Positions 1 through 64,000 of a stretch of 64,000 nt of DNA are shown here, one piece after another. The stretch is from Escherichia coli. Its GTDB lineage: Bacteria > Pseudomonadota > Gammaproteobacteria > Enterobacterales > Enterobacteriaceae. Every line of letters starts with the position of its first letter. Positions within the stretch are counted from its first letter, which is position 1. The position numbers and the translations under genes are program-made. The notes below the pieces were generated by a model, which saw only the letters and a program-made list of their open reading frames with translations, did not search any database and was not told the DNA's origin. The stretch is taken from assembly GCF_030384885.1 (NCBI RefSeq), contig NZ_CP128613.1, one strand, 5' to 3'.

Positions 1-12
1 ACATTAGTCACA

Positions 13-828
13 ATGACTATGCAGGATCACGCAACATTAAAAGAAATAAAAGATTTAGCGAAGAACATAACACAGCGATACGGTACGCCGGATCTTTGTA
101 TAGAGGCGATGCGTAAAAAGAACCTGAAAACGATGTTATTTATCAGTCAGTTGAAAGCAAAAACGAATTTTCAGGTTGTCGGTTTAACCATGAAGTGCTA
201 TTCCCCTTTGTGTAAGAACGCGTCCCGGATGGATCAGAATCTCAGGGCTCCCGTACCCATGACATGGGCGTTTATGATGCGTGAAGCGGGTTTTCCTGCA
301 GTCAGGCCAATATATGAATTACCATTAAGCGAGCAGGTAATAAATGAAGTACGTGAGGAATTGTGCACTTTAGGATCTTACATTGCGCTTAATTTAGATG
401 GCAGCGTGCAGGAACGCACATTTTCGTTATCAGTAGCTGAGAAACTCATCGCCAAAATTCAAAGTGATAATGATATGCCAATAGTCATTGTTCATGGACC
501 AAAAGGGGAAGATAAAGCCCGGAAATTAGCGGGTTGTTATAATAATGTCTACCGGCTATCCTTATCACCCTCGATTAAACGTTCAGCAGCAATCATAAAA
601 GATGCTTATATCGCAATAACCCCTGATACCTCAATATTACATATGGCAAGTGCCTATAATACCCCCGTCGTTGCAATTTATGCTGATTACAAAACGCGGT
701 GGCCTGCGATGGCAGATATCTCGGAGTCAGTGGTCGTTGGGCAAAAAATTGATCATATAAGTTTGGATGAATTCGGAAAGGCGCTAAAAAGTGCTTTGGA
801 GAGAGTATGTGCCAGTACTTACGTATAG
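13..828 (+). CDS. yeeL: Glycosyltransferase family 9 (heptosyltransferase-like) protein, YeeL homologue. The frame is open back to position 1, so the true 5' end may lie outside the window.
   Basis: 271-aa ORF. The C-terminal half shows a GT9-type pattern (GSYIALNLDGS ... ITPDTSILHMASAYNTPVVAIY). It lies tail-to-tail with yeeJ, as I recall for K-12. Confidence 0.55.
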   Translation: MTMQDHATLKEIKDLAKNITQRYGTPDLCIEAMRKKNLKTMLFISQLKAKTNFQVVGLTMKCYSPLCKNASRMDQNLRAPVPMTWAFMMREAGFPAVRPIYELPLSEQVINEVREELCTLGSYIALNLDGSVQERTFSLSVAEKLIAKIQSDNDMPIVIVHGPKGEDKARKLAGCYNNVYRLSLSPSIKRSAAIIKDAYIAITPDTSILHMASAYNTPVVAIYADYKTRWPAMADISESVVVGQKIDHISLDEFGKALKSALERVCASTYV

Positions 829-1207
829 AAGGTAATGCCGATCTATGCTGAACAGGGGACATTAATACCCTGAGGTTGGTCAATCACCACAAAAAAAACC
901 TTTGAATCAAAGCAATACTCACCGAATAATAAGGCAACCTGAACTTAAATCCCCGTTAACTGGCATACATTATTATGACTTGCACTGATGTAATTAGCTA
1001 AATATTATCGTGATTTGACTAAATAGCAAAAATGATAGCTATCAAAAATAGCTCATATACTTTGTTTCCCGCTGCCGTAGAATAGATGGTCCTTCCATGT
1101 TTCAAGCATTTATTCAAAAAAAAGGGGGCTCGACTGTCTTACGATAAACAGAGAGGGATTGTAAAGTCGAGTGCCCCTAATGGAGCACTCTATAAAAAAA
1201 TCAACAA

Positions 1208-4200
1208 TCAAATGTTTTTATAACATGTCACATGAGAAAATCCAAGTTTTGCCATTACGCTTTGCTCACCTGTTGCCAGGGAAATTTCGTATTGTTCATT
1301 GGAGTTTGCGGGACTAGATGACCAATACATATCTGAATAAAAATCGGCTTCATTCATGTAATGCCCCATATCTCCCCATTCACTGTACAATGTCCCTATA
1401 CCTCGGGAACGACCCTGGCTTAAAAGGCTTGCACGGGGAAGCATGTAGCCATTGCTACTGCAAAAATTTTCAGCAAGGCTGTATATCATGAAAGAATCGC
1501 CGGAGTTTACCCACCAACTCTTCACCCGGATTTCGTATATATAGCCAGGGCCTCCTGATTTTGGCGTCGCTGTAATCGTTACCCAACTGCTTCCGACATT
1601 TTTAAATGTCACTTTACCGGTAGCGTCAACATCGACCCAGGAGGCAGAGCTTGAAAACTCATAATCAGCCGCCGTTTTGCCCGGGGAAAAGTTGTCATTA
1701 TTCAACTGATAATAAGCCCCAGTGAACCCCTGCGAAGGGAATGTAGTTGTCGGTAGGTTAGCACCATTGACTAACACGGTACCGCTCATTATTTTGTCTT
1801 CTGCGCGAGTGAATTGTATTGTGGTACTCAGACCCGCTTGATGAACACCATTCAATACAGGGATCAGCGTTGCGATACCCTCTCCGCCTCCTATAACAGT
1901 GGCTTTGTAATCACCGTTGATATTTTGACTGTAATCAATTGCGCTAATTTTCACATAGGGCACGTTAGTACCTGATTGCACAAATTCCATCCCTTCAGAA
2001 ACTTTGATCGGATTGCCTGATATATCGTGCAAAACAAGATGTAGCTCAGCACTATCGGTATAGTCCCCTTTTAGTGATGACCGATTGTTCTTAAGGACGG
2101 ACTGCGAGGCGTCTGCCGGGCCTGCCACCAGCGTTATATTAGCTGTTTGCGTTGCACCTGTGCTCGTTCCTGCACTAACAGTTACGCTCCCAGTTCGCGC
2201 ACTTTTCAAGGTGGTTGTCGCAAATCCGTGTTGATCGGTCACCGCTGTTAATGACCCTAATGTGGCAGAGCCACTTTTTAATGCGAAGTTCACATTGACG
2301 CCTTCGACTTGGTTACCACTGCCGTCCTCAACAGTAGCCTTCAGCGTGCTGATATCGCTGTCGTTGGCAGTGATAGTTGACGGATCAGCGCTCAGGCTGA
2401 CCACATGGGCTGTGCTTTGGTTGCCAGTAACTTTCACGATTGTCTGCGCCTGAATAATTACGCCACTAGTGATAGATGCTGTAACCGTATACGTACCGAC
2501 TTTATTGCTGGTCAGAACGACTTGTGCCTCCCCGGAAGGATTGGTTTTCATTGTTTCGCTACTTAACGTTGCATCTTCTGGCGTTACGCTAAAGGTAACG
2601 AGTTCATTGTTCACTGGGGCCCCATTTGGATTGGTTAGCCTTACTGTCAGAGTTGAACCTAATGGGTCATTGATGCCGATAAGTGGACTTGATGCTGTGA
2701 GTGTCAGTTTTAAATCGATTACCACCAGGTCCTTCTCATAAGAGGAGCCATTCGCCAGGGATGCTTGCACAGTATACGAACCGTATCTATTGGGCGTCAT
2801 GGTGACCTCGGCTATACCCTGTGTATTCGTAGAGACCGTATCCTGACTAATGACCATGTTAAAAAATGACGGCTCTGCACTGAATGTCACAAGCTGTTCA
2901 GAAACTGGATTGCCAAACTGGTCGTCGACGTGCGCTTTAACCGCCAGGGGGGTTGCGACCATAACCTGACCTTCAGGCATTTCCAGACTGGTGATCGTCG
3001 CAGAATCAGCATCTGCTTTGACAGTCAACGTTTGCATGATGGTATCTGTAGGTGCATTTGCCAGATTAGCCACAACAATTTTCGTCCCTGCAATGGTGCT
3101 TGTTACAAGAATTTCTGCCTTACCCTGAGCATCTGTTTCAGCGGTGGTGTTACTCAGCGTGGCGGATAAGCCGCGGAAATTGACCTTGATGCCTTCTAAT
3201 GGATTGTCATAAGCGTCAGTGACACTTGCCGTCAGGGTCGCACCCTCGGTTGTGCTGGCGATTAATGAGCTTGATGATGCGGTAAAATCAGCCAGTTTAG
3301 CGGTACTCGCATCGGCAAGCAAAGTCACCGGCCTCGTATCACTGACACCATAACTGTCCACGCTGACCGTCACGGGATAGGTGCCGGACTTCGTACCGCT
3401 TAGTGTAACTTCCGCCTTGCCGTTGATGTCAGTAATGGCGGAACCGCCTTCTCCAAGAGTGAAGCTTGCACTCACATCTGCCGGTAGTGTGAATGTCACC
3501 GGCTCATTGGCTAACGGGTTGCCGTGTCCATCAGTCACCGTTGCCTGAAGTTGGGTCATCCCAACGTTATTGGCGATAAAGTTGTTCTCGGTAACGTTCA
3601 GATTAACCTGCGCTGTGAGCGTATCCGCAATAAAGTTCACCACCAACTGCTCACTCTTACCGCCAGCCATCGCTGCTGTCACGGTATGTGCTCCTGCTTT
3701 TGTACCTTTCAGTGTGACTTTCGCTTTGCCTTCAGCATCAGTAACCGCTTTACCGCCATCGCTCAGCGTGAAGTTTGCCCTCACATCTTCCGGGAGAGTA
3801 AATGTTACTTCAGTGTTGGCTATCGCATTGCCCTCTGTATCTGCGACTGTTGCTGTTAATGTCGTGAGATCGTTATTGTCGGCAATCACCGGATCTTTTG
3901 AGGCTCCCAGCGTGATTTCAGCATTCGCCACGTTCGGCACATAGGTCACTGTTTGTTGTATCGAATCGCCATTGTCGAGCGTTGCCGTCACTTGATAAAC
4001 CCCGGCTTTTGTAGCGGTAAAGCTTGCGTAAAAATGGCCGTAGGAGTTGGTAGTATATATAGCGTTATTACTGGGGGTCACACCTTCACTTGGCGAAACG
4101 CTGATGGTCACCTTATGTTGGGGTACACCGTTTCCGTAATTATCGTTTACCACAACATACAGATCGGTCGTGTTGCCTGCGGAGACTGTATCAGTAAGTG

Positions 4201-5281
4201 CTTGTAACAAGGTGATATGTGCCGTAGACGCATCAGCGTTGACATTAATTGATGTGCTAAGCGTGGAGCTACCATTTTCCAGACTGGCCTCAACGGTATC
4301 CGGCCTCCCTCCTGATTCTGCCGAGGAACGGGTATTGGTATAAGTGACGGTTGCCTTACCCTGTTCGTTCGTTACGGCTTGGCCGCCATTCGTCATTTCA
4401 GCAGAGTTTGTACTGCTGGTGAAACTCACAGTTACACCTTTCACCGGAAAGCTATTATTATCAACGACTGTCGCGGTGATGACGCTGCCGGTGCTATTCT
4501 GCGGGGTACCAGCGATTATGCTGTTTGGGACAGACGTCAACCCAATAATTTTTGCCGCAGCTGTGTCGCCAATAAAGTGCACAGTTTTGTGGTCGCTGGC
4601 ACCATTATTAGCAAGTGATACAGTGACCGTCTGCTCACCAAAGGCAACGCCTACGAGAGTGGCCTGCGCGATGCCAGACTCATTGGTATTACTCTCCCCT
4701 GGGGTGAGGGTGAGGCCTGAAGAGGCTGAGCTGAATGTTACCGGAAGATTGTTCACCTCATTGTCGAACTGGTCTTTAACCGTTGCAGTTAACGTTGCAC
4801 TATCGACGCCATTACCCGTGATCTCATCTTTTGACATCTGCAGGGCAACCTGAGCCGAGGTTTTGTCTGCCACAAATGTTACCGGCTGCGATTCACTGGC
4901 ATTGTTATTAATCAGCGTCGCGGTAACTGTATGCGTGCCCGCTTTTTTACCTTTGAGGGTGACATGCGCTTCCCCATTGGCTTGGGTGACGGTAATACCG
5001 TTATTTTCAAGGGTAAAGTTTGCCGCGACGTCTTGTGGCATGGTGAAATTCACCGCTATCCCCGCCACCGGATGATTCGACGGATCTTTCACTGTAGCTG
5101 TCAGCTGCACACTGTCGCTGTTATTCGTCACCACCTGGTGAGCAGGAATGTTCAGCGTGAGCCGCGCGTTGCTGGCATCGGGAGCAATATTGACTGTCTT
5201 CGAATCGCTATTGCCGTTAGGCAGAGTGGCTTCGGCTGTATGAACACCCAATACCGCGCCTTTTAGGGTAACTTCAGCAAA
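1208..5281 (-). pseudogene. yeeJ: yeeJ, 5'-truncated inverse-autotransporter (intimin/invasin family) adhesin. Only about 1350 C-terminal codons remain (Big-domain repeats plus a C-terminal domain); there is no signal peptide or beta-barrel part.
   Basis: 1347-aa ORF built of roughly 100-aa repeats, each with a G(K/E)A.VTLKG.KAG.H.VTA motif. Repeat-type sequence (FAEVTLKGAVLGVHTAEATL) continues upstream of the first possible start to about 5281 and then ends at an in-frame stop (5294-5296). Confidence 0.8.
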
Positions 5282-5286
5282 CCGCC

Positions 5287-5535
5287 ATGGCAGCTAATAT
5301 GCTGGGTGTTGACGTCATTAATCTCGCTAATGAAGGTTGTTTGTGCCTGTTTGTTGAACCTGAGTATGCTCAGAAGGTACTACATTTGCTGCAGGAGCAT
5401 CCTGTCGGCAAGCACGCGACAATTATCGGCGAGATCACCGCTGTCTCGGGTACTGAAGTCTATATGATTGAAGCTGATGGAACACACACAGAAGTCGAGG
5501 AATTATATGGCGCAGAATTACCCAGACTCTGTTGA
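5287..5535 (+). pseudogene. hypE-like fragment (last ~80 codons of a HypE-type carbamoyl dehydratase).
   Basis: By eye the 82-aa ORF matches the extreme C terminus of HypE, including the terminal ...AELPRLC (HypE ends in PRIC with the modified Cys). An in-frame stop lies at 5269-5271 and nothing HypE-like is upstream. Its stop overlaps the hypF-like start. Confidence 0.65.
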
Positions 5536-7885
5536 GCTTCACGAGACGCCGGAAACCCGGCGTTACCGCATCTGTGGGGTCGTTCAGGGCGTTGGATTTC
5601 GTCCCTTTGTTCACCGACTGGCCCGCACCTATGGTGCCACCGGCTGGGTGTTAAACGATTCAGAAGGCGTGTTGCTTGAGCTGCAGGCATCCGGCACGGT
5701 TATTGCCAGAATCATGGACAAACTGGTGACCGAGGCACCACCACTGGCAAAAATCATCAGTACGCAGGAAGTTAGCCCAACGGATACCAGAGCGCACTAT
5801 GAAACGTTCAGCATCCGTAAAAGCCGCGATCATACCAGCATGGACACGATTATCCCGCCAGATACCAACGTCTGCAGCGATTGCCTGCGCGAGATAAGCG
5901 ATCCTGATAATCATCGTTATCGTTACGCTTTCACCAATTGCACCAATTGTGGGCCGCGCTATTCCATTATTCTTGGTATGCCTTACGATCGTGCCCAGAG
6001 CACTATGCGTAAATTCCCTTTATGTCCAACCTGTGAGCGTGAATACAACGATATTGAGGATCGACGCTATCATGCCCAGCCCAATGCCTGCCCAGTTTGC
6101 GGCCCACAGTTGCAACTTACCGATCGACAGGGCACATCCGTTCACACAGATGATATTGTCAAATTTGCCATTACGAAACTAAAAGAAGGCGGAATTCTTG
6201 CAATAAAGAGCCTTGGTGGCTTTCATCTCGTGGCCGATGCTTGCAATGAGAATGCTGTCAATGAACTTCGGCAACGCAAGCGAAGAGACGCCAAACCTTT
6301 TGCAGTGATGGTCGCGGATGTGGAAAGCGCGTCGCGTATTGCTTTCATCCCCCCCTGTAATCACAAATTGCTGGAAAGCCCGCAGCGTCCCATTGTCTTG
6401 TTGTATAAGCGCAACGTCCTGCTGGCGAGTACCGTTGCGCCACATAATCCGAACATCGGTGTAATGCTGCCTTCAACGCCGCTTCAGCATTTATTGCTGG
6501 AAGACCCGTCTCTGCCGATCCTGATTATGACCAGCGGTAATATTTCCGGTCATCCGATCGTCTTTGACAACGACATGGCAATTAAGCAACTCGGGAAAAT
6601 CGCGGATTACTTCATTCTGAATAATCGCGATATTCATACGCGTGTTGACGATTCGGTGGTCCGCACGGTGTTTCGCAACGACGCCATTACCTCGCAGCTA
6701 TCGTTTTTGCGCCGCTCCCGCGGTTACGCGCCATACCCTATTCATCTACCTTACGCAGTGGATTCCGTTATCGCGCTCGGGGCGGAGCTAAAAAACACGA
6801 TCAGCATCGGCAAAGGAAAACAGGTTTTTCTGAGCCAGCATATTGGCGATCTTAAGAATAACGTGACTTTTAAATCACATATCGAATGTATTGATCATCT
6901 TCAAAACCTGCTGAACGTGAAGGCAAATGTCGTGGCCTGCGATTTGCATCCCTCTTTCCGCTCTACCCGGCATGCGCTGGAGAATTTAGAGCATCAGGTT
7001 GTTCAGGTTCAACACCATCACGCGCATATGGCATCCTGCATGGCGGAAAATGGCCTGTCAGGTACTACTCTAGGCGTAATTTTTGACGGTACAGGATATG
7101 GCACCGACGGCACCATTTGGGGCGGTGAGTTTCTCGTTGGTGATTTCGAAAAATTCGAGCGTGCAGGATGCTTGCGTTCAATGACCCTGCCCGGAGGCGA
7201 TCGGGCAGTTAAAGAGCCGCTGCGCGTCGGCATCTCCTTACTGGTGGAAACCTTCGGCGAAGATATCAGTACGCTCGCAGTACCAGGCTTGCAGGCGCTC
7301 CAGCCTCAGCAGCGCGATATATTCAGTAAAATGGCGACCAGAAAAATCAACACCACCACGACCAGCAGCATGGGCAGACTATTTGACGGCATCGCCGCGC
7401 TGATGGGCGTTTGCACTCAGGTGGAGTACGAAGCCCAGGCGGCCATTGAACTGGAAGCGCTGCTGCAGTGTAAACTTCATATGACGGCTCCGTTCAGCTA
7501 CATCATTGCCGATGTCGAGAATAAGCTCGAGGTGGATTATCGCCCGATGATAAGGGAACTGGTGCAATGCTTCAGCCAGCCCGGTTTTGATATGGCCGAA
7601 CTAAGTCGGCGCTTTCACTCTACCATCGTCGACATGATTTGCGAGGTCTGTAAACGTCTGGTGGCACGCTCAGGCACGCAACAAATTGTCCTGAGCGGCG
7701 GCGTGTTCTGCAATGAATTCATCCTCGTTAATTCTCTTAACAGTCTGGAGTCTTGTGGATTCCGGCCTTACAGCCATCAGTTAGTTCCGACTAACGATGG
7801 TGGTATTTCATTGGGGCAAGTGGTTATTGCTACCGCATACACTCGCGCAACGCGCAATAAAAATCTGGAGAGAGAAAATGCATAG
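5507..7885 (+). CDS. HypF-like carbamoyltransferase (acylphosphatase domain, two Zn-finger pairs, YrdC-like and Kae1-like domains).
   Basis: YRICGVVQGVGFRPFVHRLA (acylphosphatase). CSDCLREISDPDNHRYRYAFTNCTNCGPRYSI and CPTCEREYNDIEDRRYHAQPNACPVCGP (4x CxxC). Later HHHAHMASC and GGV motifs. The ATG at 5507 overlaps the hypE' stop. Confidence 0.85.
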   Translation: MAQNYPDSVELHETPETRRYRICGVVQGVGFRPFVHRLARTYGATGWVLNDSEGVLLELQASGTVIARIMDKLVTEAPPLAKIISTQEVSPTDTRAHYETFSIRKSRDHTSMDTIIPPDTNVCSDCLREISDPDNHRYRYAFTNCTNCGPRYSIILGMPYDRAQSTMRKFPLCPTCEREYNDIEDRRYHAQPNACPVCGPQLQLTDRQGTSVHTDDIVKFAITKLKEGGILAIKSLGGFHLVADACNENAVNELRQRKRRDAKPFAVMVADVESASRIAFIPPCNHKLLESPQRPIVLLYKRNVLLASTVAPHNPNIGVMLPSTPLQHLLLEDPSLPILIMTSGNISGHPIVFDNDMAIKQLGKIADYFILNNRDIHTRVDDSVVRTVFRNDAITSQLSFLRRSRGYAPYPIHLPYAVDSVIALGAELKNTISIGKGKQVFLSQHIGDLKNNVTFKSHIECIDHLQNLLNVKANVVACDLHPSFRSTRHALENLEHQVVQVQHHHAHMASCMAENGLSGTTLGVIFDGTGYGTDGTIWGGEFLVGDFEKFERAGCLRSMTLPGGDRAVKEPLRVGISLLVETFGEDISTLAVPGLQALQPQQRDIFSKMATRKINTTTTSSMGRLFDGIAALMGVCTQVEYEAQAAIELEALLQCKLHMTAPFSYIIADVENKLEVDYRPMIRELVQCFSQPGFDMAELSRRFHSTIVDMICEVCKRLVARSGTQQIVLSGGVFCNEFILVNSLNSLESCGFRPYSHQLVPTNDGGISLGQVVIATAYTRATRNKNLERENA

Positions 7886-8618
7886 TTCTGCGAACCGTAT
7901 TGCCGCTGTTTTATTCGATATGGATGGTGTCCTTATTGATTCCAATGCGGTGATTGAGCGCGGCTGGGCTGAAGGCGCACAGATGTTTGGCAAGACGCTA
8001 ACGGAAGAGGATATCGTCAGGCATATTCACGGACAGCCCGGCCCGCATACCATTCGCGCCCTGTTCAGCGACCTTTCCCTGGAAGATCAAAAGAAGGTCC
8101 AGTCACATATCATCCACGTTGAAAATACCGCTGATTACGACCCGATCCCTGGAGTTAGCGAACTTATCCAGGCGTTGCATAAGGCTGGCATCAGTGTGGG
8201 GATTGTCACTAGCGGCTGGCGGTCGAAAATCGATCGTATTATGGAGATGCTGCAAATCACGCCCTGTATTTCAGTGATTGTCGAACGTGATGATGTCGTG
8301 CGCGGCAAGCCTTATCCCGATCCTTATCTGCTTGCCGCAGAGCGGTTTCATCTTGCACCGTCCAGAACACTGGTCTTTGAGGATTCAAGAAGCGGCGTAA
8401 CATCTGCTGTTACAGCAGGCGCAATTTGTGTTGGCATCGGTACAGACAGTCTGAAAGAGTGCGGTGCCGTGCTTGCAATTACAGATTTTCGTAATGTGAA
8501 AATCACCTCACAGACAGGCGAAAAAGTAGTGATTGCCTTTACTCCAGAGCACCAGATGGAGATGGAAACTCAGAGCTCTCGTAAGAAAACATCCTGTACC
8601 ACAAGAGAAGAGTGCTAA
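7878..8618 (+). CDS. HAD-superfamily hydrolase (beta-phosphoglucomutase/phosphatase-like).
   Basis: N-terminal AAVLFDMDGVLIDS (DxDG motif I), VTSG (motif II), FEDSRSGVTSAVTAGA (motif IV). The start overlaps the hypF-like stop by 8 nt. Confidence 0.75.
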   Translation: MHSSANRIAAVLFDMDGVLIDSNAVIERGWAEGAQMFGKTLTEEDIVRHIHGQPGPHTIRALFSDLSLEDQKKVQSHIIHVENTADYDPIPGVSELIQALHKAGISVGIVTSGWRSKIDRIMEMLQITPCISVIVERDDVVRGKPYPDPYLLAAERFHLAPSRTLVFEDSRSGVTSAVTAGAICVGIGTDSLKECGAVLAITDFRNVKITSQTGEKVVIAFTPEHQMEMETQSSRKKTSCTTREEC

Positions 8619-9811
8619 TGAATATCACACAGAAGGGACGCTGGGCTGTCACTATGCTATTTTTTATCAATGGCTTCGTCACCGGAGGTTGGGCTGTGCA
8701 AATTGCACAGCTTGTACCACGCTTTGGCGTGACCGACAAAGTGATCGGCCATTTAATTCTGATCTTCGGATTCGGTGCACTAACCATGATGCCCATATCA
8801 GGCATTCTGATGGAAAAGATGGGGACACAAATCGTAACGCGTATTTTTGCCCTTGCAGCCTCCCTGGCATTAATTCCGGTTGGTTTAGCCACCACCCCAT
8901 TAGTGTTGATGCCAGCGTTATTTGTTCTTGGTGCGATGATTGGTGCCATGAATGTAGCGATGAACTCGAATGCCGTGGCGGTGGAGAGATCACTCTCACA
9001 AGCGATTTTATCCTCCTGCCATTGCTTCTGGAGTATCGGCCTATTTGCGGCGGGCTCGATAGGCGGCCATCTTGTTGAACAATTTGGCTTTTTGACGCAT
9101 ATCTTTTTGATTAGTGCCGTGGCCTTAATACTGACGCTGATTATCGCTCCGGCCATTTTTAAAGACATACAGACGGTTAAATCCACCAGCAGACAGACCA
9201 CCCGGTTGCCTCGTTCTCCGGCGATTTATCTGATTGGATTGATGGCTTTTCTGGCCATGATCCCTGAATGCGCTGTTGTTGACTGGTCGTCACGCTATTT
9301 GATTAAAAATCTCAATGCAAAAACAGAAATCGCCAGCCTTGCCTTCGCCTGCTTTGCTGTAGCAATGGCCTTGTTTCGCTTTATGGGTGACGTGATCCGC
9401 AACCGCTTCGGCGCAATATTAATTATACGAGTCTCCAGCTTACTGGCAGGCGCTAGCCTATTGTTGAGCGCACTGGCACACAATCCCTGGCAGGCGATCT
9501 GCGCATTTACCTTAGCGGGAATCGGCATCGCCAACCTTGTGCCCATTGTCTTTTCCGCAGCGGGAAATCAGCCCAATATTTCCACCAACACAGGAATGAG
9601 CATTGCCACAACCATTGGGTATTTAGGCACGCTAATGGCCCCTGCGCCTATTGGCTATATTGCGGAAATAACCGGTTTTCCAGTGGTTTATTGCGGACTA
9701 GCTTTCATGTCGGGAATTATCTTTTTGCTGGCACCACTGGTTCGGGGGGCAGAAATCTCTGTACAGCGGCAGCGAGCCTCAAACAAACACCAGAATACCG
9801 GAGCGTTGTAA
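8618..9811 (+). CDS. MFS-type transporter (about 12 predicted hydrophobic segments).
   Basis: 397-aa highly hydrophobic ORF. Its ATG overlaps the HAD stop (TAATG), implying translational coupling. Confidence 0.65.
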   Translation: MNITQKGRWAVTMLFFINGFVTGGWAVQIAQLVPRFGVTDKVIGHLILIFGFGALTMMPISGILMEKMGTQIVTRIFALAASLALIPVGLATTPLVLMPALFVLGAMIGAMNVAMNSNAVAVERSLSQAILSSCHCFWSIGLFAAGSIGGHLVEQFGFLTHIFLISAVALILTLIIAPAIFKDIQTVKSTSRQTTRLPRSPAIYLIGLMAFLAMIPECAVVDWSSRYLIKNLNAKTEIASLAFACFAVAMALFRFMGDVIRNRFGAILIIRVSSLLAGASLLLSALAHNPWQAICAFTLAGIGIANLVPIVFSAAGNQPNISTNTGMSIATTIGYLGTLMAPAPIGYIAEITGFPVVYCGLAFMSGIIFLLAPLVRGAEISVQRQRASNKHQNTGAL

Positions 9812-10262
9812 TTTCTGCCTGGCAAATACTGTGAAACGCTGACGCAAATTTTACTTTCCTGCGTATTGTCATCACAGGCCGTACAGACAGTGCGCGGTCT
9901 GTTGGCGGATCTGCCTGGTATTTTGCCGATGAACTGAGGGCGTCCTGCGGGATACGTATCGCCAGGGGCGTGAAACTAATTGATGAGGTGGCGGCATGAT
10001 GCCGGCGGACTAGCATATCTGCCTTTCGCCGCCTGACATGTCCTTTGGGGCCGCTGTCAGTTCAGAGTAAAGGAGAAAAAGATCGATACCGAGGGGGGGC
10101 ACGACGCCCCGGAGACACCCCTGTTTCGTCAGACAGTCTGTACCGCGTACAGCCTGAAACTCCCTAAACCTCAACAAACTGCCACTTCGACGTGAAGGTA
10201 TCGTTCTGGCGCAGCCAAAAAGCACATGCCGGAGACTGTTTTTTAGGTTGTAGAGGGTAGTC

Positions 10263-10400
10263 ATGAGCAAATTAAGTAGTGAAATGAAGGCCCTGACGAA
10301 GAAAGCAGGCGGCAGCTTCAAAACGGTAAATGACCGTATCCATATTACAAAACGGTTCAGTGAGCATTTACGCGAACTGAACATCCAGATCCGGCGGGTA
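10263..10400 (+). pseudogene. N-terminal fragment (~46 codons) of a second, different phage-type integrase.
   Basis: MSKLSSEMKALTKKAGGSFKTVNDRIHITKRFSEHLRELNIQIR resembles the N-terminal domain of an enterobacterial integrase family I remember. Similarity is lost at about 10400, where the P4-type fragment begins on the other strand. Confidence 0.35.
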
Positions 10401-10565
10401 TGCGCCAAGACTGACTCTGGATTCTTTTCCGTTGAAACGATATTTGAGATACCAGATGCGTGAACCGCCCGGATTGACGAGCAGATACAGACCGTGAGAG
10501 TCGGAGAGTTTTACCGGACGGGAAGAGGTTTTTAACTTGCGGATTTTAGAATCGTTTAAAGACAT
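10395..10565 (-). pseudogene. P4-type tyrosine integrase, N-terminal 57-codon fragment.
   Basis: MSLNDSKIRKLKTSSRPVKLSDSHGLYLLVNPGGSRIWYLKYRFNGKESRVSLGAYP is the classic DUF4102/P4-integrase N terminus. It is adjacent to the tRNA-Asn 3' end and transcribed away from it. The rest of the gene is absent. Confidence 0.7.
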
Positions 10566-10726
10566 TTGGGGGTCACTCCAGAATCGAACCAAACTGACCC
10601 CAGATCTGACCACCAAATTATCCCGATGCGGAGAGAAAACCAGATACGCACCGGGGAGGATTTTCACGCTAACTTACTGAACCGTAAACAAATAGAGATG
10701 TACAGATAAGCATGAAAACTTGAATT

Positions 10727-10802
10727 TGGCTCCTCTGACTGGACTCGAACCAGTGACATACGGATTAACAGTCCGCCGTTCTACCGACTGAACTACAGAG
10801 GA
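10727..10802 (-). tRNA. asnT: tRNA-Asn (anticodon GUU).
   Basis: The reverse complement reads TCCTCTGTAGTTCAGTCGGTAGAACGGCGGACTGTTAATCCGTATGTCACTGGTTCGAGTCCAGTCAGAGGAGCCA. It lies between mtfA and yeeJ. Confidence 0.95.
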
Positions 10803-10902
10803 ATCGTGTGAACAGGGCGCATGTTACTTAGCGGTACCTTGTCTGTCAACACTAAATTTCATAAGTCATTTCAATTGGTTAATTAATCTGCAAAGTTGTT
10901 AA

Positions 10903-11700
10903 TTAATGAACATTCGTCGCCGAAAACGAGTCTGTATCATTAGCGTGATGCAGTCTCTGCAAAGGATCTTGTTGATAAAATTGGCAGAAACGTTGCCACA
11001 ATGAAGGGAAACGAGGAGCAAAAAGCTCAGGGGCGCTAAAGAAATATTCAGAAAGTACGGCAAAACACTCAGCAGGATCACTGGCAGCATAAGCATCGAT
11101 GCTCGCCGCATTCTCACCGACTAATTCGATCTCTTCCTGAATGTTGTTCATTGCGGCATGAAGATCGTGTTCCCAGCCAGCAACCTCACGCAACGGAATA
11201 AAGGGAACTCCGCTGGCGCGATCGCCGTTACGGGTGTCCAGCTTATGAGCGACTTCATGAATAATCAGGTTAAAACCAGAAGCATCAAACGAATCTTGTA
11301 TATCCAACCAGTTCAAAACGATTGGCCCTTGCTGCCAGCTCTGACCTGACTGAACAATACGTTGGTTATGCACTAAACCGATATCGTCTTCCCACTCATC
11401 ATCGACTACAAATGGCGCAGGGTAAATTAAGACTTCATGAAAACCATCCAGCCATTCTAGCCCTAACTCCAGAACGGGCAGGCAAAATAGAAGGGCTATC
11501 CGGCAGCTTCTTAATGAATCCAGCTCAAAGCCCTGTAAGGGAACAAGCCGTTTTTGCTGTAAAAAACGTTCGGCAAGAGTGACTAATTTGCTTTGTTCCT
11601 GTTCTGTCAGGCACGTTAAAAGGGGAATCGATAGTGCTTCCTGCCAGGGAAGGGCAGTTTGATGTGCTGATTCTTGTACTTTCCAGGGCCACTTAATCAT
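10903..11700 (-). CDS. mtfA: Mlc titration factor A (glucose-induced peptidase-like regulator).
   Basis: [23 protein letters not shown]... recognised as MtfA/YeeI. HEVAH zinc-peptidase motif present. Confidence 0.9.
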
Positions 11701-11793
11701 CGTTTTGCTCGCAAACTCGTCACTTGAACAAAATTGCACGGACAGGGACTGTTAAAATGCCAAATTTCCTGGCATCATGGCAACCATCTGAAC

Positions 11794-11883
11794 GGAGAGA
11801 TGCCGGAGCGGCTGAACGGACCGGTCTCGAAAACCGGAGTAGGGGCAACTCTACCGGGGGTTCAAATCCCCCTCTCTCCGCCA
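11794..11883 (+). tRNA. serU: tRNA-Ser (anticodon CGA), 90 nt with long variable arm and encoded CCA.
   Basis: GGAGAGATGCCGGAGCGGCTGAACGGACCGGTCTCGAAAACCGGAGTAGGGGCAACTCTACCGGGGGTTCAAATCCCCCTCTCTCCGCCA. The anticodon loop is CT-CGA-AA. Confidence 0.95.
11870..11883 (+). repeat. attL-type copy of the island-flanking direct repeat (3' end of serU).
   Basis: CCCTCTCTCCGCCA occurs identically at 34279-34292. Confidence 0.65.
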
Positions 11884-12161
11884 ATCATTCAACAAAATCA
11901 ATCACTTACAAAGCGTTTTTGATTTTGTCATGCATAAATCCCTGCATTAAAATTCCTTTCGCTCGCTCGATTTTTCTTACTACTGATGCTGTTTTTTACC
12001 ATTTTGCTGCGCGTCGGGCATCCACTTTTATGCTCTCGAGTTCACACTCTTAACAACAACTTAGCCATTCCCCCGTTTCTAATGACAAAACAGTTGAACT
12101 TCAATTGTTCCAAACGGATCCTGTGAAGATATATCAAAGGAAATGGATTGTTGGAGGATGG

Positions 12162-13007
12162 ATGAAAAGAAGTGAAATCAGGAAAGCACTGGAAGCATGG
12201 TTTGATGTAGAACGCTATGAGGCGATAGAGAAACTCACCTTACAGCAGTTTTATGTTGAGGTTGAGCGGCGCATCTTGGCTTACAGAATGTTGTTGAGCC
12301 GGAAAACCATACCTACCTTTAACCGATTAATGCTGGATGATTACCGCAACAAGATCCTCAGCGGTGAAATCTTTTTCAGTGGTGATACTGCCACCATTGG
12401 ACATGAGCTTGCCAGAACCTATGCGGTAAACCCTACGACACGAAGCCATGCGCAATTTTATGCGAAAACCCTGTCATTAACCGAAGCCACGCCTGAACTC
12501 TCTGGGTTAAGCCAGTCTGAATTTCTGTCCGAGTATCTGAAAGAGACATCCCTTAATAATCTTTCACGCATTACTGTCGATATTCATCTGGAAGAAGCAT
12601 CAACCGAAGAGATCATTGAACATCTGAAAGTGCTGCTCCCCCAATGGAAGAGACAGCTCAAGATGAAGTCTCCAGCTCCAAGAGAGTATCGTTTTGGTAA
12701 AAGCACATTCAGAAAAATCATTGAATATCGTCTTATCCCGATGATGGACCTGATCTTCTGGGGAGAAGATAATGGCATTAAAATCCCGCTTTCACTGATT
12801 TCTTCGTTGCTTCACGAGGACAGTGACAACGATCGTGATGAAGGAATGCTCAAGGCTACAGATTACCCGTTAGCAATGGCTTTTCTGACTGACGCGAGCT
12901 ATCTGAAATCGCTTGAAGATTACATGATGGAAAACAACCACTTGAGAGACTCCCCGGTTGAAAAGCATGTAGAAGACGACAGGAATAAGAAAAAAGAAGC
13001 CAAGTAA
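12162..13007 (+). CDS. Hypothetical protein (281 aa), the first island gene after serU.
   Basis: Long ORF with GGAGGA 5-6 nt upstream of ATG 12162. No family recognised. Confidence 0.45.
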   Translation: MKRSEIRKALEAWFDVERYEAIEKLTLQQFYVEVERRILAYRMLLSRKTIPTFNRLMLDDYRNKILSGEIFFSGDTATIGHELARTYAVNPTTRSHAQFYAKTLSLTEATPELSGLSQSEFLSEYLKETSLNNLSRITVDIHLEEASTEEIIEHLKVLLPQWKRQLKMKSPAPREYRFGKSTFRKIIEYRLIPMMDLIFWGEDNGIKIPLSLISSLLHEDSDNDRDEGMLKATDYPLAMAFLTDASYLKSLEDYMMENNHLRDSPVEKHVEDDRNKKKEAK

Positions 13008-13213
13008 AAAGGGTTACGTTCGCTCCGTGCGAACGTGATCGCATCCAGTGTTAACCGTTATCTTTCCATTCGCTTCCCTTCGACATTTTCAAAAAAAACT
13101 TCTTTGAACGTCCCTAAATTGTCATAAGCAAAATCGCTATCATTGTTCACGTCGAAACAACATAGAGAAAACAAAATCTCATAGAGATTACTTACAATAA
13201 TAGAGGACAGACA

Positions 13214-13432
13214 ATGAAAGAAAATATTGAAACCAGCGTAAAACGATTTATCCGCGTTCCTGATGTTTTAAATCGGGTGGGATTCAGTCGCACGACCTTA
13301 TATGAGCGTATTAAGGAAGGAAACTTTCCAGACAGAGTAAAAATAGGTCCGAGGTGTGTCGCTTTTGTTGAAAGTGAGATTGATGAATGGATTGAAGCAA
13401 CTATTCGGAACTCACGCCAGAACGCTGCATAA
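13214..13432 (+). CDS. alpA: AlpA-family transcriptional regulator / excisionase-like HTH protein.
   Basis: RFIRVPDVLNRVGFSRTTLYERIKEGNFPDRVKIGPRCVAFVESEIDEWI is the typical AlpA/phage-Xis MerR-like HTH signature. Confidence 0.8.
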   Translation: MKENIETSVKRFIRVPDVLNRVGFSRTTLYERIKEGNFPDRVKIGPRCVAFVESEIDEWIEATIRNSRQNAA

Positions 13433-13501
13433 AAACAGAAACAAGATCTCGTGTCGAACAGGTAACTGTTAGCACAGGGCATCTTTTTACCCTTAACAAT
13501 A

Positions 13502-13804
13502 ATGGAGAAGATTATGAAGATTGAACTTATTACGACAAAACAGTTTATTGAACAAGCCGAATGTTATTTCAGGAACTATATGGACGGATTGCGGAGGAAT
13601 GCACCAGATGATTTTTATTATTTTCTCAACAATAAATACAATATGAATGACATTATGGAAAGTATCATTAAAAAAACACGGTATCATTTTTATGATGACA
13701 CCGAAGAAGGCAAAAGGAATCGGATTTATGGAGAAGTAAGCCACAGTAAGGTAAAGCAACACCTTCATCAGCTTTGGATTGTCTATAAGTGTGTATATCG
13801 CTAA
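13502..13804 (+). CDS. Hypothetical small protein (100 aa).
   Basis: ORF only. AT-rich, same strand as alpA. Confidence 0.35.
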   Translation: MEKIMKIELITTKQFIEQAECYFRNYMDGLRRNAPDDFYYFLNNKYNMNDIMESIIKKTRYHFYDDTEEGKRNRIYGEVSHSKVKQHLHQLWIVYKCVYR

Positions 13805-13847
13805 TACTACAGCATTTTATTTTAATATTAACCAAAAGGAAAAGCCA

Positions 13848-14144
13848 ATGAATACATTTAAAAATAAAAATACTGAAATCTTTTATGTTGTGTCCTTGCA
13901 TATCTACGCAGAGCTTTTTAACTCAAAGGATAAAACGACCAGTAATATGATTATAACGCATGTAATGGATTATGAGTTTGTCTGTAGGCTAATCGATCTG
14001 GCGATGAGGAATGCTGAGAAGCATCTTCTGAAAAAAGCATGGAAAAAAAACGCTGCTGAAAAACTGTCTGAGGTGGATTTTAAAGGGGTTAAGCAGGCAT
14101 TAGCCAAAATGCATTATACGGTTCTGGCGGAATCAATATGTTGA
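13848..14144 (+). CDS. Hypothetical small protein (98 aa).
   Basis: ORF with AAAGGAAAAG upstream of ATG 13848. It is followed by the hairpin CAGCCCC-TTCTT-GGGGCTG (14162-14180). Confidence 0.35.
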   Translation: MNTFKNKNTEIFYVVSLHIYAELFNSKDKTTSNMIITHVMDYEFVCRLIDLAMRNAEKHLLKKAWKKNAAEKLSEVDFKGVKQALAKMHYTVLAESIC

Positions 14145-14216
14145 TATGTTCTGACGTCTATCAGCCCCTTCTTGGGGCTGATAATAAATCTTATTTATCT
14201 ATCCAAGGAGCAAAAA

Positions 14217-14459
14217 ATGATTGATGAATTTCATGTGATGTATATGTATAAAAAAATCCAAGCAGAAGCCGCAACCACTGACATCAAAACACTTGAACAG
14301 CTTTTGAAAAAGTTCAGGAGCGTGGTTAACGAACGTCGTGAAGAATACTATCAGGAGATTGGTGAGAAAAAAGCGCGTAAGTTGAAAATGAAAAGAGCAC
14401 AAAGATTACTTGAGAAAATGGTATGTGACCGGGTTTCGCCAGAAGATCTCATTGACTGA
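14217..14459 (+). CDS. Hypothetical small charged/coiled-coil protein (80 aa).
   Basis: ORF with AAGGAG 7 nt upstream of ATG 14217. Confidence 0.4.
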   Translation: MIDEFHVMYMYKKIQAEAATTDIKTLEQLLKKFRSVVNERREEYYQEIGEKKARKLKMKRAQRLLEKMVCDRVSPEDLID

Positions 14460-14840
14460 TAAGTGTTCAACCAAAATTTTTTAGAATGTAGTATTACGAC
14501 CAATCGCAATAACATGTGGCATTTATGTATTCAGAAATCTGCTGATATGGAGGTCAACAGTTGTCTCGTGCATCTGCAACCCCCGTGGGATAATGGTGGG
14601 TGTTAACATCTGATTATCAAGAGAATGAGCATTCCCGAAGAAAACATAGAGTCTTTAAACGCGGTTTCGTTTGGTCATTGATGAAGATCTTCACGGGTAT
14701 GGCAGCCTATTTGTTTGTGAAAGAAAACATTATTTTTCAAATGGTTAGTGTAAATGATGATAACACGTCATGTGATCATAACTTATTGATCTTCTAGTTT
14801 TTTTGTGCATAATCCATAATATGAGTACTTAGTGGAACTT

Positions 14841-16682
14841 ATGATGGATTTTTTATATCAGGAATTAGCAAAAGCAGGGATAGCACTTTCTGTCAAAGAG
14901 CTTTTCACTCGCGTGGTATCTGCATGGGATAAAAAAAATTTAAGTGGGAAGCAACTTGTTAGAGAGTTGACTGGTTCAGAGGTATATCTGAACTATCTTG
15001 AGAAACATGTAGCAAGAGTGGTCCGACTAAGAACGATCCATAGTGCTGATTATGATATTCTGCTGACTAATTTATATCATCCATTAGGTATCACATCTTT
15101 ATCTCCCGGTGCAACTGAACATAAAGTCAATGACGGCTTCTATATAGAAAATCAACATATTACTAATATCATAGGAATAGCAGGGCAAGGGAAAAGTACT
15201 ATTTTAAGAAAACTGTTCATAGAACAAATAAAGAATGGAACAAAAATACCATTTTTTATTGAATTACGTAGAACTGGAAATGATGGGATCATTAAATCTC
15301 TTGAAAATACATTAATCAATCTTGGATTATACCCGACGTCCCAAGCAATTGATGAATTGTTATTTAGTAATAAAATATCTTTAATGTTAGATGGATTTGA
15401 TGAGGTCAACTCAAAGCAAAAAGATATTTTACTAAGTGAGATATTGATGCTAAACGTAAAATATGCATTGCAAGTAATAGTTACGTCGAGACCGGGTACA
15501 ACTGTTTGCAATGAACCATCAATTGTTAATTATAAAGTCGAAAAACTTAAAGAAAAAGACATACTGGCAATTATAGAAAAACTCAATACTAACAATGGAG
15601 TTATAGACAAAGAACAATTGCCGAAAATAAAAGATACAATTAAAAATAACAAAAATCTTGTTTCTGTGATGACTTCACCTATTCTGGTAACGCTTTTTCA
15701 TGTCTGTTATCCATTCATGGATATTATCCCCAATAATACAGTAGAATTTTATTCAAATCTGTTTATGACATTATATCTTCGACATGACAAAGTTAAAAAC
15801 TTTGACCGCGAAAAATCTTCCTCTTTAAGTCATAATGAAGCATATGACTGTTTCTGTACATTATGTTTTTACTCAATTTATACGAATAATCATGAATTTA
15901 CAGAGCAGTCACTAAATGAATATACAGAAAAATCAATGAAGTTAAAGGGACGGTTTGGTGAATGCAAAGCGGAGTCATTAGCTCAGGATTTTATTAATGT
16001 AACTTGTTTAATTCAGCGAGAAGGCTTTAATAAATATATCTTTATTCATAAATCGATTCAAGAGTATCATGCAGCAGAATTTATAAAAAATATATCATCA
16101 GATCAGAAAAATAAATTTTATAGTTTTCTTGTTGAAGATATTAAAAAAAATGAATTACGATTTTCTAATGTTATAGTATTCCTTAAAGAAATAGATGTCA
16201 TAGATTGTGCTAAATTCTTAATTATTCCACTGTGCGAATATTTTGGCGTTTCAAAATGGAATGCTTTGACCCCATTGGAATACAAGGATTTATTACGTAC
16301 ATTTTTCTCCGATACCTACATTCATTTATTTAATGACATTAATGATAAAGATATAATGGGGTTCAGTTCATTATCAGGGGTTAGTGGCTGGATGCAATTA
16401 TTAGATATCAGCGGCAATAATGATTTATATACGCCTGTGTTTGAAGTGTTAATAGATGAATCATTGTCAAGTGCGAATTTTAAAGATGTTGTAACCAGTC
16501 AAGATCGGCAAATGGTAAAAGTTTCATTTATGAAGGCAATAATACAATTAGGGATTGAAGACAAAATAGTTGAAGTGTTTATCAAAAATATTAAGAAAAT
16601 ACATAACGAAGTATATTGTGAAGCCATTAATAAAGTAAATAACGAGGATGTTAGTATTAAGGAGTTCTTTGATCTGATTTAA
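14841..16682 (+). CDS. NACHT-type STAND P-loop NTPase (bacterial NLR-like; candidate antiphage sensor).
   Basis: Walker A is IIGIAGQGKSTILRKL. Walker B is ISLMLDGFDEV. The NACHT-typical VIVTSRPG follows about 30 aa later. A C-terminal region of about 300 aa has no recognisable domain. The gene is very AT-rich. Confidence 0.7.
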   Translation: MMDFLYQELAKAGIALSVKELFTRVVSAWDKKNLSGKQLVRELTGSEVYLNYLEKHVARVVRLRTIHSADYDILLTNLYHPLGITSLSPGATEHKVNDGFYIENQHITNIIGIAGQGKSTILRKLFIEQIKNGTKIPFFIELRRTGNDGIIKSLENTLINLGLYPTSQAIDELLFSNKISLMLDGFDEVNSKQKDILLSEILMLNVKYALQVIVTSRPGTTVCNEPSIVNYKVEKLKEKDILAIIEKLNTNNGVIDKEQLPKIKDTIKNNKNLVSVMTSPILVTLFHVCYPFMDIIPNNTVEFYSNLFMTLYLRHDKVKNFDREKSSSLSHNEAYDCFCTLCFYSIYTNNHEFTEQSLNEYTEKSMKLKGRFGECKAESLAQDFINVTCLIQREGFNKYIFIHKSIQEYHAAEFIKNISSDQKNKFYSFLVEDIKKNELRFSNVIVFLKEIDVIDCAKFLIIPLCEYFGVSKWNALTPLEYKDLLRTFFSDTYIHLFNDINDKDIMGFSSLSGVSGWMQLLDISGNNDLYTPVFEVLIDESLSSANFKDVVTSQDRQMVKVSFMKAIIQLGIEDKIVEVFIKNIKKIHNEVYCEAINKVNNEDVSIKEFFDLI

Positions 16683-16893
16683 TATTTGAAATATGTTTTA
16701 ATTAAGTTGATCTGTTTTTATCTGGTTAACTATACAGAAATATCAAGGCACTATTACTTGGCAACAACCCATATAAAAAGGTATGTCCGTAATAAGATTT
16801 GAAAGAGTATTAATAGATTAATATGTATAATATTATTTTGTAACGAGGCTGACATAGTGAGAACAGGCAACCTCGGATCGTATACATAAAATT

Positions 16894-17298
16894 TTAGATG
16901 GCAAAGTCTTCCAGTGTCTTACCAGCTTCGATAGCAGCAGCGATTGCTTTAGGAGTACGGCCCTGACCCGTCCAAGTCTGCTCATTACCGTTTTCATCTG
17001 TATATTTGTATTTAGCAGGACGAGGAGCACGAGTTGATTTGGTTTTAGGCTGGGATGAACCAACTGAAGCGAGTAGTTCTGTAGGATCGATACCGTCTTC
17101 TAATAATTTCTGGCGGAAGGCTTCAAGTTTAGCCTGACGTTCTTCTTGTTCTTTACGGGCTGAATTTTCTTCCTCACGGCGATCTTCAACGATTGTGGTG
17201 AGTTTTTCCAGCATCTCTTCCAGAGTTGCCAGATCTGTTTCACGAGCCTGTGCGCGAAGTGTACGAATATTGTTCAGTGCCTTAAGAGCTTCACTCAT
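16894..17298 (-). CDS. H-NS family nucleoid-associated protein (island-encoded H-NS paralogue).
   Basis: [20 protein letters not shown]... forms the N-terminal coiled coil. The C terminus (...[36 protein letters not shown]) contains the H-NS DNA-binding TWTGQGRTP motif. Confidence 0.9.
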
Positions 17299-17454
17299 AG
17301 TATGTCATCCGGTGTTTTAAAATGGGCGATTAATAAAAATAATGCTTACGGTGCTGTTGGAAAAGTCAAAAAAACAGTCAGTAAATAATATAGTAAACAT
17401 TATCGTTTAAGCAATCTAATACATCTCATTTCACACGAATAGCATAGGGTCGTT

Positions 17455-17934
17455 TTACAGAGATATTTTCCTGCGCTTGTGGCTTGATGGTTCAAACTCT
17501 GACGAGATACGAGATAGTTGCTCAAGACTCTGTTCAATTGAACGCTGGAACTCCATAGCGGCTTCTGTACGCTGTTTTATGACCAAGGCAACTATTTCTT
17601 CATCAGTCTTTTCTGAAATAGCCTTACGGTATAACACGCGTTCGTTAAATAAATCGAGATTACCAGTTGATCTCGCTGATGTGTTAGCTTTTGAACTGCT
17701 GATAGGATTTAACTCGTCAATAAAGTATTCAATAAGAGATCCTCTCTTTTTTTCAAGTCTGCGAAGTTCGGTATGTGCAGACTTAAATTTTTGAGCCTTA
17801 ACCAATGGAATGTCATCGGAACGCAGTTTGCGATATTCATTTCTGTATTCTTCTATAGAAATATGATTTTTTAGTTCTTTGACTGTATTTACGTATTCGA
17901 TTAAATCACTGTTGTCTGTTTTTACTTTTCTCAT
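17455..17934 (-). CDS. Hypothetical charged, probably coiled-coil protein (159 aa).
   Basis: ORF only. The octamer repeat array lies 64 bp upstream of its start. Confidence 0.4.
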   Translation of the reverse strand: MRKVKTDNSDLIEYVNTVKELKNHISIEEYRNEYRKLRSDDIPLVKAQKFKSAHTELRRLEKKRGSLIEYFIDELNPISSSKANTSARSTGNLDLFNERVLYRKAISEKTDEEIVALVIKQRTEAAMEFQRSIEQSLEQLSRISSEFEPSSHKRRKISL

Positions 17935-17997
17935 AAGAATACCTCGTTAATAAATGATGGATATATTTATATTACGAGATATGGTGTTAGTGTCAAA

Positions 17998-18045
17998 TTA
18001 GCTCTTTAGCTCTTTAGCTCTTTAGCTCTTTAGCTCTTTAGCTCT
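17998..18045. repeat. Perfect tandem array, 6 x 8 bp (TTAGCTCT).
   Basis: Read directly: TTAGCTCT repeated six times without mismatch, between the RepL-like gene stop (18127) and the 159-aa gene start (17934). Confidence 0.95.
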
Positions 18046-18126
18046 GTTTCTCTCTTGGTAAGAAAATCCCTTTAGTGTAATAGGAGGTTATTACGGAGAT
18101 ATTTTTGCCTGTTTTTCCGCTGGTAA

Positions 18127-18684
18127 TTAATTTTTGTTATTCACTGTTTTCTTTTTGTCCTTCAAGTAATAAGTTTTCATGAAAGTTAAACGATCACCAT
18201 TAAACATATAGTCTGGATTAATAAAATAATAGTTCTGTATCATGGTCTCAGCAATAAATTTCTTGTCAGCAAGTTCTTTCATCCCTTTGAAATATGTCGT
18301 TCTTGATATTTTTACAATCTCTTGATCAACAATATCGAATGACATTAATATCGTATCTGTATCTTTATTGTCTCTAATAGCAAGATACAGTATCTTAAAT
18401 ACTTTCTTACCTGATGAGGATAAACCCTCAATAGCTGATACGCCATCCACATAAAGCTTCACGAACTGTGTCTTGTCTACTTCCATTGACTGAAAGAAAC
18501 CACCATGCCCAACCTGTTCTCCTGTATTTTCATTTACTACGGCTAAGCGGTCTTTTCCTGTTGTGATACGTCTGATACCTGTTTTTGTATGTATATTTGT
18601 ATCATTAAGGAATGGGTTTTTTACATGGCGAGGTAGACCTCTTCTTGATTTCTTTACTTCCGTTTGTATCTTATTTTCTATCAT
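18127..18684 (-). CDS. RepL-like / winged-helix DNA-binding protein (possible replication or maintenance protein).
   Basis: The pattern FVKLYVDGVSAIEGLSSSGKKVFKILYLAIR ... ISRTTYFKGMKELADKKFI ... YFINPDYMFNGD resembles the RepL-family layout I remember (F.K.Y...L..LS....KV...L, a wHTH, then INP....G). This is remembered similarity only. Confidence 0.4.
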   Translation of the reverse strand: MIENKIQTEVKKSRRGLPRHVKNPFLNDTNIHTKTGIRRITTGKDRLAVVNENTGEQVGHGGFFQSMEVDKTQFVKLYVDGVSAIEGLSSSGKKVFKILYLAIRDNKDTDTILMSFDIVDQEIVKISRTTYFKGMKELADKKFIAETMIQNYYFINPDYMFNGDRLTFMKTYYLKDKKKTVNNKN

Positions 18685-19095
18685 GGTACTTACTCCTTTA
18701 TTTTTTTAGTTATACATTTAAGTAAATACTATATTTTGCGTGCAAGTCAATACTTAAAGTTTATATTTTTTAAAATAACTAACACTTGATGTTTTTACGT
18801 ATAAAACTTGTAGTGCTACAGAATATATACAAATAACACTTTATTATTTTTATTTGAGAATAGTTATCAACTTAAGTACCGGGATTCGGGACTTTAACTC
18901 CCGAGAGTGCGTACTTTGTTTTAAGCTATAGCTGGCTTGAGAGCAGTTTTCTTCTTCATTATTCAAATAGCGAAGCTTTGGATGACATTTTAAAGAATAT
19001 AATATTGGAAATAGTTCTTCTTTTTAGTTGATTGGTGCCTTATCAAAATGGCACCAGTGGTGTTATCTGTGTTATTTTTCCTACTATGTTATTAC

Positions 19096-19143
19096 AGCGA
19101 AGTGATTGTTGTATACAATCACGAACCGCTGCTACTATCGGGA
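19096..19143. repeat. Copy A of a ~46-48-bp repeat carrying an inverted repeat (GTGATTGT...ACAATCAC).
   Basis: AGCGAAGTGATTGTTGTATACAATCACGAACCGCTGCTACTATCGGGA. It matches copy B at most positions. Confidence 0.7.
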
Positions 19144-19233
19144 CTGCTTGATTAATTTTACTTTAACTTTATATGCGTCTACGACGCGATCTTTTTTGGA
19201 TAAATCCAATATTAACAGGGGCAAGCCCTGTTC

Positions 19234-19279
19234 AGCAGAGTGATTGTTCGCAACAATCACGAAGTGCTGCTATCAAGGA
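19234..19279. repeat. Copy B of the same repeat (GTGATTGTT-CGC-AACAATCAC hairpin or palindrome).
   Basis: AGCAGAGTGATTGTTCGCAACAATCACGAAGTGCTGCTATCAAGGA. Confidence 0.7.
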
Positions 19280-19602
19280 TATAGTTTTCCTATACGTTTA
19301 AGAGCAAATGCTATATGTCTAAAGGGAAAAACTATGTTTAAACATAGGATCTAAATTCAGCATCATGAGGAAAAGAGATCAAACAATGATCGAGTACTTT
19401 TCTTTTTATTTAAAAAACAGGAGATGAATAAAATAAAAATATCAGCGTCAGGGCGTAGCCGTGCGTAAGCACAGAGATAAAGATCTTTTCAATAAGAAGT
19501 TTAATAATCAGTAGTGAAATCATAAATAAAATAAAAATATATTTGATTTTTACGCCTGCGATAGAGTATTAAACAGTAATAAAATAATAAAAGGAAAATA
19601 TA

Positions 19603-19872
19603 ATGAACAATACCAAAATGATCACTCTCTTCCATCCACATGACAAAACACCATTTATAATCTGTATTGTAAACAAAGTAGAAGATACAGACCACGGATT
19701 GAAATTAACCCTTGAAAACGGCAACAATATTTGTGTCAATAATTATAGTCATTATCTGTTATCAGAGTCTGTAAGTCGTTGCGATAAACACAGGTTAAAA
19801 AATATTTATATTCGCTTGGTTTCAGAACTCACGCAGATGAGTGAAAAAACTATAAATTCGCAAATGTTATAA
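19603..19872 (+). CDS. Hypothetical protein (89 aa).
   Basis: ORF with AAAGGAAAA upstream. No family recognised. Confidence 0.35.
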   Translation: MNNTKMITLFHPHDKTPFIICIVNKVEDTDHGLKLTLENGNNICVNNYSHYLLSESVSRCDKHRLKNIYIRLVSELTQMSEKTINSQML

Positions 19873-19950
19873 AATATCTATAAAGACATAATAAATATTT
19901 TTGATATTATGATTAGTTGCATGGTATTAAATAAAAACAGGAAAAATATC

Positions 19951-20355
19951 ATGCTAAAAATAAAAACAAAGATCTATATACCTACAACTTTAACAGGAAA
20001 CATGGATAAACACTATATCCCTGTTTTAGAGGATTTAAGAAAAGCGATATACAGCGACAGAATGTTATCAAGGCTTGCAGATAGCGGCAATATTGTTATC
20101 CATAGTTCAGTTGGGTATCCGGTTGCTAAATACAAAAATACGGGTATTAGCATAGGTATAGAACCATTGAATCCAATGATAAGACAAAATCTGACTCTTG
20201 GATATATTATGGTTGTCAGAAACGGAAAAGCATCACAGGAGATTAATGGTTTACTTAACAGGTCATTGCCAAAAGCAATAAGCACTTTTAAGGATCACAT
20301 CAATGAATATGAAGCAGTAAAAAGTAAAATGCGACAACAAACTATGATCTGGTAA
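19951..20355 (+). CDS. Hypothetical protein (134 aa).
   Basis: ORF. ATG 19951 is preceded by ACAGGAAAAA. Confidence 0.35.
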   Translation: MLKIKTKIYIPTTLTGNMDKHYIPVLEDLRKAIYSDRMLSRLADSGNIVIHSSVGYPVAKYKNTGISIGIEPLNPMIRQNLTLGYIMVVRNGKASQEINGLLNRSLPKAISTFKDHINEYEAVKSKMRQQTMIW

Positions 20356-20385
20356 AATATTTAGTCTGATAACTACAGGAGAAGG

Positions 20386-21432
20386 ATGAGCAATGGAAGG
20401 TAAGTTAATTTTTGTTCCGATGCAATACTACGGTTTCAATCCAATTACGATGAAACCGCTGCCGTTCCATTGCTATCCATCCAGAACGTCATAGCCAATA
20501 CCGATCCGTTCTTTCTTCTCCGGTTCTTCCACCATACCGTTCTGATTGAAGAAGGAACAACGCTGGCAAGTATCTTTCTGGCAATAGAACCATGGAAGGC
20601 TTTGTTAGCAGCTTATCTGGACAGAGATGTTGGTGCTTATATAGATGAGGTAAGAAAACCGTCCGGGCCAACGGCATGGGATATTGAATGGATCGGAATT
20701 GACCGTCGAAGTTCGGTTTATCGCGCTTACAAGCGTCAGGATATGGAAGAAGGGGAGGATTTTTCGACCTATTTTAATCGCGAGCGCTTCCCGACTGATG
20801 AGCTTGACATAGAAAGTAGCTGTGATGCTTCCGGCTTTATCAAAGGAGATAAAGAACGCTGGAGTATCAGCGGCGATATTCAACAAATTAAAAATCTTCC
20901 TGTAATCCTCTATAGCAAACAGACATTAATGACTTCACCGAAAGACGGTTTGCTGAAGAAAAACGTATCGGGTGTGAAGAGTTCCAAGCACAGTTGCTTT
21001 GTTTATGGCGATACCTCGTTTTCTTTTAGAGAGGTTATGGAAGCCATCTTCATTAGTAGGCTGTTCTTCTATGCACCAAAAGACGCAGCCAGCAGCCTTG
21101 ATGAGCTGAAAGCGAGTCTGGCTGAACTGGAAGAAGAACGTGCTGAAAGCACAAATACGGAGTCGATCGGCAATGAAACAGGTGAAGAACCTACCATCGT
21201 CGTAGCCGACGGTGCTTTTGATTCGCTCGCTGCTCACATGGAGTCTGAAAAGCGGAGTGGCAATCCATTAAGAAGTTGTGCCAGCAGGAAGGAGGGCTGC
21301 CCATACGTATTGGCAACATCAAAATGGCTGAGCCTCCAGCGTTATAGCTATTTTAAGAAAAGAAATGATGTAAATATGCATCTGGTTTTTCTTTATAATG
21401 TAAGGATGTCCGATGAAACATCAGCATCGTGA
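20386..21432 (+). pseudogene. Hypothetical gene interrupted by an in-frame TAA at codon 6 (or re-initiating at TTG 20470).
   Basis: ATG 20386 has a strong RBS (AGGAGAAGG) and is in the same frame as the 320-aa ORF starting at 20470. Only one stop (20401-20403) separates them. This gene is noticeably less AT-rich than its neighbours. Confidence 0.4.
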
Positions 21433-21640
21433 ATGTTATCTGGTTAATAATTTTCTTATGTAATATTATCTATGCCATCTGGCTATGTTTTCAATTGTTT
21501 TAGTTCTCGACAACTGTTTTTATATCCAGTATGATTTTACTCGTATCCGGCAGAATATTTTTAGATGCTGTTTCATGAACTCCGGTTGAAAGGTTTATTC
21601 TCTACTTTTGGGAATAATAGTTAAAATGGAGATAAGTGTA

Positions 21641-23077
21641 ATGACGTTTAGTAATGAAATTGAAGTTTTCATAAAAGATTTTGTTAAAGATCTTGAAAAT
21701 GATTGTGCTGCTATTTTTTCTGGCGCAGGAATGTCTAAAAGTCAAGGTTATGTTGATTGGAAAGAATTACTTAGCGATATAGCAGAAGAACTTAGTTTAG
21801 ACATTAATAAAGAAGACGATCTAATATCGCTTGCTCAATTTCATGTTAATGAAAAGAAAGGGGCTACAAAACTCACAAGGAAGATAATCGAAGAGTTTTC
21901 TGAGCAAGCCGAGCCATCAGAGGTTCATAATATAATTGCTCGTTTACCGATTAAGACATTTTGGACAACAAACTATGACACTTTAATTGAAGATAGTCTG
22001 CGGAAAGTTTACAAAATTGCAGATGTAAAAAGAAACATAGATGATTTAAATACAACACGACCTAAGCGAGACGCGATAGTATATAAAATGCATGGTGATA
22101 TTTCGTCCCCATCCAAGGCTATTTTATATAAAGAGCAGTATGAAAAATACTACAGAACACACGCTTCATTTATCACCGCACTTAGCGGAGATTTAATATC
22201 AAAAACCTTTCTATTCATAGGGTTTAGTTTTACCGACCCAAATCTGGATTACATTTTGAGTCGTTTGTATACTCATTCTGGGGACAAGAGGACACACTAT
22301 TGCTTTATGAAGAATGAGGCTAATAATTCCCTAGATGATGAAGAAACAGTAAATTATAAGATCAGAAAACAAAAACTGCGAATCGATGATCTCAAGAGAT
22401 TTGGTATACAAGTATTATTAATAGATGAATATTCTGACATCCCTAAAATTCTAGCTAAGATAGAGCAATCATTTAAAAAGAAAACGATATTTATTTCTGG
22501 TAGTGCAGAAAAATATGGGGATCTTGAAAGACCTAAAGCATTAGATTTTATTCACACATTAGCATATGAGATTATAAAGAATAATTATAGGATAGTGAAT
22601 GGATTTGGATGGGGCGTCGGAAGTTCTGTGATAAATGGTGCGTTGGATGCAATTTATAGTAGGCCAGATAAATTATCAGAAGAACAGCTCATTGTTAGAC
22701 CATTTCCACAAACTGTCAGTAAGGGGAAAGATATTCAAGAACTTTGGGAGGAGTATAGACAGAGAATGATTCCTCTTGGTGGTATTGCATTGTTTATTTT
22801 TGGAAATAAACAAGAGGAAAATAATGATATAGTTAATGCTAGGGGAGTATTTAGAGAGTTTGAGATTGCTGTTCAACATGGCCTTGTACCAATTCCTTTA
22901 CCCAATACCGGGTATATGTCTAAATATATATTTGAACAAATATCACAAGATCCTAAGAAATATTATGGAAGTAATGAATGGATATATAATGATTTGTCTG
23001 AGCTTACTGAAAAAGATTTTTCGGTAAAAAAAACAATAGAAGTTGTAATAAAAATCATAAACAAACTGAATAAATAA
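21641..23077 (+). CDS. thsA: Thoeris ThsA: N-terminal SIR2-like NADase domain plus C-terminal SLOG-like ligand-binding domain.
   Basis: SIR2-type motifs are IFSGAGMSKSQGYVDWKELL, FWTTNYDTLIE, IVYKMHGDIS and LFIGFSFTDPNLDYI. The C-terminal half has IFISGSAEKYG...NGFGWGVGSSVINGAL (SLOG/LOG-like). At about 478 aa it is close to my memory of the Bacillus ThsA size (roughly 475 aa). Confidence 0.85.
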   Translation: MTFSNEIEVFIKDFVKDLENDCAAIFSGAGMSKSQGYVDWKELLSDIAEELSLDINKEDDLISLAQFHVNEKKGATKLTRKIIEEFSEQAEPSEVHNIIARLPIKTFWTTNYDTLIEDSLRKVYKIADVKRNIDDLNTTRPKRDAIVYKMHGDISSPSKAILYKEQYEKYYRTHASFITALSGDLISKTFLFIGFSFTDPNLDYILSRLYTHSGDKRTHYCFMKNEANNSLDDEETVNYKIRKQKLRIDDLKRFGIQVLLIDEYSDIPKILAKIEQSFKKKTIFISGSAEKYGDLERPKALDFIHTLAYEIIKNNYRIVNGFGWGVGSSVINGALDAIYSRPDKLSEEQLIVRPFPQTVSKGKDIQELWEEYRQRMIPLGGIALFIFGNKQEENNDIVNARGVFREFEIAVQHGLVPIPLPNTGYMSKYIFEQISQDPKKYYGSNEWIYNDLSELTEKDFSVKKTIEVVIKIINKLNK

Positions 23078-23093
23078 TATATTAGGTGAAGTT

Positions 23094-23705
23094 ATGGCTC
23101 ATGAAACATTCATATCATATAAATATAGTGAAGCACAGGATTTAAGAGACAAAATTGTCAAGGCATTAGGAGATGACGCTGTTTACTATAAAGGGGAGAC
23201 ATCGGAGTCTCCTGATATAAGTAATACAACAGTAGATAATATAAAGAACAATCTTAAAAATATGATTTTCGGGACATCTGTTTTAATTGTTATTATTTCC
23301 CCGAATATGATTAAAAGTAAATGGATTGACTGGGAAATTGAATATGCATTGAAAGAATACAAGAGAGGAGGAACCACTTCCCGAACTAATGGCATTGTTG
23401 GTGTGATAATGAAGGTTAATAATAGCTATGACTGGTTAGTATCTTCTTCAATCAAGCCTGATGGATGTTCATCAAGAACTATTGATACAACTAAACTATA
23501 TGACATTATTAATAATAATAGGTTTAATTTAACTTCAGAAGATAAATATTGTTGCCCTGAGTGCAAATCATATGATCAATTGACTGGTTCTTATATTTCA
23601 TTGATAGAAGAAGACCGATTTTTAGCAGATGTATCTTCATACATTGAAAATGCCTATGAGAAATCTAAAAAATTAAGTTCCTACGATTTATATAAACAAA
23701 AATAG
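23094..23705 (+). CDS. thsB: Thoeris ThsB: TIR-domain protein.
   Basis: FISYKYSEAQDLRDKI... and ...SVLIVIISPNMIKSKWIDWEIEYAL give a TIR-like fold with the conserved Glu in WEIE. It lies 17 bp downstream of thsA on the same strand. Confidence 0.8.
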   Translation: MAHETFISYKYSEAQDLRDKIVKALGDDAVYYKGETSESPDISNTTVDNIKNNLKNMIFGTSVLIVIISPNMIKSKWIDWEIEYALKEYKRGGTTSRTNGIVGVIMKVNNSYDWLVSSSIKPDGCSSRTIDTTKLYDIINNNRFNLTSEDKYCCPECKSYDQLTGSYISLIEEDRFLADVSSYIENAYEKSKKLSSYDLYKQK

Positions 23706-23720
23706 ATGATAACGGAAAAG

Positions 23721-23740
23721 GGCCACAATTATTTGTGGCC
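23721..23740. terminator. Hairpin between the convergent thsB and lipoprotein genes (probable bidirectional terminator).
   Basis: GGCCACAA-TTAT-TTGTGGCC, a perfect 8-bp stem flanked by A/T-rich sequence. Confidence 0.5.
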
Positions 23741-23754
23741 TATATATACACATA

Positions 23755-24132
23755 TTAATCAAGCAGGCCACGAGATGTCTTACTTGCAGTCTGACGAAAA
23801 TCATAACGTTCCGCAATATCACCTTTAAACCAGATATCCAGTGATTTAATGTGCGCCGTGTTGCTATTGGTCAACAGAGCAAGGCCCGGTATGTAGTTAG
23901 ATAGTTGGCTTTCTCCCGTCATACTTGAGTAGTTCCACATCTCCTGACCATCAGTCGTAGCGCGTGTTTGAGGCTCTCCAAAGGCAGCAAGAATTTCTTG
24001 TTGGGTAGTTTTTCCCTTGACGATTTTTAATTTAACCGTTTGATGATTTTCATCAGTTAGGGATTTATTACCATGAACGGTACAGCCACTAAGTGGTAAT
24101 ATGATAAAAATAGCAAGTAATAATTTTTTCAT
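23755..24132 (-). CDS. Small lipoprotein (BamE/SmpA-like fold suspected).
   Basis: Signal peptide plus lipobox MKKLLLAIFIILPLSGC. The pattern KGKTTQQEILAAFGEPQ...W.Y is reminiscent of SmpA/OmlA-type lipoproteins. Confidence 0.65.
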   Translation of the reverse strand: MKKLLLAIFIILPLSGCTVHGNKSLTDENHQTVKLKIVKGKTTQQEILAAFGEPQTRATTDGQEMWNYSSMTGESQLSNYIPGLALLTNSNTAHIKSLDIWFKGDIAERYDFRQTASKTSRGLLD

Positions 24133-24163
24133 TTTGTTCCATAATTAGATGAAAGGTGAGACG

Positions 24164-24652
24164 TTAGAAAACATACTTTTTAAATACCAGCATCCATCGC
24201 TCACAAAGTTCGTGATTTGAAGTGCTTTTATTTTTCAAGGGAACATTAACTTTCCACATGGGATTTTTAATATCATCGGTTAAAATATTTAGACCAGACC
24301 GTTTGTTTGCTGAAAGTTGTTCTCTCCAGTTAGCAATGGCCGCATTATTCATACCTCGTAATGTTCCATTGCCGTAAAACTTACCACCTTCTGAAAGCGT
24401 ATAATTTATTTCTCGAATTTGATCAAAAGTATATGTGCTATCTTTATCTTTATTGAAAATACGGACAGTATGTTTTTGAGTATCAATGACAATACCTGTC
24501 TGTTGGCATTGATACGAAAGAATGTCGCCGTCCAGAACTTCCGTGAAGCTGTTGTAGTGCTTTTTCTTCTGTATATCTGCTGCGGTCATGATAATGACGA
24601 AGAGCACCACTAAAAATACGATACCTGTTGCTTCCACTTTTACTTCCTCCAT
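24164..24652 (-). CDS. Single-pass membrane protein, function unknown.
   Basis: N-terminal TM segment GIVFLVVLFVIIMTAA. It is 31 bp upstream of the lipoprotein gene on the same strand, so the two are a likely operon. Confidence 0.5.
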   Translation of the reverse strand: MEEVKVEATGIVFLVVLFVIIMTAADIQKKKHYNSFTEVLDGDILSYQCQQTGIVIDTQKHTVRIFNKDKDSTYTFDQIREINYTLSEGGKFYGNGTLRGMNNAAIANWREQLSANKRSGLNILTDDIKNPMWKVNVPLKNKSTSNHELCERWMLVFKKYVF

Positions 24653-24771
24653 GTAAATGAGTTAAAGAGACTGAACCCGCTCACAGAGCTTTGCTTCGTT
24701 TTATACGTCCTACAGCACCAAACTCATGGCGTCGGTCTCGGCGTTGCAAGGCTATCAGAACTTGAAATCAT

Positions 24772-24910
24772 GATCGATATAAAAGATCGATAATTGCTTA
24801 TTGATAGATTCTAACGATTAAACAGATGATATCGATCGGCAATTAATTGTTATTATCGATCGAATATCAACTTATGATAGCTGCAAGCTATCATGTGGTC
24901 GTTTTTGATC
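24772..24910. promoter_or_regulatory. Divergent-promoter region with five GATC sites, four ATCGAT motifs and a 21-bp perfect palindrome.
   Basis: GATC occurs at 24772, 24785, 24834, 24858 and 24907. The palindrome ATGATAGCT-GCA-AGCTATCAT is at 24874-24894. TGATAG/CTATCA half-sites also occur at 24752 and 24802. Confidence 0.4.
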
Positions 24911-25069
24911 GTTTTAAACGATATGACGAGACGCTAAAAGAATTGAATCCTATCAATTGGTTAAGCGGTGGTTTTGCCATGTGATATCAGCCGGATCCCG
25001 CAACAACTCAAGCCCTGACCGGATTAGGTCAAAAATTTAGGCACTTTGATTATCAGGATGGACAAGCAG

Positions 25070-25600
25070 ATGAAGAAGATTTTACTCGTTGTAGGCGCAA
25101 CTCTGGCACTGGCGGGATGTGGTGAGAAAGGTGATTTTGAGAAGGCGATCAATGCCAAGATAGGGCAGGACAAATATTGCTTCTCGCTGGATAACAATAA
25201 CACCAGCTTCCCCATCCGTCTTGCCAAGCCACGACTTGATTCGACTGGCACAGGGACGAATTCAGTGATCCTCGACGGTTTTATTGAGCAGGGCCTGATG
25301 GTTTTTGAACAGGGCTATGATTCGAACGTATTAGGGATAACAGAGGAAGGCAAAAAAGCCAAAGTCTGGAGCACAAGAGACGGTGCTTGTGTAGGTCGTC
25401 GTGCTGTTGATGAGATTAAGGAATGGACGGAGCCGGGAAACGGTAATCAGAAAGTAGTTCGCGTGACTTATACGTGGAAGTTGGTTGACGTTCCGGGCTG
25501 GATTGACAAAAAAGCCTTCGCCAGCGTTAAAGGAATGAATGAACCTGCTGATGGTGCAATGAATCTTGTTAAAACAAGTAATGGCTGGAAAGCTAACTAA
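25070..25600 (+). CDS. Lipoprotein, function unknown (176 aa).
   Basis: MKKILLVVGATLALAGC gives a signal peptide plus lipobox. Confidence 0.65.
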   Translation: MKKILLVVGATLALAGCGEKGDFEKAINAKIGQDKYCFSLDNNNTSFPIRLAKPRLDSTGTGTNSVILDGFIEQGLMVFEQGYDSNVLGITEEGKKAKVWSTRDGACVGRRAVDEIKEWTEPGNGNQKVVRVTYTWKLVDVPGWIDKKAFASVKGMNEPADGAMNLVKTSNGWKAN

Positions 25601-25695
25601 AAGGATGCTGGATCGTTAAATGCCCCTGCTACGCTGTGGAAAGTGACAGAAGGGGCATGAATTGTATTTCATTTAATGTAGTGAATGATATTTTA

Positions 25696-26268
25696 TTATA
25701 TCGATTTGTTAGATACTTTCATCAATTTCTCTTGAATTTTTCTTATTCTTTCAAGTTCTTCAACAATGGGATTTTTCTCGCCTTCACTTTGCATGAAAGG
25801 GCTTAAGTCTATATTGTTTTTTTCAACAACTTCTTTATTCATATAACTGTACGTTGCGGTTATTGTAAATTGTTGTGGTAACGGATTTTTCGATTCTCCA
25901 AAAATAACCCAACCTTGACCAAGGGCGAAGAATAACTCTTGATTGGGCGCTAAGCTATCAATAGTCGATGTAAAAATACTTGTTTCTTTTAGGTTTTTAG
26001 TTGGCTCATCGAACTGATAAAAATCCTTATCTAATTCTAATTTTACATTCAGGGCTGGTGTCTTACCGCTATTATAAATTTTCAGGTATAGGAATTGCGA
26101 GTGAGGTCTTACCATTGGCTGGATTATTATATAAGGACGAGACATTGCCTCGGTTTGCTCATTCATTATCTGAGCTGTTCGTTCGCTTATTCTCGACATC
26201 TTGTATGTCAAAAATGCATAAATTCCTGTAATGATAACAAGAATTGCTGTAAGTATTTCCATTGTCAT
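25696..26268 (-). CDS. N-terminally membrane-anchored protein, function unknown (190 aa).
   Basis: TM segment ILTAILVIITGIYAFLTY. It is the last gene of a same-strand run: mobA, then the 164-aa gene, then this gene. Confidence 0.45.
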   Translation of the reverse strand: MTMEILTAILVIITGIYAFLTYKMSRISERTAQIMNEQTEAMSRPYIIIQPMVRPHSQFLYLKIYNSGKTPALNVKLELDKDFYQFDEPTKNLKETSIFTSTIDSLAPNQELFFALGQGWVIFGESKNPLPQQFTITATYSYMNKEVVEKNNIDLSPFMQSEGEKNPIVEELERIRKIQEKLMKVSNKSI

Positions 26269-26314
26269 GATTAACTCCTAAGTATAATGATTCATACCAG
26301 TAAGGTATAATATT

Positions 26315-26809
26315 TTAACTATTATTGCATTTTTTTCTGTTGAATAGTTGATTATATCCAAGTTCCATTTCTTCAATAAAATCTTCATTAAATGTTGGAA
26401 ATCCACACGCCAGTGGTTCTTTCCCTCGAATTTTGAATAAGTTATAAAGATAACTACTTTCTTTATATGCGACATGAATGGCAGGATATGGCCTATTTTT
26501 TATAATCTTATTGTTTAGTTCCTTATCATTGATAATGTTATATTGATCCCCCGTTATATCAACTACAATATTATCTATCTCAAGCCAGTAATGGGTTATT
26601 TGACTATTTTTTCCGGTAGTTGCGCTAACTCCTTTTAGCTCACATTCAGGCCATAGGGTCAGAAAATGGTAAGAAAGAAGCATTGAGGTAAGCTTACAAC
26701 TCATAACAGGAAAACAGTCTATAACAAGACTGGTGTTCTTTTTATCACAACTTTCAATTAATCTACGAAGCTTAACTGCTTCTTCTTTTATTTCGATAAT
26801 GGTTGGCAA
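26315..26809 (-). CDS. Putative transglutaminase-like / papain-fold cysteine peptidase-like protein (164 aa).
   Basis: The spacing of C (VMSCKLTSMLL), H (ITHYWLEI) and D (VVDITGDQ) matches the Cys-His-Asp arrangement of transglutaminase-like cores as I remember them. Inference only. Confidence 0.4.
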   Translation of the reverse strand: MPTIIEIKEEAVKLRRLIESCDKKNTSLVIDCFPVMSCKLTSMLLSYHFLTLWPECELKGVSATTGKNSQITHYWLEIDNIVVDITGDQYNIINDKELNNKIIKNRPYPAIHVAYKESSYLYNLFKIRGKEPLACGFPTFNEDFIEEMELGYNQLFNRKKCNNS

Positions 26810-26887
26810 GATCAGCTCCCTAACTACATGATGTGCCGAGCATTTAATATATACGATACATAGGTCATTAAAAAGTATGTTCTAAAT

Positions 26888-28369
26888 TTAGTGTTTCTTA
26901 TGGCTCGGTGGACTCAGTTTTGGCGCGCTTCCTTGCCTCATGTGTTCTGGTGGCATTGAAGGTGTGAGATTTATGCTTCTATTAACTTCCGGCTGTTCCT
27001 GATTAGGACGGCTTGGTAAACGTTTGATTTCATCAGGTGTTAATTTATAGTCACCATTGTTAAATTTGGTACGTTTTTCAAACTCCGAGCGTGGAACATT
27101 GACACCCAGCACTTCATCATAGACATAGTTCTCTGCGATACGCTTATCATGGTCAGCATCAATGGTATCGGGTTTCCTTCTGGCCCATACAAATCTCTCT
27201 TTGAAGAAGCCCACCACAAGCAGTGTGAAACGCTTAAACAAACCATTTTGTCGTGGCTTAGTCTGTTTCCTACTTCTCATCGGAGCACGGTTTATCGCTC
27301 TGGTGTTTCGAGAAGAAGGGGTTTCCAGTTTAGTGGATGCAGTTGGTTCAGGAACAATCAGAACGGGAGATTTCTTCCCTGAAATACTTACTTTACTGAC
27401 CTTATTGGGATCACGGTAAGATTTTGCTGCTGGTCTTCTGCTTGTGGCGTGTGTCTTCATAACAGGCTGCTGTTCTACTGTTGCCGGGTAGTCAGGGATA
27501 ACGATTTCTTCGGGTTCAGCAAGATGTGTAATCGTAAAGCTTCTGACATCAACCACGATCTCCAGTGGTAGCTCACTGAATGTGGTGTAGACCTTTTTGG
27601 CCTCTTCAATTTGCTGATCGCGTTGAGCTTGTTCAGTAGCTCGCTGTTCCTGAGACTCGGTGTCATTCCATTTAGCACGATGAACACGCTGCATTGCCGG
27701 GCGGTTAGTTTCTGTTGCTTTGGCAAGCCAGAATGCTTTCTCTTCAGCGCTGAATGCTTCTTCTGCCTGAGCAAGGGCATCAGCACATTGCGTCCTGAGA
27801 GAACGGTGATCGATACGTTCTTCACTGCCTGCGGCTTCAAGGTAGCTGTTTGACATCGTGGCCCACGACTCACGCCATTGGATCATTATCTTCTTATCAT
27901 TCCAGCTTCTTTCTTTTTTACCGAAGCCTTCGGGACCAATGGTTTTCAGGGTTAACATGACGTGAGCATGGGGATTCTTACCATCTAAATCGTGGAATGC
28001 GATATCAGCTATCATTCCTTTCTCAACAAAGTTCTTCTGGCAGTATTCGGCAACCAATTTTTTCTTGTCATCATTACTGAGTTCTACGGGAATAGCGACA
28101 TCAAAATAACGGGCTGTTTGACCATTGTTCTGGCGTTCCACTCTTTCAACTTCATTCCATAGTGCTGAGGAGCTTTCAACAATATGAGCAGGTGCGGAAA
28201 CGGGCGCTAATATAATATGACCATGAAGATCTCTTCTGCGTCTGAAATCAAATGTTTCGCCAATGCGATTATCTATAATACGTGTACGGGCATGGTAGGC
28301 AGCTTTCGCAACGGAAGTCATGCCTTCGCTTCGTTTCACAATTTTAAAATCCAGATGAAAAATCGCCAT
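26888..28369 (-). CDS. mobA: MobA/MobL-family (MOBQ-type) relaxase.
   Basis: MAIFHLDFKIVKRSEGMTSVAKAAYHAR carries the catalytic Tyr region, cf. RSF1010 MobA MAIYHLTAK. ARYFDVAIPVELS and FHDLDGKNPHAHVMLT give the 3-His motif. Confidence 0.85.
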   Translation of the reverse strand: MAIFHLDFKIVKRSEGMTSVAKAAYHARTRIIDNRIGETFDFRRRRDLHGHIILAPVSAPAHIVESSSALWNEVERVERQNNGQTARYFDVAIPVELSNDDKKKLVAEYCQKNFVEKGMIADIAFHDLDGKNPHAHVMLTLKTIGPEGFGKKERSWNDKKIMIQWRESWATMSNSYLEAAGSEERIDHRSLRTQCADALAQAEEAFSAEEKAFWLAKATETNRPAMQRVHRAKWNDTESQEQRATEQAQRDQQIEEAKKVYTTFSELPLEIVVDVRSFTITHLAEPEEIVIPDYPATVEQQPVMKTHATSRRPAAKSYRDPNKVSKVSISGKKSPVLIVPEPTASTKLETPSSRNTRAINRAPMRSRKQTKPRQNGLFKRFTLLVVGFFKERFVWARRKPDTIDADHDKRIAENYVYDEVLGVNVPRSEFEKRTKFNNGDYKLTPDEIKRLPSRPNQEQPEVNRSINLTPSMPPEHMRQGSAPKLSPPSHKKH

Positions 28370-29012
28370 TAAAAATATAACCTCAAATAAAAATGCTGCT
28401 GTTAGTTTTTCGTAAGAAAAACTTTGGGGTTGACGTTGACCTTGGTTTTGCTTTTAGCCTGCGGCAGCAACCGTCGGTAGACCCCACACACTGCGTAGCA
28501 GTGTATAGGTGGGCATTGTCTTTAAGAAAATAAGCCAATGTAAAATGCCCCTCTTAATAATCAATACGAAATATATGTATGGTTGTAAAATAATACGCCG
28601 GGTTAAGCGGCGCAAACTGGATTAAAGGTGTAGGTTTCACGTCTGCAGGACAAAAAGAGTAAAGAAAAGGCCCGTAAGGGCAAAAGAAGTATTAATTATT
28701 CCCGCCGTAAGGCGGGATAGCGTTAATTGAAGAAAAAAGCTAATAAAACACGGAGTGTTATGTGTTGCACAATTCACAGGTTGAGGTGGAGAAATAGAGT
28801 TAAAGTTGACAGGTGAAAATAAAAGCACGAATGCGCAAAAATAAGTAACGCGTAGAGTGCGGGGTATTTTAAGTTAGTAATTACTATCACATGTGTTGCA
28901 CTATTTTATTTATGGACGTTCCAGAACTATTTTCTTTGACAAAACGGTGTAAATTTGACGTTATTCATCTTTGTGATAATTAAATACGTATAAACAACAA
29001 GAGGTGATAACT
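28370..29012. other. Intergenic region between divergent mobA and a small accessory gene; probable oriT-containing region.
   Basis: The position is analogous to RSF1010-type oriT, between divergent mob genes. The inverted repeat ACACTGC-GTA-GCAGTGT (28488-28504) is followed by ATAGGTGGGCATTG. There are a tandem GTTGACGTTGAC (28428-28439), an 11-bp direct repeat ATGTGTTGCAC (28759 and 28890), and hairpins at 28701-28716. Confidence 0.35.
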
Positions 29013-29317
29013 ATGGATGATAATATAAAAAAACCAAGAACAGAAAAAACATTAAAGCAAAAGGTTGCTTTTGCTCAGCTTGAACTTAATCGTCTTAAGT
29101 CTCTGGAAAAATCAGAACGAAAAAAGTTGAAACAAGGCTAAAGATTATACTTGGTGCGGAAGTGGCTAAGGCTATGCAGTGTGATATCGAACAGGTGGAT
29201 AAAGAACTCGTTATGGGGATTTTGCTTTCAGCATCTGACCTGAATGATATTGAAAAAATAACGTATATAAAAGCAGGCAGAAAGTTTCTTGCTCAAATGG
29301 ATGGAAGACAAAAATAA
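29013..29317 (+). CDS. Small basic coiled-coil protein (putative relaxosome accessory protein) split over the 0 and -1 frames at an A_AAA_AAG heptamer.
   Basis: ORF1 runs 29013-29141 (42 codons) and ends ...SERKKLKQG*. The -1 frame continues from 29126 as VETRLKIILGAEVAKAM... to the stop at 29315-29317. The heptamer A AAA AAG is at 29120-29126. Confidence 0.45.
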
Positions 29318-29574
29318 AAATCTTTAAATTTATTATGATTCAGGTATTGATATCTAATTATTATCTGTTATCTATATAAAAGAACAGAACGCAGGATCAT
29401 CCTTTATTAATATTTTTTCCTTTTCAATCATGCGTTCTGTTCGACCAGTAATCTGTTAATTTTTATCTTTATGTAGTGAACGTTATTATTACTTTTTCAT
29501 CAGATGTGAGAAATATCCCATGAGGAAGTAATAATGACAGTAGTGATAACAAATGTTGTTTTTAAATCTCCCGG

Positions 29575-29602
29575 AAGGCAAAGAGAAATCTTTGCCTTTT
29601 TT
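29575..29602 (+). terminator. Rho-independent terminator.
   Basis: AAGGCAAAGA-GAAA-TCTTTGCCTT is a perfect 10-bp stem with a GNRA loop, followed by TTTT. Confidence 0.6.
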
Positions 29603-29712
29603 AATTCATCCGTCTGTCAGATAGAGTTAAATATATCTTGCTATTTCTATTGCCAGATATGAGAGAAGCGTTATAACAGGAGTTATCATTAAAACAAAAA
29701 AAGGAGATAATA

Positions 29713-30270
29713 ATGGTTTTATTAAAGAACAAAAGAAAAAGCAAGAAAGGTTTCTCACTACTCGAACTATTACTTGTTTTGGGCATCATTGCTGCATTAG
29801 TGGTAGCGGCTTTTATCGTTTATCCCAAGGTTCAGGCTTCACAAAGAGCGCAGGCAGAATCCAATAACATTGCCACCATACAGGCAGGTGTTAAAGCATT
29901 ATACACGTCGGCTTCAAGTTTTACTGGCCTGACAAATACTGTGGCTGTTCAGGCAAAAATCTTCCCTGACAATATGTTAAGTGGAACAGGCAATGCAGCT
30001 AAACCCATCAATGCCTTTAAAGGTAATGTGACGCTGGCTGCGGCAGCAACTGGCCCGTCATCAGCGGCTGGCTCTTCTTTCACTATTACATACGATAATG
30101 TGCCAGCAGCGGAATGTGTGAAAATAACCACTGCGGCGGCAGGCAACTTTTATACCGCTAAAGTCGGTTCAAAAGTTGTGAAGGCTTCGGATGGAACACT
30201 TGATGTGGCGGCTACGGCAGCAGCCTGTAATAACGCCACAAGTAATACATTAGTTTTCACGTCTATTTAA
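29713..30270 (+). CDS. pilS: Type IVb prepilin, PilS-like (R64 thin-pilus / SPI-7-type major pilin).
   Basis: Long basic leader, then KKG|FSLLELLLVLGIIAALVVAAF (Gly-1, Glu+5). The C-terminal Cys pair is ECVK...AACN. Confidence 0.8.
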   Translation: MVLLKNKRKSKKGFSLLELLLVLGIIAALVVAAFIVYPKVQASQRAQAESNNIATIQAGVKALYTSASSFTGLTNTVAVQAKIFPDNMLSGTGNAAKPINAFKGNVTLAAAATGPSSAAGSSFTITYDNVPAAECVKITTAAAGNFYTAKVGSKVVKASDGTLDVAATAAACNNATSNTLVFTSI

Positions 30271-30275
30271 TGAAG

Positions 30276-30299
30276 AGGGCGTAAGCCCTTTTCTTTCTT
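30276..30299 (+). terminator. Weak or attenuating terminator hairpin between pilS and pilV.
   Basis: AGGGC-GTAA-GCCCT followed by TTTCTTTCTT. Confidence 0.45.
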
Positions 30300-30322
30300 A
30301 TTGCTAAAACAGGGAGATAATT

Positions 30323-31759
30323 ATGATAAAGAAAAAAGGATTTACCTTACTGGAAGTCAGTATTGTTTTAGGTATTGGAACGCTTATCGTTTTTATGAAG
30401 TTTCAGGATATGAGAAACGATCAGGAAGCAGTATTGGCTGATAATGTCGGAACACAGATTAAACAGCTTGGTGAAGCAGTTAACCGCTATATCAGTATTC
30501 GCTATGACAAGATTTCCACACTGTCATCATCTAATAATCAAAGCAGCGATCCGGGGCCAAGAACCTGTTCGGCTGCTGGTTGCGAAATCACTTACCAGAC
30601 GTTAATTAATGAAGGTCTGTTGCCTGTAGGCTATACAGGAACTAACGCGCAAAAAGCATCCTACAAGATTGTGTTAAAACGTTCAGGAACAGCGCCGGAT
30701 TACGTCATTAATGGCCTTATAACAACCGCCAGCCCGTGGGAAGAAGGTGGTCGTATTCGTTATGACCTGTTAGGTAAAGCGGTTCAGGCGGCTGGTGTTG
30801 ATGGTGGGATGAGCAGAAACACCAAGATAGCTTCCGGCTATGGTGGTCAGTGGAGTGAGAACTCTAATAGCTACAGCAATATCACGGGTGGTGGATTGCT
30901 GGCTTACCGCGTGGGGTATAACTCTTCAATGTATTCTGTTTATCTGCGTCGTGATGGAACGTTGCCAATGACGGGTGATCTGAATCTTGGTGGGAAGAGC
31001 ATCAAAAACATCAAAGATATTACTGCATCAGGGACAACAACAACCGGGGCACTTAAGACAACGGGTAATGCGTCTGTTGCATCAGATCTGACTGTGGGTG
31101 GAACCTCGACCCTTAATGGTCCTGTAAATATCAACAACAACCTCAAGGTAAAATCCGATACCTATCTGAACACGCTATCAACAACAGGTCTGGCGAAGTT
31201 TGGTAGCCGTATTGCGACGAACGGACTTAATCCAAACGATTTGCCTGCTGGCTGGGCTGGCGGTGTTCGCACCTATGATTTGTATGCGTCGGGGACTGTT
31301 GGTGTTGGAACCGGTAAAACAGTTAAAGCTTACATGAACAATGCGGGTAATATTTATGCGTCAGGTAATCTTACCGCCGGGACGATAAAATCCAACGGAA
31401 CAATTGAATCAACAGGCAGAATCAAAGCAGGTGAATATCTCCACCTGAATGGTCAGGCAACGTTGAATGCGAAATGTACGCCTAATGGTCTGGTGGGGCG
31501 AGATAGTGTGGGGAAAATATTATCATGTGTCAGTGGAAAGTGGTCTGATCTTACACCCGCAGCAGCGTCAGGTATCTATGTTCGTTATTATAATAGCATC
31601 CAGTGGTCATGTCCTGTGCCTAACCGAGCAACCGGAGGCTGTTCATGTTCGACAGGTCTTAAAAGTATCATCATCAATACAGATTCAACTGAAACGTGTT
31701 CAGGAGTTAAAAACACGCACTGTAGAACATCGACAAAATACTTTTATGCTTGTGTTTAA
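30323..31759 (+). CDS. pilV: PilV-like type IVb minor pilin / tip adhesin (shufflon-type protein, but with a fixed C terminus here).
   Basis: MIKKKG|[18 protein letters not shown] is a prepilin N terminus. It is 478 aa with a Cys-rich C-terminal region and lies immediately after pilS, as in R64-type pil operons. Confidence 0.7.
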
Positions 31760-31921
31760 ATTGGATTTTCAATAAATGATATATTATTTAATAAATGTCT
31801 TTTAAAGATATTCACTTCAATGAAGTATCTGATTGCCCATATATGGGGAGTGGTTTACAGCCCAATGGGTTGATTCTGTCACCCCAACTTTGCAAATGTT
31901 GAAGGAGTATTCTATCGAGAA

Positions 31922-31937
31922 AGGGCCGTGAGGCCCT
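31922..31937. terminator. Hairpin between the convergent pilV and TIR-like genes.
   Basis: AGGGCC-GTGA-GGCCCT followed by TTGTTTC. Confidence 0.5.
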
Positions 31938-31966
31938 TTGTTTCTGAGAATTATCTTGGATTTTGT

Positions 31967-32797
31967 CTAAATTATATTATTCATATCTATTGAATATCCT
32001 GCCTCTTTTAATTCTCTTGCTAAACGCATTTTCCACCCTTCATTAGAGTCTATTTTTTCATACGTAATACCAAGAGCATCAGTTGGAATTTCGATATCTC
32101 CCTTTATGAGAACCATTGTTTTTTCTCTACCTAACAATGCGGTAAAATATCCAAGTTCGAGAATGACATTCTGACGGGCTCGAAGGCTTTTATTTTGCTC
32201 ATTGTTAATCGGGTATCCATAATCATCGGGAGTCATCAAGATTACTGCAAAACCCGCTCTTTTTGCAAACTCCTGAAACTTTTCAATTATGGTCATTCCT
32301 TTGTTTATTTGCTCTTGTAAAATGACGGGTTCAACGCCCAGTTTTTCTAGAAATCTCGCAACTGAATGTTTTGTGCCTTCATCATGACCATGAACTAAAA
32401 AAACTGAATTACTTTCAGGTAATTCGGTTTTTAATTCTGATTCATCAAATTTTTCGGCAGTGAATACACCTTCAGTTCCAATGCTAGATCTCCATTTACC
32501 TCTTAATTTATTATTATTGACTAAGCTACAAATTACCGTAACTTTCCCTAACATAACCATCGGGTTTTTATTTCCGGGAGTTAGTTCAATAAACAGGTTT
32601 TCGCTTATTTTTCCTGAAATACTGTATTCATATGCTCCAAGTGCAAGTTCATGTATCTTCGCTGAACCGCTTACATTATTACCGTCTACATTTAGAGTAA
32701 AACTAATCCCACCTTGGTTGGTTCCGGAGATATCACCAGTCCAATAGCCTGAATATACATCATTTAGCATATAACTCCCCTCGCGATAATATTCCAT
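31967..32797 (-). CDS. TIR-like nucleotide-binding/NADase-type protein of the CAP12/PycTIR kind, with an unrecognised ~130-aa N-terminal domain.
   Basis: The C-terminal half (VFLVHGHDEGTKHSVARFLEKLGVEPVILQEQINKGMTIIEKFQEFAKRAGFAVILMTPDD...RARQNVILELGYFTALLGREKTMVLIKGDIEIPTDALGITY) matches the remembered consensus of the TIR-like effector domain seen in CBASS Cap12 and Pycsar PycTIR. Confidence 0.65.
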   Translation of the reverse strand: MEYYREGSYMLNDVYSGYWTGDISGTNQGGISFTLNVDGNNVSGSAKIHELALGAYEYSISGKISENLFIELTPGNKNPMVMLGKVTVICSLVNNNKLRGKWRSSIGTEGVFTAEKFDESELKTELPESNSVFLVHGHDEGTKHSVARFLEKLGVEPVILQEQINKGMTIIEKFQEFAKRAGFAVILMTPDDYGYPINNEQNKSLRARQNVILELGYFTALLGREKTMVLIKGDIEIPTDALGITYEKIDSNEGWKMRLARELKEAGYSIDMNNII

Positions 32798-32896
32798 GTG
32801 AATGTTTTATTATTGCAACATACGTCGGATCGTAGCGTAATTATCAATTTAGTATACATTCGAAAAAACGTTTAGCCTTCAACCTCCATTATTTCA

Positions 32897-34114
32897 CTAT
32901 TTACAGTAATCAGTCCACTCATCCATCAGTGCCACCCGCTTAGGCCATAACGTCCCACGTTGATACGCAGCCTCTGCCTTATCTGCCAACTGGTGAGCTA
33001 ACGCATGTTCAATTACTTCACGCGGGTAGTTGGTCGTTTCACCAGCCCAATCACGGAATGTCGATCTAAAACCATGCTGCGTTAAATCTGTGTATCCCAT
33101 TCGTTTTAGGACTGCCAGTAAAGCCGTATCCGAGAGTTGTCCCTTCCGAGTGGCAGGGAATACAAAATTGATACCCTTAAAGCGTGGTAAAGCCTTTAAC
33201 AGGACAACAGCAGCATCAGACAGAGGAACTCGATGCTCCTTCGCTGCTTTCATTCGGCTTGCAGGTATGGTCCACGTTTTACCTTCAAGATCGATCTCTG
33301 ACCACTCGGCACCACGAATTTCTCCTGAGCGTGCCGCGGTCAGTATGGCAAACTCAAGCGCACGAGGCGAAACGCCGCTTCGTTCACGTAGTTCTTTCAT
33401 AAAGGAGCCGATCTGGTTATAGGGAAGAGCGGCATGGTGCTTGGTGATCTGAACTTTACTTGGCTGAGGCAACAGAGGTTTCAACATACCTTTCCATGCG
33501 GCAGGATTATCACCTTCAAAGTATTCTTTGGCCTTAGCGTAATCAATCACCGTTTCAATACGTCCACGTAGACGACTGGCGGTTTCATTCTTGGTTAACC
33601 AGATAGGTTCCAGTATTGCCAGAAGATCCACTTTGGTGATTTCACTAACGGCCTTTTTGCCAATGAAAGGGTAGGCATAGGTCTCCAGTGTGGAACGCCA
33701 TTGAGCGAGATGTTTTTTGTTCTTCATCTCACTGTCTTTGACTTCCAGCACTTCTTCACAACACTCGGCAAAGGTCTTTTTCTTCCGGGCCAGTATTTCC
33801 TGCCGGGATTTTTGCTCGTGTTTTTCTTGAAGGGGATTAATACCATTACGGATTTGTTTACGTAGCTCACGCGCTTTGTCACGCGCTTCGGCTAAGGAGA
33901 CTTCCGGGTAAGGGCCAAGCCCCATATTCAAACGTCTTGGAACTGTTCTACCGAGATTGTTGATTCGGGTTCCCATAGCTACACAAAGAACCCATGCACG
34001 GGACTGATTCCGGATGCGAAGGTATAAACCATCCACACCACCTACGGCATACATACCTTCGGATTTTAATCGTGATACGACGAGTCCTGAGAGTTCCTTG
34101 GCCTTCTTTGGCAT
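32897..34114 (-). CDS. int: P4-type tyrosine integrase (DUF4102 arm-binding N terminus plus catalytic domain).
   Basis: GLYLRIRNQSRAWVL...LGPYPEVSLAEARDKARELRKQIRNGINP in the N-terminal part. The catalytic residues are in ...LTAARSGEIRGAEW..., HGFRSTFRDW and ALAHQ...AAYQRG. Confidence 0.9.
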   Translation of the reverse strand: MPKKAKELSGLVVSRLKSEGMYAVGGVDGLYLRIRNQSRAWVLCVAMGTRINNLGRTVPRRLNMGLGPYPEVSLAEARDKARELRKQIRNGINPLQEKHEQKSRQEILARKKKTFAECCEEVLEVKDSEMKNKKHLAQWRSTLETYAYPFIGKKAVSEITKVDLLAILEPIWLTKNETASRLRGRIETVIDYAKAKEYFEGDNPAAWKGMLKPLLPQPSKVQITKHHAALPYNQIGSFMKELRERSGVSPRALEFAILTAARSGEIRGAEWSEIDLEGKTWTIPASRMKAAKEHRVPLSDAAVVLLKALPRFKGINFVFPATRKGQLSDTALLAVLKRMGYTDLTQHGFRSTFRDWAGETTNYPREVIEHALAHQLADKAEAAYQRGTLWPKRVALMDEWTDYCK

Positions 34115-34278
34115 AGCAAAATCCTGTCATACAACCCGCCATACATACGGTACTGCATAAAATAGCTGATTGTTTGCACAGTAGCAATACACTACCGAAC
34201 AAAAAAATAATGACAATATTTTGTTTTTAAAGGAAAAATAGCACTTGGGTGGGCATTATCGAACACTAAAAATTTAGA

Positions 34279-34292
34279 CCCTCTCTCCGCCA
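34279..34292 (+). repeat. attR-type direct repeat of the serU 3' end.
   Basis: CCCTCTCTCCGCCA is identical to 11870-11883. It lies 165 bp upstream of the integrase start. Confidence 0.65.
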
Positions 34293-34851
34293 CTTTATCA
34301 ATGACTTATCTCCTAACTTCCCGCCTTGCTTTTTCTTAACAGAACAATCGTAGAATATTCTTGAAGGGTTAGATCGTCACTGTTTTCTGTTCGATACTGT
34401 GACATTCAGCACTTGATTCGCTATGGATCAGACAGGAAGGTTTCGAGCGAAAATCTACTGTTATTCAGTCGTTTTCTTATCGGTCACCATTATTCTTCTC
34501 ATCTTATGCTTTAGATATTGATCCTATGAAACCGATGTTACGTTAGTGGGCGGGAACTGAAGTTACGGAGTAAAAGGGTTAATAATTGAGCCAAAAAAGG
34601 AACGCGGCCGTCAGATTAAAGCCGCGGGACAAAGTCCATAATTTCCAAGAGTTGTTGAATTTCCCAGCTTTTTTGAAAGCCTTTGTATCATACTAACAAG
34701 TAAAAAAGGTTTAAATACCAAAATTAACCTATATTTCTGGTTAGCTTTACCATGACAGATGACTTGCTCCTGGAGACATTGGCGCTACCAGTCTGTATTG
34801 GTGAGTTGTGTATTTATTGTTCGCCGTTTCCTCAGTTTTTTTCTACAGACA

Positions 34852-34887
34852 TAATAAAAAAGACACGTCTCAAGCATGAGCGTGTCT
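34852..34887 (-). terminator. zinT rho-independent terminator.
   Basis: On the minus strand, AGACACG-(13 nt)-CGTGTCT is followed by TTTTTTATT, about 90 nt after the zinT stop. Confidence 0.55.
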
Positions 34888-34975
34888 GAGTTTGTCTTAT
34901 TTATTTGTCTTGGTAAATTATTGTCGTTACTACCAGGCACTGTTCTGTTAAATAACTGAAGTCAGCGCAAAAAAA

Positions 34976-35626
34976 TCAATGAGACATCATCTCCTCGACC
35001 ACTTCTTCGCTACTCAACTGATAGGGATAATACGTTGGCCAGTTTTCCATTTCATTCAATAAAGATTGCTGTGAATCATTACCCATAAAAATGTGAAAAT
35101 GAGATGATTTTCGTGGTGCAATTATATGATCGCTAAACTGTATATATTTAGGAGCTTTGCTTTTAGGATCTTTACATTCGAATAAGTAACGAACGCCTTT
35201 CTTGCCTGATTTATAGGTGAGTATTTTGTAGCCATCGTAATCATATTTACAGGATGTAGTTTCGTTATTTCTATGGAATTCAACAATGCCGTCCTCAATA
35301 CCAATCATTTCGATATCTGTCGCGTAGCCTTTCTGATAATAATCTTTAACTTCTGCGAATGTTTTGGTTTTATCTGCATTCGCTTTCTTTCGAAAGACGG
35401 GGTCAAGCTTGCCATTTTGCAGTAAGGGATAAACGGATTGCCAGACTCCATCCCAGTCACTGAGCGTTCGGTTTTGTACATTGGCATCATCAAAAACACC
35501 GTTAGCCGCTTTTTGTTCGACCTCTGTTAGGGGGTTACCGTGTGAGTGATGACCATGCGAAAAGGCAGGACCGCTAACAATAAATACACCTAAAGCAATA
35601 GCCATTTTATGAAGACGAATCGCCAA
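34976..35626 (-). CDS. zinT: Periplasmic zinc/cadmium-binding protein ZinT (YodA).
   Basis: [60 protein letters not shown]... is recognised. The apparent start is TTG with GGAGGA upstream. Confidence 0.9.
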
Positions 35627-35662
35627 AACAGTTTCCTCCAGAGTTATTGTACATGATGTGTT

Positions 35663-35679
35663 ATGTTATATTGTAACAT
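35663..35679. promoter_or_regulatory. Zur box in the zinT promoter.
   Basis: The palindrome ATGTTATATTGTAACAT fits the Zur consensus core (TGTTATA.TATAACA) and lies about 40 bp upstream of the zinT start. Confidence 0.7.
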
Positions 35680-35817
35680 ATGACGAAATGCAATAACTTT
35701 TAGGAAACAAGAGCATAGTTTTCTCAGGTGTATTTACCTATCTTATTGAAATGAAATAAATTATGTCGATGATTTGAGGTTGATGACAAACGAAACATAA
35801 CTTGATGCGATCTGTGT

Positions 35818-35851
35818 GGGCCGGATAAGGCGCTCACGCCGCATCCGGCAG
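35818..35851. repeat. REP (repetitive extragenic palindromic) element.
   Basis: GGGCCGGATAAGGCGCTCACGCCGCATCCGGCAG is a typical E. coli REP sequence. Confidence 0.7.
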
Positions 35852-35882
35852 GGATAACGCGTACTTTGTCGGCAATATGAAG

Positions 35883-36518
35883 TTATAGAGATAATTTGTT
35901 GTGAACCTGCTTGCGTAGCCGGTTGAAAAGGGAAAGCAACTTCTTATACCGTAAGGCTAAAAGCAGTACAGCCAGCCCTGCGTAGATGAGTGGCTGCGGT
36001 GAAATAATCTTCACTGACCACAGATAATGTATTGGGGCCAGGATCGCGACAAGATAGACGAAGTTATGCAACTGTTGCCAGTGTTTACCGAGTTTTCGTT
36101 GCATCGCCTGGGTTGAAGTGGACGCTAAAGCAAGCAAAACTACCCAGCTAATAATACCTAACGTTAAATAAGGTCGGGTGATTAACTCCTTACCTAATAG
36201 CGCCAGATTATTCACGCCCAGCTCCAGTAATGCGTAACTGGTTAAATGCAGTGTCGCCCAGGCAAAGCACCATAAGCCTAACAGGCGGCGAGTGCGTATC
36301 AATAATGGCTGCTTTGCGTAACGTGCCAGAGGTGTAACTAACAAGGTCGCCAGCAAAAATTTCAGTGCAGTGCGTCCGGTAAAATGCTGAATATCTTTCA
36401 CCGGATCGGCTCCCAGTCCACCGTGATTGATCGCCCAGGCAAGCCAGAGCAACGGCAACAATCCGGCAAGATGCAGGCAAAGTTTTAGCCATGTCACCTG
36501 TTTTGCTGTCAGACGCAT
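35883..36518 (-). CDS. msrQ: Methionine sulfoxide reductase heme-binding membrane subunit MsrQ (YedZ).
   Basis: [26 protein letters not shown]... is recognised. It lies directly after msrP. Confidence 0.9.
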
Positions 36519-37529
<1,011 letters not shown>

Positions 37530-37625
37530 TCACACTGTTTTGTCGTTAACCAGTAAGAGATTGTTAATCTGTCAGGGAGTCTCCTCCCTAACAGTAGCAG
37601 AGATCTGCTTTTACATATTTACGCA

Positions 37626-38039
37626 TTAACTGCCACGATAGGTTGAATACCCATATTGGCTAAGTAACAAAGGTACATGATAATGCTCGTTCACTTTATT
37701 AATTTGAAACTCAACAGGGATCTCAGGGAAGAAACTTTCAAGATTTTGTTTCTTAAAATATTCTCCAGTTTTAAATACAACACGGTAATCGCCCGTGGTT
37801 GCAGTTTGCTCGGGCCACAGTGCCTTGATTCGTCCATCCTTATCTGTTTTGGCGGTATTAAGTTGTAACCAGCCGTTATCCGCTTTCTTTTCCAGAGTGA
37901 CTGTCACGTCGGCAGCGGGTTTTCCTGTTTGCTGGTTCAAAATGTGCACGCTAAGAATGTTTTGTTGTGCGGCATAAACCAAAGAAGGTAATGAAAATGC
38001 AGCCGTTGCAACCGAGAGTAGTAAATAACGCTTTAACAT
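37626..38039 (-). CDS. hiuH: 5-hydroxyisourate hydrolase (transthyretin-like) HiuH (YedX).
   Basis: [23 protein letters not shown]... and the C-terminal ...[19 protein letters not shown] are characteristic. Confidence 0.9.
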
Positions 38040-38108
38040 GTTTATATCCTTGTCATGTGAATGAGTTTTGAGGATAGCGAAAAAACGTCTGTGATAACCT
38101 TACAGAAG

Positions 38109-38126
38109 CATTACAATTTTGTAATG
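38109..38126. promoter_or_regulatory. HprR (CusR-like) box in the hiuH/hprR divergent promoter region.
   Basis: CATTACAATTTTGTAATG has perfect 8-bp inverted-repeat arms (CATTACAA/TTGTAATG) around a TT centre. It matches the HprR/CusR box as I recall it. Confidence 0.65.
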
Positions 38127-38171
38127 AACCAGGCTGTTTCTATAACATATGATTTATGGCATATTATTTTC

Positions 38172-38843
38172 ATGAAGATTCTACTTATTGAAGATAATCA
38201 AAGGACCCAGGAATGGGTAACGCAGGGGCTTTCAGAAGCAGGTTATGTCATTGATGCGGTTTCTGATGGCAGAGATGGGCTTTATCTTGCGCTGAAGGAT
38301 GATTATGCATTGATCATTCTGGATATTATGCTTCCGGGTATGGATGGCTGGCAGATCTTACAAACGTTACGAACGGCAAAGCAAACCCCCGTTATTTGCC
38401 TTACAGCAAGGGATTCTGTCGATGACAGAGTCAGAGGGCTGGACAGTGGGGCAAATGATTATCTGGTAAAACCTTTTTCATTTTCTGAGTTGCTGGCGAG
38501 GGTTCGGGCACAATTAAGGCAACATCATGCGCTGAATTCAACATTAGAAATCAGCGGATTAAGAATGGACTCTGTCAGCCAAAGTGTGAGCAGGGACAAT
38601 ATCAGTATTACACTGACGCGCAAGGAGTTTCAATTACTTTGGCTACTGGCCTCCAGAGCTGGCGAAATTATACCCAGAACGGTTATTGCGAGTGAAATTT
38701 GGGGAATCAATTTCGATAGTGATACTAATACGGTGGATGTCGCTATTCGCAGGCTCCGCGCAAAAGTTGATGATCCTTTTCCTGAAAAGCTAATCGCTAC
38801 AATCCGGGGAATGGGGTATTCATTTGTAGCGGTAAAAAAATAA
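38172..38843 (+). CDS. hprR: OmpR-family response regulator HprR (YedW).
   Basis: MKILLIEDNQRTQEWVTQGLSEAGYVIDAVSDGRDGLYLAL... is recognised. Confidence 0.9.
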   Translation: MKILLIEDNQRTQEWVTQGLSEAGYVIDAVSDGRDGLYLALKDDYALIILDIMLPGMDGWQILQTLRTAKQTPVICLTARDSVDDRVRGLDSGANDYLVKPFSFSELLARVRAQLRQHHALNSTLEISGLRMDSVSQSVSRDNISITLTRKEFQLLWLLASRAGEIIPRTVIASEIWGINFDSDTNTVDVAIRRLRAKVDDPFPEKLIATIRGMGYSFVAVKK

Positions 38844-40201
38844 TGAAAAGATTATCTATAACCGTCCGTTTAACCTTGCTTTTTATATTGCTACTGTCTG
38901 TCGCTGGCGCTGGAATTGTCTGGACTCTCTATAATGGCCTGGCAAGTGAGTTGAAATGGCGCGATGATACAACACTCATTAACCGGACTGCACAGATCAA
39001 GCAGTTACTAATTGATGGGGTAAATCCAGATACTTTACCTGTCTATTTTAACCGGATGATGGATGTTAGTCAGGATATCTTGATCATTCATGGTGATGGC
39101 ATCAATAAAATTGTTAACCGGACGAATGTCAGTGATGATATGTTAAATAACATACCTACGACTGAGGCAATCAGTGCAGCTGGCATTTACAGAAGCATTA
39201 TTAATGACACAGAGATAGATGCTTTACGAATTAACATTGATGAAATTTCGCCATCATTAACGGTTACTGTGGCTAAATTGGCTTCAGCCAGACATAACAT
39301 GCTTGAACAGTATAAAATTAATAGCATTATAATTTGCATCGTCGCCATTATACTGTGCTCAGTATTAAGTCCGCTGTTAATCAGAACGGGATTACGAGAG
39401 ATCAAAAAGTTGAGTGGGGTAACGGAAGCATTAAATTATAACGACACCCGAGAGCCTGTTGAGGTTATCGCACTACCGAGTGAATTAAAACCTCTTGGTC
39501 AGGCGTTGAATAAAATGCACCATGCTTTAGTAAAAGATTTTGAGCGCCTTAGCCAATTTGCTGACGATCTCGCTCATGAACTTAGAACGCCAATTAATGC
39601 ATTACTGGGTCAGAATCAGGTGACGCTCAGTCAAACCCGAAGTATCAGTGAATATCAAAAAACAATTGCCGGAAATATTGAAGAGCTGGAAAATATTTCG
39701 CGGTTAACAGAGAATATACTGTTTCTTGCCAGAGCAGATAAAAGCAATGTTTTGGTGAAACTGGATTCGCACTCTCTTAACAAGGAAATTGGGAATTTGT
39801 TAGACTATCTGGAATACCTTTCAGAAGAGAAAGAGATTCGTTTTCAGGTCGAGTGCAATCAGCAAATCTTTGCGGATGAAATTTTACTTCAACGAATGTT
39901 ATCGAATCTTATTGTTAACGCCATTCGATATTCACCAGAAAAATCGTGCATTCATATAACCAGTTTTCTTGATGCCAACGGCTCTCTTAATATTGATATC
40001 GCCAGCCCTGGATCGAAAATTAATGAGCCGGAAAAACTCTTCCGTAGATTTTGGCGGGGAGATAATTCGCGTCATTCTGCAGGTCAGGGGCTTGGCCTTT
40101 CTTTAGTCAAAGCAATTGCCGAATTGCATGGGGGAAGTGCTACGTATCACTATTTAAATCAACATAATGTGTTCCGTATTACGTTACCGCAAAGAAATTA
40201 A
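38843..40201 (+). CDS. hprS: Sensor histidine kinase HprS (YedV).
   Basis: H-box FADDLAHELRTPINAL and G-box GQGLGLSLVKAI. The start overlaps the hprR stop. Confidence 0.9.
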   Translation: MKRLSITVRLTLLFILLLSVAGAGIVWTLYNGLASELKWRDDTTLINRTAQIKQLLIDGVNPDTLPVYFNRMMDVSQDILIIHGDGINKIVNRTNVSDDMLNNIPTTEAISAAGIYRSIINDTEIDALRINIDEISPSLTVTVAKLASARHNMLEQYKINSIIICIVAIILCSVLSPLLIRTGLREIKKLSGVTEALNYNDTREPVEVIALPSELKPLGQALNKMHHALVKDFERLSQFADDLAHELRTPINALLGQNQVTLSQTRSISEYQKTIAGNIEELENISRLTENILFLARADKSNVLVKLDSHSLNKEIGNLLDYLEYLSEEKEIRFQVECNQQIFADEILLQRMLSNLIVNAIRYSPEKSCIHITSFLDANGSLNIDIASPGSKINEPEKLFRRFWRGDNSRHSAGQGLGLSLVKAIAELHGGSATYHYLNQHNVFRITLPQRN

Positions 40202-40233
40202 CCTAGGGCTTCAGTACGCCACAGGTTAACCGT

Positions 40234-40272
40234 GAAAAAACGCAGCCACGTCGTGAGTACTCACGTGGCTGC
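40234..40272 (-). terminator. hchA terminator.
   Basis: The stem GCAGCCACG...CGTGGCTGC (9 bp) is followed on the minus strand by GTTTTTTC. Confidence 0.55.
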
Positions 40273-40308
40273 GATTGATTATGCGCTTATATTACAATGT
40301 AACAGGGA

Positions 40309-41160
40309 TTAACCCACGTAAGCTGCCAGCATTTCCTGTGCTGCCAGTTTACCCAACGCATTCGCAGCGAAAGGACTGTCGCCGGTGAGCAGTTTACGGT
40401 CTTTATGAACTCGCCCGGTGATGTCGTCATTAATAATGTTCATGCCCATTTTCTTCAGCTCTTCGCCGAAGTACCAGGTGAGATGACCCGGCATATAGCC
40501 AATATCTGGCGTTTGTTTGTCTGCGGCGTCTGGGAATGCGCAAATGGAATAACCGTTCAGTGGGTTATCGCTGTGGCGAAGCGCCAGAAATGCCGCTGGG
40601 CCGTGGCAAAGGGAGATAACAAAACGGTCATTTTTGATTGCCCACTGTAAAGCGGCAGCTACGTCCTGGCTTTCTGGTAAACCAATAAGTGCGCCATGAC
40701 CACCAGGAACAAAGATTGCTGCATATTCGCTGTCAGCATTGAGGCTGGCGACAATATCCGCGAGTTTCTTCGGATTGCGGAACAACGATTTATGCTGCTC
40801 AAAGAACGGCATTACTTTTTCATCTTTGTGTGGCATAGCCCAGTATTCAAACTTGGTCATCAGGCCGGAAATGGTCGCCACTTCGAATTCGAAACCTGCC
40901 GCATGGAGATGATACAACGGTAGCAACGTTTCAATCGGATGGTTACCGGTTGAGAACAATTTGCCATTGTCGGTCGGCAAATAACGTTCGTCCGCGGCGA
41001 TCACCAGAATTTTGTGTTTACCGCGATACGGTTTTGGGTAGTCCACGCCATCAAGATCAGAGACGGGACTGGTATATTGGCTAAGCGAATATTCTGAAGG
41101 GAAGAATGCATTATCTTCAGCAGTATCGACCTGCGGATCTTTACTTTTTTGAACAGTCAT
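40309..41160 (-). CDS. hchA: Glyoxalase III / Hsp31 chaperone HchA.
   Basis: MTVQKSKDPQVDTAEDNAFFPSEYSLSQYTSPVSDLDG... is recognised. The DJ-1/PfpI Cys is in ISLCHGPAA. Confidence 0.9.
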   Translation of the reverse strand: MTVQKSKDPQVDTAEDNAFFPSEYSLSQYTSPVSDLDGVDYPKPYRGKHKILVIAADERYLPTDNGKLFSTGNHPIETLLPLYHLHAAGFEFEVATISGLMTKFEYWAMPHKDEKVMPFFEQHKSLFRNPKKLADIVASLNADSEYAAIFVPGGHGALIGLPESQDVAAALQWAIKNDRFVISLCHGPAAFLALRHSDNPLNGYSICAFPDAADKQTPDIGYMPGHLTWYFGEELKKMGMNIINDDITGRVHKDRKLLTGDSPFAANALGKLAAQEMLAAYVG

Positions 41161-41243
41161 AGTGTATTCCTTGTTGTTGCTTAGTTAGGTTAGTCACTAT
41201 ATTTGCGACTGAGCTGGTCGCTATTTTTAACCAGGCTGGAAAA

Positions 41244-41468
41244 ATGAGTCAATATATCGAAAGCGGTAGGCGACGAGGGAAAATATGTAATGATGATGCT
41301 GCACTGATGTTGAATGTTTCTCACGCCAAATTTTCCTTTTTGAGTCATGTGGTCACAAGTGACTTCAATGATTTTAGACCATTATCAGAGATCTGGGACG
41401 ACGATGAGAGATTTAGTGCTATGGAATATTGCTATTCTGTTGAATATTTATATCCCGAACTGCTGTAG
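41244..41468 (+). CDS. Hypothetical 74-aa ORF (weak HTH-like stretch).
   Basis: ORF only. It lies just before the IS3 remnant and may be a gene fragment. Confidence 0.2.
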   Translation: MSQYIESGRRRGKICNDDAALMLNVSHAKFSFLSHVVTSDFNDFRPLSEIWDDDERFSAMEYCYSVEYLYPELL

Positions 41469-41661
41469 AAAAGGCTTTTTTCATGCACTATTTTTGCAAA
41501 TATTTTTATATGGGAGGTGGTTTTGTTGCGGATTAATTCATAAAGAAATGCATTTGGGGTGGCTGGAAGAGTCGCTGGTAGATGTTATTGTGCCAGGAGG
41601 GGCAGGGTAAGGTGCTGTATCGATATGTTTGGCAATTGCGTGTGCCGTAGATGGAGATGAA

Positions 41662-42162
41662 ATGATCTTACCCAGTAATAGTGGACACTCGGCTAAGTGA
41701 GTAAACTCTCAGTCAGAGGTGACTCACATGACAAAATCTGTATCAACCAGCAAAAAAGCACGTAAACAACATTCGCCTGAATTTCGCAGTGAAGCCCTGA
41801 AACTTGCTGAACGCATCGGTGTGCTGCCGCAGCCCGTGAACTCAGCCTGTATGAATCACAGCTCAACAACTGGCGCAGTAAACAGCAACATCAGCAGACT
41901 TCTTCTGAACGTGAGCTGGAGATGCCCACCGGGGTTGCACGTCTCAAACGCCAGCTGGCAGAGCGGGATGAAGAGCTGGCCATCCTCCAAAAGGCCGCGA
42001 CATACTTCGCGAAGCACCTGAAATGAAGTATGTCTTTATTGAAAAACATCAGGCGGAGTTCAGCATCAAAGCAATGTGCCGTGTGCTCCGGGTGGCCCGC
42101 AGCGGCTGGTATACATGGTGTCAGCGGCGTACAAGGATAAGCAAGCGTCTGCAGTTCCGCCA
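41662..42162 (+). mobile_element. IS3 remnant: left inverted repeat, frameshifted orfA (insE-like) and the first ~45 codons of orfB (insF-like); the 3' part is deleted.
   Basis: TGATCTTACCCAGTAATAGTGGACA... is the IS3 left end as I recall it. MTKSVSTSKKARKQHSPEFRSEALKLAERIGV then shifts frame. [40 protein letters not shown] loses similarity at about 42160. Confidence 0.8.
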
Positions 42163-42237
42163 TCAGGTGTGTGCGCTGCTAATGTCATACTCACAGACCA
42201 GCCTTGAACGATGACCATGACGTTACAGGACTGAGAA

Positions 42238-42540
42238 TTGGGTAACGTTGAGCAGCCAGAAGAAGTCTGTCAGTCCTATCAGGTAAATATTTCAGCAGAT
42301 CAAAACCTTCAGTGTGAAGTTGTGGATGTATCCGGCACGGCGTGTTTCGGCCTCATTCTTGAGATCGACCGGGGTGTACCGACGCTGCATATCGACACAG
42401 GGAGTGATTCACTGCTGCATATTCACGCAGCTCACAACGGACTGGTACTAATACCGGATTCACCAAGCCATGGATATGAAAATGCCCCAGTAGATCGTTT
42501 TTCGTATAACAGCCCGTCCCTGTGGGTGCCAGGGGTGTAA
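42238..42540 (+). CDS. Hypothetical 100-aa ORF (TTG start).
   Basis: ORF only. No family recognised. Confidence 0.25.
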   Translation: MGNVEQPEEVCQSYQVNISADQNLQCEVVDVSGTACFGLILEIDRGVPTLHIDTGSDSLLHIHAAHNGLVLIPDSPSHGYENAPVDRFSYNSPSLWVPGV

Positions 42541-42826
42541 CAAGGTATTAAACCCAGCGGCATAGAAGCCAAGGGTAATTAAACAAACAACTAAATAGCT
42601 CAGGGGATTACTGATGAGCGATTTTTGATAGTTCCGTTCAGATATATAAGGTGTAATTGTGCCAGAGATCATCTCAGGCACAATTTATTAGCCCAGGACG
42701 TTAATTTAAGTCGCTGCACTGGTAACTTGGGTGTTGACAGTTAGGGCTAAGATATTCAGCGATGGTGTTAAATTCGGATTGTTGTGTATAAATTAATAGT
42801 TCATCGTGAGGAATAGCGAGGTTACT

Positions 42827-44203
42827 ATGGTTAGTGTGACGAGTAATATATATCCAAATAAAACAGAGAATGATAATAGCCAGTTACAAAATCAGAATCT
42901 AAGGGAGAGTATCGAAAAAAGCCTCGAGAGTAATATTTCTAAGTTAAATGCGATGGAACAAAGTGGCCTGCTCGATAATTATAGGGCAAGGTCTCACGAT
43001 GACAGTTTTCGTGAAGTTTTTCGCAGTTTATTATTATACATTTTAGATTCTTTTCATATCTATCGGCATGATATTAGTGATAAATTGGTTCCTTATTTTC
43101 ATGTTACGCCTGAATCGGAGAATGAGAATTATAAGACATGGATTGCCGTTACAGGCATGGATAGTTATACAAAAATTGAGCAGACCGGAAGTAATAAATT
43201 TAAAGTCACTGATATGTATCGTGAGCTCAATAACAAAAAAACATGTTTTGATCAAAAGAGTAGGGAAAAGGATTTTAGTGGTCGAAATGTAAAAGAGTTT
43301 ATAAGGTTATTATCAGATCACGATCAATTTGAAAAACATCAACTCTCAGAATTAACAGTTGCTGCAAATGCTCTTAAGCTGGAAGTTGCTAAAAATAACT
43401 ATAACATGTCCTCCTGTACTGATAAGCAAATCGAATGCCGAATGATCGAGCTTCTAAAGGAACAAAAAGATTTAATTCCAGAACAGTATTTACATCAATC
43501 AGGTATGGAAAACCTTACGCTTGGAGAGGCGGAATTTAGCTCACTCTTTGCAGATGCAGAAAGACAAGTTCTGGAGGGAAGTTCATTTGTTTTATGTTGT
43601 GGTGAAAAAATAAACAGCACTATAAGAGACTTACTTAGCGAAAAATTTCATGCCAACGAATCTTTCACTCGCTCTGGATCTCTTTCTCATGATGTTTATG
43701 AGGAAATATTCAAGAAATTTATTTTCAAATCTGATGAATGTCATCTGGTGAGAGAGTCTTTAGAGCAGGATCGTATAACGCCAGAAAAAAGAGAAGAAAT
43801 TATTTCTTGTTTATCCAGTCCTACCGGGATTGGAAATTTGTTTTATGCTTGTTCACAAGCATTTCATGTTGCTAATGATAACGCTGCACATGATGTGCGT
43901 AGCGCCGCTCTAGCTGTTAGCGATAAATTAATTGATTGTCCGAGTTTTGTTGCTTTGAATGGTAGACATAACCATCTTCATGCCGATTTCTCAGCAAACG
44001 GATTCACACAAACCCTTTACGTTTTAAGAGCAGTCGTAAATAGCGAGAATAACAACTTTGATATTGCTAATTATATCTATACCACTAAAGGCGAAAGTAT
44101 CATCCATAACAACGCTGAAGATGATAATCGGTCAAGGGATAATGATATCCGCAATATAAAGAGAAATTTCTCTGGCAATATTACGATTGCAACTTACAAA
44201 TAA
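42827..44203 (+). CDS. AT-rich orphan protein (458 aa), function unknown.
   Basis: Long ORF. ATG 42827 is preceded by GAGG. The N terminus is polar and S/T/N/Q-rich with no signal peptide or TM segment. IS remnants flank it. Confidence 0.5.
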   Translation: MVSVTSNIYPNKTENDNSQLQNQNLRESIEKSLESNISKLNAMEQSGLLDNYRARSHDDSFREVFRSLLLYILDSFHIYRHDISDKLVPYFHVTPESENENYKTWIAVTGMDSYTKIEQTGSNKFKVTDMYRELNNKKTCFDQKSREKDFSGRNVKEFIRLLSDHDQFEKHQLSELTVAANALKLEVAKNNYNMSSCTDKQIECRMIELLKEQKDLIPEQYLHQSGMENLTLGEAEFSSLFADAERQVLEGSSFVLCCGEKINSTIRDLLSEKFHANESFTRSGSLSHDVYEEIFKKFIFKSDECHLVRESLEQDRITPEKREEIISCLSSPTGIGNLFYACSQAFHVANDNAAHDVRSAALAVSDKLIDCPSFVALNGRHNHLHADFSANGFTQTLYVLRAVVNSENNNFDIANYIYTTKGESIIHNNAEDDNRSRDNDIRNIKRNFSGNITIATYK

Positions 44204-44387
44204 TTCGCTTTTTTCAGTAATACGCGCAAAACGCTTACCTCTTAGGTAAGCGTTTTGACGATAAACCCAACATCATTAGGCCAATACATACCCCATATCT
44301 ACTTGAACAACATCGCGCTTATCGTTAAGGTATGCGCGTTTTTATCCGCCAGGATCCAATCATGATCACCGTTGCCCTTACATACCC

Positions 44388-45678
44388 TTACCCACAAGTT
44401 TTCTGGGATATTTCTATGTCATTAATTGACAACATTAATCGTGTTAATCCTGACCATATTGCTTTTGGGCCTGGTGGCGAATCATTTTTTCTTGCCAGAT
44501 ATCCTCCAGGTCTCGCCAACATTACTGTTGCTGTTTTTATATCAGGAGGATTTTTCGGAGGTGCTGTATTTTCAACAAGAAGCCAGAGGTATTTCCACTC
44601 ATCTCCGGGGGAAATAAATTTGCTAGATATTTCTGGCATAGTTTTATACAATGAGATTATATACATGATTCGCCAGGCTATTATTAAATATAGCGCGAGA
44701 CTGTTCTGGGTTCTTTCAAACGTTTCAAGCTATAATGTCTCAACCTGACATCCACTTTTTAATACTTAAAAAAAACTTCAATTTGCCAGCGTTGTAAATA
44801 CCACTGAATAAGTTGTGCTGGTTCCGTTAAATCTTCAACAGGAATACTACTCATTAACTACCAGATAAGAGGTTGGGTCCCTTTCGGTGGGTTTCTTTCT
44901 TTTGCAAGCAAAACTGTTACGGTTACCGGAACACAACGAAGCTTTCCTCTACGTCCGGTGGGGGGATGCAGTGTCAGTCTGGCCAGGCGCAATTCCTGTG
45001 TCACTGTTCTGACTAGCTGCCCCCGCCCATCTGGTATAGCGAATTCAACCAGTTGCTGCGGTGTAATCTCCATGATTCTTTCGTGCAACAACCTATGATC
45101 CCGTTTTCCATGGATATTCAGCGTGGCTCTGTTATTAAATTTCATTCTGACAAGCCAGTCAGCTTTTATTCCGGGAGTCTGTTCTGCGTGTTCAAACAGA
45201 TCATAAAAATCGCCTTCGCGCTCAGAAATTGACAATACATGGGTAGCAGGGCATTGGCGGGCCAGTTCTGTTGCTTTATTATATCCTTCAACCCAACGCC
45301 AGGTTTCTTTTTCACTGACATGTTTTTATGAAGTAAATCATTGCAGATTTCTTATCGGGTATTTTTACTGGTCTTTAATTCATCCCTGAACCACTGATAG
45401 TCATCATAAACACCAAGGCAAACACCTGACTCACTGATGACGAGTTGAGGATGAAGAAATAAGTTTCTTTCATCTTTATATTTTTTAGGACCAACTCCCT
45501 GTTTTTCATTCAGACCAGAATAATTAAGTTCAATTGTATCCTGTAAAACTAAAACTCTTTTAAACTGCTGAGCTCTTTCAATGATGTTTTCTTTGTGAGG
45601 AGCCATGATTTTATTAGGCTGTGTCCCGTAATAGTTTGAGCTATAGTAACGGTCTGTTTCCACAACATATTGAACCAT
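44388..45678 (-). mobile_element. IS4-family (Tn5/IS50-like DDE) transposase gene, degraded by frameshifts.
   Basis: There are three collinear minus-strand ORF pieces. The segment between them reads ...WYLQRWQIEVFF / KVLKSGCQVE (the Y-R-E-K region). The C-terminal piece has ARPGGYLARKNDSPPGPKAIWSGLTRL. Confidence 0.65.
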
Positions 45679-45681
45679 AGC

Positions 45682-46519
45682 TCGCTACGACCTCCCCGAT
45701 GAAGCATGGGCCATCATCAAGCCCTTGTTGCCCCCTGAACCTGCCACACGACGGGCCGGGCGCCCATGTGCAGAGCATCGTAAAATCATCAACGGCATGT
45801 TCTGGGTATTGTGTTCCGGCGCACCATGGCGCGATTTACCCGAACGATATGGGCCATGGAAAACCGTTTATAACCGCTTTAACAGGTAGTCAAAGTCAGG
45901 CGTGATTAACATCATTTTCAACAGATTGCTTTCACTACTTGATGCGAACGGCTTTGTTGACTGGTCTGCCACAGCGCTGGATGGCAGTAATATCCGGGCA
46001 CTAAAATGCGCCGCCGGAGCTCAAAAAAAATTCCGATATCGACGGAGATAATGGGCTGGGTCGCTCTCGAGGCGGTTTGGGCACCAAAATCCATCTGGCA
46101 ACAGACGGAAGCGGGCTCCCGTTAAATATCGTGCTAAGCCCCGGGCAGTCTCATGAAGCCAGTTCGCGCAACGACTTCTGGACGGCATTGGCGTTCATCG
46201 TCAGAACGGTTGCATGAAACGCCGTGGTCATGTTGTGCTGGCCGACAAAGCGTACTCGGGACACACATTGCGCAACGAGCTGAAAAATAAAGGCATAAAG
46301 GCAGTCATCCCCCGAAAATCAAATGAAAAAATGGCATCGGATGGACGAGCACGACTTGATCGCGATGCGTATCGCAATCGCAACGTCGTTGAACGGTGCT
46401 TTGGTCGCCTGAAAGAATACCGCCGCATCGCTACGCGTTACGACAAAACGGCGAGAAATTATCTGGCGATGGTGAAACTGGGCTGCATCCGACTCTTTTA
46501 TCAACGGTTGCGTAATTAA
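45682..46519 (+). mobile_element. IS5-family (IS427-group-like) transposase gene, degraded: no start codon, an in-frame TAG and frameshifts.
   Basis: The segment reads ARYDLPDEAWAIIKPLLPPEP...GRP..HRKIINGMFWVLCSGAPWRDLPERYGPWKTVYNRFNR(TAG)SKSG. The C-terminal piece is VLADKAYSGHTLRNELKNKGIKAVIPRKSNE...RNVVERCFGRLKEYRRIATRYDKTARNYLAMVKL. Confidence 0.7.
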
Positions 46520-46573
46520 GGGACACAGCCTAGTGTTATGTTTTACAGTAACACGCCGAGGCGTGTTGGCTGA

Positions 46574-47767
46574 TTAGAACTGGTAGACTAAGCCCACAGC
46601 AACGATATCATCGGTAGCGATGCCGTTTGCTTCGTAGAAGTCATCATCGTTGTCCAGCAGGTTAATTTTGTAATCAACATAGGTGGACATATTTTTGTTG
46701 AAGTAGTAGGTCGCACCGACTTCAACGTATTTAACCAGATCTTTGTTAGTGTAACGCGGGTCGCCGTTGCCGTCATGAGCCCAGCCGCCTAAATCCTTAC
46801 CTTTAGATTGCAGGTAAGCGATGGACGGGCGCAGGCCGAAGTCGAACTGATACTGAGCAACAACTTCAAAGTTTTGGGTTTTGTTAGCGATGGCTGATCT
46901 TGATTCACCATTATCAAACTCGCCACCACCATATGGGGTCATATTGCGAGTTTCAGCGTACATAGCTGCTAAATACACATTATTAGCATCATATTTTGCA
47001 CCAACAGTCCATGCTTCAGCGGTTTCACCACCAGCATTTCTGTTGCTATGGTTACGATCATTTAAACCAACTCCAACCTGGCGATCTGAGCGATCAGAGT
47101 TTGAATATGCAGCACCCAGACTTAAACCGAAGTCGAAGTCGTAGGATGTAGACATACCGAAACCATCACCATTTTCTTTGGAAAGGCTACGGCCATCACC
47201 ACTACCGGAACCTTCCTGCCCGAAGGGGCCACCACTTTCATTATTACCCTGATATTGCAGAGCAAAGTTCAGACCATCAACCTGACCAAAGAAGCCATTG
47301 TTACGGTAGGTTGCAACGCCGTTGGTACGACCGTTCATGAAATTGTCGGCACCAGCATAGGTATCACCACCAAATTCTGGCAGCATATCGGTCCATGCTT
47401 CGATATCATATACGACACCGTAGTTACGACCATAGTCGAAAGTACCATTCTGACCAAAACCTAAACCTGCGAATGCCAGACGGGTAGCAGAGTTATCGCC
47501 ATCGCCTTCTGTGCCATTTGCCTGCAGGTTGTATTCCCACTGACCGTAACCAGTGAATTGATCAGCGATCTGAGTTTCACCTTTGAAACCGATACGAGCA
47601 TATGACATATCGCCATCAGCGCCCGAGTTGTCAGAGAAGTAGTGCAGACCTGCTACTTTTCCGTAGAAATCCAGTTTATTACCATCTTTATTATAGACTT
47701 CAGCCGCATTTGCTGCGCCAGCAACTAATAACGCCGGGACCAGCATTGCCAGAACTTTTCTTTTCAT
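46574..47767 (-). CDS. yedS: OmpC/OmpF-family general porin, apparently an intact YedS.
   Basis: [37 protein letters not shown]... with the C-terminal ...VAVGLVYQF. The position between hchA and yedR matches yedS. Confidence 0.8.
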
Positions 47768-48077
47768 TATGTATTCCCTTGTGATTATAATCTTCATGAA
47801 TATATCAATAAGTGCCGTTATCCAAAAAAAAGCACATTTGGATACTATTCTATGAAGTTCATTTTATTTTAAGGATTACATGTAACAAATGTATTTAAAA
47901 GATTTCAAAATGTTTCCAATCTATTTAATATAATTCAGAATTATGAATTCTAGATATATACATTCATGAAAATTATGAATATATATCAATATGTTATGAG
48001 TTGATTGAAAAGATAGGAAGTGTCAATGATTTTTGCGCCAGACGGCCTATGTGATCGCGCGCACATTAATGAAGGCA

Positions 48078-48105
48078 TAAAAAAAGCCGGCATCATGCCG
48101 GCCCA
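48078..48105 (-). terminator. Rho-independent terminator on the minus strand in the yedR-yedS intergenic region. It is possibly the 3' end of the sRNA RseX, which I recall maps to this intergenic region.
   Basis: On the minus strand, GCCGGCAT-G-ATGCCGGC is followed by TTTTTTTA. No protein-coding ORF ends upstream of it. Confidence 0.45.
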
Positions 48106-48395
48106 AAAAATATAAACAAGACGATAAAAGGCTAATAACGGGGTTATCATGACACAGAAATCTAAAAAGGTATAATTGTATTCAGTGCTAATGTATTTTT
48201 TGGGTGAATTAATAAAACCATTATCCAAGATAAAAATAAATCTTTATTGCTGTTTTTCCGGTAATTATTGCCGTTGCGCAAAAACTATCTATTTGCTCAA
48301 AAAATGATTGAGTCTTGACTGACTCATCCAATGTGGAAAAATGTGACTTTTATCACATAATAGTACTAAGTTTGAATTTTCCGGGTTATCTCAAA

Positions 48396-48698
48396 ATGGA
48401 ATACGGTTCGACAAAGATGGAAGAGAGACTCTCTCGCAGCCCTGGCGGCAAATTGGCTTTGTGGGCTTTCTATACATGGTGTGGCTATTTCGTCTGGGCA
48501 ATGGCGCGATACATCTGGGTGATGAGCCGGATCCCCGATGCCCCCGTGTCGGGATTTGAAAGTGATTTAGGATCTACTGCGGGGAAGTGGTTAGGAGCAT
48601 TGGTCGGATTTCTGTTTATGGCCCTGGTTGGTGCCTTGCTAGGCGGCATTGCCTGGTACACCCGACCTCGTCCCGCACGTAGCAGACGCTATGAATAA
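48396..48698 (+). CDS. yedR: Inner-membrane protein YedR.
   Basis: MEYGSTKMEERLSRSPGGKLALWAFYTWCGYFVWAMARYIW... is recognised. Confidence 0.8.
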   Translation: MEYGSTKMEERLSRSPGGKLALWAFYTWCGYFVWAMARYIWVMSRIPDAPVSGFESDLGSTAGKWLGALVGFLFMALVGALLGGIAWYTRPRPARSRRYE

Positions 48699-48737
48699 AA
48701 ACTGCTAAGGTTGCGACTCTTTGGCAACGGAGCGCGT

Positions 48738-49433
48738 ATGGATTTACAACACTGGCAGGCACAGTTCGAAAACTGGTTGAAAAACCATCATCAACATCAG
48801 GACGCGGCACATGACCTGTGTCATTTTCGCCGCGTCTGGGCTACGGCACAGAAACTAGCGGCAGATGACGACGTTGATATGCTGGTGATTTTAACCGCCT
48901 GTTATTTTCACGATATCGTGAGCCTGGCGAAAAATCATCCGCAACGGCAGCGTTCTTCAATACTGGCAGCAGAAGAGACGCGTCGCCTGCTGCGTGAAGA
49001 ATTCGCGCAATTTCCAGAGGAGAAAATTGAGGCTGTTTGCCATGCCATTGCCGCACACAGTTTTAGCGCGCAAATTGCCCCTTTAACGGTGGAAGCTAAA
49101 ATCGTACAGGATGCGGATCGGCTGGAAGCTCTGGGGGCGATTGGCCTGGCGCGTGTGTTTGCCGTTTCGGGGGCGTTGGGCGTGGCATTGTTTGATGGCG
49201 AAGATCCGTTCGCGCAGCATCGCCCACTTGATGATAAACGTTACGCGCTGGATCATTTTCAGACTAAGTTGCTGAAGCTACCGCACACCATGCAAACCAT
49301 AAAAGGCAAACAACTGGCGCAGTACAACGCGCAATTTTTAGTCGAGTTTATGGCGAAGCTCAGTGCCGAGCTGGCGGGAGAGAATGAAGGTATCGATCAC
49401 AAAGTGATTGATACGTTTTCACCGGTTGGCTGA
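48738..49433 (+). CDS. yedJ: HD-domain phosphohydrolase YedJ.
   Basis: [34 protein letters not shown]... and [12 protein letters not shown] (HD motif). Confidence 0.85.
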
Positions 49434-49499
49434 GCGCGTGGCCCTAAATGATGGTAATTATGTTAACCTGTCGACCATCTCAGATGGCCGGTTAAATCT

Positions 49500-50918
49500 A
49501 TGCAGGAAAATATATCAGTAACCGATTCATACAGCACCGGGAATGCCGCACAGGCAATGCTGGAGCAACTGCTGCAAATTTATGATGTCAAAACGCTGGT
49601 GGCGCAGCTTAATGGTGTGGGTGAGAATCACTGGAGCGCGGCAATTTTAAAACGTGCGCTGGCGAATGACTCAGCATGGCACCGTTTAAGTGAGAAAGAG
49701 TTCGCCCATCTGCAAACGTTGTTACCCATTCCACCGGTACATCATCCGCATTATGCATTTCGCTTTATCGATCTATTTGCCGGGATTGGTGGTATTCGTC
49801 GCGGTTTTGAATCGATTGGTGGGCAGTGCGTGTTTACCAGCGAATGGAACAAACATGCGGTACGCACTTATAAAGCCAACTATTATTGCGACCCGGCGGT
49901 GCATCACTTTAATGAAGATATTCGCGACATCACTCTCAGCCACAAAGAGGGTATAGGTGATGACGCGGCGGCGGAACATATCCGTCAACATATTCCTGAG
50001 CACGATGTTTTACTGGCCGGTTTTCCTTGTCAGCCGTTTTCTCTGGCTGGCGTATCGAAAAAGAACTCACTCGGACGAGCGCACGGTTTTGCCTGTGATA
50101 CCCAGGGCACGCTGTTCTTCGATGTGGTGCGTATTATCGACGCGCGTCGCCCGGCGATTTTTGTGCTCGAAAACGTCAAAAACCTGAAAAGCCACGACCA
50201 GGGGAAAACGTTCCGTATCATCATGCAGACGTTGGATGAACTGGGCTATGACGTGGCAGATGCAGAAGATAATGGCCCGGACGATCCGAAAATCATTGAC
50301 GGTAAACATTTCCTTCCGCAGCACCGTGAACGCATCGTGCTGGTGGGTTTTCGTCGCGACCTGAATCTGAAAGCCGATTTTACCCTGCGTGAGATCAGCG
50401 AATGTTTCCCTGCACAGCGAGTGACACTGGCGCAGTTGCTGGACCCGATGGTTGAGGCGAAATATATCCTGACGCCGGTGCTGTGGAAGTACCTCTATCG
50501 TTATGCGAAAAAACATCAGGCGCGCGGTAACGGCTTCGGTTATGGAATGGTTTATCCGAACAATCCGCAAAGCGTCACGCGTACGCTTTCTGCTCGTTAT
50601 TACAAAGATGGCGCGGAAATTTTAATTGATCGCGGCTGGGATATAGCCACGGGTGAGAAAGACTTTGACGATCCGCAGAACCAGCAACACCGCCCACGTC
50701 GGTTAACGCCTCGTGAATGTGCGCGCTTAATGGGCTTTGAAGCACCAGGAGAAGCGAAATTTCGCATTCCGGTTTCGGACACTCAGGCCTATCGCCAGTT
50801 CGGTAACTCGGTGGTCGTGCCGGTCTTTGCCGCGGTGGCAAAACTGCTTGAGCCAAAAATCAAACAGGCAGTGGCGTTGCGTCAGCAAGAAGCAAAACAT
50901 GGCCGACGTTCACGATAA
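49500..50918 (+). CDS. dcm: DNA-cytosine C5 methyltransferase Dcm (CCWGG).
   Basis: [15 protein letters not shown] (motif I), [11 protein letters not shown] (motif IV), ENVKNL (motif VI), [10 protein letters not shown] (motif X). Confidence 0.95.
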
Positions 50919-51369
50919 GGCTACACGCAGCAAAAATATGCGCGCAATTGCCACGCGCGATACGGCGATTGAGAAGCGCCTCGCCAGTTTGTTAACCGGG
51001 CAGGGACTGGCGTTTCGCGTTCAGGACGCCAGTTTGCCCGGACGCCCGGATTTTGTTCTTGATGAATATCGCTGCGTGATATTTACCCACGGCTGCTTCT
51101 GGCACCATCATCACTGCTATCTGTTTAAAGTGCCTGCGACTCGAACCGAGTTCTGGCTGGAGAAGATAGGTAAAAATGTTGAGCGCGATCGCCGCGACAT
51201 TAGCCGCTTGCAGGCGCTCGGCTGGCGTGTATTGATTGTCTGGGAGTGCGCGTTACGCGGGCGCGAAAAATTGACGGATGCGGCACTTACCGAGCGTCTG
51301 GAAGAGTGGATCTGCGGCGAAGGTGCCAGCGCGCAGATCGACACGCAGGGGATTCATTTACTCGCTTGA
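50899..51369 (+). CDS. vsr: Very-short-patch repair endonuclease Vsr.
   Basis: [32 protein letters not shown]... is recognised. It overlaps the dcm 3' end by 20 nt in another frame, which is the known arrangement. Confidence 0.9.
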
Positions 51370-52278
51370 TGAGTCCTGAATAACTGGCGCAACTACGGGT
51401 TTTGCCGGGAAGAGATATTTTCCCAACGTGACCAGTACCACCGCGAAGACAATCACGCCGAGCGCCAGCCATTCAATCTTCGACAGCGTCTCTCCGCCCA
51501 GTCCCGTACCCAGCAAGACCGCGACCACCGGGTTAACGTAGGCGTAGCTGGTGGCGAGAGCCGGACTGACGTTGCGGATTAAATACATATAAGCGTTAAT
51601 GGCGATAATCGAACCAAACAGCGCCAGATAGCCGACCGCAAGGAAGCCTGAAAGGGAAGGGATCGTCGTGAGTTTTTCACCCGCAATCATCGACGCAATC
51701 ATTAACACCACGCCAGCCGCCAGCATCTCAATCGCACCCGCCATCATCCCTACAGGTAAGGTAATGCGCGAGCCATAAACCGAGCCAAACGCCCAGCTAA
51801 TCGAGCCGATTAAAATCAGAATCGCACCCCACGGATTGCCGCTTAAATTTCCACCGCTATTGAGCATGATGATTCCGGCAAGCCCAATGGCGATACCCAT
51901 CCATTCCAGTTTGCGCGTTTTAATGCCAAACAGGCGGCTGAAGCACAGGGTAAAGAGGGGCACGGTTGCAACCACTACGGCGGCGATGCCGGAAGGAACA
52001 TTTTGATGTTCGGCAACCGTTACCATGCCATTACCGACAGCCAGCAATAACAGGCCAATCAGCGCGGCATTGAGCAGCGGACGTAGCGGGGGGAGTTTGT
52101 GTCCGCGCAGTAGCAAAAATGCCAGCAATAAAATACCGGCTGTCAGGAATCGAACGCCCGCCATCATTAACGGAGGCCAGCTTTCCACGCCAATCCGAAT
52201 GACAAAATAGGTTGAGCCCCAAATGATATACAACGCAAACAGCGCGCCAAAAAGCGGTAACAACTGGCGGAAACGCAT
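51358..52278 (-). CDS. yedA: EamA/DMT-family transporter YedA.
   Basis: MRFRQLLPLFGALFALYIIWGSTYFVIRIGVESWPPLMMAG... is recognised. Confidence 0.85.
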   Translation of the reverse strand: MRFRQLLPLFGALFALYIIWGSTYFVIRIGVESWPPLMMAGVRFLTAGILLLAFLLLRGHKLPPLRPLLNAALIGLLLLAVGNGMVTVAEHQNVPSGIAAVVVATVPLFTLCFSRLFGIKTRKLEWMGIAIGLAGIIMLNSGGNLSGNPWGAILILIGSISWAFGSVYGSRITLPVGMMAGAIEMLAAGVVLMIASMIAGEKLTTIPSLSGFLAVGYLALFGSIIAINAYMYLIRNVSPALATSYAYVNPVVAVLLGTGLGGETLSKIEWLALGVIVFAVVLVTLGKYLFPAKPVVAPVIQDSSSE

Positions 52279-52450
52279 AATCCCTCACGGTGGAAATAAA
52301 AAGGTGGTTCATAGTAAACGTGAAAATCATTCTGCTGGCGAGAGATATAATTGCACTTGATTGTTAAAAAAATGTTGACCTATGAAGCAAGTATCAGAGC
52401 TGCCGTTTTTGCTTCATACTTACTCCCTTCAACAATAAAAATGAGAGGGA

Positions 52451-53368
52451 ATGCTTTTGGCCGGGAGTAGTTTACTGACGTTGCTCGATGATATCGCCAC
52501 ACTGCTGGACGATATCTCCGTGATGGGCAAACTGGCGGCGAAGAAAACCGCCGGTGTACTAGGGGATGATTTATCGCTCAATGCACAACAAGTTTCAGGT
52601 GTGCGTGCCAACCGGGAACTTCCCGTGGTCTGGGGAGTGGCGAAAGGATCGCTGATCAATAAAGTGATTCTGGTGCCGCTGGCGCTGATCATCAGTGCAT
52701 TTATCCCGTGGGCGATTACGCCTTTGTTGATGATTGGCGGCGCGTTTCTCTGCTTTGAAGGGGTAGAGAAAGTGCTGCATATGCTGGAGGCGCGTAAACA
52801 CAAAGAAGATCCGGCGCAGAGTCAGCAGCGTCTGGAGAAGCTGGCGGCGCAGGATCCGCTGAAGTTTGAAAAGGACAAAATAAAAGGGGCGATTCGTACC
52901 GATTTTATTTTGTCTGCGGAAATCGTCGCCATCACGCTGGGGATTGTGGCAGAAGCGCCGTTGCTTAATCAGGTGCTGGTGCTTTCAGGCATCGCACTGG
53001 TAGTGACCGTGGGCGTCTATGGGCTGGTAGGGGTTATTGTTAAGATTGATGACCTGGGGTATTGGCTGGCGGAAAAATCCAGCGCGCTGATGCAGGCATT
53101 GGGTAAAGGGTTATTGATTATCGCGCCCTGGCTGATGAAAGCGTTATCGATTGTCGGCACGTTGGCGATGTTCCTCGTCGGTGGCGGGATTGTGGTTCAT
53201 GGTATTGCGCCGCTGCATCACGCCATTGAACATTTCGCCGGGCAGCAAAGTGCAGTGGTGGCGATGATATTACCGACTGTTTTAAATCTGATACTTGGTT
53301 TTATCATCGGCGGCATTGTGGTGCTGGGAGTGAAAGCGGTAGCGAAAATGCGCGGTCAGGCACATTAA
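52451..53368 (+). CDS. yedI: Inner-membrane protein YedI (DUF808).
   Basis: [41 protein letters not shown]... is recognised. Confidence 0.85.
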
Positions 53369-53446
53369 TACTCGCACTGGCTATTATGCAAAATTCGCCA
53401 TCTTCAACTAAGGTGAACAAGTTTCACTCGAAAAAAGGAGGCGAGT

Positions 53447-53629
53447 ATGAGCTTTATGATTAGTGAGGAAGTTACGGTTAAAGAGGGCGGCCCGCGGATG
53501 ATTGTCACCGGCTATTCCAGCGGTATGGTTGAGTGTCGTTGGTATGACGGTTATGGGGTCAAGCGGGAAGCTTTTCATGAAACCGAGCTTGTTCCGGGGG
53601 AGGGGAGTCGTCCTGCGGAAGAAGTTTGA
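53447..53629 (+). CDS. yodC: Small protein YodC.
   Basis: MSFMISEEVTVKEGGPRMIVTGYSSGMVECRWYDGYGVKREAFHETELV is recognised. Confidence 0.8.
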   Translation: MSFMISEEVTVKEGGPRMIVTGYSSGMVECRWYDGYGVKREAFHETELVPGEGSRPAEEV

Positions 53630-53645
53630 AAGAGTATCATTAACA

Positions 53646-53670
53646 TCAGGCCGGATCACATCCGGCCTGA
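53646..53670. terminator. Stable hairpin after yodC.
   Basis: TCAGGCCGGAT-CAC-ATCCGGCCTGA is a perfect 11-bp stem. There is no clear T-run. Confidence 0.4.
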
Positions 53671-53799
53671 TATGCCAATGCCTGCAATGAATGATTGTCG
53701 CGTCTTGTTATGTCACCATTATAAAATTATGACTGTTTTGCGGTACGCTATCGCCAGGTTATGCCAGAATCATAAAAAAGCAGGTTGGGAGTCGTCAGG

Positions 53800-56324
<2,525 letters not shown>

Positions 56325-56503
56325 TTACCAGGATGATTCTCAAAACAGCACAAATTATCAAAGATAATTTTTTCGTGAGCGATCCCGTTGACGCCAGAGC
56401 CACCAAGGGGTGACGCGCGTCACATTTCTATTCATAAGTAGCGTTAATCATTCATATCACGAATATTTTCTTGTCAGCGAAAAAAATTGCGGATAAGGTG
56501 ATG

Positions 56504-56590
56504 AACACATCAGATTTCCTGGTGTAACGAATTTTTTAAGTGCTTCTTGCTTAAGCAAGTTTAATCCCGACCCCCTCAGGGTCGGGATTT
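56504..56590 (+). ncRNA. dsrA: DsrA small regulatory RNA.
   Basis: AACACATCAGATTTCCTGGTGTAACGAATTTTTTAAGTGCTTCTTGCTTAAGCAAGTTT.ATCCCGACCCCCTCAGGGTCGGGATTTTT matches the DsrA sequence I remember, including the terminator hairpin. Confidence 0.9.
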
Positions 56591-56603
56591 TTTTATTGTG
56601 CAT

Positions 56604-56831
56604 TCAACGATTCACTTCAGAGACGCTGAAGTCATGAATATCCAGTTCGAAGGCATCCGCCAATTCACGCCATGTATGATATTCACGTCCATCGACACTA
56701 ACGTGTTCAGGATCGTGCTGGCTGCGATGAACTTCGCTTTCGCTAATTTCATTGATCGCCGCCAGCAGGGCATCGACATCGACACTGACCTCACGTTTTG
56801 CGGTATCGCTGTACTCTTTTGCGGTTTTCAT
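56604..56831 (-). CDS. yodD: Stress-induced small protein YodD.
   Basis: MKTAKEYSDTAKREVSVDVDALLAAINEISESEVHRSQ... is recognised. Confidence 0.8.
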   Translation of the reverse strand: MKTAKEYSDTAKREVSVDVDALLAAINEISESEVHRSQHDPEHVSVDGREYHTWRELADAFELDIHDFSVSEVNR

Positions 56832-56902
56832 CATCTTTCCTCGCAACCGTTACTCTGTTGTTGCCGCCAGTCGTTAAGTCCGCTGGCATCTCTTAAGTAT
56901 AG

Positions 56903-57181
<279 letters not shown>

Positions 57182-57224
57182 TCTAATTCAGCCTGACTGG
57201 TGGGAAACCACCAGTCAGAATGTG

Positions 57225-57848
57225 TTAGCGCATGTTGACAAAAATACCATTAGTCACATTATCCGTCAGTCGGACGACATGGTAGATAACCTGTTTATTA
57301 TGCGTTTTGATCTTACGTTTAATATTACCTTTATGCGATGAAACGGTCTTGGCTTTGATATTCATTTGGTCGGAGATTTGAATGGTTCCCTGACCTGCCA
57401 TCCACATTCGCAACATACTCGATTCGGTTCGGCTCAATGATAACGTCGGCATATTTAAAAACGAGGTTATCGTTGTCTCTTTTTTCAGAATATCGCCAAG
57501 GATATCGTCGAGAGATTCCGGTTTAATCGATTTAGAACTGATCAATAAATTTTTTCTGACCAACAGATATTCATCAAAATGAACATTGGCAATTGCCATA
57601 AAAACGATAAATAACGTATTGGGATGTTGATTAATGATGAGCTTGATACGCTGACTGTTAGAAGCATCGTGGATGAAACAGTCCTCATTAATAAACACCA
57701 CTGAAGGGCGCTGTGAATCACAAGCTATGGCAAGGTCATCAACGGTTTCAATGTCGTTGATTTCTCTTTTTTTAACCCCTCTGCTCAACAGATACCCGGT
57801 TAAACCTAGTCGGGTGTAACTACATAAATCCATAATAATCGTTGACAT
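57225..57848 (-). CDS. rcsA: Colanic-acid capsule co-activator RcsA (LuxR-type HTH).
   Basis: [43 protein letters not shown]... is recognised. Confidence 0.9.
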
Positions 57849-58098
57849 GGCATACCCTCACTCAATGCGTAACGATAATTCCCCTTACCTGAATATTTCA
57901 TCATGACTAAACGGAACAACATGGGTCACCTAATGCGCCACTCTCGCGATTTTTCAGGCGGACTTACTATCCCGTAAAGTGTTGTATAATTTGCCTGGAA
58001 TTGTCTTAAAGTAAAGTAAATGTTGCGATATGTGAGTGAGGTTAAAACAAATATTTCGCCACAGGAGTATCCTGGAAGATGTTCGTGGGTATTATTTT

Positions 58099-58112
58099 TC
58101 AGATAATCCTTA
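58099..58112 (-). promoter_or_regulatory. Candidate RcsAB box upstream of rcsA.
   Basis: The minus strand reads TAAGGATTATCTGA, close to the remembered RcsAB consensus TaAGaat.tTCctA. Confidence 0.4.
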
Positions 58113-58137
58113 GGATAACAAGATAAACATTAGGGAA

Positions 58138-58923
58138 TCATATTACAGGTAATTCGCTGATAATATCTGCCAGCAAATTAAAAATTTCACTGAATAAATG
58201 TTCGCAAAAAGGAGCAATTAACGGCATTAATGCCGCCATTAATGAGATACCGACAGTCAGAGTTAATGGAAATCCAATAACAAAAATGGATAATTGCGGG
58301 GCCATACGATTCAGTAAACCTAATGCCAGATTCAGTGTCAGCAGCAGAGTAATGAGCGGTAACGCCAGCATCAGTCCATTGAGGAAAATCAAACTCCCTG
58401 CTTTGGTGAGTGCCAGAAACGCATTGCTATTTAGCGGCTCGCCACCAATAGGCAGGGTGTGAAAGGTATCCACCAGCAGTGAAATCAGCCATAAATGACC
58501 GTTAAATGTCAGGAACAGCAGTAACGCCAGCATATCCATGATGCGCGCTAAAACGGGCATATTGAGATGGCTGGCCGGATCGACAAACGTCGCAAATGAC
58601 AGTCCCATTTGCAGACCGATAATTTCGCCAGCGGTTCGCACAGCGGCAAAAGCAAACTGCATGGTAAAACCAAGCGCAATGCCGATCAGAATCTGCTGCA
58701 CGGCCAGCCACAGAGCAAAGAACGAAAAAACAGGAACATCGTTGGCAGGTAATGATGGGGCAATGGCGAACGTGATCATCATTGCCAGACCCAGTTTTAC
58801 CCGTTTCGGCACGCTGCGTTCGCTCAGAATTGGCGCGGTAGAAATGAGCGCCAGCACGCGCAGTAACGGCCAGAAGTACAGACTTAGCCAGGAAAGCCAT
58901 TGATCGCTTGTCACCTGCAACAT
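58138..58923 (-). CDS. fliR: Flagellar export apparatus protein FliR.
   Basis: [35 protein letters not shown]... is recognised. Confidence 0.9.
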
Positions 58924-58931
58924 TGTACGGG

Positions 58932-59201
58932 CTACCCGATGATATACGGCAGGTTAGTGAACAAGGTACGGACGTAATCCAGCAACAGATTGAGCATCCA
59001 CGGTCCGGCAATAATAATGGCGATAAATACGGCGATGATTTTCGGAATAAACGACAGCGTCATTTCATTAATCTGCGTGGCGGCCTGCAAAATACTGATG
59101 ATCAGGCCCGTGACCAACGCCACCAGCAACAGCGGGGCAGCCAACGCCAGCGCGACTTTCATCGCTTCAGTCCCCATCATCATGACCGATTCAGGTGTCA
59201 T
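58932..59201 (-). CDS. fliQ: Flagellar export apparatus protein FliQ.
   Basis: [46 protein letters not shown] is recognised. Confidence 0.9.
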
Positions 59202-59210
59202 TTTGCCTCT

Positions 59211-59948
59211 CTAGCTGTAAAAGCTCTGCGCCAGCGAACCGACCAGCAATTGCCAGCCATCCACCAGTACAAACAGCATCAGTTTAAAGGGCAGAGCAAT
59301 GGTGGCAGGGGGGACCATCATCATCCCCAATGCCATCAGCACGCTGGCAATCACCAGGTCGATAATCAAAAAAGGAATGAAAATCGTGAAGCCTATCTGA
59401 AATGCGGTTTTCAGCTCGCTGGTCACGTAGGCCGGGAGCAAAATGCGCATTGGCACGGCTTCAGGTCCCTGCAACGGGCCGGTATTCGCTAGTCTGGCAA
59501 ACAACCCTAAATCTGCCTCGCGGGTCTGACGCAGCATAAACTCACGCAGCGGCTGCGCCCCTTTTTCCAGCGCCTCCTGCATTGAGATTTTCTCTTCGCT
59601 GAACGGCTGGTACGCATCGACATAAATTTTGTCGATCACCGGCGACATTATAAAAAAGGTCAAAAACAGTGCCAGCCCCAGCAATACCTGGTTGGGTGGT
59701 GCGGAGGGCGTGCCCAGCGCGTTTCGCAATAATCCAAAAACAATGATGATACGGGTGAAACTGGTCATCATCAGTAAAATCGCTGGAATAAACGTCAACG
59801 AGGTAATGAACACCAGCGTCTGCACCGGGAGGGACCAACTTTGTCCACCGCCAGGCAGCGGCTGACTGGTGATACCCGGCAGTTGTGCGAAGGCGAGGGG
59901 GGTAACCAGCCAGAGAAGAACAGGTGCGACAGACAACAAACGACGCAT
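59211..59948 (-). CDS. fliP: Flagellar export apparatus protein FliP.
   Basis: [47 protein letters not shown] is recognised. Confidence 0.9.
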
Positions 59949-60313
59949 CAGGATCTCCCGCTACGCTTAAGCAAGTTTTTCATGACCGACTGAAAATCGG
60001 TCTGCGGTATCTCTTCCGTTGGCGCAGAAGGGGGAAGTTTATGCAGCAGATTGATTTGCCCTGCGGTAACGCCGAGCACTAGGCGTGCATCTTCCACATC
60101 GACCACCACGACCCTTTCACGGGCGCCCAGCGAAGCACTGGCGCTAATTTTCAGACCGTTAACGCCAGTTCGTTTGGGGGCAAATCCCAGCCGTTTTACC
60201 AGCCAGGCAGCAGCGAGGATCAGGGCAATAATGGCGATCAGTGCGCCGCTCACCTGCAGCAGCGGTGCAGCAGAAACCGGCGCGGACGGTTGCACAGTAG
60301 CGTGGTTATTCAT
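59948..60313 (-). CDS. fliO: Flagellar protein FliO.
   Basis: Position between fliN and fliP. Single TM segment [16 protein letters not shown]. Confidence 0.85.
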
Positions 60314-60315
60314 CG

Positions 60316-60729
60316 CTAACGGCTCAGGCGGCGCATTCGCTCAGACGGAGTAATGATATCGGTGATACGCACGCCATATTTATCGGCAACGACCACCACT
60401 TCGCCCTGGGCGATTAAATAACCGTTGATCAGAATATCCAGCGGTTCGCCTGCCAGGCCGTCCAGCGCTACGACTGATCCTTGTGTCAGGCGCAACAGCT
60501 CTTTGATGGTCATCCGCGTGCGGCCCAGTTCGACGGTCAGCTTAACCGGAATATCCATAATCAGGTCGATATCCTGCAACGTTCCGCTGACATCACCGCC
60601 GCCAAATTGCTGGAATACCGCGTCTGCAGCGCTTTTACTGCTGGTTGATTTTTGTTCGCTCAACGCTTCAGCCCACAGATCGTCCATTGCGCCGTTGTTA
60701 TCATCGGCCGGATTATTCAAGTCACTCAT
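60316..60729 (-). CDS. fliN: Flagellar motor switch protein FliN.
   Basis: MSDLNNPADDNNGAMDDLWAEAL... with the C-terminal SpoA domain ...DILINGYLIAQGEVVVVADKYGVRITDI. Confidence 0.9.
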   Translation of the reverse strand: MSDLNNPADDNNGAMDDLWAEALSEQKSTSSKSAADAVFQQFGGGDVSGTLQDIDLIMDIPVKLTVELGRTRMTIKELLRLTQGSVVALDGLAGEPLDILINGYLIAQGEVVVVADKYGVRITDIITPSERMRRLSR

Positions 60730-61730
60730 TTGGGCTGTTCCTCGTTCAGAGAATTCAAAATCGGGTTAATCAAATGTTCAATCCGTAACGCATACTGGCC
60801 GTTGAGGGTGCCGTACTGGCTGGTCAGCACCGGAACGCCGTCAACATGGGCGATGATGCGATCGGGTTTTTCTATCGGCAGGACGTCGCCGGGTTTCAGT
60901 TTTAAAATCTGCGACAGACGCAGCGATATATCGGCAAAGTTAGCGACCAGCTCCAGCTGTGAGTGCTGCACCTGACGCACCAGGTTATCGCGCCAGTTCT
61001 GATCTTCATTTCGTGAGTTTTCCAGCGGCGGGTTAACCAACAATTCCCGTAGCGGCTCGATCATGCTGAATGGCAGACAGATATTAAATTCGCCGGTCAG
61101 GTTGCCAATCTCCACATGGAACGGTGTGTTAACCACGATGTCGTTCGGCGAGGTGGTGATATTGGTAAATTTCACCTGCATTTCCGAACGCACGTACTCG
61201 ACATCCAGCGGATTAATTGCCTTCCAGGCGTCGCTATAGCCTTCCAGCGCCAGCTTCAACATACGGTTGATGACGCGCTGTTCAGTATGGGTAAACTCGC
61301 GACCTTCCACTTTGGTTGGGAAGCGTCCATCGCCGCCAAACAGGTTATCCACGGCAATAAACACCAGACTCGGCGAGAACACCACCAGCCCTGTGCCGCG
61401 TAGCGGTTTCAGGTGGATTAGGTTCAGGTTGGTCGGCACCGGCAGGTTGCGGGCAAATTCATGGTACGGCTGAATGCGGATGGCCCCGACGGTAATGTCC
61501 GGGCTACGGCGCAATAGGTTGAACAGCCCCATACGGAAATGGCGGGCAAAACGCTCATTAATGATTTCCAGCGCCTGCAAACGTTCGCGTACAACCCGTC
61601 GTTGGGTATTCGGATCGTACGGACGAATGTCACTATCGCCGCTAACACTGGCCGTCGGTTCGTCTTTGACTTCGCTGTCACCATTCAACAGCGCATCAAT
61701 TTCAGCTTGAGAAAGAATACTATCGCCCAT
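60726..61730 (-). CDS. fliM: Flagellar motor switch protein FliM.
   Basis: MGDSILSQAEIDALLNG... (the CheY-P binding N terminus) is recognised. The longer ORF in the track starts upstream at a non-native start. Confidence 0.9.
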   Translation of the reverse strand: MGDSILSQAEIDALLNGDSEVKDEPTASVSGDSDIRPYDPNTQRRVVRERLQALEIINERFARHFRMGLFNLLRRSPDITVGAIRIQPYHEFARNLPVPTNLNLIHLKPLRGTGLVVFSPSLVFIAVDNLFGGDGRFPTKVEGREFTHTEQRVINRMLKLALEGYSDAWKAINPLDVEYVRSEMQVKFTNITTSPNDIVVNTPFHVEIGNLTGEFNICLPFSMIEPLRELLVNPPLENSRNEDQNWRDNLVRQVQHSQLELVANFADISLRLSQILKLKPGDVLPIEKPDRIIAHVDGVPVLTSQYGTLNGQYALRIEHLINPILNSLNEEQPK

Positions 61731-61734
61731 GTCG

Positions 61735-62199
61735 TTATCGCAGAATAAAAGCGGTATACAGCACGTCGGTGACATCCTGTTTCGGTTGCCCGGCAACAAG
61801 CGGGGTGGAAAGTGTGGCTTTAATCTCAGCAATCAGGCTTTTCTTGCCTTCTTCTGTCGCCAGTACGACAGCATCCTGACGAGAAAACAGTAACAGCAAG
61901 CGGCTACGGACTTCCGGCAAATACTCACTTAGCCGCGAGCGGGTAGCTTCATCTTTTAGCCGCAGAGTTATGCCGATATAAAGCACGCGATCCGCATCAC
62001 CCAAATTGACCGTAAAGGTATCCAGCGCATAGAAGACCGGGGAGGGCACGACGCGTTGCTGCGCTTTGTCGTCAGCAGCAACCTGATGCGAATGCCAGTA
62101 GCTGTAACCTGCGCTGGCACAGGCCGCGAGGGTAATGAATACCAGAATCGGGATCCAAAGCGATCGCTTGCTTTTCTTGCTTATCGCGTAATCAGTCAT
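61735..62199 (-). CDS. fliL: Flagellar basal-body-associated protein FliL.
   Basis: [35 protein letters not shown] is recognised. Confidence 0.9.
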
Positions 62200-62228
62200 G
62201 TGTTGCGGTCTTCCTGTGTCGCTACTGC

Positions 62229-62255
62229 TTATCGGCTAATTATCCTGCGTCTTGA
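62229..62255 (-). promoter_or_regulatory. fliL operon promoter element (sigma-28-like -10 GCCGATAA with upstream TCAAGACG at 11-nt spacing).
   Basis: The minus strand reads TCAAGACG-N11-GCCGATAA about 30 nt upstream of the fliL start. Confidence 0.5.
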
Positions 62256-62303
62256 ACGCAACAAAGCGGGGAAAAGACGCGGATTACGGTGCTACCTCTG
62301 ACG

Positions 62304-63440
62304 TTAGGCGAAAATATCAACGCCACTGTTGCCTGTTACGCGCCCTTGTAAAGAGACGGGAACGGGTAGCGTATCGTCGTCTTCACCCGCCAGAGGTTCA
62401 TGATTTGCTGTGCGCTGGCTTTGCTGTTGCTGTGAAGCGGCCTGTTGCTGACCACTAAAGCTTTCGCCACTGATGTTGCTTTGCCCTAACTGAATGCCAC
62501 TTTCTGCCAGCTGCGTACGCAGTACCGGTAGCGCAGCTTCCAGTGCGGCGCGTACGTGCTGATGCGGTGACACCATCTGGATTTGCGCCTGGCTATCATC
62601 CACTTTGAGGGAGATTTGTACTTCACCTAAATCCTGCGGGTGCAGACGCAACTCTGCACTTTGTTGCCCCTGGCGGGTAAACAGCGAAATATGCTGGCTT
62701 AATGATTGTTGCCATTCGTGAGAACCCAGCGGCGCACTCAAAACAGGTGCTGCGACGGTGGGCAGCGGCTGTGTCTGGTGCGGAGTGATGAGCGGGCTGA
62801 CGGCAGCGGTCACCGGCGAAGGTGTGCTGATGACTTCCGCTTTACTCTGGGCCTCTGCTACCAGCGGTGTTACTGGCTGAGCTTGCGCGTCAGGGGCGTC
62901 ATCAGGCTGTGCGGTTGTGAATTGCGCCGTAGTCAGTTTTGTGTAGAGAGTTGGTTTCTCTGTCGGTAACACGGTTGACGGCGCATCAGCCACTTTGGGC
63001 GTATTGTCAAAACCCGGCAACATCGCAAAAAGGGCGCTCAGGCTTGCGGTGACGTCTTCATTAAGCTCATCCGCTTTTTCGTCTTTTGTCGTATTTTTGT
63101 CAGCCACCGCAGCCACCGCAGCCAACGTCATCGCCTGAGCGGTGGTTAACGGTGTTGATGTGGATTGTTCGTCGTTGATGACAGGCGGTATTTCATCCAC
63201 AGGGATCAGTAAATCCGCTTGTTGCGCGTCGGAAACAATATCGCTGACCAGCGGCTCGCCTTTTGTCGTGGGCTTATCTGTTGCCACCAGCACCTGGGGG
63301 GCCGCTTTGTCAGTCGTTGTCTCGCCTGCTAATGCTTCGCTCAACAACGCGAGAAAATCTTGTGCAGCATCGCTGGCTTTGCCGCCAGGCAATGTGGTGG
63401 TGTCAACGTCGGCGGTAATCAAGGGCGCTAAGCGAATCAT
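62304..63440 (-). CDS. fliK: Flagellar hook-length control protein FliK.
   Basis: [37 protein letters not shown]... with a Pro/Gln/Ala-rich middle and the conserved C-terminal ...[21 protein letters not shown]. Confidence 0.9.
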
Positions 63441-63880
63441 TCAGGTTTCCTCATGGCGGCGCGCTGGGCGAACTCATCCATCTTTTTCTGATCGAGACGG
63501 TTTTCTGCAAGCAGTGCCGCCGTGGATTGCCGTTCCTGCAGTGTCTGCCAGGCCTGCAAACGTTGTTTCTTTTCTCGCCAGCTGTTCAGGGCAATGTCAA
63601 CTTTCTGCGTCCACTGATTAAGTTGCTGGCGATGCTGAGTAATGGCTTTTTCCAGCGTCTGGATAAACTGCTGATAGTTGATCCAGCGGTTACTGGTCAT
63701 CCCGGCACTCATATCGCTGTTGAGGTTATTGCGATATTCATTCTGATAATCGATCAGCATTTTGAGTTGTTCCTCTGCCTGCTGGCATCCGCGACGCATT
63801 TCACCCAGCAGGCGCGCGGCATCTTCTACCTCTTTTTCTGCCAGATCTTTCAGGGTCGCCAGCGCGCCATGTTCTGCCAT
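63437..63880 (-). CDS. fliJ: Flagellar export chaperone/escort protein FliJ.
   Basis: [42 protein letters not shown] is recognised. Confidence 0.9.
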
Positions 63881-63901
63881 CTGCCGTTATCTCCTGCGTT
63901 T

Positions 63902-64000
63902 TCACACTGAAGGGAATATGCGCTCCAGCCCCTGGAGAGACTCTTCCCAGTCCGCGCGTTCAAAAATGCCTTGTTGCAAATAGCCCTCCAGCTGCGGCCA
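63902..64000 (-). CDS. fliI: Flagellum-specific ATPase FliI, last 32 codons plus stop (the gene continues beyond the window).
   Basis: The minus-strand translation [32 protein letters not shown] matches the FliI C terminus. Confidence 0.8.

Follow-up and report, generated by a model that had tools for sequence, protein, structure and literature searches.

Two neighbouring genes downstream of mobQ in a ROD21-like island of Escherichia coli are probably independent cargo and not a dedicated pair

The two genes that follow the relaxase gene mobQ in a ROD21-like island of E. coli, here called orfA and orfB, are probably two independent accessory (cargo) genes that became neighbours by chance in a variable slot of the island. 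orfA encodes a predicted papain/transglutaminase-like protein with a putative Cys-His-Asp triad, and orfB a predicted single-pass membrane protein with an Ig-like domain. Both were studied in a stretch of 64,000 nucleotides of contig NZ_CP128613.1, referred to as the window, and the features of the locus are as follows.

26888..28369, minus strand: mobQ, MobA/MobL family relaxase gene upstream of orfA on the same strand (Pfam MobA_MobL, E 2.6e-54; PGAP calls its homologues 'MobQ family relaxase')
26816..26820, minus strand: Shine-Dalgarno sequence of orfA, GGGAG, 6 nt before the TTG (read from the sequence)
26315..26809, minus strand: orfA, 164 aa, TTG start (ORF list)
26275..26279, minus strand: Shine-Dalgarno sequence of orfB, AGGAG, 6 nt before the ATG (read from the sequence)
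25696..26268, minus strand: orfB, 190 aa, ATG start (ORF list)
25620..25658, unstranded: GC-rich stem-loop where orfB and the SEN1982-type lipoprotein gene converge (folding z-scores)
25046..25600, plus strand: SEN1982-family lipoprotein gene, the far flank of the cargo slot (lipoprotein signal matches and PGAP names; conserved beside differing slot contents in other E. coli)

A preliminary description of this DNA had reported both reading frames on the strand of the relaxase gene, there called mobA, and the ORF list confirms them together with the intergenic gaps of 78 bp (mobQ to orfA) and 46 bp (orfA to orfB).

The locus is part of an integrative island, the boundaries and integrase of which are given here.

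11884..34292, unstranded: ROD21-like (EARL-type) integrative mobilisable island, about 22.4 kb, at tRNA-Ser(CGA) (tRNA, direct repeat, domains and synteny with annotated E. coli islands)
11870-11883 and 34279-34292: direct repeat CCCTCTCTCCGCCA, 14 nt, corresponding to the 3' end of tRNA-Ser(CGA)
32897-34114, minus strand: P4-type island integrase (domain match)

Besides the integrase and mobQ, the island encodes PilS, PilV, a traD gene that is frameshifted, an H-NS homologue, a DUF4756 protein, a RepL-like protein and two lipoproteins whose PGAP names are taken from Salmonella SEN1982 and SEN1984. The backbone of ROD21-like (EARL) islands has been described previously (PMC6035254, PMC3198454), and the P4-type integrase, MobA/MobL with TraD, PilS/PilV and the H-NS homologue are present here in the conserved order that defines the family (PMC6035254). 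Integration into an Asn-tRNA with the direct repeat of the family was not found, the Asn-tRNA 3' end having no second copy in the window. Since the repeat in this island is that of tRNA-Ser, and since a sister island with an integrase of only 32% identity is located at ssrA, the backbone is ROD21-like and is combined with a different integration module. The region is 94–97% identical to many E. coli chromosomes, and the exact protein sequences of orfA and orfB are present in E. coli records.

Defence genes are found in the island as well. They encode a type I Thoeris system (ThsA/ThsB), a NACHT protein and a TIR protein of the CAP12/Pycsar type, the last matching the PADLOC candidate PDC-S35. 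A tie of orfA and orfB to the Thoeris genes, located 2.6 kb away, was considered and rejected: these are encoded on the opposite strand, three genes lie in between, and they are missing from most of the relatives that carry the pair.

The position 3' of mobQ is a variable cargo slot of ROD21-like islands, since unrelated genes occupy the same position across sister islands and in ROD21. DNA related to the region from the lipoprotein gene to mobQ was present in 716 complete E. coli genomes, 70 of which contain orfA and orfB. Where the lipoprotein and mobQ flanks are 91–93% identical at the DNA level, one strain carries between them a gene for a 380-aa hypothetical protein, another variant a gene for a DUF2971 protein matching the PADLOC candidate PDC-S31, and E. 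coli Nissle 1917 carries tcpC together with TIR and macro-domain genes. The slot of ROD21 is occupied by SEN1981 and SEN1981A. A further E. coli variant has an orfA homologue in the slot region close to TIR and macro genes, not adjoining mobQ and without orfB.

The preliminary description had read the two genes as a dedicated module, a reading that would lead one to expect them together in other genomes. Comparison across genomes came out largely against this, as adjacency of the two genes is limited to one island family. A scan of GTDB with one genome per species, made with an alignment of closer orfA relatives, yielded 49 loci with an orfA relative. The orfB HMM matched in only two of them, one from Citrobacter (L007) and one from Yersinia (L009), both being EARL islands. 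In the other 47 species orfB does not lie beside orfA, and these include further EARL islands (L008, L010, L014, L057 and L061).

The genes that do accompany orfA are varied. mobQ is located upstream on the same strand in five of the 49 species, directly adjoining in four of these five, as well as in E. coli. In eight species a tyrosine integrase gene immediately precedes orfA and the genes further downstream differ; the same arrangement with a tyrosine integrase is found in E. coli NCTC11121. On chromosome II of Aliivibrio fischeri, orfA is the sole ORF between consecutive repeats of about 135 nt in a repeat array, and in one Vibrio species it also lies within a repeat array, the repeat unit of which resembles the Vibrio cholerae repeat. 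In these arrays orfA appears to be integron-cassette-like. Distant orfA homologues are found in conserved core-gene neighbourhoods in streptococci and in cyanobacterium-like contigs.

orfB, for its part, occurs without orfA in about ten unrelated contexts, which are all of the contexts sampled outside EARL islands. It was found in contigs of Rhodocyclaceae, after glmS, and twice in Vibrio, where a different neighbour of 221 aa accompanies it. In Halomonas its neighbours are a DzbB-like protein and YoeB/YefM, and in Serratia TIR_2 and AAA_13 genes are close by. The remaining contexts, three of them metagenomic or from MAGs, include an island that carries Lamassu and AbiE genes and two neighbourhoods of housekeeping genes. 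Scans of viral contigs gave two loci for orfB and seven for orfA. Because these loci are few and several are of island type, with mobQ or an integrase gene upstream of orfA, a phage origin is not indicated.

By sequence and predicted fold, orfA represents an unnamed family in the papain/transglutaminase-like superfamily (Pfam clan Peptidase_CA) with an intact putative Cys-His-Asp triad. A word-indexed search returned 188 relatives. The best 120 of these 188 are all at least 60% identical to orfA, are all named hypothetical and are without a Pfam domain; Enterobacterales account for most of them, and Aeromonas, Pseudoalteromonas and Acinetobacter for a few. An exhaustive search extended the family to 98 cluster representatives with identities down to about 20%, and 66 of them, with 19–48% identity to orfA, were taken into a diverse alignment. 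Six columns are invariant in these 66 homologues (P34, C38, H73, W75, D84 and Q89) and four more are nearly so (R15, F33, T86 and D88); Cys38 is likewise invariant in the closer alignment. The resulting family motifs are FP-x-x-x-C and DIT-x-DQ[FY].

A transglutaminase-like core with Cys, His and Asp residues had been proposed for orfA from its motifs VMSCKLTS, THYWLEI and VVDITGDQ. All three motifs are present, and the proposal holds up in the invariance of C38, H73 and D84 and in their placement in the AlphaFold2 model. The quality of this model is moderate (pLDDT 66.9, pTM 0.66). In it Cys38 opens a helix (residues 38–52) that is followed by strands 58–65, 71–78 with His73 and 81–84 with Asp84, the placement of the residues being read from secondary structure. 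In the model, the layout is that of papain-like enzymes, in which the Cys begins a helix, the His lies on the second strand after it and the Asp on the third. The model resembles solved papain-like/transglutaminase-like structures of the Peptidase_CA clan, with unrelated helical proteins mixed among the structural matches, and a Foldseek comparison with viral structures (BFVD) gave nothing at E <= 0.001.

Predicted fold and weak profile matches point to DUF2026 (PDB 2HLY), YunG and Tox-PLDMTX as the nearest kin of orfA. orfA itself matches YunG (PF24585) with E 0.0014 and 19.2 bits, below the cut-off of 27 bits and over residues 66–111 only. At the level of profiles, orfA is therefore related to YunG and lies outside the family, below the Pfam gathering threshold. 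Sub-threshold matches to YunG were obtained for 29 of the 66 members, to Transglut_core3 for two and to DUF2026 for one, and a Tox-PLDMTX match is precomputed on one orfA homologue. The family profile brings Cys and His into register with PeiW in a weak match (E 0.055), and it aligns, also weakly, the H-W-E...D block with 2HLY, a DUF2026 (PF09641) structure that has been described as papain-like (PMC10318531). Sequence-only searches of the PDB with the orfA and orfB family profiles gave nothing significant, NCBIfam had no match for either protein, and PHROGs returned families of 'unknown function' only. A literature search with the orfA and orfB accessions, DUF8453 and PF24585 retrieved nothing; DUF2026 alone appears, in PMC10318531. 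Neither a hydrophobic N-terminus nor a signal peptide is present in orfA; lacking a hydrophobic N-terminus, the protein is probably cytoplasmic.

orfB consists of a TM helix (approximately residues 4–22), an Ig-like beta-sandwich (47–154) and a C-terminal helix (167–188). The single N-terminal TM helix given in the preliminary description was found again: there is one hydrophobic segment, with a Kyte-Doolittle maximum of 2.06 in a 19-residue window from residue 2, and a second segment is absent. In 51 homologues the N-terminal flank comprises about four residues with a net charge of -1, and the 15 residues past the TM helix contain on average 2.9 Lys+Arg. orfB is thus a predicted single-pass membrane protein, and by the positive-inside rule its orientation is probably N-out/C-in, with the beta-sandwich facing the cytoplasm. 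Three polar residues of the TM helix, T7, Y17 and T21, are invariant, a pattern that hints at helix-helix contacts.

Relatives of orfB number 136 and are at least 48% identical among the matches listed. They span Gammaproteobacteria, Betaproteobacteria and one Acidobacteria MAG, and the conservation is unusually high for so wide a taxonomic spread. Pfam gave a sub-threshold match only; the assignment to DUF8453 derives solely from the PGAP name of WP_000177655.1 ('DUF8453 domain-containing protein'), a protein 99% identical to orfB.

If the two genes are independent, each protein would act alone. orfA would be a thiol-dependent amidohydrolase of the peptidase or deamidase type with a cytoplasmic protein or peptide as substrate, and orfB would be a membrane-tethered binding or oligomerising module, N-out/C-in. 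Each gene may then provide a single-gene function in conflicts of mobile elements with phages or with their hosts. We propose such a role, for each gene, as a tentative suggestion that is rather less probable than its contrary, on the grounds of guilt by association: the company of defence genes and the location in hotspots, cassettes and islets. The structural and organisational parts of our interpretation are much firmer. Some of the relatives sit among housekeeping genes, which runs counter to a role in conflict, and PADLOC-DB v2.0.0 contained no families matching orfA or orfB at E <= 1.

A more specific version would make orfA, orfB or both single-gene determinants of phage or mobile-element conflict (defence, counter-defence or exclusion), carried as hotspot cargo of EARL islands, in integrase-bounded islets and in chromosomal integron cassettes. 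Inside EARL islands, orfA and orfB might in addition cooperate, the cytoplasmic hydrolase acting on or with the membrane-tethered beta-sandwich protein. We consider this version unlikely as a whole. Some functional coupling of orfA and orfB inside the EARL island family may exist, because the mobQ-orfA-orfB trio has been kept in EARL islands (L009 and L067) in which MobQ is only 58–60% identical; E. coli, Citrobacter, Yersinia and other Enterobacterales all have EARL islands with the orfA-orfB pair.

The same persistence over several genera while MobQ fell to about 60% identity would also fit two genes dedicated to a joint defence or abortive-infection function, the cysteine protease sensing or activating and the membrane protein serving as the effector. 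The two genes are adjacent on one strand and 46 bp apart, both proteins probably face the cytoplasm, and the island bears Thoeris, NACHT and TIR defence genes. Moreover, among 5426 complete E. coli genomes both genes were found in 70 and a diverged orfA alone in 53, and orfB alone in none. However, the 70 genomes share one common block with 95–100% identity, and for this reason they count as a single inheritance. The absence of orfB beside orfA in 47 of 49 species, other EARL islands included, the solitary orfB in about ten other contexts, the stand-alone, cassette-like orfA of A. fischeri and the lack of a PADLOC match for either protein argue against a pair as well. We therefore regard a dedicated pair as improbable and prefer two independent cargo genes.

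Read-through from mobQ into the two genes is probable. In the gap between mobQ and orfA, a consensus scan detected no promoter-like or terminator-like site, and the gap folds no better than shuffled sequence (z +1.05). The stem-loop 3' of orfB has folding z-scores of -2.6 on the minus strand and -2.7 on the plus strand and is a candidate bidirectional terminator that would end a mobQ-orfA-orfB transcription unit. With no promoter-like or terminator-like site and no hairpin found in the gap on one side and the stem-loop past orfB on the other, a single mobQ-orfA-orfB transcript, generated by read-through from mobQ and stopping at the stem-loop, is plausible from the sequence.

Expression from the same operon would be explained if orfA were an accessory factor of the relaxase or integrase that processes or regulates the enzyme or aids establishment after transfer. 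The gap without promoter or hairpin is in line with this, as is the position of orfA after mobQ in five species and E. coli and after a tyrosine integrase in eight, with varied genes beyond. Hotspot cargo, however, would likewise adjoin int or mob. In addition, the sister islands whose mobQ has about 91–93% DNA identity hold tcpC, the DUF2971 gene or the 380-aa hypothetical gene instead, and ROD21, with SEN1981/SEN1981A in the slot, is reported to transfer nonetheless (PMC3976249). For the orfA relatives in cassette arrays and in the core chromosome, no int or mob gene is present within 6 kb. An accessory function thus seems to us just as improbable as a dedicated pair.

The slot is used by the TIR virulence factor TcpC, and orfA could accordingly be thought of as a host-directed virulence effector that, as SseI or PMT do, belongs to the deamidase or transglutaminase type. 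This is very improbable, since orfA is without a signal peptide or hydrophobic N-terminus, secretion-system genes were not among the contexts examined, and homologues are frequent among marine and free-living bacteria and within integron-like arrays.

Both genes appear to be genuine and under purifying selection. In comparisons with the copies from Yersinia (L009), Enterobacterales (L067) and Citrobacter (L007), dN/dS was 0.11–0.23 for orfA and 0.07–0.26 for orfB at dS values of 1.1–1.7, and it was 0.15–0.21 for mobQ, measured in two of these comparisons, in which orfA and orfB did not exceed the mobQ values. The low ratios, the strong Shine-Dalgarno sites and the database homologues (188 for orfA, 136 for orfB) identify the two as real genes rather than fortuitous reading frames. 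The TTG start of orfA, and some decay of the module suggested by the frameshifted traD nearby, might have been taken as signs of non-functional remnants or chance ORFs, but the selection and conservation data, including full-length homologues of orfA and orfB in several bacterial phyla, refute this reading as far as sequence can tell and leave it next to no probability.

In annotations, orfA can be entered as a papain/transglutaminase-fold Cys-His-Asp protein of an unnamed family and orfB as a membrane protein with a single TM pass and an Ig-like domain; an entry that joins them into a system should be avoided. The present result is mainly a tidying of annotation, and both genes are reasonable low-cost candidates for a phage-challenge screen. 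Should either of them prove to have a true defence or counter-defence function, this would add a compact single-gene system, and the slot after mobQ in ROD21-like islands, the tcpC site in uropathogenic E. coli, would be a cargo hotspot worth mining.

Compared with known proteins, orfA forms a new family, so far without a name, within a very familiar fold, and for orfB a DUF entry already exists. The small papain-like families near orfA are DUF2026 (PF09641; Atu2299, PDB 2HLY) and YunG (PF24585), and no member of the orfA family was shown to reach a curated threshold for them. In DUF2026 the nucleophilic Cys is replaced by Ser (PMC10318531), whereas the Cys is invariant in the orfA family, which is also set apart from both DUF2026 and YunG by its own two motifs. 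LapG/BTLCP, PeiW, protein glutaminase and SseI/Tox-PLDMTX reside in the periplasm, are secreted or form part of larger proteins, and have known substrates, whereas orfA is a stand-alone protein of 164 aa that is predicted to be cytoplasmic and has no significant sequence similarity to them. The name DUF8453, which orfB shares through its 99% identical relative, is a label that carries no function. With respect to location, the closest counterparts are tcpC (c2398) of E. coli CFT073 and Nissle 1917 and SEN1981/SEN1981A of S. Enteritidis ROD21, which occupy the same slot between mobQ and the SEN1982-type lipoprotein gene and lie on the mobQ strand. TcpC, a TIR NAD+ hydrolase with a described role in virulence, is unrelated to orfA and orfB as a protein and shares with them the place in the island.

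The position between the mobQ relaxase gene and the SEN1982-type lipoprotein gene, which holds orfA (the transglutaminase-like protein gene) and orfB (the DUF8453 membrane protein gene) in the present island, is occupied differently in other E. coli. In E. coli Nissle 1917 (L087, 1718-4255) tcpC together with TIR and macro-domain genes directly follows mobQ, strain DS566 (L085, 1227-2369) carries a gene for a 380-aa hypothetical protein there, and strain 23AR1217 (L086, 1327-2217) a DUF2971 gene (PADLOC candidate PDC-S31). The flanks are 91-93% identical among the islands with differing contents, and such a change of contents between conserved flanks is the pattern of a cargo hotspot.

The ends of the island and its mobilisation module are marked by the following features of the window:

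11870-11883 and 34279-34292, 14-nt direct repeat CCCTCTCTCCGCCA, bounding the island and corresponding to the 3' end of tRNA-Ser(CGA)
29014-29317, traD, a small accessory gene divergent from mobQ, frameshifted by a deletion near 29123

Since the repeat is the 3' end of tRNA-Ser(CGA), the ROD21-like backbone has inserted at serU rather than at an Asn-tRNA gene. The sister island L002 uses ssrA as integration site, and its integrase is only 32% identical. Compared with the intact traD of two other E. coli islands, one nucleotide is lost (GAAAGAAAG to GAAA-AAAG), and because of this frameshift the mobilisation module of the present copy may be impaired. Three Rfam matches above the gathering score were found in the window, all outside the island: DsrA sRNA (56504-56590), rseX sRNA (48079-48168) and EFASI RNA (10078-10207).

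Homologues of the two genes were found in other surroundings:

L028, 5841-6602, orfA homologue in a direct-repeat array, Aliivibrio fischeri ES114 chromosome II
L031, 4794-7254, orfA homologue in a direct-repeat array, Vibrio sp. Y2-5
L075, 3621-4910, gene for a 429-aa protein, immediately 5' of a solitary orfB homologue, Halomonas sp.
L071 and L073, 5571-6236, gene for a 221-aa protein after orfB, Vibrio cyclitrophicus

The direct repeats (approximately 75-135 nt, spaced about 0.5-5 kb apart) enclose orfA alone in A. fischeri and three ORFs in Vibrio sp. Y2-5, and the arrays resemble those of chromosomal integron cassettes. In Pseudomonas sp. LS-2 (L035, 5489-6444) two orfA-family genes (164 and 154 aa) adjoin in tandem. 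For the Halomonas 429-aa protein PADLOC gives a match to DzbB, a component of Dazbog (E 1.1e-11), and its sequence has an R-x4-H motif of HEPN-like type; a YoeB/YefM pair comes next. In V. cyclitrophicus the same 221-aa protein, for which no Pfam family was found, is encoded 3' of orfB in two differing genomic contexts, separated by 7 bp (13 bp using the contigs' own gene calls), and might be an alternative orfB partner in vibrios.

The island itself carries defence-type genes:

21608-23705, + strand, complete type I Thoeris system (ThsA and ThsB, PADLOC)
14832-16682, + strand, 616-aa NACHT-domain protein (Pfam NACHT, E 3.8e-10)
31967-32797, - strand, 276-aa CAP12/Pycsar-type TIR-domain protein, adjoining the integrase

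ThsA combines SIR2 and STALD/SLOG domains (PADLOC E 8.9e-203) and ThsB is a TIR protein (E 1.1e-85); the system lies 2 kb from orfA-orfB on the opposite strand. The NACHT protein, which has no PADLOC match, may be encoded by a bacterial NACHT-type defence gene. The 276-aa TIR protein matches PDC-S35, a PADLOC candidate single-gene system (E 6.5e-68), and by its position corresponds to TlpA of Salmonella ROD21.

Follow-up and report, generated by a model that had tools for sequence, protein, structure and literature searches.

The window, the whole 64,000-nucleotide stretch of Escherichia coli DNA (contig NZ_CP128613.1) that was analysed, contains at positions 31967–32797 of the minus strand an ORF of 276 aa (stop codon at 31967–31969, from the ORF list and the sequence) that places an N-terminal β-barrel ahead of a TIR domain. 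This barrel-TIR gene rides on a 22.4-kb mobilizable island integrated at serU, where it occupies the slot adjoining the integrase. The left end of the island is marked by attL, the 3' end of tRNA-Ser(CGA) (CCCTCTCTCCGCCA; 11870–11883, plus strand), located by the tRNA call and by an exact 14-bp repeat, with the island beginning at 11884. The right boundary is attR (34279–34292, plus strand), the exact 14-bp repeat of the tRNA-Ser 3' end, and E. coli chromosomal homology restarts at 34279. The immediate upstream neighbour of the barrel-TIR gene is the island's P4-type tyrosine integrase (32897–34114, minus strand; Pfam Arm-DNA-bind_3, Phage_int_M, and Phage_integrase), as a sequence-only reading of this DNA had stated. 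In addition to a NACHT protein, the island encodes a complete type I Thoeris system, in which ThsA1 (21608–23077; 672 bits) lies 17 bp upstream of ThsB (23094–23705). The earlier reading had drawn attention to this ThsB as a signal producer 9 kb away in the same island; it is indeed present, 8.3 kb from the barrel-TIR gene and on the opposite strand, but it belongs with its own ThsA. The companion claim, that the island is free of cyclases, was borne out by a Pfam scan that detected no SMODS/CD-NTase or nucleotide-cyclase domain in any of the 21 island ORFs of at least 100 aa. In the E. coli version of the island the same slot holds a different gene, and the barrel-TIR gene may travel as swap-in cargo, here in the integrase-adjacent slot and elsewhere at the moron site of P2-like prophages.

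The true product of the gene is probably shorter than the full ORF. Because homologues begin at the second methionine (M10) in the alignment, and because a strong Shine-Dalgarno sequence read from the DNA, GAGGGGAG (32775–32782, minus strand), precedes the ATG at 32770 by 4 nt, the likely coding sequence is 31967–32770 (minus strand), which would specify a protein of 267 aa. A sigma-70 promoter-like site, TGGACT-18-AATAAT with a TG (32888–32917, minus strand), overlaps the 3' end of the integrase gene; picked out in a consensus scan by its match to the consensus alone, it is a candidate for a promoter of the gene's own, from which the barrel-TIR gene would be expressed. Downstream, between the convergent pilV and barrel-TIR genes, the sequence can be read as a GC-rich hairpin, AAAGGGCC-GTGA-GGCCCTTT (31920–31939), followed by GTTTCT (31920–31945 in all, plus strand). 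A terminator hairpin at this flank had been reported, and the hairpin itself is present. Its T-tail, however, lies on the plus strand and is poor on the barrel-TIR gene's own strand, so that it would mainly terminate transcription of the convergent pilV. The element may be a plus-strand intrinsic-terminator-like structure, possibly with bidirectional action, and the hairpin at 31920–31939 was not called by a simple terminator scanner. The encoded protein is soluble and without a transmembrane segment, its maximum 19-residue hydropathy being 0.99.

The C-terminal half had been assigned to the Cap12/PycTIR type of TIR domain, and the motifs VFLVHGHDE, MTPDD, and RARQNVILELGYF are all present in the translation of the ORF. 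Profile searches bear the assignment out: residues 132–250 (32048–32404, minus strand), a putative NADase effector domain, match Pfam PF10137 (CAP12-PCTIR_TIR) at E = 2.3e-37, with 128.1 bits against a cutoff of 24.7 and coverage of profile positions 2–118 of 119. When compared with the PDB, the family profile recovered Cap12 (9lmq, 5e-8; 7un8, 4e-6) and PycTIR (8jsj, 3e-3), the RQNVxLELG motif of the barrel-TIR family aligning in the Cap12 matches with RDNVVFEFG, and a Foldseek search matched TIR-STING to the TIR half at E = 2e-6. Within the ILELGYF segment, E214 (codon 32156–32158, minus strand) is invariant among 59 homologues and aligns with the glutamate of VFEFG in Cap12 chains 9lmq and 7un8, which makes it the putative catalytic residue. 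By homology with Cap12 and PycTIR, the barrel-TIR protein is expected to have NADase activity. Some TIR domains make signalling molecules rather than destroying NAD. The TIR domain is followed by a conserved C-terminal extension (residues 251–276; 31970–32047, minus strand; EGWKMRLARELKxAGF; entropy 0.93 bits), which is helical in the AlphaFold2 model and falls within the coverage of the PADLOC PDC-S35 models.

For the N-terminal domain, AlphaFold2 confidently predicts an eight-stranded up-and-down β-barrel (residues 17–116; 32450–32749, minus strand), a putative sensor domain with no Pfam family, whose eight antiparallel strands have a pLDDT of about 90 in the full-length model and, when the barrel is modelled alone, a pLDDT of 91.7 and a pTM of 0.82. 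A variable linker of low confidence (residues 117–131; 32405–32449, minus strand), evident as a dip in pLDDT and an entropy of 2.0 bits, joins it to the TIR domain. A profile search of the PDB with the barrel returned noise only, and a Pfam search with 30 barrel sequences at E ≤ 10 gave only a weak, spurious match to TFIIIC_sub6. The barrel is a previously unannotated domain that matches no curated family. Sixteen residues of the N-terminal domain are invariant across the 59 homologues, and the conservation is one-sided: of the two mouths of the barrel, assigned from the predicted meander topology, one has an entropy of 0.89 bits and the other 2.15 bits. In the model, the conserved mouth would be built from the β1–β2 (GTNxGG), β3–β4 (EPxLGxYEY), and β7–β8 (WxSxIGTEG) hairpins. 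GTNxG and WxSxIGTxG are invariant in both the TIR and the transmembrane (TM) classes of barrel protein. A direct sensor of phage proteins, which evolve fast, would not usually be conserved to this degree from phylum to phylum.

The barrel is not peculiar to this protein. An exhaustive HMM search of a protein database found it in 434 cluster representatives, nearly always at the N-terminus, so that the sequence-only description of a β-rich domain that could not be placed holds with respect to curated families, but not with respect to the domain's novelty. Counted by cluster, its fusion partners are TM effectors (49), PF10137 TIR domains (18), TIR/NDT-like domains (8), KAP NTPases (6), and TIR_2 domains (5), with DUF4062-TPR (P0126) and a Ser/Thr kinase as further partners; three types of TIR domain are combined with it. 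The barrel is a modular N-terminal domain reused before different effectors. The barrel-TM proteins form the largest class and are likewise stand-alone, their context having been surveyed in 46 loci drawn from a closer subset of the class. Viewed from the TIR side, the wider PF10137 single-gene superfamily, which the PDC-S35 models match, carries at least 18 unrelated N-terminal forms, the barrel being found in 8 of 108 surveyed hosts. A homotypic adaptor pairing, of the EAD-like kind, with a second barrel on a neighbouring NTPase was considered and rejected for this locus, as no second barrel was found in six frames of the window or in the surveyed loci, and a double barrel match at one locus (L159) proved to be a single gene broken by a frameshift.

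The 120 best database matches to the barrel-TIR protein are all full-length, at 57–97% identity, and matches of 57–72% identity over 95% of the length come from Proteobacteria, Verrucomicrobia, Planctomycetes, and Acidobacteriota, labelled by the database sources merely as 'nucleotide-binding protein'. None of 5,426 complete E. coli genomes contains the gene. Compared to a Klebsiella orthologue, dN/dS is 0.027 (65 synonymous and 9 nonsynonymous differences); taken separately, the barrel gives 0.10 and the TIR domain ~0. The barrel-TIR gene is intact and under purifying selection.

That the gene stands alone had been proposed from this locus, together with a survey of homologue contexts, and homologues prove to be solo throughout 115 loci. 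The only recurring items there are the gene and the shadow ORFs antisense to it; no neighbour family recurs, the next commonest being found at 7 of the 115. The annotated contexts are solo as well, with a single, non-adjacent class III cyclase in 1 of ~25 (L124). Two independent cases were found in which the homologue is a moron of a P2-like prophage. At another locus (L014) the homologue lies in a defence island that also contains ApeA, a separate TIR, an integrase, and a RelA/SpoT-like gene, and here a ThsB-like TIR lies 640 bp from the homologue, whereas other homologues have no ThsB nearby. Some homologues adjoin toxin-antitoxin modules and defence genes. Many others are surrounded by housekeeping genes and not by an obvious defence island, and for that reason the association with defence is anecdotal. 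The family is common on enterobacterial prophages, integrative elements, and plasmids, where current defence finders would detect it via its TIR half alone.

Taken together, we judge that the barrel-TIR gene is rather more probably than otherwise a single-gene sensor–effector NADase of the abortive-infection type, the reading favoured here among the three that had been offered. A trigger would bind the N-terminal barrel at its conserved mouth, and would most likely be a small molecule or nucleotide that is itself conserved; a component of the phage or the host, likewise conserved, is a less likely candidate. Binding would alter the oligomeric state of the protein, the resulting oligomer would bring the PF10137 TIR domains together as an active NAD+ hydrolase with E214 as its catalytic residue, and depletion of NAD+ would halt the infected cell. 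The proposal of activation through oligomerization draws on the analogy of TIR-STING, PycTIR, and Cap15, and we also infer a role in defence and a trigger that is a small molecule or nucleotide. Against this reading stand the high conservation of the barrel across phyla, the many homologues outside defence islands, and the fact that known TIR effectors with a ligand-binding domain normally have a dedicated signal synthase, whereas the barrel-TIR gene is without one. If the sensor–effector model is true, the gene is a compact one-gene immune switch of 267 aa that couples a known TIR killing domain to an undescribed sensor, and hundreds of clusters reuse the same sensor before effectors of the membrane, NTPase, or kinase type, without a signal-making partner. 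Identifying the ligand of the barrel would explain how signal-type effectors can function when they lack a cyclase of their own, and may uncover an infection cue that is new, or else a housekeeping nucleotide that is guarded in the manner of Panoptes.

The strongest competing explanation, although we regard it as unlikely, is that the protein is gated by a signal supplied in trans, with the barrel acting as receptor, its ligand being a nucleotide second messenger produced by an enzyme encoded elsewhere, and the TIR domain adding an NADase output to the signal of another system. The signal could come from the CD-NTase of a CBASS system, from a Pycsar cyclase, from a Thoeris ThsB (that of the island, ~8 kb off, among them), or from a phage enzyme. 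Conservation across phyla suits a chemically invariant ligand, and the TM and TIR partners of the barrel mirror the effector sets of Pycsar and CBASS. The version proposed earlier, in which the effector answers to ThsB, draws on the ThsB in the same island and on the ThsB-like TIR of the defence-island locus; it is weakened because the window's ThsB has its own ThsA and nearly all homologues have no ThsB nearby. Within ±6–8 kb of the gene, neither the 115 TIR loci nor the 46 barrel-TM loci show a recurring signal synthase, and the homologues occur in P2-like prophages and in genomes of many phyla, which cannot be presumed to supply a matching synthase.

Structural comparison bears both on the sensor–effector reading, for which it would suggest a ligand-binding fold, and on the trans-acting signal. 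Judged from the predicted model, the barrel has its best natural structural counterpart in the Cap15 cyclic-dinucleotide receptor barrel, to which it may be homologous; the top BFVD viral structural matches include an S-2TMβ protein (TM 0.67), and a GxWxGxI motif in β1 is common to the barrel and OptE. With hhalign, the comparison of the barrel with Cap15/OptE gave a probability of 7.5% and an out-of-register alignment for the single sequence, but 30% and an in-register alignment for the family profile. The score was reached by none of 100 column shuffles and by 8 of 100 block shuffles, which indicates that it rests mostly on one motif. PF18153 matched neither the protein at E ≤ 1 nor the 30 barrel sequences at E ≤ 10, Cap15 is not in the top 50 of a Foldseek search of the PDB, and sequence similarity to the S-2TMβ barrel is not significant.

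A somewhat more doubtful proposition is that the barrel is an assembly domain, that is, a constitutive oligomerization module, a scaffold, or an autoinhibitory cap, and that activation comes from elsewhere, through a phage protein acting on the TIR domain or the C-terminal helices, through a change in expression, or through proteolysis. TIR NADases need oligomers, and in PycTIR it is the N-terminal domain that mediates them (PMC11224242), while the barrels of Cap15 and OptE oligomerize themselves (PMC12657230). Very different C-terminal partners are also what would be expected of a generic assembly module, and the conserved residues 251–276 could be the true interaction surface. Against this, the conservation is concentrated less on the strand faces of the predicted barrel than in three hairpin loops around one of its mouths, which looks more like a binding pocket, and the many unrelated N-terminal forms of the PF10137 single-gene superfamily are as expected of specificity or sensor domains.

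A broader proposal, which we hold only as a speculation with much the same standing as the assembly domain, is that the barrel defines a new family of immune proteins (barrel-TIR, barrel-TM, barrel-KAP, and barrel-kinase), each a stand-alone receptor–effector that is synthase-free and monitors a universal nucleotide or metabolite. No dedicated synthase would be needed in such a family, because the molecule monitored would be universal. In one version the ligand would be a molecule generated by phages; in the other, which is Panoptes-style, a housekeeping cyclic nucleotide would keep the effector inactive, and its depletion by phage sponges or nucleases would release that block. If the proposal is true, signal-based immunity can operate without a synthase, and the Cap15-like barrel is a broadly reused immune receptor fold.

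It is improbable that the gene has no immune function and is instead a nucleotide or NAD enzyme, a regulator, or an addiction or toxin module with a barrel that senses a metabolite. Its cross-phylum conservation is high and housekeeping-like, 'nucleotide-binding protein' is the sole source annotation, and several homologues sit among metabolic and housekeeping genes without defence neighbours. Its distribution, however, is patchy and mobile, as its absence from complete E. coli genomes illustrates, it is cargo of an integrative element and a prophage moron, and toxin-antitoxin modules and defence genes adjoin some homologues. To our knowledge, every characterized PF10137 TIR protein is an immune effector, and no antitoxin-like partner recurs in the 115 loci. 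The last of the earlier readings, an orphaned, decaying effector from a former CBASS or Pycsar operon, could appeal to a TIR family otherwise known from the effectors of those systems and to the absence of a cyclase from the island, but is effectively refuted by the low dN/dS, by full-length, highly conserved homologues in many phyla that are solo in the 115 loci and recur as a prophage moron, by an N-terminal domain that is not STING, SAVED, or CNBD, and by the finding that homologues, which the sequence-only reading would have expected for a relic to lie consistently inside CBASS or Pycsar operons, are never in them among the loci examined.

Of the systems to which the barrel-TIR protein can be compared, PycTIR of Pycsar (PDB 8jsj) is similar in its PF10137 TIR family (PADLOC PycTIR, E = 1e-8), in its size (~270–310 aa), and in its order of N-terminal sensor and C-terminal TIR. 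Binding of the ligand at the N-terminal domain of PycTIR leads to oligomers or filaments in which the TIR NADase is active (PMC11224242). The PycTIR sensor, however, is a CRP-type cyclic-nucleotide-binding domain with a six-stranded barrel and five helices, whereas the predicted domain here is an all-β eight-strand meander; Pfam finds no cNMP_binding match in the protein, and a PycTIR-like CNBD identity was rejected because the fold differs (PMC11224242). PycTIR also adjoins the PycC cyclase, whereas the barrel-TIR gene has no partner. Cap12, or TIR-STING, of CBASS (7un8 and 9lmq) provides the closest solved TIR domain, and its R-x-N-V-x-x-E-x-G catalytic motif is kept here. The TIR domain of Cap12 is N-terminal and that of the barrel-TIR protein C-terminal; no STING or SAVED domain is found in the protein by Pfam, there is no CD-NTase in the island, and the NCBIfam Cap12 equivalogs score below their cutoff of 450 (NF050171, 39 bits; NF050172, 34.8 bits).

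All five models of the PADLOC candidate single-gene family PDC-S35 match the C-terminal ~155 aa, which take in the TIR domain and the helices after it, at E = 1e-45 to 6.5e-68, and the best match (E = 6.5e-68) spans profile positions ~110–262 of 264, the N-terminal ~110 positions of the models being unaligned. The stand-alone gene without a conserved partner is a feature shared with PDC-S35, and because PADLOC lists the TIR half under that name, the TIR superfamily had been flagged earlier as a defence candidate. A literature search returned no paper on PDC-S35, which is a computational candidate, nothing relevant for COG4271, and no experimental data for the barrel-TIR family. Papers on PF10137 leave out stand-alone TIRs or handle them phylogenetically only.

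Cap15 and the Panoptes effector OptE (S-2TMβ; PDB 7n34; PF18153) have, as here, a minimal eight-strand barrel with the β1 motif described above. Their barrel governs effector oligomerization (PMC12657218, PMC12657230), and a TM effector is also the commonest partner of the N-terminal barrel described here. For the S-2TMβ barrel, fusion to two transmembrane helices is described as obligate and the partner as a CD-NTase or mCpol, whereas the barrel here is soluble, TIR-fused, and synthase-free. The domain order is also reversed, the barrel being N-terminal and without the two N-terminal transmembrane helices. Evangelion (DUF4062) resembles the barrel-TIR gene in being a single, mobile-element-borne gene with a TIR-like core and a diversified auxiliary region, and its depletion of NAD+ and abortive infection have been shown experimentally (bioRxiv 10.64898/2026.06.25.731849). 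The cores differ, being DUF4062 in Evangelion and PF10137 in the barrel-TIR protein, as do the auxiliary regions, but the two overlap in P0126, where the barrel is fused to DUF4062-TPR, from the core family of Evangelion.

The open reading frame at 31967–32797 (−) encodes 276 aa and contains all of the motifs quoted in a sequence-only reading, which had assigned its C-terminal part to the TIR domains of the Cap12/PycTIR type. That assignment is borne out by a Pfam match of residues 132–250 to PF10137, the 'CAP12/Pycsar effector TIR' domain (E = 2.3e-37, 128 bits versus a cutoff of 24.7), and on sequence grounds the C-terminal half is unambiguously a PF10137 TIR domain. Furthermore, the family profile matches the solved TIR-STING chains of Cap12 (9lmq at 5e-8, 7un8 at 4e-6) and PycTIR (8jsj, 3e-3), and the family motif RQNVxLELG, whose glutamate (E214) is invariant in 59 homologues, lines up with RDNVVFEFG of the Cap12 chains. 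Because the protein reaches 39 and 35 bits with the NCBIfam Cap12 equivalogs, whose cutoff is 450, it is judged to have the TIR domain in common with Cap12 yet not to be Cap12. No hydrophobic segment was found in it. The product is probably 267 aa, because homologues begin 9 residues downstream of the first Met of the ORF and a second ATG at 32770 is preceded by a strong ribosome-binding site, GAGGGGAG (32782–32775, read from the sequence).

An AlphaFold2 model of the full protein, with an input alignment of 59 sequences and a mean pLDDT of 83, has eight successive antiparallel strands forming an N-terminal domain (residues 17–116, pLDDT ~90), a variable linker of low confidence (117–131), a TIR-like α/β domain (132–250) and conserved C-terminal helices (251–276). 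Modelled alone, the N-terminal domain reached a pLDDT of 91.7 and a pTM of 0.82. In Foldseek searches with the whole model the matches of the two halves were cleanly separated, the C-terminal half retrieving TIR-STING (E = 2e-6) and the N-terminal half, a predicted eight-strand β-barrel, retrieving designed fluorescence-activating barrels (TM up to 0.83), lipocalins and nitrobindin.

One of the best BFVD matches of the barrel is a viral S-2TMβ protein (TM 0.67, 18% identity), and the barrel has the β1 motif GxWxGxI in common with that of VnOptE, the sequence of which came from the supplement of PMC12657218. A 'Cap15-like receptor barrel' is a lead and not a classification, with homology not established, because Pfam PF18153 gives no match to the barrel, Cap15 is not among the best 50 Foldseek matches against the PDB, and hhalign of the barrel family against the S-2TMβ family returns a probability of 30% over 52 in-register columns, its score of 25.3 being reached by 0 of 100 column shuffles and 8 of 100 block shuffles. 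As published, the S-2TMβ family always comes fused to two TM helices, with a CD-NTase or mCpol as partner, and its ligand alters oligomerization, activating the effector in Cap15 and inhibiting it in Panoptes OptE/2TMβ (PMC12657218, PMC12657230).

One rival to a single-protein sensor–effector is a trans-acting effector, which would answer a signal made elsewhere. The sequence-only reading had named a ThsB in the same island as a possible source of that signal; the gene is present (ThsB1, 23094–23705, +, 285 bits) but, because a full-length ThsA1 (SIR2 + STALD/SLOG, 672 bits) starts at 21608 (+) and ends 17 bp upstream, it forms a complete type I Thoeris pair with that gene (21608–23705, +). 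The sole ThsB-like neighbour at nine further barrel–TIR loci, a separate 353-aa TIR_2 protein, is another resident of a Pusillimonas defence island (L014, 198–10637), ordered ApeA (HEPN), SEC-C-motif protein, RelA/SpoT-like synthetase, barrel–TIR, TIR_2 protein and P4-type integrase, and there, as in the window, the barrel–TIR gene is integrase-proximal. A Pfam scan found no CD-NTase/SMODS or cyclase domain in any of the 21 island ORFs of at least 100 aa, as had been claimed; the window holds no second copy of the barrel, and none of the 71 neighbours listed at the nine further loci is a cyclase. The only cyclase seen near any homologue is a class III nucleotide cyclase (L124, 11392–12765, −), 2.6 kb away on the opposite strand with three genes between, a single occurrence that is probably coincidental. 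Across 115 barrel–TIR loci from one-genome-per-species and viral collections, the only recurrent families are the gene and its own antisense shadow ORFs, with the next commonest at 7 of 115, and the gene is consistently solo there.

The N-terminal domain had been called novel as well as β-rich. It is without annotation, with no PDB sequence match and with 30 sequences drawing no Pfam family at a threshold as loose as E ≤ 10, yet it is not unique: when 1.84 billion cluster representatives were searched exhaustively with an HMM, 434 proteins carried it, 206 of them at E ≤ 1e-10, and its position was nearly always N-terminal. The region after the barrel in the best 150 of the 434 matches was clustered and representatives were scanned, giving a barrel-TM class with a ~130-aa middle region and 2–3 C-terminal transmembrane helices (49 clusters, ~345 aa), the barrel–TIR family with PF10137 (18), a CBASS-effector-like TIR/nucleoside-deoxyribosyltransferase-like partner (8), QatA/PifA-like KAP P-loop NTPases of 710–1070 aa (6), ThsB-like TIR_2 (5), a second TM class (5), and single cases of a PDC-S60-like DUF4062+TPR partner (P0126) and a PD-T4-6-like Ser/Thr kinase (P0141). 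This partner range is that of a regulatory or sensor module ahead of exchangeable immune effectors. One KAP NTPase of 1070 aa (P0122) carries two barrel copies. The commonest architecture, that of P0165 and relatives (alignments A3 and A4; loci L126, L128-L207), places a conserved middle region between the barrel and 2–3 C-terminal TM helices in ~345 aa; it has no Pfam or PADLOC match and may be an uncatalogued membrane effector of the single-gene type. It is stand-alone, likewise lacking a recurrent neighbour (46 metagenomic loci), and at its one annotated locus, L126, it adjoins ParE/Phd and integrases.

The other half of the protein is also widely shared. From bacteria to archaea the TIR with its C-terminal helices (~150 aa) keeps ~50% identity, and the ~100–160 aa ahead of it take at least 18 unrelated forms, one of which is the barrel, present in 8 of 108 hosts. 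Five PADLOC PDC-S35 models match the TIR half only (E = 1e-45 to 6.5e-68); a literature search on PDC-S35 found nothing, and a recent systematic TIR study explicitly left out stand-alone TIRs.

In both the TIR and TM classes GTNxG (β1–β2 hairpin) and WxSxIGTxG (β7–β8 hairpin) are invariant, and within the TIR class mean entropy is 0.89 bits over the three hairpins of one meander end versus 2.15 bits at the opposite end. Assuming the predicted topology, a binding site at one barrel mouth would be expected to give such one-ended conservation, and the pattern speaks against a second rival, in which the barrel mediates assembly only. Because the mouth is very highly conserved across phyla, a chemically conserved ligand is argued for rather than a fast-evolving phage protein, and the absence of a synthase points to phages or core host metabolism as its source.

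A third rival, a non-immune role, can draw on the 71 neighbours at the nine further loci, the majority housekeeping with a few defence genes, and on Opitutus, where the homologue is solo amid metabolic genes. Set beside these are the Methylovulum homologue, which adjoins a ParE toxin–antitoxin pair, and two independent P2-like prophages (L003/L004 and L122, both 8001–8804), in which the barrel–TIR gene is a recurrent moron with tail-completion gene S on one side and baseplate gene V on the other, its proteins being ~70% identical to that of the window. Two homologues lie in small variable patches, and one lies 3' of gyrB, adjoining DUF4917 and Bro-N genes. The weakest rival, a relic (the orphaned effector of the earlier reading), is essentially excluded, being refuted by a dN/dS of 0.027 against the Klebsiella orthologue (65 synonymous and 9 nonsynonymous differences; barrel 0.10, TIR domain ~0) and by full-length homologues, 57–72% identical, in Gamma- and Betaproteobacteria, Verrucomicrobia, Planctomycetes, Acidobacteriota and others.

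The gene resides in a 22.4-kb integrative mobilizable element at serU (11884–34292), bounded by an exact 14-bp att repeat of the tRNA-Ser(CGA) 3' end (11870–11883 and 34279–34292); the Klebsiella homologue is carried by the same element. The same island occurs in 48 complete E. coli genomes (~82% of it at ~95% identity). Because these islands hold a VOC-family gene between pilV and the integrase, and the barrel–TIR gene is in 0 of 5,426 complete E. coli genomes, it is a cargo gene swapped into a variable slot next to the integrase. The element also carries a MobA/MobQ relaxase, RepL-like and H-NS-like genes, a PilS-type pilin and a PilV shufflon tip adhesin, with no pilus assembly machinery or shufflon recombinase seen in the island. 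A 616-aa NACHT-domain protein (14832–16682, +; Pfam E = 4e-10) has no PADLOC match and may be an uncatalogued NLR-like defence gene; its position is a second variable slot, since the E. coli island has H-NS and DUF6404 genes there. The chromosomal flank (34279–37600; zinT, msrQ, msrP) is 90–95% identical to most E. coli and 100% to strain 2013C-4282, and by this divergence the host is assigned to a divergent Escherichia lineage.

The sequence-only description was correct, and its preferred direction, a single-protein sensor–effector, is the best-supported model. A trigger would bind at the barrel mouth, the oligomeric state would shift, and the PF10137 TIR domains would form an active NADase, leading to abortive infection. 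The protein would be a variation on known systems, a TIR NADase gated by a ligand or sensor, whose putative β-barrel sensor is undescribed yet widely reused and which lacks a signal synthase, and the most interesting point is what the barrel senses. Each step has a precedent among characterized systems: in PycTIR it is a ligand domain that brings about filament assembly and switches on the NADase (PMC11224242), TIR-STING is a precedent for a step of the model, a barrel governs oligomerization in Cap15 and OptE, and Evangelion is a single-gene, TIR-like system (bioRxiv 10.64898/2026.06.25.731849).
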